Below the pieces are notes generated by a model that saw only the letters and a list, made by a program, of their open reading frames with translations, did not search any database and was not told the DNA's origin. A stretch of DNA of 60,111 nt, filler included, from Basidioascus undulatus (lineage: Eukaryota): assembly GCA_000826855.1 (NCBI GenBank). It is 3 parts of 3 records of this genome, joined end to end, with 100 filler letters (N's around TTAATTAATTAA, not from the genome) between each part and the next. Parts side by side here need not be neighbours in the genome. Positions count along the whole stretch, not along the records: positions 40,154 to 60,111 come from JTLS01000389.1; 2 more parts are not named here. One strand, written 5' to 3'. Made by a program: the position numbers and the translations under genes. Every line of letters begins with the position of its first letter. The first letter of the stretch is position 1. Of this stretch, positions 1 through 60,111 are shown piece after piece.

Positions 1-952
1 CTTCGCCTGCCCCTCCCCCTTCGCCGCCGCCCGCTTCGCCGCCTTCCGCTCCTTCCGCTCGCGCTTCTCTGCCTCATCCGCCTCCCGCACCTCCGCTAGG
101 CGCCGCGAGAAGTCGAACGCCCGCGCGCCGGACGCGTCCGCCGTGCGCGCGCGCAGGTACGCGATCCGCGCGCGCACTTGCTGGAGGGTTGAGCGCTCGA
201 CGTTGGTGGTTTGGCCGAGGCGGCGGAGATCTGGTCATCGGCAATGCAAATCAATACACCAGCACCCCAGCCAAGGAGAGAAGAACGCAGGGAGAGGGGT
301 AGGGAAGGCAAGGGCGGAAGGACGCACGTGTCTTCGAATTGATATGGTCCATATAAGCAACCGAGTCCTTCAGCGTCCGGTTGCACACCTCGCAGTAGAA
401 CCCGGGCTGGTTCTGACGCGTGCCCGTGGGGACGATGACCGTCTTGTTGAGGTTTTTGTCTAGGTCGAGCGGCGCCGCGCGTGCTTTCGCCAGCTCGGTC
501 GGGGCCGGGAGGTCATCGGCCCGGCGGCGCTTGAGGGGCTTGAGACCTGCATGACGTTTGCAGCAGTATCCAGATTGGATGAGCAAAAGAGGAGAGGGTG
601 GAGAGAAGAGCATGGGGATTGAGGGGCGGGGAGGATGGGTGGTGCAGGGGAGAGGGAGACGCACCCTTCTGCAACCGCTTCTCATTCTCCTCCGCGAGCT
701 CGCGCGCCGCGGCCTCCTGCTCGCGGGCCTTCTCGCGGTACGTTTCGAGGTCGTACTTTTTCCTGAAACTTCCCGCGCTCTATTCGTCCCCGCCCATCCT
801 TTATGAGTGTCTACAGCGGAGCGAGGGAAGGTGGGCGAGGGAAGACGCACAGCAGCCGTGCCGTACGCGCCGGTCTTTTCTGACCTGCGGGTGGAGGGTG
901 AGGTGTAAGTGCGTGGGTGGCGTGGAAGTGTAGAGTAGGGTTTGCCGTACAT
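1..952 (-). CDS. SNU23: U4/U6.U5 tri-snRNP zinc-finger (matrin-type) protein Snu23/ZMAT2; 3' end runs off the window
   Basis: Spliced by eye at GT..AG introns: MSEKTGAYGTAA|SAGSFRKKYDLETYREKARE...QKG|LKPLKRRRADDLP...QPGFYCEVCNRTLKDSVAYMDHINSKTH|LRRLGQTTNVERSTLQQVRARIAYLR. The GFYCxxC...DHIN..H C2H2 matrin finger and the ERSTLxQV motif are typical of the family. Confidence 0.9.
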
Positions 953-1105
953 GGTAGGTAGGTGTGGGGAAGGAAGAAGGCAAGGCAGGCAAGATGAGTG
1001 GCGATGATGGTACGGAATGAACCCGCTCGCCCTTTGCACGCGCTTGACCTCACGACGCGTCCTCGACGCCTGCCTTGCTGCCTTGCTCCCTTCCTCCATA
1101 CCCTC

Positions 1106-4100
1106 ATGCCGCCCCTCCTCCCGCTCTACTACGCCTACACCGCCCCGCTCCTCACCCACTTCTCCTCGCAGCTCCACCCCTCCGTCCCCCTTCTGTCCCC
1201 GTCGGATCCAGAGGAGTACCGCACGCTGCTGGAGGGGTGCATCGTTGCGTGCCGGGAGGCACCGAGGGTGGGGGCGCCGGTCGTCCCGCCTGAGGTGGGG
1301 TGCGAGCTAGGGGATGTACGTTTGGCGAGAGGGGAGGAAAGGTGGATGGGAAGCTGATTGGGAGGAGAGTGGGGGACGGGAGTAGGTGATTGATCGAGTG
1401 CACCGGAGGATGTTCGATCTGGGACGGGGGAGGAGCGATAATGTACTGGCGCTGGGGTATCGGCTGGTGCGTCTCTCTTTTCCTTTATTTTATGTGTTCT
1501 ATCCTATAAGGATGAAGCTGAGTTGGGATGGAAGGGCAGGCCGACCAACGCGCGGAGCCCACCAAAGCACAGAACCGGCGACCGGGCCTGTCCAACTTCT
1601 TCGTGAACACGAACGTGACGCTCATCCAGTCCCCAGCATGGCAGCTCCTCTTCTCGCGGTACGTCTTTACACCCTCATCCCACCCCCTACCTCTCCTCCT
1701 TTCCCCTCCCCATAACCTTCCCGCTCACCTCCCCTTCCTTCCCCCCATCCTCGCCCCGACACAGGATCGGCGAGCACCTCCTCCTCCCCCTCCTCACCAG
1801 CACCTCCCTCTTCCTCTCCCTCCCAAACGGGAACTACATGCAGATCGCCGGAACACCCATAACCGAGCTTGCGCCTCTCCCTGGCCCCTCCAAAGCCTCC
1901 AAGCAACCCTCCCCACCCGACCCCCCGCTCACAGCCCCGCCAGCAAAGCGTCTGCGCGCGACGGCGAGCGAGAGCGCTGTGCGCCCTGCCCCGGCGCCGG
2001 CAGTGGGGACGCTGAGGGCGACTGAGAGCGCTGGGGTGTTGGTGGCTTCAACTGTAGGGGCGGCTGCGAAGGATAAGGGCAAGGCGAAGGCGAACGGCCC
2101 GCCGCCGGTCCTGTACGTCGTCTCTCCTCTCCCCTGACGCTCCCCGTGCCCGATCCACTGACTCGAATGGTGTGGGACAATAGGAAGAAGCCCTCCGAGA
2201 TAGCCTTTGTCCGCGCGCGGCAATTCTATGCCCGCCCCGTCCGAACACGCACAAAGAAGATAATAGTCGGGCTCCCGCCTCTGCGTTCGTCCGCCCTCTT
2301 CCTCTCCCTTCCCTCCTTCTCCCCCTTTCCTTCTTTTCCTCCTCCCCTTCCCTTTCACATCTCCGTCCCGTTCCCCTTTCTCGTCTCTCTGCTCGTTCCC
2401 CTTCCTCCTCCCTCCTACTTTCTCCCAGCCTCCCTTTCTTTCCTATTCGCCTTGCTGCGATACTCAACCGAACCCCCGCTAGACGTCCTCTCCAACCACC
2501 CCACGCCCGCGCATCTCCTGCGCTACCTCTTCCCGCGGCAGCACGGGCTGCACAACGTTTTCACCTCGCCGCGCGAGTGGCGGACGACCGTCCATCCGTT
2601 CAGGGACTATACGGATCGGGAGGCGGAGATCCAGGTGCGTCTTCCCCATTGCCCACCCTTCCTACTGCCTCCCGCCTTTCACGATCCCCTCCGAACTTTC
2701 TCTTCTTTCACTCTTCATCTGACTGAACCTACTGAACATCCTGGAAACCACAAGGCGCTCGAGAAACTCCACGGCAAGCGGTCCTTCGAGCGTGCCCTCT
2801 CTTGCGGGAAGATCAAGGACCGGACCCTCAAGGCGGAGCACGCCACTCCGCGCGCGCTGCGTACGCCCAAGCGGCTTACGGGGGACGTGATGCTGCTTGC
2901 GAAGCGAATGATCAGGCGCCATGAGCGGTTTGACTATCGCGCGGCGCTGGGGCGGTGCTGCGCCTCGAAGGTCTGTCCCTTCTTCCCTTCTCTAAATTGT
3001 CTCATGCCAAGGCGTGGTGGTCTGACGGGACAGTGGGATTGTTGGGGCAGTTGAAGTCCAAAACGGACCCATCCCAAATCCTCGTCAGTCCCCCTCCTCC
3101 CCACCCTCCCGCGGGGCTGACCCCCAAAACAGGAGATGATGTCCGAGCTCTCCCCCTCCTCCTTCCCCCACCCGACACCGAGGCACACCACCCAGCCCGC
3201 GTCGGGCGACATCACCGCCTCAGACATCGACACGAGCGTCGTCTCCGCGCACGGGCCGAGCCAGGCCGCCAGGGCGAGCAGGGAGAAACCAGCGTTTTTG
3301 GAGCTCGAGTGTGGGGCGGGGGAGGTACGTTCCCCGACGTGTGATGTGTGGGAGGAGGAGCGGAGGTAGAGGGAGAGGGGAGAAGCTGAGAAAGGCGAGG
3401 GGCTAGGTATCGAGGTTCGCACGGATGGTGGTAAGAGAGGTCATCCCCAAGGACTTCTGGGGGTCGGACTGGAATCAGGATCTGCTCCTCTCCCGTGCGT
3501 GTCTCCCTCTCCCTCTCACTTTCGTACCACCCCGCGGGCTCATTGTGTCCGAGGCCCACCAAGAAATCGACACCTTCGTCCGCCTCCGGCGCTTCGAAAC
3601 CCTCTCCTTGCACGGCGTCCTCCAAGGCGTGCGCATCCCCGACATGCGCTGGGCATGTCGCTGTTCCTCCTCCAAGGGGGGACGCGTCCCCGCAGACGAG
3701 TCGAAGAAGCGGGACGAGCTTGTCAGGGAGTGGGTGTACTGGCTTTTTGATGGCTTTCTCATCGCGCTGCTCAAGGTGCGGTTCTGCGAAGCCGTTGGAG
3801 ATGTGGAGGGAGAAGCTGATTATGGTCTGGATGGATGGGGAGCAGACGACGTTCTACATCACCGACTCGAGCGCGGGGAAGAGGAGGGTGCATTATTTCC
3901 GGCAGGACGACTGGGACGCAGCGTGCAAGCCGCTGCTCGAGCGGCTGTCGTCCACTATTTTTGAGGAGATGACTGCGGTGCGTCGCTCCCCCCTCCTCGG
4001 AAAAGGCGCTGAGGTGTGAAGCGTGGAGAGGAACCAGGACGAAGTGCAGCGTGCCATGCAGCACCGCAGGCTCGGGTACTCGTTCGTCCGCCTCCTGCCG

Positions 4101-6533
4101 AAGGAGACGGGCGTGCGGCCGATCGTGAATCTCAGGCGGCGGATTGTGAAGAAAGGGGTTAGTTCCCTCTTCTCCTTCCTCTCCCTCCTTCTCCCTCCTT
4201 CCTCTCTTGAGACACCCGCTGAAACGGGAGGGGTGGGCCAGGAGGCGAAGAATCAGCTCGGCCCGTCCATCAACCATGTATTGCAGGCTGCGTTCCAGAT
4301 TCTGACTTTTGAAAAGGTGCTGTCCGGAGTCGGAGGAAGAGGAGATGGGGGAGGGTGGAATAAGGCTGAGGCTGAAGGTGGGCTGGGGAGACAGACAAGA
4401 AGACCGGACCTCCTCGGCGCCTCGGTGCTCGGCTCGTCCGAGATTTACGCGAAGCTCAAGGCGTTCAGGGGGCGCGTGTTTGGGGACAACAAGTCGTGCG
4501 TTTCCTACCCTCTTGCCCTCGGTTTCCTTTTCGCGGCGTGCAATTCTGATCAATTTCACTTCGGAACGGGGGAGCAGGATCCCCGACAAGCTTTACTTTG
4601 TCAAAGTGGACGTTCAAGCCTGCTTCGACACGATCCCGCAGGACAAGCTGTTCGAAATCCTCGAGGAGGTGTTGAGTGAGGTAATCTTCCTCCCCCACCC
4701 CATTCTCACGAAGAAGCGCTCGCTGATGAGGTCTTGCGTTATGCGGGAGGAAGGACGGCTACATGCTCCAGAAGTACCAGCAGCTCGCGACCTCGGCGGG
4801 GCAGCCTAAGCGCACGTTCTTCAAGAAGGCCGTGCCGGACTGTAGGTCGCGCGTTATGGAAGAGGGGAGATGCACAATGGGTGCTGAATGCGCGGGGGAC
4901 AGCCGAGCACCCGCTGTTTATCGAGACGGCTGCGAATTTGGCGGGGCGCTTGCGGAATGCGATCTTCGTGGACCAGGTGCGCACGGCAGTTATTTGCTTT
5001 TCACAGAATAGTCGCTGAACTGTAGGTGGGCTCTGCTCAGGTCGCCTATCCCCATGAGCCCCGCGAAGAGATTATCGCGCTCTTGCGGGAACATATCACG
5101 GAGAACATCGTGAAGGTGCGCATGCCGTTACCATCACTCTTCACAATAATTGGTCTGTTTGCTGATTGCTTTGCTGACCAGCGCAGATCGGCGACGCCTT
5201 CTACCGCCAGTGCATCGGCATCCCGCAGGGAAGCGTCCTCTCCACGCTGCTCTGCAGCTTCTTCTACGGCGACCTCGAGCGCACGTCGCTGCAGTTCGTG
5301 CGCGCTACGCCGACAGGGGTGAGTTCCCTGTCGCTCTTCACTCCACCTCCCACTCGTGTTGACAGAGCGGCGAGCGGCTGTAGGTCCTGCTCCGCTTGAT
5401 AGACGACTTCCTGTTCATCTCGACTGTTCGCTCCGATGCGCGGCGGTTCTTGCAGGTCATGCACGAGGGTGAGCTGGGCCGGGTTGCGGTCGATGGGCAA
5501 ATAGCGGTTTTGATCGATCATGGTGGGCAGGTCATCCGGAGTACGGCTGCTTCATCAGCAAAGAGAAGACGCTCGCCAACTTTGACGTCTCGCTCGAGCC
5601 GGGCGTGACGATCCCGTGCTTGGAAGGGACAGGTAGGGCTGGGCTTTATGTTGCGCTGCGTGATCCCATGCTGAACTTCGCGGAATTGTGGGATCAGACT
5701 TCCCGTGGTGCGGCATGCTCATTGACACGCAGTCGCTTCACGTACGCTTGGATCAGTGCAAGTTCTTCCAGGGCGGTAAGTCTGAGGGGAAGTCCGCAAA
5801 TCGGGAAGCTGAAGGCTGATGTGGTTGGGACAACAGACCCGAGGGACGGTCTGTCAATGGGTCTGCACAAGTCGCCCGGCAAGATGTTTGAGAACCGACT
5901 GATCCAGTGCGTCTACGACCTGCCAGCACCCCTTCGAGGATGTCGCTCAAGTTATCCTTTCGAGCAGGTCCATCAAGCTCAAGAGCCACGCCATCTACCT
6001 CGACACGGCGCTCAACTCGCCGCAGGTGGTCTGCGCAAATGTGTACCAAAACTTCGTCGTCGCGGCGTTCAAGATGCACGTGTACATCAAAGAGTGGGGC
6101 GCGAACGTGCGCGAGCGCGAAGGCTTCTTTGCGAGTGCGTCTTCTGCTGTTGCTGTTCGTTATGCAGCCGGCTCATCTTGGATGTTGCAGGTACCATCGA
6201 GCGCACCATCCACCTCGCATTCATCTTCATCCAGACCAAAATCAACTCGCAAATCGGCCGAACGTGCGGTGCGCGGTGTGACATCTCACAGGCCGCAATT
6301 GCTTGGTCAGTCCTTCCGCCTCTCCGCGTGCACGTCTTGCTGATCAAAAAGGGGCACGCAGGCTCGGCTACCACGCTTTCCACCGCGTCCTCCTCCGCAA
6401 GCCGGCCGTGTATGGTGGACTGGCGCGGCGCTTCGCAAAGGAGCTTGGGCGGCCACGGTACCGCCGGGTGGCGCGCGGGCTGGGGGCGACTGTCAAGCAG
6501 GTCTGGAAGGAAGTGGACGCGCTCAGATCCTGA
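1106..6533 (+). CDS. TERT: Telomerase reverse transcriptase (TERT), about 26 introns
   Basis: All motifs appear in order after splicing. [14 protein letters not shown] and [13 protein letters not shown]. Fungal-type block: [36 protein letters not shown] region: [13 protein letters not shown] motif: [30 protein letters not shown]. Motifs 1/2: [33 protein letters not shown]': [56 protein letters not shown] ends KEVDALRS* (TGA 6531-6533). The start ATG at 1106 is inferred. Confidence 0.97.
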
Positions 6534-7118
6534 TCAGCATCGATGCCTGTTGTTGGTTCACAGTCGTGAATGCCGTCGAACGGTGTGGATGGCCGAGCAA
6601 ATGATATGATCGTCGTCGGCTCTGGTTCTTCGGTCCTCGTCGTCTCAGAGCAGTAGGCACTCGTCACCCCGCACTGCCAACCTGAAAACGTTTGCAATTT
6701 GGCCCCGTTCCTTAAGCGGTGCATGTAATGGTCTCTTAACGCCTTCTTTTTAATGGATAAGCAAGTGTGAGTCCGGTTGTGTCCAGTCTTCGGCGTCCCT
6801 TCCAGCACTCGCGACGACAGTGAGCGAATCCCGAGCACTACGTGCCTGTCACAAAAGAAGGCGCAAGTCCCTGTCGGACTTTCAGTACTTTTGGGAGTCC
6901 CAGAATGGCGAGCGCTTCTTCCCGCTCGCCTTGCTGGGGAAAGTGCCGAGGGAGCGCTGTCGATAGGGCCGACCGCAACATAAGATACCGCCCGGCTTCC
7001 TGGTTGGACCCAGCTGGCTGCCTTAATTCTCGGGTGCACGCGAGGCTTTCACGCCCACGTGTAGCTCTCTTTCTCCCATCGAAATGTCAAGGACTGGATG
7101 TCAGTGGATGTGTCTTTC

Positions 7119-9140
7119 ATGGCGTCGCTCGACGCTCAGGACGCCTGGCCTGCGCTATGCGAGGTGGTGAAAGGTGACCCCCTTCGTCGTCTTGATGCGC
7201 AGATCCATCGTGCTCCTAACACTCACATAGGCCGGCACCCCCAAGCTACTCCCTCTTCCACCATCTCTTCCCTCCGCAACACAGGCGTTAATCAGACGAC
7301 ATGTCCCACAAGCGTTGCCAACGCCTCCCAGCCGGACATCGGATTGTTCCTCGGGTGCGGACTCGATATGTCATTGAATATGACAGTGATTAGAGAGACT
7401 GGATGTTATATGAATCTGTGGCAAGCTCACCGAACAAGCAACCAGGGCTTCTTTTTCGCTCAGATTCTGGACTACTTCGTGAGAACGTCCCGACGGGTCC
7501 CCATGTTTCAGGCTGCCTGCAATCTGTGAGTCTGCCGTCCCAGTGCCTTCTCCGCTCGCCTAATATTCGTCGGCAGGGAGCTGCAAGCGTATTCTTACGT
7601 CCGAAACTTTGGGGACTTCATGAATGCCTACGGTCTCACATGTACGATATTTGTTGTTTTAGTTTCTTAGGAAAAGCGCTAACCGTTACGATGGGTGATA
7701 TAAGATTGGAACCACTGGGTAGAGGTGAGTAGCTCAAACATGCCTGTCTTCTTGTTACACATCTCGATTCTTGTCACCTTCAACTCCTGATATGTTACAA
7801 TATTTCCATAGTACAGCATGACGGGCCTGCTTGCGGCCGTTTGTCAGTGCTTCTTTCTGCGGAGGGCATATACCTTCACGAAGCATTCTGGGGTTTGGCT
7901 CAGCGGTATCCTGGTCGTGAGTGCAACCCCCTTCATCTTGCACAAATAAAAGAATGAGAAAACCTCGACAGGGCCTTTCTGGTGCAATTGGGTGAGTTGG
8001 GCGGAGGGCCCTTGTGGTGCTCATGGCATTGATGGCTATGCTAACGGTTCTCACTCACCGTTTAGCACCTCAGTGATGGTCTCGAGAGCCGTTGATCAGG
8101 GCCACTTCGGTCATGTCAGCCAACACTTTGAATGTGTCTAATAGCAAGGCTGAACTTACACAGGGGAGAGCAGGACTTCGGGGCGACTATTGCGAGCTAC
8201 GTCCAGCTGGTTGCCAGCGTCGCGACGGACATCTTTATCTCAGCGATTCTCGTAAGTGCTTTGCGAGGACCGGAGAAAAAAGAAAGGAGTTCCCTTGGGC
8301 TGAAGCGTCATTTGGGCTACATCAGGTTCAGCACCTGTTCAAGCGCCGAAAGGGGTTTGAGAATACGGACGAGGGGAGCCTTTTCTCGATGCACTTCAAT
8401 GAACGACATGCTGACAGCGAAATGCTGTTTAGACATCGTCACGCAGCTGCTTCGCTTGACTTTTGAAAGAAGCTCTTTGACCTCTGTTTGGATCATCCTC
8501 ACACTCGTACGTTCGATTGAGCGCCACCGCTCCACCATGCAAATCTGTGTGCGTGCTAATAATTGTACCCAGCGTCCAGATTACCTTCATCGTCACATGC
8601 CCGCACAACTCGGTGCATACTATCTTCGAGTTCTGCTTAGGACGCATTTACAGCCAGTCAGCGACCTCGACATTCGTATTTGATACAAAGCTGACGGCTG
8701 TCCTTTAGTTAAAGCTCTGTGATGTTCACCCTCCTTTCACGCATCAACCTCCGCTCCGTCATCTCGCGCAACCCGCTCAATCCGGCTCCGGGTCTGGTTC
8801 CGGAAACGACAACTCCCGGTCACTGTCTCGTGATAACCGAACCGCGGTATGTGTTGTAACACTTTCCGACCAGAGCAGTCCCACTCACGCACTGCCCGTG
8901 CACCGCATCGAACAGCGACCAAGCGACTTCAAACTTGGCACAATGGGCGGCATTTACGTCACGGCAGTCTAGGAGATTGCGTTTGATGGCAGCTTGGACA
9001 ACGGCCCTGACAGCAAGGCGGCCAGCATCAAGGAGGAGCAGCCGACTCAGGTGGTACTCGACACCTCGAGCGCCAGCCTTGACACCTGGCAAGGCGACGA
9101 GCGCTCAACAACTGAGCTCCGATCCTGCGCTGCGGTATGG
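7119..9140 (+). CDS. Multi-pass membrane protein, DUF6534-like; boundaries approximate, possibly with a premature stop
   Basis: Exon fragments GFFFAQILDYF, VASVATDIFISAILVSALR, LLRLTFERSSLTSVWIILTL, IFEFCLGRIYS and SVMFTLLSRINLR resemble the basidiomycete DUF6534 pattern. An in-frame TAG lies at about 8969 in the putative tail. Confidence 0.55.
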
Positions 9141-9227
9141 TCACAGACTACTATGTGTACTGGATCAATGCATGTTTCAGAAACGGTCGAGTGCGGTCCC
9201 GTTCACTGTTTGTATCAAGGCCAGACA

Positions 9228-10721
9228 TTATTCAGTCGTGTCGCGGATTGCTATTCTGCTTGCTTGCTCAACGTGTCTAGCCGCTTGATACGTCCTCAAA
9301 ACTGCTGTGGCCAGGCTTCTTCCCAGCCTGGGGATGAAGCGGAACCAAATCAACGTAAGCCAGCATGGCCTAAGCGCGGTACGGTGGAAGCCAGCCAATG
9401 GAACTCGAAAACACATACGATGTTCGGAAGGGTGTTCGATGCTCGCCACGTCGAAATTGAAGAAGCTGGTCCACTTGACGTTCAACAGGTGATCAAGGCT
9501 CAGCTGAGCGAGGACGTCAAGGGCGTCATATTCATCCGGATCGTCGAGGAAGAACTGAGAGTAGTGTAGCTTTAATCGGAGCTCATTTAGACTTTCGAAG
9601 GTGTTCATTGTACGTACCGCGTCTCCAGCCAAAGCGAGCATCTCGAGGTCTGGCAGCTTGCCCTCCTTGACGAGCTGCAAAAAGTCCAGCAAGTCTCCGT
9701 CGACCTCGTCGACATGTGCCCTTATAGAGAGCTTGCGCAGCCTGCAAGCACCCTTCTGGACGTCCTCGATAAGCGCGCTGACAAGAGCGACAGCACTGTG
9801 CCCGAGAGGACAGTTGAGAACTTCCAGGCGTTGGCGTAGTGCCTCAAACCGCCGGGTAGCGAGTATCTCTGTCGGATATGGCCTGACGCGCCGGAGAAAA
9901 TGCTGCGCACCCTCGAGGTTGAGATGCACGACGTTCGAAAGATCCAGTATATGCTTCATGAAGCGACGGGAACTGAAACGGACCAGGCTGTCTCAGCATC
10001 GGGACATACTGTGGTTCGAAGATCAAGGTCACACCTGGTCAAGCGCTCATCCCTGAGAATCTTCAAGCCTGAGAGGTTCACCACCGAAGTGAAAGTCGAC
10101 TTCGACGAGAGGTTTCCGTTGGCTAGGAAAGATAGCAAGCTGTGAAGGCAACCTCGGATGTCAGCTTCAGGCTGTATGGAGTCGTACGAGAACGATATCG
10201 GACGCGCACACTTTCGGTCGACGAAACTTGGGAGACTGGTACAGAACCTTCGAAAGGAATCTCCTTTGAGTCGAAGCACCGCTTTATCGACTGGACAACG
10301 AAAAGAACGGGCGTACCGGCATCACGATGTCCTTCAATAGCTTCGAAGTCAATGTCAATGCGTAGAGCGATTTTTGGTCGTCCTTCAAGAACATGACGAC
10401 GATGCGCCAGAGCTCCTCCAGTTCAAGCGTCCCATTGAGCGGCCTGATCCTTCCGCTGCCCGTGAACTGCGCGGGGAGGTCGGCTTCGAATTGGCCGACC
10501 TCAACAGCGGCCGACGCCGGCGCGAGCGAGGCCGAGATCCGCTCAGCCTGGTCTTGGCTATGTGCAAGGATCTCAAGAAGCGGGAGAGACGCATTTGGAA
10601 GAGCTGAAACAACCTCGCGAAGCTTAGCGAGCTGGAGTTGGAGCGCGTCCGCATCCTGCCTGGCGGCGCTGAGGTCGCGCGACGGAGGACTGGCAAGATT
10701 CGAAGGTGATGTCGACTTCAT
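9228..10721 (-). CDS. F-box-like/LRR-like hypothetical protein (paralogue of 43407-44800)
   Basis: N-terminal coiled-coil-like segment, then LEELWRIVVMFLKDDQKSLYALTLTSKLLKDIVMP (F-box-like), then LRR-like segments (LEVLNCP, LRKLSI, LEMLAL). The 3' boundary is uncertain. Confidence 0.6.
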
Positions 10722-11969
10722 CTAGACGGTTCCGGGAGATATCGAAGACTATCGAGGATATATCGAGGATGTGCTGTGCGAAGCTTTGGTAGCGCTGATA
10801 TTGGAGATGATGGTGGTCCAGATGCAAGAGGCCTGGAGACGCGGCACGTGTGCGCAGAACCTCCCGTGCACCAGCACTTCTGACCCTTTGAAAGAGGTAT
10901 TCCTTTACAAGCTGTCTAGAGCTCCCAATCCACATTTTTCCCAATTTTCAGCCCTGCGTCGTGTAGTTTCATCACAATCCTCCTTGAGCATAGTCGCCCG
11001 GCCGGACCCGCGTGTGAGGGGGCTTGTCGTGCTGACGTTGTAGGAATTGGCTGAAGGACAAAGACGGCAAAGCCGACGGCAAGTACCCCGGATGCTTTTC
11101 TGTGCTTCTCATGCGTTGAGGATCCAGATAAAGCGAGTGGCAGTTAGGCCCACGAAGGAAGCCATCGCGCGCCCGCTACCTTCCGCTTGATTTTGACGAA
11201 GTGTTTCGCTATATGTGGACGAGAGTTACTTGCCCTATACTTCCGGAACATATCTATGAATCTTTCCGTAAAGGCCTTCCCGCTTCCCGATTTATCGTAA
11301 AAGACAAATCTCGACGATGAAAATACAGCCTCACTGCACCACGGGCAGTCGGCGTCGCAAAGCCTAGCATAAAGGCCCATGGTCCTGTGTAGCTTGTGAT
11401 ACGCATAATAGTGTGCAATGTGCATCAGGCCAAGTGAAGTAATTAGTGGTAATAAATCGCATAAGGATTTTGTGAGAAGGCTACAACATCCGCTCGTGAG
11501 CCCACTGACCTCTACATCGCTAGACTTGAAGACTGGCGCTCACTTTCAGATCCATAATATCGTCTTTGGTGAAACATGCAATTCTACAGCATGGTATTTT
11601 ATGTATGCTCTTACCAAGCTTCCAATAGCGCGGAGAGACAACGACGAAGAATACGCCTGCATCAAGGTGCGAGTTTCACTTCACAGCAATGTACCTACCT
11701 TGCCTGCTGTAACGTCTTTTCTGTCGGTTGGCAAAGCCAAAACTACATACCGTCCATATGTCATTCCATTGAGTTGTTCATGTCCCAGGCGCGGTCTAGT
11801 CCCTCGCACCGCGCGGAAGGCAGCACGCGGCAAGTTGCACACTCCAGTAAACAATCGAAGCAGCCTCTTTTACAGTCAATGTACACCGTAGGACAGCCTA
11901 TTCAGCTCCCCCTGACAAGCTATCCGCCCGTTCCCAACATTCAACACCCAGCAGTCTCGACCCCACACC

Positions 11970-12671
11970 TCACTCCTCGCCCTGCCTCCTCTTCCAGCTG
12001 ATCATGCCCTCCCGCACACGAACCCACCACTTCCACTTCCTCTCCCTCTTCCCCGCTTGCCCTTCTCCCTCTCCCCTCAGCTCAACCGACCCGTCCCCGC
12101 AGTCCCGCTCCCCAAATGGGTGTGTCTCGAACATCACCCTCCCCTCCTCAGGCGGACTCGACCGCGCCCGGCGCCGAAGAGCAGGCTCCGACCTCGCCGC
12201 CCTGAGCCGTGGCTGCACCCTCGCGTTGCCCGCGCTCCGCGGCGAAGGCGGAGCAGACGGTGGAAGGATGAGGAGGTGGTACGGCGGCGGAATCCGTCGG
12301 GGGGAGGCGGGGGTGGAGTCGACGCGGGTGCGAGTGCGAGGAGAGGGAATGCTGGCCGGGCAAGAGCGGGGGAACTGGATAGCGGTGGAAGGCGCTGGGA
12401 TGCGACGCGGGGGCATAGAGAGCGGTGATGGCTTGGAGTCGACCCGGGGGCGCGGCGCGTCGGGCAGCGAAGGGGTGGACGCGGGAAGGATGCGGGTTTG
12501 CGCAGCGATTTGGGTGGGTTCTTGAGAGGCAGGACGAATAAGGATTCCTCGTGGCGGAGGGAGAGGGGGAGGAGGCGCGGGCGAGCGCGGGAAGGACGGG
12601 TGAGTCGTGGAGATGGGTGTCGTCGCGAAGACGGTGTAGTCGTAGGTGTAGGTGCGCTGCAGGGTGGGCAT
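11970..12671 (-). CDS. Proline/serine-rich hypothetical protein
   Basis: Intronless ORF MPTLQRTYTYDYTVFATTP... with internal semi-repeats (RVDSKPSP..PPRRIP / RVDSTPASPRRIPP). No family recognised. Confidence 0.5.
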   Translation of the reverse strand: MPTLQRTYTYDYTVFATTPISTTHPSFPRSPAPPPPLPPPRGILIRPASQEPTQIAAQTRILPASTPSLPDAPRPRVDSKPSPLSMPPRRIPAPSTAIQFPRSCPASIPSPRTRTRVDSTPASPRRIPPPYHLLILPPSAPPSPRSAGNARVQPRLRAARSEPALRRRARSSPPEEGRVMFETHPFGERDCGDGSVELRGEGEGQAGKRERKWKWWVRVREGMISWKRRQGEE

Positions 12672-13113
12672 GGCTCGAGGTAATATAAACGTCTGGATTA
12701 AAGAGTGACTGGTTTTGAACGTCGAGAAGGATGAGAGGGAAGGGAGGAAGGTAAGCACTCCAGGCGAGCCGCAGGTAAGTCGCTCGAGCGAGCGAGGCGA
12801 AGAAGGTCGATCGACAACAAAAAGGTAAGCAACTACGTCCGTCAGTGAGCCTGCGAGTAATTAAGGAGCTGTATGGTAAGATGGTGAAGAGAAGCAGTAA
12901 GTGCAAATGATTGTATGAGCGGAATGAAAGGCGGAATGAAAGCGTGAGGCTTCTCCGATCGACAGCGGTTGGCGGCTGCTATCCGGTGTTGCGCAACGAG
13001 CGCATGGCGGAAAGTCATGCGATAATAAACCCGAAACGTCAACCCCTCACTATCCCAGGTCGAGCCAGCGATCCAAGTCCATCTCCCCAGCCCTATCCCG
13101 CCCGCCCGGCCGG

Positions 13114-13552
13114 TCACTTCCGACCCGCCTCCGCGACCATGAGCTGATGTCGCGTCAGGTTGTCGATGTATGTCTGCAGCACCGCGTTCTCCTCTTTGCG
13201 CTTCGCGCACTCGTCCTGCACCGTCTTGACGCGCCCCAGCAGCGCTGGCGTCCCGTTTCATCAGCTCATGGCCATCCCCGTGGAGCCCATCGCCGTCAAC
13301 AAACACCGGCGCACCTCGCAAGTTCTCCCGTGCTTGCAGAATATCTCTATTCATCCACAAGTTCCTTCGATGAGCCAATATATACGCTTCGGAGAACAGG
13401 ACATTGGGCTGGACGCACTTGATGACCGCCTCCTTCTGCAACGCCTCCTGTAGCAGCTTCCCCTCATCCACCTCCTCCCCGCCTCCGCTCGGCGCAGTAC
13501 CCCAAGCGTCCGCTTCGTCGTATAAAGAGTTGTCACCTGGTCGGGAGGTCAT
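13114..13552 (-). CDS. Short coiled-coil protein (SCOC/Slo1 family, DUF2205)
   Basis: Three exons: MTSRPGDNSLY...LQKEAVIK|DILQARENLR|ALLGRVKTVQDECAKRKEENAVLQTYIDNLTRHQLMVAEAGRK*. The L..RV..V..EC.K...EN.VLQ.YIDNL pattern is characteristic. Confidence 0.85.
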
Positions 13553-14557
13553 GATGGTGGTCGAAGCACAGATGCGCAGGGGAAGAAGGCGGAAAGTCAC
13601 CGCCACACGAGGCAGTCACGTGGGAGTCGAGGTCAGGCCTCAGTTCTCGTTCTGACCCTCAACCGGCAAAACACTACCGGTTCTCAAGTCTGAAGTGTAC
13701 GTCTCGGAAGAAACAACTAAAGTTAATGCAAAATATAGCTTTCTCACTAGTTTAATCCCCCGAAACATTGCTTGTTCCGCAAATCGAGCAGTCGACGTCG
13801 TCTTACGACCAGTTTCAAAGCACTGTTCACAAGATAGCCGCCACAGAGTTCACTGTCTACCTCCAGATGTACCTTCATTAAATGTGGTGGATAAAATGCA
13901 GAGTCACGGAAGGGATGAGGCTTGCATACAGACCAAGCAAGCCCAAGAAGGTCTCAAGCACCGTCAAGTTGCCCCGACGCCAGCAAGTGTCCAAGTAGGA
14001 CCTGGAGTAGCCATCGCTTTGCATTCGAAAGGAACAGATGAAGCACTTGGACATAACTTTGTCGTTCTCCAACGAGAAGCGTACAAGCGGACGTGTTGCG
14101 GCCATATTAACCCGTTTCGTCTCGGCTCGAACCTCGAAAGAAGACATCGGTCAGGCAAGGCGAGTGAGGGGGAGTCCGCTTGCAAACACGGATCGACCGA
14201 ACGTGATGGAAGGGGTTACTTGAAACGGTACGTAGGTTGTTGAGGCGGTCACTGCAGAGCGAACTCTTTAATTGTGATAGTCAGACAGCAGCGTCATTTC
14301 CGGCCTTCCCACATCAACGAAGACAGTTATGGCGATCGACGAGCGTATGAGCGATGGAAGGTTGGCGAGCGGTAAGACGTAGCGATGGGAGCGCGAAGGT
14401 GATCCAGTACGTAAGATCGAGGATGTCGCAGGTGAGGCGAGTGAGCTGAGTCCCCGGGCCCTTCCGATACGACACTGCACATCCGTTACATCTCATGCAT
14501 CAGTCCATCCCGCACTGCACTGCTCTGCCCATCCATTGTCCCATCGTCCGCCACACT

Positions 14558-15547
14558 CTAGTTGTACAGGCGCTGCACCGCCCACCTCACGCACATCAGC
14601 TCCCACGCTCCTGCCTCCGCACTCCATCACGCTCTAAAGAGCAGCACGCACCATAGGGAAGTGAGCGTGCGGGTTGTGCGGCGCGGCCTCGGCCAGCCTG
14701 AGCGGGTTGGGGCGAGCAGGCGGGGTCGGGGGCAGGCCGATGAACGGGTTGTTGGTCTTGCTCTCGCTCAGCTTGGCGATCGCATCCGTCAGCTCCGAGT
14801 CCGCAGGCGCGACGGTCACCTCCGTCGGGCCGGCACCGCCCGGGCCGGAGATGCTGTGTGCGTGCGAGGAAGGAGAGGTTTAGGGTCAGGGGGAAGAGGT
14901 GGGATTGGGGAAGGGGGGAGGGCAAGGGGACTGACGCGTGGGAGGCGGGGGCAGAGAGCAGAAGCTGCGCGAGCTCGTTCTGGGTGATGACAGAGGTCTT
15001 GGGGTATCTGGAGAGTGTGGGAGAGCGTCAGCTGGGTGGGGAACCTCGCTGAGCTGAGAGCAGACTCACGCCCTCCGGAAGTCGCGCTTGTGGTACGCGT
15101 TGTCCGCGATGTCCGAAGCTGTGCGCGATCCCAATCCAGCTACAGCCTGCACTACTCCATCTCAACTAGGACACCAAAGATGGACCACTCACCCTTGGAC
15201 ACAGGCGTAACGTACTTCTCCGGACGAGACCCAGGAGGGACCGCACTGCGTTCGGGCGCCGCATGAGCCTCCCTGCCCTTCGCTTCCCCCTCCAACGTGC
15301 CCGAAGACCTACCGGTGCTCAGTGGGGATGGTAGCGCCCGAGCTGATCTCCGGGTTAACGACCAGCGCGTTGTGGATCGTCTTCCAGATGCCGCGGGGGC
15401 CCTGTTCTCGCGAAGGAGCGAGGGTCAGCGGTGGAAGCTCCTCCCGCGAGCGGATTCCGGCGCGCGGACCTGGTGGTACAGCTCGTGAGCGGCGGGCTTG
15501 GCGACCTTGACGGCCTGCTTGGCGGCGTCGGCGGCTTTGGAGGCCAT
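14558..15547 (-). CDS. NADH:ubiquinone oxidoreductase 21.3 kDa accessory subunit (NUZM/NDUFA7-like)
   Basis: Spliced: ...GPRGIWKTIHNALVVNPEISSGATIP..VPPGSRPEKYVTPVSKASDIADNAYHKRDFRRAYPKTSVITQNELAQLLL...GLPPTPP. This matches the fungal GIW..I...L...P and DIADN.Y.KRD.RR.YP motifs. Confidence 0.85.
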
Positions 15548-15818
15548 TGTAGAGTGAGAGAGCGCGAGGAGGTGGATGTGACGGTTGTAGTCAATTGCCG
15601 GGCTTCCATTTCTAAGTCGCACTTTGGGTTAGGTGGGTTCGCTGCAGCATTATTGCCAAACATTTGAGAGGAGCCATGGGGCCTGCGCGATCAAACTGCA
15701 GCACCCGAGAGTGACAAATCTTCCCAAAGATTCGCAGTTTGACATGGACAATGCGAATGCATGGAATGCGAAATGCTGCAAATGCAAAGTAGTGATGGTC
15801 CGATCGTCCCTTCCCATC

Positions 15819-17204
15819 TCACAGCGCCGCATCCCCGCTCAACTCCACAACCAGCCTCGTGTCCTGCTTGATCTCATCGCACGGTTTTCGGCTCTTGAGG
15901 ATCTCCAGCCCGACCTCGAGGCTCTTGACAACCTCGCGCAGGCCGACCTTGAGCACGTCGATGTTGAGCGCCTCGGCGAGGAGGTTCATGATCTGCCGCG
16001 AAAGAATACGGTCTTCGTAGATGAGGGCGACTTCTGCTTGGCCAAGATGGGTTGAGTACTGCGCTTGCAAGGGAAAGAGTGGAGGAAAATGGTAGAAAGA
16101 GAAAGACGCACCGACGCGGTGGGTCGTCAGTTTGGGAGAATGTGGGAGCTCGGAAACGGGAGGGAGGACAGCTAGGTGCGCTCCGGTTTGATCCATGGAT
16201 CCTATGCAAACTGGAATGCGCATGTCAGCGGTAAGCCCACAGGAGGAAGGAGCAGACGCTGCGCACTGTCCATGGAAGCTTCGTGTGAGGGGGTCGTGCT
16301 GTTCATGCCACCCTATCATCAGTCCCAATGCCTTCATCCAAGATGCAACCTCTACGCACTCGAAAGAGTAGTGCAATTTCATCTGCGCCGCATGCGCGAT
16401 CTGGTCCGCCACGCCGCCCTGCCATCATCCGCGTCAGCCCTCTGCAGCCCCCAACACTCTTGTGAGATCGCTCACATCCCGGTATACAAACACCTTGTCC
16501 GCGCCCAGATCCTGTACGCGGTCCAAGCTGTCCTCGGCATCTTCCGGATCCGCTGTGCTCAGTGTCCGGTACCCCGCCAGATGGGAGAGCTGGACGCCTG
16601 CGTGCCCGACTCGCATCAGCTTTTGCCCAACAGTGATCTTACCGATGCCACGTACCATACGCGCCCAGCACTGTCTCCCCTCCCCAAACAAACACAGTCT
16701 CCCTCTTGAGCTTCAGCCGCTTCCCGCCTAACCGGGGCGTATCCTGTTGCACCCGCCGAAACGCGACCACCGTCAGCCCTGCCTTGACTGCGTTCTCTAC
16801 CGAACCACGACATACCAGCGAGAGCGTATGGAAGAGCGCGACGGTCGCCGTGAAGAATGATGAGGGAATAGTAGCCGCCTCGATGAATGACAGCGACTGA
16901 GGGAGTTTGACGGCGTGCTCAGCTCGGATGACCGAGTACTGCCCAATGTCGGCGTCCGTCGCGTGGAGGAGGTAAGCAGCTACGCTTCATCCACCACGTG
17001 ATTAGTCCCATTCGCCCTCTTCATTCTCCACTGTATAAAGACGCACCGGTCCCCGACTCGGAAGGAACCCGCCCCCTCGCCCACTCGTCGGACGACGCCT
17101 GCAACGTCCCAGCCGGGCACGCCCTCGGACGTGCTCGGGGAGACGGCGTAGTGCGCGACGAGAATCTGGCCCGGGGAAGGATCGAGAGGTGTGGAGACGG
17201 TCAT
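15819..17204 (-). CDS. Medium-chain dehydrogenase/reductase (GroES fold plus Rossmann; enoyl-reductase/quinone-oxidoreductase-like)
   Basis: PGWDVAGVVRRVGEG..FRVGDR; KLPQSLSFIEAATIP; VFVWGGETVLGAYGVQLSHLAGYR; LGADKVFVY. Confidence 0.8.
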
Positions 17205-17683
17205 GGCTGGGACAGAGGAAAGTGTATAATTGAGAAGGAGAAGAGAAAACGCAAGAAAGGGAAGGGTACGAAAAGCGATTACGTGACCGCGCTAACTTAC
17301 CGCGGACATTTCGCCGGCGACAGAATATAGCCTGCCCGTCAGAGGTCCCCCTCAAATTTGCATCGCTGCCTCGTTTTTCAGAATCACTCCGCCGAACGGA
17401 AATGATGGAATATTGTCGTGCAACAGAAATAACTGAATGCGCAACGAAGGCCCAAGTGTTGCAGTGGCGGCCTTGAGGCGAGATTGCACAGAAAGCCTCT
17501 CTTCGATGCCTTCATTTGGGCTGCAAAGACATCCTTTCGGCGGAATACAGATAAACTGAAGGTTCGGTCTTGTTCGTGCGTGCAATGGGCGCAACGCTTG
17601 AGAGCCACGGCGCTCAATGCTGAACCCTAACATGTCCTCGACAACTTGCAATACCGCAGTCACAGTGCAGACCACTTGGTCAG

Positions 17684-18741
17684 TCAGGAATCAATTGGCT
17701 CATACACCGGCCCTTCGCATCGCGTATCCGGTCCTCCTCGTACAACGTCCCAGCGCGCAAAGACGCACCCCAGCTCCGGGTGTTGAACAGGCAGCCGCAC
17801 CACGCGCAAATGTGCTAGACGCCGAACAAGTCGTTCAACAACCCACAACATATGCCCATCGCTCGCCTCGTCTGCGGATGGCGTAGGGCCCAGGTCGCTG
17901 GGGAGGCAAGTAATGCTCTCGAGGCGCGGATTGTAAAGCCCCAGCCGATCGGCAAACATACCCTGCGTGAGCTTCACGCTCAGTGCTGTTCAACTGGGAT
18001 GGGGAAAGAGACGCACGATGCCATAATCTTGGACGAACTCGTAGTCGAGGCGGAGATGCGTGAGGTTGGGTGGTACGTTCAGCACGAGCTCAAGGCTAGA
18101 ATGCCAAGGCACGTCGAGGGGCGCGGCGGAACGAAGGGTGACCGTTCGTATCGTTTCGCGACTGCGGGAAAGATGCAGGGACCGAAGGAGGTTGTGGAAC
18201 AATGGTCGTTCCAGAGGAGCGACGATTGACAGTCGCTCGATGGTAGAGCATGACTGGTAGGTACAGAAGAAGCGGGTGTTGCACGTCAACGTGAAGGGCG
18301 AGACGCTCAGCGGGACTTCGAGCGGGTACAGGATCGACAAGGCCCGCAGGGAAGGAGCACGATCGAATAATGGGGGGCAGCGGCAGTACTTGTGCGGAAA
18401 TGCCGAGCCGGCTATGTGAGCGGAGAGCAACGCGAGTCGTCTGCCAAATGTTTGCAAACATCAGTACGTCCCGCCCGATCAAGGTACCGAAGCAGTACGT
18501 ACACGATAAGGTTGGCTTTGCTAGACTCCGCCACCGCTTTCCATTGATCGATTGTACGAATCCACACGCACGTCCAAAGGGCGGGAACCGCCATGTCGTT
18601 GAAGATGCGACTCGCACGACAAAGCTTGGCGAGAGCGGCGCTCGCTGATGAAGATAGCTCGAGACGATCGAAATCACAGTGCGCCTCGGATGCGAGATCT
18701 TTGACGATGCGATGCACCAAATCGAAAGGCAAGGTGGCCAT
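17684..18741 (-). CDS. F-box-like/LRR-like hypothetical protein, apparently intact
   Basis: MATLPFDLVHRIVKDL...LAKLCRASRIFNDMAVPALW is F-box-like, followed by LRR-like LRALSI, IERLSI, LTHLRL. The frame is restored by two GT-AG introns. Confidence 0.65.
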
Positions 18742-18962
18742 GGTTGGCGAGGTGCGATGATGATGGTAAGAGTCAAGGCACAACTTGGCCCTGAAGAGAA
18801 AAACGCTCGCCGTCATGCCTCCAACCGTCACGCCTACTCCGGCATTCAGAAAACATTACACAAGTGAGTGGCCGGGGGAGAGGAGCTGTTGGTGAACTGA
18901 GTCATCAGAAGTTTGTCTAAATGGGTACTGCAAAAGGACTGCTGTCACTGGCATAAAAACTG

Positions 18963-19046
18963 TTCCCCAACCGGGAGTCGAACCCGGGGCTTGTCGGATC
19001 GAATTCTAATGAAAGCGACATGGGTTAGCCGTTACCCCATTGAGGA
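18963..19046 (-). tRNA. tRNA-Glu(UUC) with 12-nt intron (18998-19009)
   Basis: Cloverleaf: acceptor TCCTCAA/TTGGGGA; anticodon arm TGTCG-CT TTC A[TTAGAATTCGAT]C-CGACA; T arm CCGGG-TTCGACT-CCCGG; downstream T5 terminator. Confidence 0.93.
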
Positions 19047-19888
19047 TGTGAATTTCCTTCATTTCTAACAATTCAAAGTGTAACTAAGCCTATGTGCCGC
19101 CATTTTACATGTATGTGATGGGAAGGACAGTTATAGTTTCTTTAGTAAGGCAAGCTTGATCTCAAAAACACTTTGTATCTGAAGACACCGCGAGCAAAAC
19201 TTCACGGAGCAGCATCCACAATTGAGGATAAAGGTCATGTTGACTTGACGGAGACCTTCCAGGAATCAGTTGCAATCGTTCCCTGCTGCCTTTTGCGAGT
19301 ATTTGTCTTGCACGCTTTCCTGTATCCGGAAGAAAACAGGAAGATTATGGGCCTGCCCTGCACATTAGATGCAATGACCGCCTGAATCCCTGCGTACCGC
19401 GCCTCGTCCCACGAAACAAGAACCGCTGAAGCCTCTGCACTGCATACTGATCCACCGTTGTCGAAAGTGGTCGAGGCGACAGTGTCAGAGGTCTATAAAA
19501 GAAAAGAAACTGGTAGAGGGCCATCCTAACAGGATATGGTGGTGTGGTAATTCAACATGTGAGGCTGGGATGCGACCGGTCATGATGACTTCCGGCAACC
19601 GTTGCAACACTGCCTGGATGATGAACCATACGGGACTCGGATGAAGTTCCTGTAGCCCTTCTCGAGGTAAATTTCAGGTCTGTGCTGTTTCGCAGTTAGC
19701 TGCAACAAGGCTGAGCGAGCGCTTCCCATTGCCCGTGCGTCTGAATTGTGCGATGTCCATCTTGATGGCACGCAAGCGGCGCCGCACCGCCGGACCTCTG
19801 TCCGGATCCTCAGCTGGCCCCTCTGGGCCGAGGAACCCACCTCCGCCGCAGGAGGCCCACGTCGGACACACCGACGAGGCCATGAATG

Positions 19889-19977
19889 CCTAGGTCGGCC
19901 GGCTGCCGGCCTAGGGGGGGAGGGTGTAAGGATCTGGGTTCTGGGACGGGCACTTGTGTAAATAGTTTGCCGCTCGC
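19889..19977 (+). mobile_element. Possible polypurine tract plus start of the 3' LTR of an LTR retroelement, cut by the contig end
   Basis: AGGGGGGGAGGG (19913-19924) is immediately followed by TGTAAGG and preceded by a near-perfect hairpin. No RT or integrase coding sequence was recognised. Confidence 0.35.
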
Positions 19978-20077
19978 NNNNNNNNNNNNNNNNNNNNNNN
20001 NNNNNNNNNNNNNNNNNNNNNTTAATTAATTAANNNNNNNNNNNNNNNNNNNNNNNNNNNNNNNNNNNNNNNNNNNN
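19978..20077. other. Artificial contig linker N44-TTAATTAATTAA-N44
   Basis: Exactly 100 nt. The core gives stop codons in all six frames and is identical to 40054-40153. Confidence 0.97.
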
Positions 20078-20796
20078 GGTGGGGTGGGGTGGTCGGTGGT
20101 CCAGCGGGCTTGGGCTATTCACGTGCTTCTGGATGATTTCGAGAGTAAATTGCAGCTGAAAGAGGTGGGAGTATGCGTTGGCTTTGAGATTCGAGACGCA
20201 TCGCCGGCCACAGCGCTTCTGCAGTCCTGCAGCCCACATCATGCCGGCCTTCGAAGATGTGTTTGCTGGCGGGACTGGCACAGAAAGGGGCGCGGCAGTG
20301 CATTAAGGAATCGGTTGTGCAGCCGTGAAGACAGCATGCCACAAAGAAGCACTACAGCGCTCCATTTCTCCGCGAACTTCTTCGGCTTCGGGTAGGCATG
20401 AGGAGGTGTAATGCTCAGTAAAACGCGCCGTGCAACGCAAGAGCGGTAAGGCCTGCTTGATCTGTATCAAATAACATTGGTCATTGACGGTCGAGTGTCG
20501 TCTACCGTCAACCTGATGAGGCTGTCGCTCTCTTGCTACACAATATTGAACACTTCGACACTATCAAGCTTGTCATGAGAAGTGGACTTGCTTATTCCGC
20601 ATGAGCGTCTCTCCTAAAGCTTAGGGCCTCTCTCTTTTTGAGCTGTCGACAGCTTGACGGCGTCCCAGAGTTTCATGATATCGAGGGACGATAGGTGACT
20701 TCCGATAATTTTTAGGGGTCAAGTAAAACAGCAGAGGCAGTACGCCGGCCCTTCCTTTCTATACACCGCTCACCTTGACACTTACCAGAAGCAGCA

Positions 20797-21945
20797 TGAC
20801 CACCAGGAAAGCGAAGAAGAAGTCCCGCAGGAACGGAGCGCACAGCGGACAGCGAGTGAGTGCTTCAGGTGGCCGTGCCTCCTTTCAGGCCTGCCAATGG
20901 CTCACGGTGGGGTTTCTTCTGTACAGACCCCCGCAGGCTTCAAGCCAGCCATCATCCTCACCTTCAGAACTCACCCCGTCATCGCACTCGCCATCGCTCC
21001 CCGCTCCCCTGCCGTCGCTACCACCCCCTCCTCGAATGCCCAGGAGAACCTCTCCAACGTCATGCCCGTCAAAGTGGACCTCTATGCTCCCGAGTGAAAA
21101 TCCCTGCGGGAGAGGTCTACAAGAAGCTCGCCTCAGTCCGGAACAAGGTCGAGACGCTCGACAAGGCGTTCTCCCAAGTCCGAGACGACATCTCCCAGGT
21201 CTGAGACGATATTAACAAGCTCGACACGTAGGCTCGAAAGAGTACGAGACGAGGTCAAGGGGCTCGACATGGCGATCTCAGCGGTCCGAGACGATGTCAA
21301 CAAGCCCGATACGGCGCTGGACCCGGTGCGAGAGGAGTGGGACTCCTTGAAGCTTTCACCGATCCGTGACGATATCCACATGCTCAATTTCAGGGTCAAT
21401 GCCCTCCTCGCCAGCAACGAGAAGGATCGTAAGGCCTCCGAGGAGTTCTGGAAGAAGCTCGACGAGGAGGAGGCGCTTTATGAAGAGCCAAGACGGAAGA
21501 CGAACGAGTATATCCAGGAGCTCACGGAGAGATTCTGGTCCGTCTCCGTCTTCGAGCTGATGGCGCGTCGGAGGGTACACCAGATCCTCCTCGATGCCGG
21601 CTACGATCCCATCGTCACGCAGGCGAACAGCCACTTGCTGAGCGAGGAGGACAAGGGGGCTTCTGGAAGACATGGTGCGTATTCGTTAGTTCACTCATTG
21701 CCGACTGTGCTCCTCGTCTGAGTCACTCGGCGTCCTAGCTTCGCGACATCCAAGGTGGCGGCGTGTGGGACGACCTCGACCGCTCCATCGCGACGGTGGA
21801 CGTCGCGTACATCATTGCCACGCAGGCTGAGTGCGACGTCCTCAAGCCCTTCTTCAAGGCTCTGATGGGCTTCAATCCCCTGGACATCAGGAAGCAGTCT
21901 CGGAAGGTCAAGAAACGCCGGATTTCGGTACGTCTACTTGCTTGA
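20797..21945 (+). pseudogene. Disrupted gene for a coiled-coil protein with about 14-aa tandem repeats
   Basis: Repeats LASVRNKVETLDKA / FSQVRDDI / LERVRDEVKGLDMA / ISAVRDDVNKPDTA / LDPVREEW / LSPIRDDI. There is an in-frame TGA at 21202-21204 where sister repeats have CGA, and a +1 frameshift near 21229. Confidence 0.6.
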
Positions 21946-23392
21946 CATCCTGCTCACCATTCTCGCCGTCTGATGAAAACGCGCTTCAGATGAGGACCTG
22001 AGGAGGAGGAACGATACCCTGTGATCTTCTGGTGTATCTTATGGCTGGCGATATGGTGTTCCGAAGACGAACGAGATCTGGAAGCCTTTGGGTATGTTGC
22101 CGATTCAGGCAAGTCTCAGACTGCGCTGGGGCGTAGAGAATGAACGCGAACACTCGAGCACTACTGCTGGTGCAACCCGAGGTTATGCTTGTTAGCAGAT
22201 TACCCTGAGCATATAGCTGCTTCTTGAGGTTCAAAGGTACAATACTGGCGGCGTGCTGTCGCTGCTGCGCAAGCATGTTCCATCCCACTCTGGGTGTCGC
22301 TGCTTCCCTGGTCGGTCGCCCATCCTCTTCCTCGGTGTCACACAATAAAATTTGGCCCTGAAAAGGAACGTAAGAAATCGAAGAAGCTTGTTGATGTTCA
22401 CTTGAGCGTATCGACAGCAAGGGCTCGGCAAAGCTTGGGCATCCATGCCCTGCCAGGCTTCGAATCTGCTGATTGTTTCGCTCGACCCTGAAGTACACAA
22501 GCTTCGAACTTTAATGTCCCAGTACAAAGTTCTTCTTCTTGTATTAGAGAGAATCTCAAATGGATCGGGTTTTCGTGTACCGGTGTGCTCTGCAACGACT
22601 TTGTGCAAGGAGGGTCCCGTCAACTGTGTGAGCACGTGGCAGTCCTATCGTCCTTTCAACCGAAAAGGACTCATCCTTGGATCCTAGAAGGTAACATGAG
22701 CTCTTTACTTCCAATGAAAGTTTTCTAAAGTGTGGACAGCCGCCGCGTTATGCCCTTTGCGATGAGGCTTTCTGCGAGCTCAATCGTTTAATGCGTCACA
22801 GATCGCACACTTAAAGCAGTGTACAGTATCAAGCCTCTATGCCCCCCTTCGTGGGTATTTACCAAAACACATTCTACCGAGTGTTGTTAAGTGCTGGAGG
22901 AGTTGATCCATTGTAGAATGCAGTTGAGAGACGCTGCAAGCTGGAGTCTGGCAGTCTGCTAGGCGCTGTCAAGTGCCCCGCGGCTGTCATGCTGCGCTCA
23001 CCGCGCCAAACTGTATGGATAGCGGTTCTTCGTGTGCACCCTTAGGACAATTCTTTCCAGAGATCAGATGCAATAATGCTATGGTCGGAGGAGAGGTAAA
23101 ACATGATAATCTGGGTGTCCCAATGCGTGTCTCTCCGTAATTAGGGTTGAGGTGCCCGCTGCAACGCGTCCAGTCGCACGTTCCGGCCCTTCGCCTCGCA
23201 TCGTGCATCGCTGGTCTTCTCGCTTACGCTCCCTTATTCTCGCACCACCACCACCTCCTCCGACATTCTATATCCCTCATTCGGATCTCGATACCCCTAC
23301 GGCTGCGAATACTTATACCCTCGCACCTTCGATCGTGACACGCGTGGGATCCCCCGAGCACTACCTACTAGACACCCTCTGCTGAAGACGGG

Positions 23393-25581
23393 ATGGCTGT
23401 GTCTCCTGTTAACGTGAAGCGCATTTGCTGCAGTGAGCCCCTGTATTGTCTATAGTCCGCAGGTCGGAGCAGGAGGGGAGGCGTGGATCCCCGGGGAATC
23501 GCGAAGGGCGCTACCCCTTGCGTCCTCCCCTTCCAGGCCTGCCCACTGCTGGCGTCTCCCAGCGCTGACGCTCCCCTTCTCCTGCCAGTTGGCGCCGGCT
23601 ATGTCGGCGGTCCGACGTGCGCGGTCATCGCGCAGAAGTGCCCGCACATCCAGGTGACGATCGTGGACCTGAACGCGGCGCGCATCGCAGCGTGGAACTC
23701 GGACAACCTGCCCATCTACGAGCCGGGCCTGTATGAGGTCGTCAAGGAGTGCCGCGGGCGCAACCTCTTCTTCGACACCGACGTCGACAAGGGGATCCGC
23801 GAGGCGGACCTCATCTTCGTCTCTGTCAACACGCCCACCAAGAAGTCGGGCATCGGTGCTGGGTTTGCGGCGGATCTCAAGTGAGTGGACAGGCCTTCTG
23901 CTGGAGAATGGGTGGTTCCTGGGGAAGGTTGCTGAGGGTGCGGAGGGGGTGATCCAGCTATGTGGAGCTGGCGACGCGTCGGATCGCCGAGGTCGCGCCG
24001 GAGAGCAAGATCGTAGTCGAGAAGTCGACCGTGCCCTGCCGGACGGCCGAGTCCATGCGCGCCATCCTCGAAGCGAACGCGAAGCCCGGCATCCGGTTCG
24101 ACATCCTCTCCAACCCCGAGTTCCTCGCCGAGGGAACGGCCATCAACGACCTCCAGGCGCCCGATCGCGTCCTCATCGGCAGCTTGCAAACACCCGAGGG
24201 CAAGGCCGCTCAGCAGAGCCTGGCCAACGTCTACGCCAATTGGGTCCCGTGAGTGGAGGGAAGCGTGGGTGATGGGTGGCTGTTTGAGGCGTGGCGCTCA
24301 CCTGGTGGGTTCGGCAGGAGGGACCAGATCATCACGGTCGGGCTGTGGTCGTCCGAGCTATCCAAGCTCGTGCGTATTTCTCAGTCGAGCTGTCTGCTGC
24401 TGTGAGTATGCTGACTTGGAACTTGGCGAACAGGCTGCGAACGCCATGCTCGCTCAACGAATCTCCTCCATCAACGCGCTTTCGGCCATCTGCGAGGCTA
24501 CGGGCGCTAACATCGACGAGGTTGCGAACGCGGTAGGCAAGGACTCTCGATTGGGACCGAAGTTCTTGAAGGTCCGTATGCCCGACTGAGCGAGAGAGGG
24601 AGCCCCTGATGGCTAACTTGCTCTCTCGGTTGCAGGCGTCAGTGGGGTTCGGCGGGTCATGCTTCCAGAAAGGTTCCTGCGCCGCTCTTTCTTCTCCCCA
24701 CTTCCTTTCCCCCCTATCGCCGTGTAACGACTGACCGAATTGTCCAAATTGCGCCTTCCCAGACATCCTCAACCTCGTATACCTCTCCGAGAGCCTGCAC
24801 CTGCCCGAGGTCGCCGCGTACTGGCGGCAAGTGGTCGAGCTCAACGAGTACCAGAAGCGGAGATTCTCAAAGCGCGTGATCGAGACGCTGTTCAACACCA
24901 TCACGGGCAAGAGCATTGCTGTGTTCGGGTGCGTGCTGCTGCTCCCCTTCTCGCTCCCTCCCCTCCGCTCCCTCCCCTGACACCAACTTGGTGACTGCGT
25001 ACGTAGGTTCGCGTTCAAGAAGGACACGGGCGACACGCGCGAGAGCGCAGCGATCACGCTCGTCAAGCACTTCCGCGCCGAGCGCGCAAATATCCGGATC
25101 TACGACCCGCAAGTGGAGGAGGCGCAGATCTGTTCGTCTCCCTGTTTCCCATCGCCCTCATCACGCCCGGTGGCTGACGTGGTGCGGCGGGGTGTGTTGC
25201 GCAGGGATGGACATGCAGGAGCCCGGGCAGTCCCTCGATGCGGCGAAGGAGCATGTCTCTATCGCGCCGTCGGCGCTCGAAGCGGCCAAGGGCGCAGACG
25301 CAATCTGCGTCTTGACGGAGTGGGTGCGTCGCGCACTGGTCTATTCCTCCTCTTCTCCCTCTATACTTTCAACCTTCATTCCCTGACCGACCCGCTCTTA
25401 TGACCCTCGCGCCGCGCAGGACGAGTTCAAGACGCTCGACTGGGCGGCGATCTACGCGGGGATGAAGAAGCCCGCGTTCCTGTTCGACGGCCGGCTCATC
25501 CTCGACATCGACGCGCTCAGCGCTCTCGGCTTCTCGGTGCACCAGGTCGGCCGCGGGCAGGGCCAGGCGGGATGGTTCTGA
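23393..25581 (+). CDS. UGD1: UDP-glucose 6-dehydrogenase
   Basis: [13 protein letters not shown]ossmann motif; [56 protein letters not shown]; catalytic [28 protein letters not shown]; stop TGA 25579-25581. Confidence 0.97.
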
Positions 25582-25909
25582 GGGGCCGAGGTTACAGAGA
25601 TAGGGCGCCGAGGAGACAATTTCTTCGCATGATAATCGGGAGTTGACTGTGGACTGTGGCATAGGGACGCTATTTACTTTTGCATACTTCTCGGTCTGGA
25701 TATTGGGCACCCGCACGCATTCATTCGGTGTGCTTTGCACGAGGGAGAACAGCGCGGTTCGAGCCTGCCTCGGTGCTGCACACTCGCATGTTGTCGCACC
25801 GGAAACTGAGTGAGCACATCGGAAAGCGCGATTCTGCGAGCAGCACCCAAGACACACGCGCCGCGTTGTCAAAATAAAGAGAATGCCGATCTAGGTGTAC
25901 AACATCACA

Positions 25910-27100
25910 TCACGACGTCAACCACGCCGTCGCCTTCTTGCGCTTCTTCTGCACTCGCTGCTCCCGGAATTGTTGCTGTCAAACACAGCCACCCCGCGAA
26001 GAGTCAGCTTGCGCGGTCTTCTGCAGCGGTTGTTGTGATTGAGACGCACCAACTCCTTCTTTGACAACTGGCGCTTGCTCCCCGCACTGCCCTCCGCCTC
26101 CGCCTGCAGCCGCTTCTCAATGTCGTCCTGCCGCTCCGCCTCATAGCTCGACAAATCATAGTAAAATGCTGTTCCACCAGTCACAGTCGCGCATCAGCTC
26201 AGCTCCCGCCCTTCTTCTTACACAGGTAATGCCCACTCACACTGCTGCCTCCGTCCACGCTCATACTCGCTCACATGGTCCGGCGTGAGGTTCGGGTTGC
26301 GCGCGAACGCGCCCGTGCGCGCATTGAACCGCGCCGTGGCGAGCCCGCCGGGCGTGCGCTGCGCCGCGGGGAGGAGGTACGCGAGCGCCGGGTCGACGCC
26401 CTCCGCTTCGGGCGGGACATACGCCGAGGTGGACGGCTCGAGAGGGGCTTGTTTTTCAGCTGAGGGAGCGGCGGGCGCGGAGGGGGGGGCGGCGGGGGCT
26501 TTGGTCGGGTCGAGAGGGTTCTCCCAGGCTGAGCGAGAGAAGGGGGAGGGTGAGATGAGTTGGAAGAAGGTTAAATGGGGCAAAGGGAGACGTACTGGTC
26601 TGCCCCGTTTGGGTGTTGTAGAAGTAGTACGCGTTCGCCTCGGGCGAGAAGATGGCCGTCCAGCCCCCGGCACCGGCGAGCGGCGCAGCGGCAGCAGGGA
26701 GAGGCGGCGCAGGCTCGTCCGGAAGAGGCGGCGGCGCGTCGTCGCCTTCTCTCGGCTCAGGAGAGAGCGTGGGCTGCCGCGGCGCAGAGAGGTCCTCCGG
26801 CCGAGGAGGGATCCACTCGGCTTGCTCGCCCTCGCCCTCGCCCTCGCCCTCGTCCTCAACCTCATCTTCATCGTCCTCCTCATCATCCTCCGCACCCTCC
26901 TCCTCCTTGGACTCCACCGCCCGACCCTTGCCCTTGTCCCCGCCTTCGGGAACAGGTACGGCAGAATCCTCATCCTCCTTGGGCGCGTCCTCGGCGCCAG
27001 CCGCGCCGCCGGTGACGGTGCCGTCGACGGGGAGCGCATCAGCGCCTGTGGAGGACTCATCGCCGAGATAGGGGGCGGGGTTCTGTAGCGATGCGGACAT
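25910..27100 (-). CDS. Conserved fungal WW-domain protein with acidic N-terminus and basic C-terminus
   Basis: WW domain GGWTAIFSPEANAYYFYNTQTGQT|.WENP, followed by ARFNARTGAF...HVSEYERGRRQ and C-terminal SKKEL|QQFREQRVQKKRKKATAWLTS*. Confidence 0.8.
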
Positions 27101-27524
27101 GGTGGGTAGCTGAAATGGGTTGTGGTGAATTGGAGAAGGTAGCAGGGCAAGCAAGGTGGAAAGTGAGATTACTGGCGGACTTTGTCCGGGGACTATCCTC
27201 GGTCAGTCAACAGTTGTCCGTCGGCATTGCCAAACCAGCGTACTGCAATCTGCACAAGATTATTATTCTCCTTTGCTTTAGTGAACTCGATAATAATTGT
27301 TGATTGTCCGAACTCTACTGAAAGCCGAAGCGAGGCATCCTGCGAGCGAAACACGCAGCGGTCTCGACGCGTGGCAGCGGACGTCCCGACGCGCCTGGCT
27401 GCCTGGCCCTGCAGCCAGATCTCACCACTGCAGCTTGCCTCGCAACCATCACCGCGCGCGCTGCTACAGCCAACACACTCTCCCTTTCCGATCCTTCACC
27501 TTCCTTATTATTAAAGCTGCAACA

Positions 27525-29087
<1,563 letters not shown>

Positions 29088-29339
29088 ACTGGAGGAGTGT
29101 GACGCGACTTTATCTATACTTTTTCTTCTTTTCCTAGTTTATATTCGTGAGAGCTACTTTCCCTTGTCATCCTGGTTTGACTAGAACATGATTGCTCGTT
29201 TTGGTATTTTGCATTCGTCTTTTACCGGTATGCGAGAAGGGCTGTTGCGTGCGCGGAGTCGCGTCGCTGCTCTAGCGTTCGTGTGTTCAATCAGATTCCT
29301 AGGCTGGCCGTCGCAGGCCCTGTCAATGAACCGCATGCA

Positions 29340-30526
29340 ATATATGCCTACCGAGTCATTTCAAGCAATCCACGTTCGCCTCAACGACAGAGTCCAGCTC
29401 CATCCACGGCCTGACTCCCGCCACTCACTGCACACCCTGCTGGGCAGCGGCAGCCTTCTCCAGCGCCGCCAACGCCGCGTCAGTTTGCGCCGTCAGCGGG
29501 TCGCCCGGCACCAGAGACGTTTTGATCTCCTGGATGTTGGTAGTCGCCTCCTCGAGGGCAGTCTCTTGACTGTAAGAAGAATTTCAGACTGCACTCTGTC
29601 GGAAGGCAAAAAAGTGAGAAGAAGACTTACCGGCCGGGCAACGCCCGTCGCATCACTGAACAGGACCGGCGCGATCTCCTCCGTAGAAACACCCTTCAGG
29701 CGATACATGACGGTCTGGACGCGGTGCTCGGACACCTTCACGGCGTTGCCCGGTCCTGATCTCGACGTGGGCCACGAGTGCTGCACGAGTGAGCGGACAA
29801 GGCCTTCGAGACTATTTCAAACATTGCCGGTGGGAACGTGTACACAAACGTCCGGGGACGCCGTGAAGAGGCGCACCCGTTGCGAGTGATGAACCCTGTT
29901 TTGACAGAGGTTTCTCCCGTTTTTGCCAATGGACGACCCTGAGCGGAGATTTTAAGTCTTAACGGGCAATGTTCTAAAGACCAACATCACTTGGCCTGTC
30001 AATTACCAGCGCTGGCATTAGACGGCGAAAGCTGCTTACAGACCACCGACGTATCAAAACTTCTCATCGAATGGAGCGAAGAGGCGAGGAAGGACCTCGT
30101 ATACAAGGCCGAAGATACCTGTTTCCGTGTCAGAATCGGCGTTCACCGGTAGGTAACTTGAAAGTTGGCTTGGTAGGTAACGTGGAGATAGCGTGTCTGC
30201 GCGACTGTGGTCCGCTTCTTGTCGACTTCTTCCGCCTCCAGGCCGACGAGCTTGGTGAAATGCGTGTTCAGTATGCGCGCTGTCATAAAGAGCCTGACTC
30301 CCATGGCCGAGCGTAGCTATCATGCATTACCTGCCATTAACCCGGCCAAGCTGCCTCCCGCGACGACCGCCGTGCCCTCGAGCTTAGCGCCCCGGCGCGG
30401 GGTCTCAGCGGGCATGGCCAGAGGCGTGGCAGTGGTTTTCTCGTGGGTCCTTCTCTCCAGAAGAGGGCGGACGAGGAAGAAAGCAATGGTTGAAGCAAAG
30501 AGCAGCGTGGCGATGAACGCGAGCAT
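29340..30526 (-). pseudogene. Degenerate FAD-dependent oxidoreductase fragment
   Basis: N-terminal TM helix, then AVVAGGSLAGLMA (dinucleotide-binding), and later LFSDATG. The intervening frames are broken and no C-terminal half is visible. Confidence 0.5.
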
Positions 30527-31250
30527 AGTCGCTGTCGGTTGCAGTGGCGGACAGCAACATTAGATGCAGGCGGTATGCTCATTTAAAACTGAGTAAGAAA
30601 GTCACGGGTTTTTCACGGCGATTGGCACGGCTTAACGCGGAAGGCGGAGGAGCGGGGGAGGCGGTGCAGTTCTGGAAGGGCCGCCTACGCCGAGGCGGAC
30701 AGCTGGAAAGGTGCTGCGTCCTCCAATCACGACCACCGGGAGAGAGACCTCAAAAAGAAGTTTTAAATCTTAGACACTTCTGGCAGTATAGAAACGGTGT
30801 AGATTGCGAGCGGCTTGCCTTTGCAAGAGCTCGACTGTTTCGTTGACTGCCAGCAGCTGTGAGCTCTCTGGAATCTGCTGAGCTTTGGCGCGGTGGGGAC
30901 AATACATTGCAGCCTAAATTATAGCAAGAGGGTCACTAACACTTACTTGGAAAGCATGCCTTGGAGCGCCATGCAGTACAAGGGAGAGCTTTTGCAGGTT
31001 GACTCGACTGCAGAGTCAGTCGCAGTGTCAGCTACTCATCTCGCTGTCCACACTAACGGACTTATGCAGTACCGATCTTCATATCCCTAGAAACCTGAAG
31101 AAAAGGGTCACAACATGACCTCTTTGTGATTCTGCACATAAGTCACGGGGGTTTGACTGTCAGCAGTCCTGCACAGGCCGACCTCGCAGAGCTCTGTGCT
31201 TCTCGGAACCAATTTCGCTTGGCCTCCACTGCAGCAAACCATAAAAATGG

Positions 31251-31323
31251 TGGACATTCCCGGAATTGAACCGGGGACCCCCTCAATGCGAATGAGATGT
31301 GATAGCCCCTACACCAAATGCCC
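31251..31323 (-). tRNA. tRNA-Ala(CGC), intronless
   Basis: Acceptor GGGCATT/AATGTCC with the G3:U70 alanine identity pair; anticodon arm TCTCA-TT CGC AT-TGAGG; T arm CCCGG-TTCAATT-CCGGG; followed by CCA and T5. Confidence 0.93.
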
Positions 31324-31499
31324 CTGCCATGCAAAACCAGAATGATTTATATCTTATGAAAGCAAGCATGTGGGCATAAAGGGCTACGAACGTGATGATC
31401 TCGACCATGAACTAAGAGCTAGTACATTCTTCGGTGGGTAATGGTAGGATCGGGTTGTACTCCTTTCGAGTTCAGCTCACCGTAAAGAAAGCAATGGAG

Positions 31500-32494
31500 G
31501 GGAGGCCCTGCCTCAGACCTTCACGGGCATCGAAAGCGCAGACCGTAGTTTTCAACTGGATTGATAGTAAGTTGTAGCCATAGGGGGCATGAAGAACACG
31601 CTGGTCGCCTTGAGCGCTGCCTTGCGCACTGCTCGATACGGGCTTAGGCAACAAGGCTGCTGTGAAGGCTCACTACAGCCACACCTCTCCGACGACATCA
31701 AGAAGACTGTCATCAAGGTCAAAAAACAAGTTGGTGATTTTCTTCGATGACTCGTCAACAATTGTCGTAAGACTGATTGATAATTTGGAGATCAACGATA
31801 GTTGCACTTCGGTCAGCAGTATGGCGCCTCATTGACGACGTGCGGATCTATGGGGTTTTGTGAACACCTGGACCTCAACCTGTATGGTTCCTCAAATTTC
31901 TACTTGTAACCTCTCGATGACCGATAAAGCGAGAGGGTGAGTCAGATGCCAGGGCAAGAAAGAGCACACAGCTAGCATAAGGTGATGCAGCCAAAGATGA
32001 AATATGGTAAGGGCCGAAGGCTGTGTGCGTGGGGGGTGGTTCCGGTCGGCTCGCTCAGCAGCTCTCCCGACCTGTAAACCCTGCGAGAGGCTGCTCACGA
32101 CAACGACGACAAAAGATCCGGGAACGATAGTCGGTCGCCTAAGCTCGTAGGTCTTCTGTATACCCCTTAACCATGTCAGCGCGTTAGATGAAGAGCCACG
32201 TGATTCCGACTGACCTTCCCCGTTGTGCCAGCTGGCGCGGTCAGGCAGAGCTGGTAGAGTCCTGGTGCGAGATACTTCCTTTCGGCCTTCGAGGGGAGAG
32301 GTGCAGGGAACTCGAAGATGTCTGGCAGATCACCGAGCGTGAGACACTTGGTCGAAAGAAAACGGTCCAGCTGGGCCTCGGGCACGCGTAAGCCGCACGC
32401 CCACCACAGACGCAAGCGATCGACAGCACACCATCAGGATAAGGTCGTCAGGTAGCGCGAGATTAATGCGCCAAATGAACGGGGAATACGCCAT
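31500..32494 (-). pseudogene. Degenerate F-box/LRR-like gene
   Basis: MAYSPFIWRINLALPDDLILMV is F-box-like. Frameshifts and stops follow, with later LRR-like fragments (LSVIERLQVEI). The 3' boundary is approximate. Confidence 0.4.
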
Positions 32495-34437
32495 GGTAAA
32501 GGTCAAATACGGAAAGCGCGGTATGGGAAGCAGGAGTTTGTGAGGATGATGGGGTACGGCGGCAACGTGCGGGCCGCCCGAATTTTGCTCGTTGGCGTGT
32601 ACGGTGTACGGCGGTCAGTCATACGCATCAGCGTCGCCAAAGGACGCGAGCACGACCAAGGGTACCGCCTAAAATTTTTATAGCAGCTCGGACATCCTAG
32701 ACCTTTCCGAGTTAGCTTTCGGATGATTGCGTGCGCGATGGACTGCAGACTGCAGGTCGCTAACACACTCCGGTCGTGGCGTTACGGGTCCTTCTCAGGC
32801 GCACCAGCCCTGGCAAATGGAACATGTAAATTTCTTTGGGAAGCTCTTTGAGAATTGGAAGGTACCCGTATCGGTATTTGCAGTTGGTTGCATTTCGAAG
32901 CTGAAGCAGTCGAAGAAGTCTGGCCTGCTCTGCTCGTCCAAGTTATTTCGGTCGCGTTAGTTGAAAGTGATGAATCTCTTATCTAGAAGTTAGCAGTACG
33001 CCTGTCCAGCTGATGGTATTTGAGGATAGTCAGCGCCGCAGAGCCGGTACGTTGAGCATGCCGGCTGGTGCGTCGGTGCTTGGATGGTTCGTTGCATTTC
33101 TGAGCATGCGAATCCTCGTCCTGCTCACAGTGGGTCATTATCAGCTAATTAAAAAGCGCTTTGTTGTACAGACCCTTCACATGCCCAACAACGCTACAGG
33201 ACTTCTGTCTGCTTACGGAAAAGCTACCCCCAGTCACGTCGCAAGGACGACCTCTCTCGTCCATCTGCAAGTTTTCAATCAGTCGTAGGGACACAGGGCT
33301 TTTATATCTAAAACCAAATTCCCTTTTTTTCCTTTGTGTCCAGAGCGCATGCCCAACGTCGCGGCCTTGTTGCCTTCATGATCCTTCATCATTTTCAAGC
33401 GAGAGTATCCTCTCGACACCGTGATCATGTATCTGAAAGAATGAGACCTGGTTGTGTGTATACAATAAACGGACTAACAATTGTTCGCAATCGGCCTTCT
33501 TTACAGCCATTTGCAAAAATCAGGTCCTCCCGCGCACTGAGTACGAGATTCTTTGTCTTTACCTGCCGAATTTTGGGGGGCTCTACGGCCGCCATCTCTC
33601 TGTCTTGACTTCAAAATTAAATGAAAGAGTGATCTTTATGTTGCTTCAAGGGCACCAAATGCTCGCTTTGCTTTCATATAAAGAATGAGATCCACTCCTG
33701 TGAAGGGAAGAAGCCAAGTTGCTGCATAAGCAAGATTTGTCAGCACAGTCAATTTTCATCCTTGAATGCTCTACTTTCAACAGTGCATGTTGATATTCTG
33801 ACCCTTCGGTGCCCGCAACATTATCTCATAGAACATGTTGTAATAAATGCTTGAGTCAAAGCACGAGGAAATCGCTGCCATAGAGCTCCCCAAAGTTTGG
33901 CAGAGCAGCCTCAAAACAAAGTGTCAGTTTGCTCGAGGGGACCTGGTTTTTTGCAAATGGCTGTACTGTCCTTACGTATTCGACTTCCGCTTCAGCGGCA
34001 GCCTGTCGAGGTAGCCGGCACCCAAGAGCACCATTGGGGTGTCAGCCTGCGAACGACATCATGTGTCAAAGAGAAATTGTTTCTTGCGACACGTCGGTGC
34101 TTTGCGCGCACCGGAGCGCTTGGCAACAACGCGCCAAGAAACTCATCCTGCCAAAAATGCACAGCAGACCGAAGAGATGAATGATCATTGAAGTGCAAGA
34201 GGAGAGAGAAGCTGTACATAGAGAAAGTTATGATCTCAGCGGAGCAATCGAACGTCGTAGGTGGACCAAGAACGAAAAGGGTGAAAGAAGATCAGGGAAG
34301 AGCATGATGACGAGCGCGAGTGAGCGACGAAAAATTGAAACGGAACGCTATACTGAGTGTCCAACCCAGCGTCTTCAAGGTAGGGTCGGAGTGCGCCGTC
34401 CAGCCTGTCAGAGCCATCCGACGCGCCCCGACCCTTC

Positions 34438-35703
34438 TCATCCATCCCCGCGGCCCCAGCCGCGAAGCCACTCCAAGCTCGCCGATCCGCCGAACGCGCC
34501 GAGGACGCACTCGGAGCACATCTCCCAGTCTGCGCCCGTCGCAGAGCACACGAGCGCGTGCGTGAGCGGGTGCTTCACGACGCGGTGCGGCGGAGGCGGC
34601 GGCGCGAAGGCCTCGAAGTCGAATGTGGAGGTGGGGAAGAGATGGTCGAGTGTCGCTGTGGTGGGGAGAGTGAAAGGCTGTGCGGCGAGCGTGGTGGGGA
34701 GCGCGGAGGTGGACTCGGCCGCGCTGAAGTTGTCGGGCAGGGTGAGAGACAGTGGGAGAGCGGTAGGGGATGGGTCCAGCGCAGGTGTGGGAAGAGTTAG
34801 CGGGGCCGCAGGTGCGCGATTGGGCGTTTTCAGTGACAAGGATGTGAAGGCGGTGGCGGAGGACGTTGAGGTGGAGGTGAGGCCGGGGATGTTCGAGGGA
34901 GAGACGGAAGCCTGCGATGCCGATCGTTGGCGTTTGACGACCCGGTTCGAGGACTCGCTACCGGTCACCGAGGACGACGCGCGCTTGCGGGAGGAGCTGG
35001 AAGAGAAGGAGACGGTCGAGGATGGGCTGGCGGTGTTGCAGGGCGAAGGCGGCGCCTGCGCCTCGTGCGGTTGTTGGAGGGACGGCACCGGCAGTGCGGG
35101 GAGAATCTCGTTTACTGCGCGTCCGGGCCAGAGGCGCGAGACGATGCTCTGGAGGGCGAGAAGGTCTTCTGCCGCGGATGGTTGGGTTGGGGCGGGCGTC
35201 GGGAGGGAGGGTGGCGTGGGCGGAGAGCTGACGGAGGTGGAGGAGGGCGAAGGCGCAGAAGAGATGGAGGAGGATGAGGCACCTGAGTGGCGACCAAAGC
35301 GTTTTAGTTGGGAGTTTTGCGCTGGAGCTGCGGGAATCTCACGATCAGGAGATGCTGCTTCGCGCGACGCCTGCGACTTGGGCGAGCAGATGCACCTTGC
35401 CCTGGACTTGCGCTGTTTGCGCAGCGGGCGACATGTCTGAGTGTACCACCGCGTCTGTAAGCTCGACGACGACGACAGACGAATATGAAGTCTTTTCAGA
35501 AGCGCACCTCGCATTGCGAGGCTGGGCGGCCCTTGGGCCTGATCTCGGTTAACGGTCGATCGGAGTGAGTACATTTGCTTGTGCGGTGGCCGGTGATGCA
35601 CGTCTTGCACGCCAACTTCCTTCCGTTGCTGGAGGGAATTTCCGCTTAGCTCCAAAAACATCAACATCGGGTAAAAGGAACAAGGAACGAACATGTACAC
35701 CAT
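34438..35703 (-). CDS. Copper-fist DNA-binding transcription factor (Ace1/Mac1/Haa1 family)
   Basis: Spliced N-terminus MVYI|NGRKLACKTCITGHRTSKCTHSDRPLTEIRPKGRPASQCE|TCRPLRKQRKSRARCIC is the canonical copper fist (AC..CI.GHR...C.H.DRPL..I..KGRP..QC..CR). A long Ser/Pro-rich region follows. Confidence 0.92.
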   Translation of the reverse strand: MVYMFVPCSFYPMLMFLELSGNSLQQRKEVGVQDVHHRPPHKQMYSLRSTVNRDQAQGPPSLAMRGALLKRLHIRLSSSSSLQTRWYTQTCRPLRKQRKSRARCICSPKSQASREAASPDREIPAAPAQNSQLKRFGRHSGASSSSISSAPSPSSTSVSSPPTPPSLPTPAPTQPSAAEDLLALQSIVSRLWPGRAVNEILPALPVPSLQQPHEAQAPPSPCNTASPSSTVSFSSSSSRKRASSSVTGSESSNRVVKRQRSASQASVSPSNIPGLTSTSTSSATAFTSLSLKTPNRAPAAPLTLPTPALDPSPTALPLSLTLPDNFSAAESTSALPTTLAAQPFTLPTTATLDHLFPTSTFDFEAFAPPPPPHRVVKHPLTHALVCSATGADWEMCSECVLGAFGGSASLEWLRGWGRGDG

Positions 35704-36549
35704 CCGCAGGGGGCGGGCTGCGATGGAGGTTGAAGAGGTGGTGATGCGTCGGTAGTCCTGGACGGTTGCGGTTTTCGAAGAGACTGCAGCGCCCAGGAAA
35801 TAGTTTTACTGGATTTTTGGACTACAAATATAGCGCATCAGCACCTACACAACCCATTGATGGAGGAACTCTGCCACAAGAGTACGCACTGCACGAGACG
35901 AAGACTGGCTTCGTAACGCTTATAGCGCGGGGGCGACCCCATCGTGGGCAACAGTGAAGGCGTCCCTGCATCCGGAGTTGTCAGTGTGGGCGCCGGTTGA
36001 ACAAATAATTCGCAGAAGAACCCACAGGGCTGTAAGATTGCTGGGTGGGAGTGTTGATGGTCAACGGTCAAGGGGCACGCGAGCGCATCGGTGAGATGTC
36101 GTGCGGGTGCAGGCCGAAGCGTCAGCTGGAGCTTGTCAGCCGAGACTACAGCCCTTGGCAGCTGCCGTGCGCGATTTTCTGTACGGTCCACGTGCGCCGT
36201 CGTATCTTCACTCAACTTCACGGCTTTTTTCTTTCGCACTTTGCACGCGGTTCATGTAAAAATATCTTCCGAAGGCGTCAGTCTTGTCCATCTGACCGAA
36301 CAATGATGATGAAGGGGGGGCTCTAAAGGCGATGGAAACATTCATTGTCTCGTTCCAGGACGCCCTTTCGGTACGGGTTTAACTCGATTAAAGGGGTATT
36401 GATTTGAATCTGATCCTCCTGCAGTACAATCGCCAAGCAAGAGTTGTGGTTGACGACGGTGCAGCGACAGCCTGTCAGAAGCGAATGGAAACTCAAGCAC
36501 AAGCACAAGGCAGAATGTGGCCGCACTACTGCGTTGCTTTAAAGCGACG

Positions 36550-38631
36550 AAGACAAAATGAAATGCTGTGAGTTGCACGTCTGACATATCACCACCAGAT
36601 AACCTCCGAACTTGGATCCCTCGCAGTAAAGCCCAGAAAGCCAGACGTGAAGAACCCCCCGCCCGGCAGCGCGACGTACCCATCGCGCCTCTCCAGCCGC
36701 ACATCTAGAACAAGGCGCGTTACAGGCTCGGACTCCTCATATTCGTCCTCTCGACGACATCCGAGCCATTCGAGGTCCTTCAGCTTCTCGCACGCGAGTG
36801 CCGTCAGCTCCTTGCGCAAAACCGGCCGGGCCTCGCGCGCGCAGCTAAGGGCTACCAGCCAGTGATTGTTGTCATACTTCTTAGTCATCCGAGATTTACT
36901 GGTCGGATGAGGTTAGATCGGCGTACGCGAAAGCAGAGCGATAGGACGAGTGGTTCGTTCGTGCGGAGATATACGCGTCGAAGCGATGGTAGCGTCGAGA
37001 GTAAATTGATCAAAGGAGCCTGAGGGAGTGAATGATATCAGAAGCGTAAATCAACACGCACACTGTGGGACCACCCGATTGGCTGGTAGCTTCTGTATTT
37101 GAGTATCTCCAGCCGCCTTTGAAGCTCCCCAATTCTGGAAATGTCACGGTCGTTCGCGAAATCTCCTGTCACTCGCACGTCGAGATGGCGAAGAAAATGC
37201 GGTTAGGAAGCGTGTCGAGCATCGCAAGGAGCTCGTGGGGACGGAGGGAATGACCGTCTAAATACAGGAATCGAGGGAACGAGCAGTTTAAAGAAAGAAA
37301 GATGACCGTGATAACAATACATTTGAAGGCTCTCGAGACGATGGTGTGCTGCAAAGAACGCCGCCCACGATGTCGGATTCAACAGCCAGCCCTCCTCGTC
37401 AGCGTAGCACCTGAGCCTTTCAACTTCGGAAGCGGACTGAGTAAGAGCCTAGCCAGATCTGGGGTCCCGAAGACCTCCACCAACGTCAGCGGCGGCGCTG
37501 CCGCTGCGATGAGTCGAACCAGGCCGCGCACGTCGTCTTTGGGAGAGGCCATGCCGACAACGAGCTCCTCCACGCCTTCGCAGAATATTATGCCAACCGG
37601 CAATCCATCTCGGCACACGCTGTTCAGATCGAGAGAGATGAGCGAGCGAAATGCTGCAACGGCGTCTGTGAGTGGCGCAAGGTTGGGCCTTGGAAGGGCC
37701 GCCAAGAGCCCGCAGAGTGAGATGCTCGAGGTTCGGGAAAGCGAGAATCACCGCCGCAGCACAGCTTTCGATAGAGTCGAACGAGCTGGGAAGCGTGGGG
37801 TTGTGGCCGACTGGGATGAGCAGTTTGAGGCGTCTATGAACTCGGAGCAATGATTAGCAGTCCTTGGCCTGAACGGGAGCACAGCGAGCGACGAACCGGA
37901 CTTATGTTGCGCACATCACCTGCCCTCGACAATGCTCTTCAAGGCCATGTGCTGAGAGCCGTACAAGACGCCGAGAGTGAAGCTTTAGAAGGTGTAGGGC
38001 CGAGCCACTCCCGAGACTCGCGACAGACGAGCGCGAGCGATTTCAGGCTCGACAGTGTGCAGAAGCTGGCAACGTTTGAAAGCAGCGCGTTTGCAAGGTG
38101 CACGAGATACTGAGGCCTGCATTTTGGTTTCAGTATCCAGCCGTACAGCCTTCCCATCTCCACCAGCCAGTGTTCCCTGCAGGTTAGCCTGGTCCTCCCC
38201 TCACTGCGCCCAGACGCGAAAGCCAACCCAGGCTTCAGGTCCGCAACGAAGTACCGCTGTACCGCCCCCTCCTCGAGCATGGTCTGATCATCATCCCGCG
38301 CGAGCAGCGCCCCATCCAAGTAGCGCCCGAGCGTCCACTGCTCGGGACGCGCATTGTCCACCTCGTTGTCCCGCTCGACATATAGCCCCAGCGCGGCGAT
38401 CAGCTTCTGAGGCATCCAGATTGGGGTTTCGGGCTGCCAGAACGCTATAGACACAGCATCTTTAAAAACAAAGAGAATATAAACGACGGCAATGCACTGC
38501 GAATAAGCACCTCCGACGTGGAGAAGCTTGCCGGACGGGGTCGTGATGAGGTCGATATTGCGAGTGTGCTTCAAGAACAAGCGGATTCGGACATCTCCCT
38601 CCTTGGGGGAGAAATGAGGGGAGGAAGGCAT
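36550..38631 (-). CDS. Hypothetical F-box/LRR-like protein, probably disrupted
   Basis: TLSSLKSLALVCRESREWL (F-box C-terminal-like), FPNLEHLTL and FRSLISLDL lie in different frames. Splicing could not be resolved by eye. Confidence 0.4.
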
Positions 38632-39475
38632 GACGATGAAGTCTTTGTCAGAGTGGTGGGGAAGAAGAGGATGGGAGGAACGAGAGCGCTGACAACTGCG
38701 TTGCATGCAACAACAACAGCAAACACGCTCACACGTGATGTCTGCCCTTCAATTCGCCAAACAACTAATACAACAGAACAAAAGGTTTATGAGTATATGG
38801 GACGAAAATTCTGAAGATAAAGCTGTAGGAAGGCAGAACGCTGGAGACTGTCGTTGTGTGGTGTGTTTTCGAATCAACGAGGAAGGGACTGGGACCTCGG
38901 AATGTGAATCTGGGTGCCCGATGGGTTTCAAACTGGTGCATAGGATCTTGAAGAATTGTTTTCTTGACATTCTGAGAAGAGGGACCCCTGGGCTCGGTGC
39001 TTGGGAGTGAACGACGGACGACCGGACCAAGCAAGAGGTAAGGCCGACATGTTCTCTTCACGGACGTTCGATAGGGTGCTTACGCTGTTATGCAAAGTTG
39101 AACTCGGAAAATACTTTGGAACAGGGGTAAAAGCCCCTTTGGCTGCCAGTGCGCAGTTAGGTCGGTTTATGACTGTGAAGTGTGAACCGAAAACCGCCGT
39201 GCCCACAGGCGGACATGGAAGTGCTGCATCTGCTGGGCTTTCTGACGTGCGCGCGCTTTACTTCTTAAAACCCGAATTGATACTGGAGCGAGCGAGAGAA
39301 CGCCGCACCGCGACACCGCTGAAAATATTCACAGCCCACTGCGCCTCATTTGTCGCTGTCGTCGTCCGCAGCCCTGCCAGCCGAGCCCCAGCTCCGTCAT
39401 GTATTTTCGGCCTCTCCTTCCACTGCCTGAACGTCTTCAGAGCATGGCCTTCTCATCTCCTGCCCATCGACCACG

Positions 39476-40053
39476 ATGAGCTCCTCCCCAGCACCGGCGT
39501 ACGCGTCCTGCCCATCCTCACCTCCCAGCACTGGGCTCCTCAGCAAAGCCGGGCGCCTGTCCCTGCCCCTCCCCGCTGCCGCCTCGGCAGCAGCACAGTG
39601 CGCGTGCCCCCGCCTGACGAGGCGAGTACTTCTTGGATTTGTTGTTCTCGCTTGGTGCGCTTGGGCGCTCTGGGGGGCGCGAGATCGGTGCTGCGATCCT
39701 CCCACCCAGCTCGAAAGCGAGCCCGAAACCTCCCCCTCACCTTCCGCCACCGTGCCCCCGCCGCCCGATCTCGCCGCGCGGCTCGAAGCGCACCTCGCCC
39801 TGCCCGCGCTCACGCACGCCGAAGCGTACCCCGCCAACGCCGCAGCGTGCCCGGAGGCGGTGCACGATGCGCTGGTAAACCAGGACCAGCTCAGGGGAAA
39901 CCGCGCGGGGTGGGAAGCGCTGGGGGCGGAGGAGGTGAGGGCTGCAAGGGAGGGGGTGGTGCGGCACTTGTGGGAGCTTGGGGAGCGGGCTGTTTGGAGA
40001 GAGGGGGAGGAGGGGATGGGTGAGGGGAGGGGGGGCGTCATGACTGCTGGGAA
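39476..40053 (+). CDS. Glycosyltransferase family 71 (Mnn2/Mnn1-like alpha-mannosyltransferase), 5' part only
   Basis: Type II membrane anchor (RRVLLGFVVLAWCAWALW), a stem region, then GEGRGGVMTAG, resembling the GT71 GrGIVxtaG motif. Truncated by the linker. Confidence 0.65.
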
Positions 40054-40153
40054 NNNNNNNNNNNNNNNNNNNNNNNNNNNNNNNNNNNNNNNNNNNNTTA
40101 ATTAATTAANNNNNNNNNNNNNNNNNNNNNNNNNNNNNNNNNNNNNNNNNNNN
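40054..40153. other. Artificial contig linker N44-TTAATTAATTAA-N44
   Basis: Identical to 19978-20077. Confidence 0.97.
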
Positions 40154-40211
40154 GGAGGGGGGAGGTGGAGAAGAGACGCTGCGTGGGGAGGGGGACGCGG
40201 GGAGGACGCAT
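40154..40211 (-). CDS. 5' end of a truncated gene, possibly with a mitochondrial presequence
   Basis: MRPPRVPLPTQRLFSTSPL has no acidic residues and an RxFSTS-like motif. It runs into the linker. Confidence 0.35.
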
Positions 40212-41307
40212 GGGGGGTGGGGAGGATGGGGATGAAAAGAGCGGGGATGGGGTGTTTGAGCGGGAGCAGGAGGAGGAGGAAGGAGGAAGACGTGATGAGA
40301 GGAGCGCCCGGCAATCGGCAGTGATCGGAACGCCGGACCGGGTCATGCGCGCCCCTTCGCGTAACGTCGCGTTTGTCTTTCTCCCGCTTGCGTCTTCTTT
40401 GACCGTCACGTCCCGAGTTGCAGGGAGATCGTGGCGAACGACGAGTAGGGGGTTTGGATGATGATCTGAACGTCTTGATCTGGACGTATAGATGGGTACG
40501 GATGTGTACGATCTTGTACTGCGCTAGACTAAGTTATGTTGTGTATGTATGTACGTCCGCCTGTCAACCACCGGTTCAAACCCTGGACCGTGCGTGACAT
40601 TTGGTGATTATTCGGACGGACCAGAGGATAGATACCGTGAGCATTCGCATGTACAAAACTTGAAACGGGTCATCTTCCGAAAGGCGGGTCCAAACATCGG
40701 ACTAAAAATGCAGTTTGGACCAAAATATGTCTCTGTGCAGGCGTGCCAAGGTGTGGAAGCTTTAGTACGTCGGCCCGAGCCTCACGGTCACCGTTGCCCC
40801 CGAGTCTACCTTTTCATATCTCGCTTCAACCGCTGCGGAATATTTAGAAGTTCCAAATTAAACAGAAAGCAATATTCATGCGACAGACCAGCCCAAAAGG
40901 GATACATAGCAAGCTCGACCCACCCCATTCCGTCACTGTCCTGCGAGTCCAAGATTTTCCCTGGCCGTTGCGGCTGCAGCTGTGTAGACACTTTTCAAAC
41001 GGGGCACCTGCCCAAACCTTTTCTTCTCTTCTCTCACCATACAACTTCATTTTCCCTCAAGTTGCTGCGTGAAATACCGTCTGAAAGTACACGCAGTAGG
41101 AGGATCGTCGGTAGGAGCGGCACCCTGGCGAGATGACGCGCTCTGACGCTGACGGGCGCTGGAACTTTGCTCAGCTCCATCGACGTGGGTCACCCAAAGC
41201 ACCAGGATGCCTTCCAGCGCGCCTTCCTCCCCATCTTTACGACTGTCATCTCCCCATCACTGTCCTCGTCCTCCACATCCGCCGCCGCCGCCGCCGCCGC
41301 TGCGACG

Positions 41308-43125
41308 ATGGCGAGGCCCGACTGCCCCACGCCCCTTCAATCGCTCCTCTCCACGCTCCTCCTCCTAGCGCTCTCGCTCGTCGCGCTGCCGTTCACGCTT
41401 TCCATCGTTCTTCCGACGTACATCTGGAATCGGCTCTGGGGGAATCTCGCTTCTCAGCGTCCCTCGGGGGGCGCGACCCTATACGGCGCGAGGAGGAACG
41501 AGTGGATCGAGGCGGAGAAGGCGAGCTTGGACGATCTCGAGGAGCCTGTGCCGGTCCCGAAGAGCCGCGTGAGCGTGCTCGTGAATGGCGGCCGGACGGC
41601 GAAGAGCTTGGCGCTATGCCGTGCGCTGGCGAGGGCTGGGTGTAGGGTGGCGCTGGTTGAGGAGGAGGGGTGAGTGCGACACTTCTGATCGGTCTCTCAT
41701 TGTTTCTTGCTCAACATCTCGTCGGGGCCGCTCTTTAGATGGGGCGACTTCTGCGCCGCCCAATTCTCCTCGGCCGTATCCTCCTTCCACCTCGTCCCGC
41801 CTACCACAACCCCCGAAAGCCGGCAGGCGTACGTCTCTGCCCTCGTGCGCATCGCTCTCGAGGAGCAGGTCGACCTCTTCATCCCGTGCTCGGGCCCGGG
41901 ATCGACCGCCGAGGACGCGCGCGCCGCGGAGATCGTGAGCGCGGGGCGGTACGGACGGTTCAGAGGGATAATCCAATCTGAGGCGCTGATCAATGAGCTG
42001 CAAGACAAGGTGCGTCGGATAGTTCCCTTTCCATCAGCTGTCCGATGCGGGGGCCTGACAGACAGTGTTCTTCCATGCACACATAGAACGGCTTTATCGC
42101 CCTCGCGCGTTCGCTCGGTCTCAAAGCCCCCGAATCCCACCTCGTCACCTCCGTCCCCCAAGCGCTCTCCATCATCCGCTCCGCTTCGAAGCCGCTCATC
42201 CTCAAGGCTACCGCGACGCTCGGCGAACAAGGGCGCGCGGACCTAACGACCTACCCGCTCAAGGGCGACTCTTCGCCCGATCTGGCGCGCACGCGCGCGC
42301 GCCTGGAGAAGCTCGATATGCCGATTACGGAGGAGACGCCGTATGTCCTGCAGGAGGTCGTGGAGAACGGGAGCAGGTGGTGCACGCACGCGACGGTCGT
42401 GGAGGGTAATATCAAGGCGTTCGTGTGCTGTCCGAGTGTATGTCCCCAACACTTTTCATTTCCTCAAGCTCCCATACCTCATACTGAAGATTGATTTTGT
42501 TCGACCGATACAGAACGACATGCTCATGACCTACGTCGACGCGACGCGGACCTCGATCGGCCTCAAAGCCTTCACCTGGACGTCTGCCTTCCTCACCCGT
42601 CTCTCCTCTCACCCACTCGTGCGCGACCAGCCCTGCGGCCTCACGGGCCACTTCTCCTTCTCCTTCATCTACTCCCCCTCGTCCAACGCGCTCTACGCTC
42701 TCGCGTGCCACCCGTGGGTACACACGTCCGTCGTCCTCCTCGCGTCCAACCCCGCCTTCGCGCTCGCCCTCCTGGGGACCGCGCACGCCCCGGCGCCAGG
42801 GGCGGACCTGCACGCGGAGGACTCGACGATCCGGCCTGTCGCGGACAGCCCGCCACGGAGCTGGGTGGGGCACGAGCTCGCCGCGCGCTGGTGGCCGCGC
42901 TTCCTGCCGGATTGGGTGCGCCGGAAGTTGCACCCGTTGTGGAGAGACACAGGGGAGGAGAGGGGCAGCTGGCCGTGGTGCGACCCGACGTTCACCGTCG
43001 ACGACCCCCTGCCATTTGCCGCGCTGTACCACCTCCAATGGCCGGTTCTGCTGGTGAGGCAGATCCTGCGCGGGCGCGCGTGGTCGAGGATTAATGTTAG
43101 CACTGCGAGGATCTTTGAGTGCTAG
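41308..43125 (+). CDS. MysC-like (mycosporine-type) ATP-grasp ligase homologue with substituted catalytic residues
   Basis: Four exons. N-terminal hydrophobic helix (LLLLALSLVALPF); VLVNGGRTAKSLALCRALARAGCRV; EEQVDLFIPCS; LQDK|NGFIALARSLGLKAPES; PLILK; YVLQE; WCTHA; TGHFSFSF; DPLPFAALYHLQWP; terminal WSRINVSTARIFEC*. This is the overall architecture of the MysC family. Confidence 0.85.
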
Positions 43126-43406
43126 AGCGGATGGATGGATGGATGGGCGGGGCCAGGATTTAATGGGTACCTTATTGCACTTGCTTATTCTTGCGCGTTT
43201 GCCTGTGTTGGTGTGGTGAAAGCTGATCTCGGGTTCTAGGTAGGATGTGGAATACACTAGCCCAGCGCTCAAAAGCAACGGTTTCAGGGGGCGCGAGCCA
43301 CTGCTTGTGTAGCATGTTGCTGAAATGTTCCTTTTGTTTTCGCCCGCCACCTCCTCTCCTTCCTTAACTACGATCTTCATCCCTCACTCTCCCATCAGCA
43401 ACGTCA

Positions 43407-44800
43407 ATGTACATCGACCGACTTGACTTCTCTCTCCTCGAGCCCACCTCGGGACCTTGCCGCCGCGTGCTGGCACGTCGACGCGCTCCAGGCGCAGCTC
43501 GCTCGCCTCGACGACGAGCTTCCCTCCCTTTCTGCCCAGCTCTCTACATCATTGCCTCGATTCGAGAGGAAGCCGAGCGCCTCTCGTGCGCGCTCGCGCC
43601 CGCGGCTACGCCCGCGAGCCAGGACACCGTCGGGTCGAGGGGGAGAGCGCAGTACCAGAAGGAGGCAGTGGTTGGGAGGGTGCCGGGTCCGGTGGAGATC
43701 TTGGAGGACATCGTTGGATTGTTGGATGATGATTAGAAAGCGCTCCATGCGTTGACTTTGACATCCAAAGCTTTCAAGGACATCGCGACTCCGGTGTGCC
43801 TCCTTTCGTCCTCGATTCCCCGGCCCACTGCGGAACTGCCTTTTGGCCCGCAGTTGCTCAAATCGAGCCCCGGTTTCCGCAACTATAAAGCGACCGGCCC
43901 TCACCTGTCTTTCTCGCTCTGTAACCGGCTGCTAAACCACAGCCGGACGATCGCCCACAGCATTCGATCTTTCTTCAAGCATGGCAACTGGCTCGCCAAA
44001 GCAACCACAGTCTTCGATCTCTTAGACGTACTTCAGATCTTCGGAATGGACCTCGATATCGTGCGTCATGCAAATATTTCACCTCGAAGTGAATGTTGTT
44101 TTGCTGAGTGGGTGCCCCACACAGCCCCCAACGCTTCATTGAATCTCTCTACTCTCAAGAATCTCAGCTGCCTCAATAACGATGACTCGAAGTCTCAAGG
44201 CAAAGCACCCCTGCTTTACCGGCCTGCTGGCCAGCGAGCGCTTCAAGGCCCTGCGCCATCGGCTTCGCGTGCTCGTGGTACCACGAGCCTACACGTCCAA
44301 ATTGCTCAGCGCATTGGCCAAAGAAGCCCAGCAAGGGAAAGGCAGACTTCAAATGTTTGATTTTACCGATTACACGGACGACCATAGGCTCGTGCAGTTT
44401 TTGAAACTCGTCCGCGACGGCAAGTGTCCGGACTTGCACACACTCAGTTTGATCGGAGATCAGGTGCGCGCCATGTTTTCTTGTAAGCTACCCTTCTATG
44501 GATGAGGTAATCTCACCTAGATTCTGAACCGATGGTCCAGTTCCATCTCGGCGAACCGGAAAACGAAGAAGCGTTGGACATCCTCCCCAAGCTGAGCCTC
44601 AGCAAGCGACTCGTTGTGGAGTAGAAAGATCGCTTCGACTTCACCGAAGCTGACATCGAGCAACCATCGGAGCACCGTAGGTTTCTTGTCGCGTGTTCTT
44701 CCTTCTCGCTATTGACCCTACGCCTTCCATTTCGACTTTCTGTTCGCATTGTGGCTATCTGACAGTCACGGGGACTGTTTCGACTGGTCCTTTGGTATGC
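43407..44800 (+). pseudogene. Pseudogenised paralogue of the F-box/LRR gene at 9228-10721
   Basis: Colinear similarity: DDD*KALHALTLTSKAFKDIATP vs KDDQKSLYALTLTSKLLKDIVMP; FLKLVRDGKCPDL vs FLQLVKEGKLPDL; DIEQPSEHR vs SIEHPSEHR. In-frame TAGs at 43734-43736 and 44621-44623, plus frameshifts. Confidence 0.8.
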
Positions 44801-45013
44801 TCATTGAGCGAGACATCATAAACAGTATTCAGATAGAAACGCACGCCCGGTCAGACCGACGCATACTGCGACCGTAATACGTCCTGACAGCCGCAACGGC
44901 ACAGTAAAGCAAGCCCGGCAGCCACGCACAAGCCTCTGATATCAACTTGAACCCATAATGTCTTCGCCCCACCCCCCCCCGCACTAAAGTAATACAGATG
45001 CAAATCGAGAGAA

Positions 45014-46598
45014 TCAGGCGAACGAGCAGACGTAGTCCGTGGGGAGGGTCCCGTTGTGGTTGAGCACGACGTCGAGGATGCATGACTCGAGGTTGGTCAC
45101 CGCTGGTGGGATAGACTGGCTGGTGATGATGAAGTAGTTTTTGATGGCGGAGTTGATCGAGTCCAAGAGGGAGGAGGATGGAGAAGAGTCGAGGAGCGAA
45201 GAGACGGCTACGCAAGTGCGTCACAAGCATCAGCCGGCTGAGCTGTTTGAGAAAAGGAAGGAGAAATACTAACTGTCGGAGAGGGCAACGAAGACGTTCG
45301 GCCCAAGGACGCTGAAGGCCTGGTCGATTACCCCGTTCACCGCAGCGCGAAGAGGAGAGACGACGGGGCCGTTCTGCGTGGCGATCCAAGCAAGGAGGGC
45401 GGTGAGCTCACAGCGAGGTAACATTGCGCTGCCGGGCAACGTACAGTCGCAAGGCACTCAGCCGGAAGTTTACCGTTGGAGGCAAGGGAGTAGTTGATGC
45501 AGTGTTCAAGCGCCTGCAGGGAGGTGACGACCGCAGGCGTGGCAGAAGTGGTGGAGAGAAGGGCGTTCGAGACGGCCGGCTGGACTATGTCGAACGGAGT
45601 GTTGGTCTTCGGGATGAGAGGTCCAATCTCTATGCACCGAGGGTCAGATACTTAGCTGAGAAGGAAGAATATCGGACTTCTAGGCGGCTGGATAAGAAAC
45701 AACTTACGGGCGTTGAGGTCCTGCACGATGTTGGGAGGGAGAATGCCGACAAATTGCTGCAGCGCGCCGTTGAAGATGTTCTCGAGATTAACGAGGGGAG
45801 TCTTACAGTACGTATAACTTCAGCAAGGTAGTCTGTAAACAAACGAGCCAGGAAACAGCTCACCGCGACGAAGCACTGGTATCCTTCCTGGATGCCGCCC
45901 CCGAGAATAATCTTGTCCAGACACGGCTGGGCGTTCTCGAACGCGGACACCGTTTCTCCAGAGGCCGAGGAAGCGACAGAGAGCATAGCGGAGTTGATGT
46001 TGTTCACCAAAGTGTCGGAGGACGGGAGGATAGTGGTAATAAGAGGTGTGATCGTCTGCTGGAGGCCGCGGACGATGTTCGGCGGCATGACACCTGGAAC
46101 GATAAGGAAAGTGCACTTCAGCTAATGTAGAGCAGAAACCGGTTCAGATTGAAAGAGCCCACCGGCACCCTGCTCGATGGCAGCATTCAAAGCGGTGCGG
46201 AGCGACGCCGCAGTGCCGCCCTGACCGATGAGGCATTGCTCGCCCTCCTGCAAGCCCTTTTGCCTGCTCGCGATCTCGCTCAAGCAGTCGACGATTCCGA
46301 CGACAGCGGCCTGGGAGTTCCCTGTCGTCGTTGCCACGATGCTCTTGACTCCAAGATTCAGGGTGTTGACCAAAAGCTGGACGCCAACGGGCGTGTTCGG
46401 CGTGATGAGCATGGGCGTGAGCGTCGACTGCAGAGTCGTAACGAGGTTGTTCGGAAGGATGGTCGCCTGGGAGAGGATGGTGTTGAGCGAGGACTGGAGG
46501 TAGTTCGGCTGGCTCGAGGGCAGGTTGAGGCCGAGCAGCGGGGCGGACAAGGCCGGCGCTGCCGCCGAAAGCGCGAGGAGCGGGATGGAGACGCGCAT
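45014..46598 (-). CDS. Secreted protein with four tandem ~90-aa repeats, each with a Cys pair
   Basis: Signal peptide MRVSIPLLALSAAAPALSA. Splices by eye into one frame ending ...DYVCSFA* (TGA 45014-45016). A TATA-like TATAAA lies on the minus strand near 46670. Confidence 0.8.
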
Positions 46599-48458
46599 TT
46601 GCAAAAGCGAATGACTGGGGTGAGCTGAGTGAAGGAGCGGAACGGGCTTGACGAAGCCCTGAAAGGTTTATATGAGTCCGGGACTGAAAGAGGTAAGTGG
46701 AGTGACGATGAATGAGGTGAGTGTTGAGGGCAAGCAAGGTGACTTCCGGTCCGTTGCAAGTGGGGTGGCGGCCAAGCCACAGCGAAAGTTTACGCAAGCA
46801 ACGCGCTAACCCGGCCCAGACGCTCGCTACTTCTTGCAGGTCGCCCAATTCAATTGTACTGCCTTGGACGGGAGTGTACTTAGACTAGTTGATGGAATGC
46901 CTGTGCATGGGGAGAAAGTCCAACGCATGCCAGCTACGCAGTAGCGGGAGAGGCAAGCTGTGCGCTGTGCATGTAAGGCAAGTAATTCTAATATAGCAGG
47001 CAAACGCACTTGTGGTAATGATTGCCATCCAAATGCCGAAGGTGGTAGGTAGGCTGCCAGAGCTGTTTCGGTCCGATTGTAGATTGTCCACGGACTTCGG
47101 CAGGCTACTGGACTTTTGTGATAAGACTTAACCTACCGCTCAGAGACTTCTAGATACGTTTCCATGAACTTTGAGTCCAAAATTTGGCAGTGATATCAGG
47201 GCGCAACAGAAATGCAGTGCTCCGTCTACCCTGCAAAGCTGGCCGTAGAAGAACAGTCGGTAGCCTTCCTCTACCCTGGAACCAGACTTTTTACGGTCAG
47301 TCTGAACTTCAAAACTGAATGCTCCCTTCGGTGTTATACAGTTACTCACACCAAAGTTGTCCTGGAGGGCGCGAAGCTGACTGGAGCATGACTCTCCCAG
47401 CCTGTTTGAATGGCCGTAAGGCATGCACCGGCGCTGTATGCGTGGAGTGAACTCATACAATCTTTCGAGCCCACATGAAATTTAAGCTCTTCAATGAAGA
47501 ATTCTTTCTTTGCGGCTTCTTGAACGGCGCGAACACTAGGGAGGCGACGTCTTCTATGTTCGGGTGAGTGTCGATCTGCACCTCCGTCCCAAGCCAGTTG
47601 AGCTTCTTGCTTCACCCCTCTCTTCATTTCCCTATAACAGTAATGAGGATGGATATCTTTTAAACATCGATTCCAAAATGTGACCACCGCAGAGGCACGG
47701 GCACGGCCGGTACGCAGGTCTAGGTCTGTTTTCCTTCGGTCTTTCAACCGGCCGGGACTCCTGATCCCACCCATTACTGATCTGCAAAAATGAAAAAGTA
47801 ACTGCCCCCTGCCAGGCTCGAACTGGCGACCTTTGGATGTCCCTTCTCAAGGAGAAGTCATATTTCTATGAGACCACTGCGATACCAACTTCGCCAAGGA
47901 GGCTGTGGGACCTCCCTCCCCTTGTAATACTCATATAGATCTGCCTATTCTTTCCAAAAGTCATGCAAAGTTGGTCATATCAAGACGATTCTGGGTTGGA
48001 GACAGGCTGAAAACCATGACACGGCGAAGGACCCGGGGTCCGAGAAGACGCTGCCTCCCGTGCGCAAGACCTTAAATTGATTTCGGAAGATGTCGACCAG
48101 TGCCTTGACCACCACTCGCAGAAGAGGACATACACTGTAGTCGAACTCAAGTTGAAGTACATTTGTTTCGTCGCTGCTCTGTGGTCGAGAAGATTGCAGA
48201 CGGGAAACACCGTCCCACTGCAAAGCCCGGTTCCGTGCGCTTGGACCCCTCCTTCCCATATATATTCAACATTCATCACCCAGATGAATATTATTGAAGC
48301 GAAGACATCATTAGTATTCAACGGTAGTATTGTAAATGCTCGAGGAGCTCAGGCCTGGCTTAGGGTGCCGCTGTACGGAAGCCTCAGAAGATTTGAGTAA
48401 GATGGGTGCTGTGCTACGAGCTCTCACTGCCCTGCAAGTCTCTTCCTGAGGGATCGCG

Positions 48459-49815
48459 ATGCCAGTGATCTACAAACTCGAGGTGGTATAGCGGAGGTGG
48501 CTGTCTGACTTCCGTGGGTATATCCGTTCACAGCATGTCCACATGTACCTAACGTGCAAGTGGGGATCCCACAGGCTTGAAGCACGCTCTGGTCACCTTA
48601 TCTGTGCTCTACTTCGTGTACTGGGCTCTCTGGGTCGTCTACCAGCTTTACCTCTCACCTCTCCGCGACATCCCTGGACCGAAGCTCGCGGCCGTCTCCA
48701 GCCTGTGGCAGACGATCCCTCTGCTGTCGGGAATGAAACCCGCAGCGTTCCATGCGGCCTACCAAGCCCACTGCCCGATAGTTCCGTTGCACCGAACATT
48801 GTTTCTTTCGTGGATGCGGACACAGCAAAGTCTGTCTACGGACACAAGGGGTATGTGCTGGCTTGTCTCAGTTGCTGGGAAGCGTTCGCTCATGTCTTGC
48901 ATCTCACACAGCAAATTTGATCGTTCCCAAATTTACGTTGGTGAGCCGCTATTCCTGTTGAAGTGTGCGTACACCGCTGGACACCGCTTTGGCCCCAGCT
49001 ATGAGCTTCATGGATGCCCCGCAACTGTGAGGGAATGTCGAAAGGGGTTTGTAGAGCGCACTTTGCTGACGTTCCCGAGCTCTCTAGTTTCACTCTACTG
49101 TGCGTTCCCTGAGCTGACAATTGAATGCGTCTGACCTGTCTCTCTGCTCGTCTTTCACCGGCGGTCCGTTCTTGGCAGTCCCGCACAAGCGCGTTCGGCA
49201 CAGCGGAGATGCAATATCTCAGCAACTCGCAGGCCAACGTTGTCTCCTACGAGCCAGCAGTCAAGGACGCAACGCGGGAGTTGGTATCCCTTCTTCGTAG
49301 ATATGGTGGAAGAACAGCGTTCGATTGCCTTTCGCTTTGTGCACCTTGTTTGCCCTTTCCCGCATCTCTCCAAAGCGACTGACATTTGCGCACTTGCCCA
49401 CCTGCAGTTCGATACTTCATCAGCGAGGTCATCAGAATTGTCGCTCTTGAGAGCCGTGCACTGTCCTCACCACTACGATGCGGACGCTCCGCATCATGCG
49501 CTGCCGTTCCGGCGTTGAAGACATCCCGACCCGCGGCGCTGTGGTAAGCATCGGATCTCAGTCTTCTTTGGCTCAACGCTCTTACAAGAGAGCCTTCCTG
49601 CAGACGAATCAATTTACATATCCTCGTGTACAAGCTTCCGCCCGGAACCGTCGTTAGCACTCAGGCGAGTAAACTCGTGCACAATAGCAACTCTCCGCTG
49701 ACCGGATTACTCGTCGGATTCCAGGCTTGGACTGTCCATCACTGGAAATCGTCTTTGAAAACCCGGAGAGCTTCGTGCCCGAAGACTGGCTGAAGGAGAT
49801 TGAGCAGATGAGGGT
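48459..49815 (+). pseudogene. Cytochrome P450 pseudogene (N-terminal half only)
   Basis: TM anchor plus YLSPLRDIPGPKLAAVS, then PIV.VAPNIVSF with a 1-nt frameshift at about 48785. No ExxR or FxxGxRxCxG heme motif was found downstream. Confidence 0.8.
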
Positions 49816-51827
49816 GAGTGCGACCGTGGGAGGTGGAGGAAAGTGAAGAAGTGGATGAGGGGGGGATGTGGTGGATTGTGTGGTTGGGGTTGGATAGGAG
49901 CTCGGGGGGAAGGAGGGAGGGATGGGGTGCAGGAGGTGCTCGGGAAGGAATGGTTGTGAGGGACCTTGGCGACTGCCACATCTTGGGACTGTGCGAGCTT
50001 TGACGATGAATCTAGGCATCTTCGCGTATTATTCTGGCATCACTGCTATTGCAATATAGAACTTGGCATATTACGCTCGAATCTTTTAGTGAATAGCATG
50101 CGGTGCGGTTTTCGAGGCCGCCCGGCGCCCTGTTGAATTGAGATGAAGCTGAGAGGACATACTGCTGCGCTAGAACAACTTCCAATTCTATAAATATGGG
50201 GCAGCCTACCGCCTTGTCGAGGGCATGTTGACGAGTCACACCCTGCTCCTTTGCTTGATCGGTGAACCATACGTTGCGGCGATTCTCGAGGTCTGCCATG
50301 TCCTCCCAGCGTGTCAACGTGCCAACGCTGGCTGTACACACAACGGATCGACTCGCTGAACCATCACATGTGCTATTTATATTTCGTCTTCGTATCCGTT
50401 TTCTCTTGCTGCACTTCAGCCCTCCGCTTCTCACAGCCGTGTGGGTACTTTCGCAGTCGGTCAATCTACGCCTGGAGAACGCCCAGCTTCGCTCGCAGCT
50501 CAGCCTCCTCCTCCTCGAGTTCGCCGTCTTCTCGGTCGGCGTCCCTAAACCCAACGGCCCAGAGCTCCTGGATCGCAGCGTTACAGCGCCTCTCATCCTC
50601 GAAAGTCCAGGGGTGGTGTTTCAACCCAGCTGCATTCGCGTTGGGGACTGGGTCAGCCGCAGCAGACGGCAGTGGGAGGCGGTGGCACAAGCGGTGCTGC
50701 TACGGACCGTAAGTGATTTCGACAAGCGGAATCGCCTCGTGCCTCTGTGAGGATGAGGACAACATAAGTATTCTCTATGGGTTGATAAGATGGTCGATCA
50801 ATGAGGCGTTAACTCGCGAGAACAGCGGATTCTGAAGGAGCAAAGTTTGAGTTTACAACACCCTTCTGCTCTGCTTGCCACTTTCTTTTGACTTTTCGAG
50901 GAGTTATCCGAACATCAAGTGGCTATCGCATTGGACTCTGTGCGCGGTAATTGACTGCTTGGGTCAAGCAGACAGCCGGTCCCGCATGCAATGCCTTTGG
51001 CGCTCCCCACAATGCTCAAGATTGATGATACTTGCGTCGCGTTAGACCATACTGCTATCGTGAACTGGTGTTTTCCGGCGTGACTTGAGAAACCATTACA
51101 TCAAGAGTTAAAGTTACAATATCCCCTTTCAGCGACGGCCAAGTGTAACGGCCGTACCCCTTCAGTGGGCAGCGGCCTGCGCGAAACAAGAGAATGCCAT
51201 GCAGCACATATGTACAGTACATTGATCAAGCTAATCAACTGGCCAATGTCTTTCTTCACATACGTGTGCAGTTCAGTCATACATGAAGCCCTGCGGGTTA
51301 GAAACCGACGACCGTAACTGTAGCTGCGTGTGCCTCGCTTTCATGCAGCCGCAGGGCGATCCACGGCGCGTCTGTGAGGGTGTATGCATCCAAGGGCTTA
51401 CAGTTACGTCGTTTTCCTGATATTCTTTGGTGGAACAGAAAGTAAGGAAATGAACATCAGAAAACGCTTGCCGCGGGACGCCTGCTCAGATAACAGCGGC
51501 TTCCACCATCGGCCAGCTTGCGGGCTGTGCCGGGCGCTTCCAGGGCGGACAAAGGTCCCGTCTCTCGTTTCGTGATCTCCTTTATATGTCATGTTATCCG
51601 CTTGTGATCAGCCCCGGGACTTTACCCAACACGAACATCAGCTGTTCGACCAAATGCCCCCCTAACCGTACGGCAGTCCCGCCGATGTAGCGATTGACTT
51701 GGGCCGCCACTCAAGTAGAGCCTTCCCTTCTTGCCCTAATTGCCCCCCTCCCTTTTCTTCTTCCAATTTTCCAACATTCACCGTTTGTATTTTGACTAAT
51801 TGATACGTACACTATCACTTACAACAA

Positions 51828-51908
51828 GTCGCTGTAGTATAGTGGTTAGTACATCACGTTGTGGTTGCTTGATCCGTGAAGACGGCAGTTCGATTCCGCC
51901 CAGCGACA
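51828..51908 (+). tRNA. tRNA-His(GUG) with 9-nt intron (51865-51873)
   Basis: Acceptor GTCGCTG/CAGCGAC; anticodon arm TCACG-TT GTG G[TTGCTTGAT]C-CGTGA; T loop TTCGATT (one A:C mismatch in the T stem); T7 terminator. Confidence 0.9.
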
Positions 51909-52159
51909 TATGTTCTTTTTTTCCCACCCATCGAGCGGCGATGAAGAGTTTTCGATGAATTGTCTTGCCTTCTTTAGGATGGGAAGACCAGTTGACTTGA
52001 GAATGTTCAAGCAATAAACGTCTTGAGGTCTCGTACTCAAACGGTCCATTGCCAAGATCGTCCCAGTCCTTCCTCTCACGGACAGCTCCGCTCTTTTGTC
52101 CTCTCTCCCGTCTCCCCATCTTTTGAGTCGAAACAACCAAACCTTGAGCTTCACCCACC

Positions 52160-53030
52160 TCAATCATCGACTCGAAGCAATTGCTTCGCCCCTTCCAGTT
52201 GAGAACTGGTCGGATATCTTTGAACTCGCTGTGGGGGAACACACTGCGTTCGCCATCACGGACCGCCCAATAGCCAACGGCGGTTCCACAGCTGCTCAGA
52301 TCGCGCTCGTATGCCATACCTGAAATGTGAGCACAGACTCCTGTTAGCTAGAGACTTGGGATGTGGCGCTGGAGTCCGCTGGGCGTGCTGAGTACTGACT
52401 GCCAGTGGCTGGCTCCAGCGCGTGATCATCCCCTGACTTCGCCGATCCGGACGTGAATTTGCTCGTCTCATCCCCACTTTCGCTGGCATTCGAGCCTTTC
52501 ACTTTACCCCATCTGTGCGATCTCGACCTCTACCTCTCAGACAAGCGCAGCGCCGACGCGCTCATGGCTCTGGGCCGCTGCTGTTCCCGCGCTTGACAAC
52601 GCTCACGTTCGACGACGATTCGTCTTCTCCTGAATCTATAGAGCTTTTCTTCATGCGCCATGCCCCGAAAGGCTTGAAGGAGCTGAGGTTCTCTATCTCG
52701 CATGCGCATGAGCCGCTCATCGTCCGGCTGTGCGAAGAACTGACAACCTTTGTCCTTGACGTCTCCCGAGCATCTTTCTCGAGCGTTATGGCGGGCAACC
52801 TTCCGACCTCGCTCTTGGAGGTAACACGTTTCGATTGACAGCACGACTATGACTGCCCAGGATATAATCACCATGCTCCAGTCGCTGTCGCGCGCTGTCC
52901 TTCCCTCGCTTCGCATCCTCAGGCTCCCCAACAGCGCTAAGGATGTGCGCCCGGCCGATACTGTAGCCGTACGGAACGAAGTGGCCCTGAGGGCAGTGAC
53001 GGTGGTCCGTAGCTGCAGCCTCTGGTGAAG
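52160..53030 (+). pseudogene. F-box/LRR-like pseudogene
   Basis: LPVENWSDIFELA...IALVCHT*, with TGA 52321-52323 where W is expected. Then LFPRLTTLTF, GLKELRF and LPSLRILRL in shifting frames. Confidence 0.6.
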
Positions 53031-55107
53031 CGCGGCGGCGGTCGGTCACATGTACTCTTTCTAGATTCTCTTTCTGCTCGTCACTGTGTCTAATATGTGA
53101 CATCGTCTTTTATTATGTCCGGTGGTCTGGGTGTACGCCAAATGAAACCAGAAAGTGATGTTATTGATTGGTCCGTGCAAGGTTAGATCACATTGCTCAC
53201 TTCGCTCATGCCAGTGTGCCTTTTCAGGGAATCTTGCCGCCGAGTGCACTCAAGCCCTCTGGGGAATACTGGGGGCTAGGGAAGCTACCAGTTGGAGAGA
53301 AGACGTATCAGGCTTTGGAAGTGCAAGTCGGTCGAGGTATGGCAAGCATCGTATTTGCCGGTGTCTGCCTCGCCCACCAACTGGACGCCTAACCGCCCAG
53401 TTTGCCTTTAATACGTAAACCCTATCTCAAGACCTTTTGAGGATTTTACAGTACATAGTAGAGGCTGTGGGGCTCGCTCGAGCAACTCCAGCACCCCTCG
53501 AGGCCTCAAACTTTGAACTATCCTGCCGTGTTCCTTCGCTTCTCTCCAAACACCCACCAGCAACCTTAAAAAAGCTTAATACATTCTTACTTAAAGCCAC
53601 CCTTCCACCCAAATCATCCAAGCGCGCAAACACCACATGCCTGTCGCAGTAGCTGTAAGGGAGAGCAGAGCGCTTCAATGCCAACGCGCCTCGCGAGAAG
53701 CGGGAGGCCGCTCATAGTGCTTCCTGTGTTTGCGACTATTTTTGTACGGATGTAAATTATATTCAAGTATTCGAGTGTAAATGTGCATAATGGGGAAATC
53801 AGAGGGAGAGATGGAAGGGTAAGAGGCGGCGTGCAGGCTGGTCCGAGAATCCACTTCACATTTCATCGCCTCGGCACCCAGGCGGGTTGAGCATTGAATC
53901 GGTTAGCTGGATGGATCGCATTATTCGAATAATTAGATTAGAACCGAAGTTCGCCATTGTCTGCGAACGATTAACCTCCCGTTGACTACCCGGGACCTCG
54001 TGCCTCGTGGACAGCGTCGTCTGCCCCACCGCTTTGCGCTCGCACTGAGCAGCAGACGGTATGCAAAAGCGCCTTGTTACGTCTTGGCATGCAGCAGTGA
54101 GAAGTTGCCTCTGTACGGGCTTTCGGAGGAGTGTGCCGCAGTAAGAGTCGGAGGCCAGCTTCCTGTTCATGGTGGGAGACGCTCCTGACAAGTCCAGGCT
54201 GAGCTGTCTGCAGCGTTGCGCCCCTGCCCCTACCTGGTAGGTTAGGACGCTCCTACTCTTAGGGGTAGGACTTGGGCACGATGTTGGAGCTGGGGGAAAG
54301 AAGAAGGATGGGAGCAGGACTCGGAGCGCGAGCAATTGCCCCACGGTCACTCGCAAACAAGCGCCTTCGCTATAGCCCGATGTCGTCGTTGATATTCAAG
54401 ATCACAGAAAGTGGGTAAAGAAGTTTGATCAGGTATTATGGAAGAACGGCTCGACGTCGAAACGACTGAACACGTCGCGCACGCGCGCAAAGATAAATTG
54501 CGGGACGCGTCTGCATTGACAGGCGTCCTGTTGCCCACGTCCACCCTCCATACCAAAGCACCTTCCGCAAGCGGCCAACAGTCTCTCCGGCTTTTTGATA
54601 TCAAATGCATCAATTGACGACTTTGGAAGCAGTCCATCGCCGTGAACGCAAGTGAACGCATGCGACGCAGGCGCCACAAAGTGACGTGACGTGACAGCTC
54701 CTCCCTCCCCGCTGCGTGCGACCATCCCAAAAGCGGCAATCGCGCGCGTCATGCGTGACATGACAGCACTCAAGCTCCATCTGCCACATGCCTGCCAGTT
54801 TTCCCGCGCCCTTGCGCTGCCCATAAGAACGTCCTTCAACCTGCCCCCTCGCTCTCTCGTTCCCTCGTTCGACCACCAACGACCGCCAGCCGACAAGACG
54901 ACAGGTTCGCAAGTCCGCAAGTCCCCGCCTACCGTCCCGCCCTTTTCGCATCTTCGACACTCAGCGCTAGCCGCTCTCAACCAACGACGACATCGACGAC
55001 TGGCTCATCGACATCGACCGACTTCCATTCACCCTCGATTCGACCACTTCGCCCCGCGCTTCCCCCTCCCACCGCCCGCACCACCCCCACCCGCCAACAA
55101 GCCAACC

Positions 55108-55425
55108 ATGCGTTCCCCCCTCTACCTCCTCGCCGCTGTCACCCTCCTCCTGGCGCTCTGCAGCTCCCACTCCACCGCCCTCCCGCTCGCGTTCCCCGCC
55201 GCCGGCGCAGCAGCCGCCGCGCTCGTCCCCGTCGCGGCATCCACCGTCCCGCCCTCCGGCCCCGCGCAGGCGCCCAACGCGCTCACCGCGTTCAAGCAGA
55301 AGCTCTTCGGCGCGGAGGGACGGCGGCTTACGCGCCGCGTGAGTGGGAAGAGCAAGGGTCAGGGGAAGGCCAAGCGCGCGCTGACGGGGCCGCACTCGGC
55401 TCGGCGGATGAGGGCGCATGTTTGA
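55108..55425 (+). CDS. Small secreted protein (105 aa) with strongly basic C-terminus
   Basis: MRSPLYLLAAVTLLLALCSSHSTALP signal peptide, good ACCATG context, GC-rich codon usage like the core genes, intronless. Confidence 0.7.
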   Translation: MRSPLYLLAAVTLLLALCSSHSTALPLAFPAAGAAAAALVPVAASTVPPSGPAQAPNALTAFKQKLFGAEGRRLTRRVSGKSKGQGKAKRALTGPHSARRMRAHV

Positions 55426-57399
55426 GCGGGGGGAGAAGGGGGTGCGGGCAGGCGGGGACCGTCAGCGGAGGGCAGGAGGAGGCAGGGGCGCAGGACTGCC
55501 CACCTTCGCTTCGGCTTTCTACTTCATCTTCTTCTCGCGGACACTGGACACTCGGACTCGGACTTGTGCTCTTGAACTCTTGTATGGCTGGTTGGCTGGA
55601 TTGGGGCGGGGGAAGGAGGAGGGTAGAGCGGGACGGTATCATTATCGTAATTTGGCGGGCGCGGCGGATGTTTGCATCGGATCGCACTTACTCTTGACTC
55701 CAGGGATGCTGTGGGCGTACGCCTCTTCTGCTCCGACACACTTAAGTATGAGGCGAGCGCCAAAACCCGCGAAGCAGGCAGAGTTGTAATCAACACCCGG
55801 GTCGACCAGTACAACCGTAGCACGTCGCCTGCGTGAGCCTCCCCTACCCGGCTCGCCCTGCTGTTCTATTGCTGCCCAACGCCTGTAGACTTTCTTAGTG
55901 CAATAAGGGGTTCCCGCTAGGAATAAGAGCAGGGGGCAGTAGCGAAGGACACAGAAAAGGGCGCAGCCGCATCTGCGGGCTTCGCAAGCCGAGGCTTCGG
56001 GAGTACTTCAGCGCGCCCAAACTTCGACCACTTCCTTTCCCTTTCCCATTTCTGGGATGCTAATTAAGGATGAGAATGAAAGATGCGGCTGCAGAACCGC
56101 ACCGCCCGAGCGATGTCAGAGGTATACGCTTAGCGGCTTAGGTATGTGCCACAGCGTTGATATAGCAAAACGAGTACCTGACCTCACTTCCTCACCCAAA
56201 GAGAAAAGCAGCTTCAACAGCCTGTCGCGGTAGAAACTATGATGCTCGGTTACGACGACTCTCGTCCCCGAGGCCTTGGGATGCAATTTCAGCCTCAGTC
56301 GTGGCAACCTGCCCAGATCCCGGCCGGCCTTGGCTGCCCGGCTCTCATCACCTCCCAAGTGAAAAAGCTCTCACAGAGAATAATTGACCCTGGATTCCGT
56401 CGAGGAGTTTGTAAGGGGAGCGGGACGGAGTCTGAGGGCAGCAACAGCCATTGTTACTGCCTGTTCGGTATGCCGGTACTGTGGGTTGCCTCAAACCCGA
56501 TCACTGCGTACGGGTTCCTCAAGCATGCTGCATTTCCATTAGAAATAGGGTGAGTTGGTCCTGATCTGGCATCACTTTGAACAAATCAGTCACCCTTCGA
56601 CAGCACTTTCACAAGGGGTAAAGAAGGCGTGTGCCCCGCTCGGAAAGATCCGTACGCAGGGATGACCAGATACTTCATGAGCTGTCAGAAAGAAAGAGCT
56701 GGGTCATGGTGGGAACGGACACGCTAACTGACCATGCCTACGTAGCTGACATCGAGGTCTCCGGCTTTCATCCTGACGGAAATACACGCTCAGTTTTTGT
56801 TATGATTTTCATTTGTACCGGAAAGGGTACCTTTCATGTTTTCCAGCCAATGTCCTTTGTGCCTCGACCTCCCCCTATGTCTGCCTGAAAGCGTAACATG
56901 TCCGCGACGCTCGGTGAGGGTGCTGCTAGATCAGGAGCAATGGAACACATTCTCTCGCCCCCTGCCACCCAATTTTCGGCATAAACGACTAAGAGGAGGA
57001 AGATCACAGGCGAATGCATCCTGCACTAGCCTACGCACGAACACCGAAGGGAGGGAACACGGGAACTGCAATTCGGGACGACCTGAAAATCAAATAAATG
57101 TGAAAATGCCCGTCTCTACGAGCAATGTTTATGAAAAGATCATCACGGAATCGAAAGGTCAGAGTGTGTTTCAAATATATGTGGGGCTAGGCGAAGTAAC
57201 GCCGTCCTAAACGCATCTGAGAGCGACTCACATCAGCCCTGTTTTCCATTGTACCTCTCATGGCTGTGTATGAGAGGCGGTTTCACATGAGCACGGCCAG
57301 GACACACCCAACCAAACCTTACAGCGTCCACACAGCACCCACGGTAAAAGAGGAAGCTCAACAGGCAGAGACTTTCCATGGACAAGCACGAATTAGGCC

Positions 57400-58150
57400 G
57401 GACTACATGGGCGGGTGCAGTTCCTTCCTATTGTACATCACCGCTACTCCCCGCATGGCAAAGCGCTTTGCAACATCATTGACCTCGCCGGACAGACTCT
57501 CATGGTCGCCAGAATTTGCGCGGAGTTTGACACATTTAAGTGATGGGAAAGCGCCATGAAGGAGATGTTCGGGCCCCTGCATGAGGCCGACCTCCCGCTC
57601 GTGCAAATAGATGTCAAGCTGAACCAGCGAAGGGGGACAGGCTGCAATGCGGTGGCGCTTGGGCGTGCATGCTTATTCACTAGATTGCGAAGCGCAACGA
57701 GATGTCCGATAACGTTGATATAATCAGGGAACCTGTATTCAATAAAAATGTCGAGCTCGGTAAGATTGGTAAGATTGTTGAATGCGAGCGCATGCAACGT
57801 CACAATCCCGCTAGGCAGGATTGAAAAGCAGGCCTGCTGAAGGGACCGGGTAAACGAGAGGACGTGTGATAAGAGCGTCTTGTCGAAGCTCTGGGTTTCT
57901 GAGTTTGAGAGCACAATGAGATGTCGAGTGTATCGAAGGGGCTGACGCCCTGCGAGATGGAGTCTGACAAGGAGAAGGTCGAACGACCGGATCGCGGGTT
58001 CTTCATCAACGAAGACCGCCTGGTACCGATGTGGTTCAGAGCTGAGCGGCAGGTAAGGAATGAGGAGCGTCACAGTCGTGTCGCACTATAATGCTTCATC
58101 GGAGGTCTTGAGGGGTACGGAGATGACTCACGTTCGCGACACAAGCGCGA
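57400..58150 (-). pseudogene. LRR-like gene remnant
   Basis: FNNLTNLTELDIFI, HLVALRNL and AFPSLKCVKL lie in discordant frames. Confidence 0.35.
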
Positions 58151-59442
58151 TGGAATGGCCTGTAAGATGAACACCAGTACGGCCGAGACGGCGGTTGACG
58201 TAGCCGCCGATAGCAAGCTCAAAAATATGCGACCAGACCTCGACTGGTAGCTGAGGAGCCGACATTGGTGAAAGAGTGGAGGAGGTTGACGGGGAACTTG
58301 AGGGAGGTGATGATGGCGCAGCCTCCTTGCGGTCTCCGCTGCCTGGTCATCGGCCCTGCGGTGTTCAGGTGCTCCTCACATTCATATCGGTGCTCCGCAT
58401 GCTCCAACCTGTGTGAAACAGTCCTTTTTTCGCTCATGAACGGCGCTATCGGTAGCGTGCATTATCTTTGCTGTTCTGCGTGAGGAGCACCCAACCGCCA
58501 CAGAGCGGGAGTGAGCAGAACGTTGACAAGGCTGTACTGGAGTATAGGCTATTCACTGAGTATAGGCGATTCACTGTAAGGAGTAGTTGCTGTGCGATCT
58601 GCCAATCACCGTTGTACAGCCCAGCTGCAGCTGACGGCTTGGTACCGGCTCGATCATAACTTTCACTGTTCCGTGCTATTACACTTTCCGGCAGCAAAAA
58701 ATTGGCCGTCCCTACAATTTCATTTCACTGAGGACAATCTCGCAGCTATACAATAATGCACTTCGCCGGTTTTGCCCTTTCAGGAGAGGGGGGAAGGGTT
58801 TAACATATTTATCTCCTACCACCGTGCGAAGAGGTGGTCAAAAGTAGAAGGAATTTTGTACGTTCCAAATTGCGTGCCCAATTGACCTGCCCCAGCTAGT
58901 ATGAGAAATCTCGTGCATCCGGAATGAAGTACGGAATGCACTACACGCTGCGCGCAGTGATCTCTACCTCCAAAATCGAAAATGCTGGAAAGGTAGCCCT
59001 AGGATCCTTCTGGAATAAATACGTCTGTTAAAGAATATTTTGACAGTCAACGCCAATCTCCAATAGTCTAATACAAGCGTTGGGACCCCTTGAATGACCT
59101 ACCTTTGGCCACAGCTTATGGGACATAATAAATTTGGATTTGGACAATGCAGCAGTCGCTACACTGGCCCTTTCCTATTTAGATGCAACCAAATCTGACT
59201 AAATAAACACCTTTGAAAGGTCCCCCATACATTTTGTGAACTGCCTACAGCATAAGGCGTGCGAGAACGAGTCAAACACTGGTACAAACACGAACGAGGC
59301 ATCACCACTCCTCTCTTTGAATCTCCTCGGGGACATAGCTTAGCAGGCAGCTCGGGAGTCCCGGGAGTAAGATCTAGCACTTGTTGAAGTTGAATAGGGA
59401 TTTGGATTTGATATACAAAGAATGCGGAAGGTGGAGCGTGTA

Positions 59443-59520
59443 GCTTGGCTGGGGTAGTGGTAACCTGGGTCGTTGCCATCCGATCTCGACCCGCCCCGTG
59501 TTCGATTCACGGGTCAAGCA
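59443..59520 (+). tRNA. tRNA-Gly(GCC) with 7-nt intron (59479-59485)
   Basis: Acceptor GCTTGGC/GTCAAGC; anticodon arm GGTCG-TT GCC A[TCCGATC]T-CGACC; T arm CCGTG-TTCGATT-CACGG; T4 and T5 runs downstream. Confidence 0.9.
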
Positions 59521-59589
59521 ATGTTTTGAACTTTTTGCCCTGAGCGTGAGCATTTGGGCTGCTTGGGGTCTCTCCCGAGACACGGTGAA

Positions 59590-60111
59590 TCAGTTCGTCA
59601 AGCGTGCTGCAAGCCGATAGAGTCTTCGACGGTACAAATCGGGTGGTTGTAGTAGTTTCAGGCCAGACAACAAGTCATTCGGGGTTGCAGCGCTACATGC
59701 GCTTGCAATCAACAATCGTAACACTCTTGTAGGTTTAGTTTCCATCGAATCGGAGTTGTCTGAATGCCTCAATGCGTCTAGTTGCCTTCGCAGTCTGAGG
59801 ATCAGCATGCGTGAGGACGCGACGCCACCGCCGTCTCTCCGCCCTTCGAGCTTCCACCGAAGAGGCCTGCATCCGCAACCTCCCCATCAGGATCGCCGCG
59901 CTGCACACGCTCGCGATGAACAATCGCAAAACTCGTAGACTTCGACTGCTTTGCCGAATCTGATTTCTCACAGTACTTCAACGTCATGTGTCATGTCCCT
60001 GGGCTTCGTAACCTGGCGATCGTCATGCTCGACGCAGAGCTACCACCGTCTATCCCACCCATCGAGCATCGCTAGTTGCGCAATCTCAAAATTGATACCC
60101 AGCTCTCGACG
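59590..60111 (-). pseudogene. Degenerate repeat-containing (LRR-like) gene remnant
   Basis: Two similar segments, RVLRLFIASVCSAA and RVLRLLIASACSAA, in different frames. Confidence 0.3.

Follow-up and report, generated by a model that had tools for sequence, protein, structure and literature searches.

A MysC/ATPG-family gene of Basidioascus undulatus with a replaced metal-nucleotide site, a candidate pseudoenzyme or re-purposed protein

Interest in natural sunscreens has prompted the study of mycosporine biosynthesis, whose committed amine-adding step is carried out by MysC-type ligases. MysC is described as phosphorylating the C3-OH of 4-deoxygadusol (PMC10666671). What, then, is encoded by a gene of this family in which the residues expected to hold Mg-ATP have been replaced: a ligase, a relic, or a protein kept for another role? 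This question is raised by a locus of Basidioascus undulatus (GCA_000826855.1). The window, that is the whole stretch of DNA analyzed, has a length of 60,111 nt, and the locus lies on its 20-kb piece from JTLS01000389.1 (positions 40154-60111).

The MysC-like gene occupies positions 41308-43125 of the plus strand, as do all features described below. Its four coding exons give a spliced CDS of 1596 nt that translates into 531 aa with no internal stop. Coding exon 1 (41308..41669) carries the start codon, an N-terminal hydrophobic anchor and the start of the pre-ATP-grasp domain (LVNGGRTAKSL). The anchor is a predicted membrane helix of about residues 12-36 (41341..41415; hydropathy 2.6), which is common to the B. 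undulatus protein and its relatives in the alignment and corresponds to helix 8-47 in a model of the Phaffia homolog. After intron 1 (41670..41738, 69 nt), coding exon 2 (41739..42009) ends with LQDK, whose lysine K211 aligns to R129/R675 of carbamoyl phosphate synthetase (CPS) in a profile alignment. Intron 2 (42010..42086, 77 nt) is followed by coding exon 3 (42087..42437), the central part of the ATP-grasp region with LILK (K251), GR (R261), LQEVV (Q300) and SRWCTH. Intron 3 (42438..42513, 76 nt) precedes coding exon 4 (42514..43125), which contains the C-terminal ATP-grasp part, the altered metal site, a C-terminal extension and the stop codon TAG (43123-43125). A tblastn search of the full 60,111 nt with three relatives as queries found no second copy besides this gene.

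A 1672-letter contig of run X3 (record 6) skips exactly the three coding introns and a 64-nt GT..AG intron in the 5′ leader (41110..41173), and it contains no other letters. Because four introns are skipped, the transcript would have five exons, four of them coding. The first, non-coding exon spans 41055..41109, with a 5′ limit that is the contig end and not a mapped start. X3 is recorded as "DNA?", not RNA, and its reading as a transcriptome comes from the run size and from a single contig that skips four GT..AG introns. The MysC-like gene appears to be expressed. An upstream ORF in a different frame (41207..41368, from ORF reading) runs over the main start codon and might restrict translation. 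Positions 40900-43500 are spanned, with no difference from the assembly, by contigs of X1 (2014, study P1) and X2 (2025, study P2). The two runs do not count as independent support, because the assembled sequence may derive from one of them, or both may come from its strain. The description of an intact, unbroken four-exon gene in the sequence-only reading, the earlier account of this DNA, thus holds: the frame is free of internal stops, and the three coding introns are GT..AG with splice sites matched by the X3 contig.

All four exons match NCBIfam NF005315/PRK06849 collinearly (model positions 4-36, 43-86, 120-215 and 250-378 of 389). No NCBIfam model carries the name MysC, and a Pfam search of the four exons gave no match. 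In an exhaustive search, the third-best match belonged to the Phaffia "ATP grasp ligase" (ATPG) cluster. The same cluster gave the best full-length BLASTP score among 204 family proteins, with 44.7-46.1% identity over 488-537 aligned residues of the spliced protein. A tree placed the B. undulatus protein in a clade with Phaffia and smut-type proteins (support 99); it was built by a quick search and leaves a three-way split at the node of the B. undulatus protein. By homology, the gene is a member of the MysC/ATPG family. The MysC family architecture attributed to it beforehand is borne out by its homology to the proven Phaffia enzyme and by the mys-cluster context of distant relatives. The model of the Phaffia family protein (pLDDT 91.7) matched biotin carboxylase, PurK, YwfE/BacD and CPS (E of 1e-12 or better), suggesting by homology a three-domain ATP-grasp fold for the B. 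undulatus protein as well. AlphaFold applied to the exon-4 fragment alone gave a poor fold (pLDDT 55). PDB sequence searches by single exon returned nothing for exon 4 and only matches with E of 0.3 to 1.1 for exon 3. A separate PDB sequence search found no structure of the MysC family. A 2023 review calls for such a structure (PMC10666671).

None of the collections searched contained a relative above about 49% identity, and the variant is therefore known from one genome only. As a lineage baseline, an exon of UDP-glucose dehydrogenase showed 81-87% identity to many basidiomycetes and nothing closer; therefore no close annotated relative exists. A metagenome scan with the B. undulatus exon gave 613 pattern matches and no relatives. 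A profile scan of metagenomes uncovered five loci, all distant and all canonical at the sites covered. Two of them are bacterial relatives (L003 and L004) that lie in clusters of DHQS-like, HAD, O-methyltransferase and ATP-grasp genes, and a third (L005) is not in a mys cluster.

The family profile SfDF...IECNpRvH aligns to both ATP-grasp domains of E. coli CPS (residues 279-304 and 823-848; E 1.4e-6). Judged from this alignment, four positions of the profile correspond to the metal-nucleotide site of ATP-grasp enzymes. In the B. undulatus protein they fall within the stretch T372..S400 (42643-42729), which reads TGHFSFSFIYSPSSNALYALACHPWVHTS and contains no acidic residue. Codon TCC (42661..42663) encodes S378 at the position of the invariant Asp of the family, the first metal ligand (CPS Q285/Q829), a replacement that requires at least two nucleotide changes. 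Further downstream, A392-C393-H394-P395-W396 (42703..42717) stands where the family has E-C-N-P-R (CPS E299/N301/R303 and E841/N843/R845). The ATP-grasp signature, as given in PMC3249071, includes three Glx/Asx ligands of Mg. All three are absent here, with S378, A392 and H394 instead (D378S, E392A, N394H), and the Arg is replaced as well (R396W). All four replacements named in the sequence-only reading are thus seen together in this motif. Beyond that account, we found a fifth loss, of an invariant acidic residue, and the change A400S. The fifth is E308R, where codon AGG (42375..42377) stands for the Glu that is invariant in the family (E280 in Phaffia), again at least two nucleotide changes away.

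Other parts of the active site are kept. K211 (LQDK; CPS R129/R675) and K251 (LILK; CPS R715) would bind phosphate; we take R129/R675 and R715 of CPS to be phosphate-contacting residues. R261 and the family-specific residues C310, H312, C393 and H398 are also present. The signature further includes a Glx/Asp contact to the amino group of adenine (PMC3249071), and the putative adenine hinge Q300-E301 (LQEVV) is kept at a family-invariant Gln. Replacement of the whole Mg-ATP set, as proposed earlier, therefore stands for the metal ligands and the Arg and fails for K211, K251, R261 and Q300-E301. The motifs around RWCTH (R308) and QEVV (Q300) are present as described, as is the C-terminal motif WSRINVSTARIFEC (43081..43122), which agrees at 14 of 14 residues with the majority consensus of the smut clade. 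The canonical form of the first of these needs correction, since basidiomycete relatives read EWCTH and not EYCTH; the RWCTH variant itself is there.

The losses are concentrated at catalytic columns. The classical ligand columns were changed in four of four cases vs. four of the 38 remaining columns with at least 90% conservation (hypergeometric p = 6e-4), the four tested positions having been named beforehand by the sequence-only reading and being also defined independently by the superfamily signature. In leave-one-out counts, the B. undulatus protein keeps 13 of 19 invariant columns, vs. at least 95% for every canonical row. Of the 72 columns with at least 80% conservation, 60 (0.83) are retained, which is within the canonical range of 0.69-0.99. 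The five catalytic replacements require at least seven nucleotide changes. In the tree, the end branch of the B. undulatus protein (0.61) equals the median, and its path from the clade ancestor (0.74) is the shortest of 20 tips, the others ranging from 1.02 to 1.52; overall, the protein has evolved slowly. The earlier proposal of selective loss, as opposed to random decay, agrees with both the column counts and this short path.

To see how rare the variant is, one may consider its relatives. In alignment A1, 15 of 15 relatives read FSxDFI...(I/V)ECNPRVHTA. Among 178 family proteins, with sites counted from phmmer alignments, 138 read D-E-N-R, 15 were fragments reading ?-E-N-R, 18 had no coverage of the site, and seven read otherwise. 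One of these seven ("IGLW", P0114) was a phmmer misalignment and was canonical in a MAFFT alignment. The E-x-N pair was missing only in the B. undulatus protein and in P0142 (498 aa, from an ENA assembly), which is the only other of the 178 proteins without the whole D/E/N/R set and reads A/A/K/S. P0142 differs from the B. undulatus protein in that its ILK lysine is missing as well, it keeps only 9 of 19 invariant columns, and it has an end branch of 2.17 vs. 0.61. Its loss is independent, because P0142 belongs to an ascomycete-type subgroup near Colletotrichum, and its pattern is more suggestive of general decay or runaway divergence. The variant occurs in none of the relatives known to be active, and no catalytically dead MysC was described in the open-access literature that we searched.

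The closest characterized system is ATPG of Phaffia rhodozyma, for which knock-out and expression in yeast are reported to demonstrate conversion of 4-deoxygadusol to mycosporine glutaminol (PMC10057719). The B. undulatus protein (531 aa) and Phaffia ATPG (500 aa; the cluster of P0183/P0184 and P0043) are 49% identical over 467 tree columns and share the N-terminal helix, the domain order and the type of C-terminal motif. However, E280, D349, E363, N365 and R367 of Phaffia are R, S, A, H and W in B. undulatus. The Phaffia gene is located 621 bp downstream of an O-methyltransferase gene in a three-gene DDGS-OMT-ATPG cluster, according to PMC10057719, whereas the B. undulatus piece has no such neighbor. 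Neither DHQ_synthase nor Methyltransf_3 was matched by any of the reading frames (33 long, 128 short) of positions 40154-60111. This agrees with the earlier statement that the 20-kb piece lacks a cyclase and an O-methyltransferase, for a neighborhood that covers 17 kb on the downstream side of the gene and about 1.1 kb on the upstream side. The X2 contig reaches about 5 kb beyond the upstream end of the piece (position 40154). Bacterial MysC proteins, such as those of L003 and L004, are also of the PRK06849 type and are 30-32% identical to B. undulatus exon 4. They share with the B. undulatus protein the family-specific C and H residues around E-C-N-P-R. Unlike it, they are canonical at all catalytic sites, are encoded in mysA-mysB-mysC(-mysD) clusters, and end in a different C-terminal motif (W..ID.NIGKLVE). 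A published cyanobacterial example of MysC is Ava_3856 (PMC10666671, PMC3249071).

We consider the B. undulatus protein to be probably a pseudoenzyme or a re-purposed member of the MysC/ATPG family whose remaining parts are kept by selection, with a probability of roughly 60%. It would be a membrane-anchored member of a family that joins an amine to 4-deoxygadusol, and the Mg-ATP-dependent phosphoryl transfer of that family would no longer be possible for it. The reading as a pseudoenzyme or re-purposed protein follows from the combination of the two, phosphoryl transfer presumably lost yet the rest apparently kept by selection. Its fold is probably that of its relatives. Ligand binding may persist, either of a nucleotide without the catalytic metal or of the cyclohexenone or amine substrate, and the protein may act by binding and not by catalysis, for example by regulating or partnering an active enzyme, or through sequestration or sensing at a membrane. 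Parallels exist among other ATP-grasp proteins. Synapsin is presented as an ATP-grasp fold without known enzymatic activity (PMC3249071) and is a precedent for use in binding; it is an animal protein of an unrelated branch of the superfamily, and differs from the B. undulatus protein, where the metal ligands are lost. TTLL12, a tubulin-tyrosine-ligase-like protein of the ATP-grasp type, is reported to lack ligase activity (PMC3520985); it belongs to another family and is described with a SET-like plus TTL-like architecture.

A maintained non-catalytic or re-purposed protein fits the data better than decay. The gene might be a young relic: mycosporine synthesis was lost, the ligase gene was recently freed from selection, and it persists in frame and transcribed by inertia without any function. 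Such a history would fit the lack of a visible cyclase or O-methyltransferase nearby and the occurrence of the variant in a single genome, and natural strains of Phaffia that have no cluster and make no mycosporine are reported in PMC10057719. GC-rich DNA also gives long open frames easily, for example an antisense frame of 323 aa at this locus, and the family contains in P0142 a member that resembles plain decay or runaway divergence. However, neutral decay should strike conserved columns evenly, and it did not do so here (4/4 metal-site columns vs. 4/38 others). Two catalytic codons have each undergone at least two nucleotide changes, which therefore implies a long relaxation at these sites while the rest stayed fixed. 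The shortest path in a clade of 20 tips, splice sites that are all intact and used, and a 14-residue C-terminal motif equal to the consensus of relatives throughout also argue against inertia, and we regard a relic as unlikely. The opposite extreme, a protein that is still an ATP-grasp ligase, would require that other residues rescue catalysis or that the metal ligands come from a partner subunit. Nucleotide binding is conceivable given the retention of K211, K251, R261 and the adenine hinge, and ATP-grasp enzymes are commonly oligomeric. But T372..S400 offers no acidic residue to replace the three ligands, the E-x-N pair is missing, among the 178 family proteins, only in P0142 and the B. undulatus protein, and the superfamily signature in PMC3249071 demands three Glx/Asx ligands, so that continued ligase activity seems very improbable.

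The evidence of maintained selection would apply equally to a neofunctionalized enzyme, in which a pocket formed by S378, C393, H394, H398, R308 and W396 performs chemistry free of Mg-ATP, such as a Cys-His-x3-His metal site or covalent catalysis on a mycosporine-like substrate. The new His adjoins the invariant Cys393 and precedes the invariant His398 by four residues, the charge at position 308 is reversed, and the residues suggest a pocket turned from acidic to neutral or basic. On the other hand, the altered motif matched no known enzyme family, the exon-4 fragment alone folded poorly, the neighborhood gives no hint of a pathway, and residue identities are the whole basis of this proposal, which we hold to be quite doubtful. 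A more novel reading can be offered as speculation, and we give it low odds. The protein may be a MysC-derived, membrane-anchored binding protein in which the acidic Mg-ATP site became a neutral or basic pocket (R308, S378, H394 and W396 beside C393 and H398). It might then serve as a "prozyme"-like regulatory partner, a sensor or a sequestering protein for mycosporine/4-deoxygadusol metabolism, or as a new metal-dependent enzyme on the ATP-grasp scaffold.

With its scaffold and presumed substrate-side residues kept and the phosphoryl-transfer residues gone, the B. undulatus protein may serve as a natural probe for telling residues that bind 4-deoxygadusol from those that bind Mg-ATP. As a pseudoenzyme, it would extend the short list of non-catalytic ATP-grasp proteins by an example from fungal secondary metabolism. 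If it is only a relic, it would be a record of how such a gene dies. If it proves to be a binding protein or a new metal-dependent enzyme, it would be the first member of the mycosporine ATP-grasp family that is not a ligase, and if it regulates or partners an active ligase, a previously unknown layer of control in fungal UV protection would come to light.

The window consists of three pieces of about 20 kb each, joined by runs of N (19978-20077 and 40054-40153), and the gene lies on the plus strand of the third (40154-60111); claims on its neighbourhood are therefore valid only inside 40154-60111. Its four coding exons, taken from reading frames (41308-41669, 41739-42009, 42087-42437 and 42514-43125), are separated by three introns (69, 77 and 76 nt, all GT..AG) and give a spliced CDS of 1596 nt encoding 531 aa with no internal stops. 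In alignments with relatives, the junctions EEEG/WGDF, LQDK/NGF and CCPS/NDMLMTY agree and are free of indels. In-frame stops lie 5′ of the start codon (41308) and no ATG in its frame precedes it. An out-of-frame uORF of 53 codons (41207-41368, plus strand) begins in the 5′ leader, overlaps the start codon and could damp translation of the gene. Residues ~12-36 form a strongly hydrophobic helix by hydropathy, a feature common to the aligned relatives (helix 8-47 in the Phaffia model).

Contigs of three public sequencing runs were compared with the window at 40900-43500. Those of X1 (2014, study P1) and X2 (2025, study P2) cover the whole interval with no differences, although this agreement is not independent support because either run is possibly the source of the window. 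The third run, X3, was made from the same sample as X2, amounts to 15.7 Mb in 36,764 contigs and is recorded as ‘DNA?’. One of its contigs (1672 letters) covers 41055-43012; each of the three predicted introns is precisely missing from it, as is a fourth of GT..AG type within the 5′ leader (41110-41173, plus strand), with no other letter changed. Since four canonical introns are gone simultaneously, we read this contig as a spliced transcript, and it contains the variant motifs. The altered catalytic motif noticed by the sequence-only reading does reside in an intact gene with a clean CDS. A GCC/CCG triplet run directly 5′ of the start codon (41262-41313) was passed over as a repeat in the contig comparison.

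A Pfam search with the four coding exons gave no match. All four matched, collinearly, NCBIfam NF005315 (PRK06849, an ATP-grasp ‘hypothetical protein’). Word matching with exon 4 as the query, limited to longer proteins, returned 40 proteins, of which the named ones were all from smut-type fungi (~30-43% identity). HMMER, run exhaustively against 1.84 billion cluster representatives, yielded just 143 proteins at E ≤0.001; the third-ranked (E 8e-34) represents the Phaffia rhodozyma/P. aurantiaca ‘ATP grasp ligase’ (ATPG) cluster, which also had the top full-length score in BLASTP of the spliced protein against 204 family proteins (44.7-46.1% identity, 488-537 aligned residues). Phaffia ATPG is reported to sit in a DDGS-OMT-ATPG cluster; its deletion led to accumulation of 4-deoxygadusol, and its addition to yeast carrying DDGS and OMT gave mycosporine glutaminol (PMC10057719). 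A profile scan of metagenome contigs uncovered five distant loci of the family. In two of them (L003 and L004), the family member directly follows a DHQ-synthase-like gene, a HAD hydrolase gene and a Methyltransf_3 gene, and L004 carries a D-Ala-D-Ala-ligase-like gene and also a TauD-family dioxygenase gene downstream of the MysC homologue. This order is the mysA-mysB-mysC(-mysD) arrangement. In these bacterial clusters (L004 3593-10353; L003 3891-8435), the cyclase is separated from the O-methyltransferase by the HAD-type hydrolase. Homology to a proven enzyme and the genomic context of distant members therefore support the earlier label ‘MysC-like’.

A profile of 35 diverse full-length family members (A2) was searched against PDB sequences and matched E. 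coli carbamoyl-phosphate synthetase (CPS; E 1.4e-6). The family stretch SfDF...IECNpRvH aligned to CPS 279-304 and 823-848, which contain Q285/E299/N301/R303 and Q829/E841/N843/R845, residues that we take to belong to the metal-nucleotide site. In the same alignment, the lysine of the family motif LHEKD falls on R129/R675 and that of ILK on R715. With A2 as the alignment, AlphaFold modelled Phaffia ATPG confidently (pLDDT 91.7, pTM 0.92), and Foldseek matched this model to biotin carboxylase, PurK, YwfE/BacD and CPS (E ≤1e-12) at identities of merely 13-18%. A model of the exon-4 fragment of the window's protein by itself was uninformative (pLDDT 55). A PDB sequence search detected no MysC structure; a 2023 review describes such a structure as still wanted and MysC as phosphorylating the C3-OH of 4-deoxygadusol (PMC10666671). 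The ATP-grasp signature of Galperin and Koonin comprises three Mg ligands of the Glx/Asx kind, a pair of Lys/Arg residues that bind phosphate and a Glx/Asp that binds adenine (PMC3249071).

Conservation was counted by leave-one-out in a 45-row alignment; A2 itself has 20 invariant columns. The window's protein keeps 13 of 19 invariant columns (canonical rows: each at least 95%), 34 of the 42 columns conserved at ≥90% (canonical minimum 0.82, median 0.95) and 60/72 (0.83) of those at ≥80% (canonical range 0.69-0.99). Its changes at the ≥90% columns are R129Q, E308R, D378S, I391L, E392A, N394H, R396W and A400S. All four classical positions are among these eight, for which our own arithmetic gives a probability of 6e-4 (C(8,4)/C(42,4)) if changes were random over conserved columns. 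The five catalytic replacements require at least seven nucleotide changes, two each in E308R and D378S. Residues kept include K99, K211, K251, R261, Q300, C310, H312, S328, Y335, C393, P395, H398, W445, D492 and R520. The three metal ligands are thus lost, as are the conserved Arg and one more invariant Glu; the phosphate-binding lysines, the putative hinge and the family-specific residues are retained. Replacement of the whole Mg-ATP set, as first proposed, is therefore an overstatement. The C-terminal 14 residues, WSRINVSTARIFEC, agree with the majority consensus of relatives at 14/14 positions. In A2 and in an alignment of 15 relatives (A1), this C-terminus is almost invariant among basidiomycete members, and bacterial MysC still shows it as W.R(I/V)(N/D)...(K/R)..E. 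Such conservation suggests a functional element that has so far escaped notice in this family, possibly a lid or a portion of the substrate pocket.

The canonical D-E-N-R was read in 138 of 178 family proteins and ?-E-N-R in 15 (fragments); the sites were not reached in 18. The other seven deviate, several at a single site (DENH, GENR, DESR, NENQ), and P0142 (A/A/K/S) is the sole truly degenerate one. One of the seven, P0114, proved canonical in a MAFFT alignment. P0142 (498 aa, from an ENA assembly) has lost the ILK lysine, keeps 9/19 invariant columns and belongs to an ascomycete-type subgroup near Colletotrichum-type proteins, with an end branch of 2.17. Its loss is a separate, independent event and looks more decay-like; it may be a copy in decay or a further diverged member that is no longer an enzyme. 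The five metagenome loci are all canonical at the covered sites. No relative closer than ~49% identity was found by a word search of 5.8 billion clusters at two length ranges, the exhaustive representative search and two metagenome scans.

Pfam searches of 33 long and 128 short frames (≥55 aa) of 40154-60111 detected no domain at all, the single match within the ~17 kb downstream (43400-60111) being sub-threshold and due to chance. The reported absence of a cyclase and an OMT from this piece holds for ~17 kb downstream of the gene and for only ~1.1 kb upstream, the side on which Phaffia has its methyltransferase. The downstream region may consist of non-coding DNA, or contain genes private to this lineage or exons of very small size. 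Genes for a telomerase reverse transcriptase (RBD domain), a UDP-glucose dehydrogenase and an NAD-dependent epimerase/dehydratase were recognised on the other two pieces (3400-4020; 23570-24600; 27550-29100). Each of the three is broken up into short exons, which marks an intron-rich genome. A conserved UDP-glucose dehydrogenase exon had at most 87% identity to any protein of the collection. The organism is an intron-rich basidiomycete lacking a close annotated relative.

In a tree of 45 rows and 502 columns (IQ-TREE quick search, LG+C20), the window's protein lay in a well-supported clade (99), within a three-way polytomy with Phaffia ATPG and 18 smut-type proteins; Kwoniella was the next outward branch, and Mixia plus Agaricomycetes the sister group. 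Its end branch (0.61) equals the median of all rows (Phaffia 0.94, Kwoniella 1.09), and its path from the clade ancestor (0.74) is the shortest among 20 tips (others 1.02-1.52). Mixia, the single Pucciniomycotina protein, grouped with Agaricomycetes, and the Tremellomycetes (Phaffia, Kwoniella) with the smut clade. Gene and species trees thus do not simply coincide, and old paralogy or transfer within the family is possible.

These rates bear on how the catalytic residues were lost. Unconstrained drift that replaced all of them, two by double nucleotide changes, should not leave the slowest member of its clade. Because the protein is the slowest and keeps its splice sites and C-terminal motif, its non-catalytic parts are probably still under selection, and a young relic, in which decay has so far spared the frame, is unlikely. 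Selective catalytic loss rather than random decay, as the sequence-only reading favoured, fits both the change of all four ligand columns and the shortest path. We regard it as improbable that the ancestral scaffold now carries a new enzyme activity, and residual ligase activity is hardly credible. We therefore favour, with a probability of roughly 0.6, a MysC/ATPG homologue that is putatively disabled in catalysis yet maintained, known from one genome. No dead mycosporine ligase was described in the open-access literature searched. A non-catalytic ATP-grasp protein, synapsin, is already known (PMC3249071). A MysC/ATPG homologue without its catalytic residues would add to the known non-catalytic ATP-grasp proteins.
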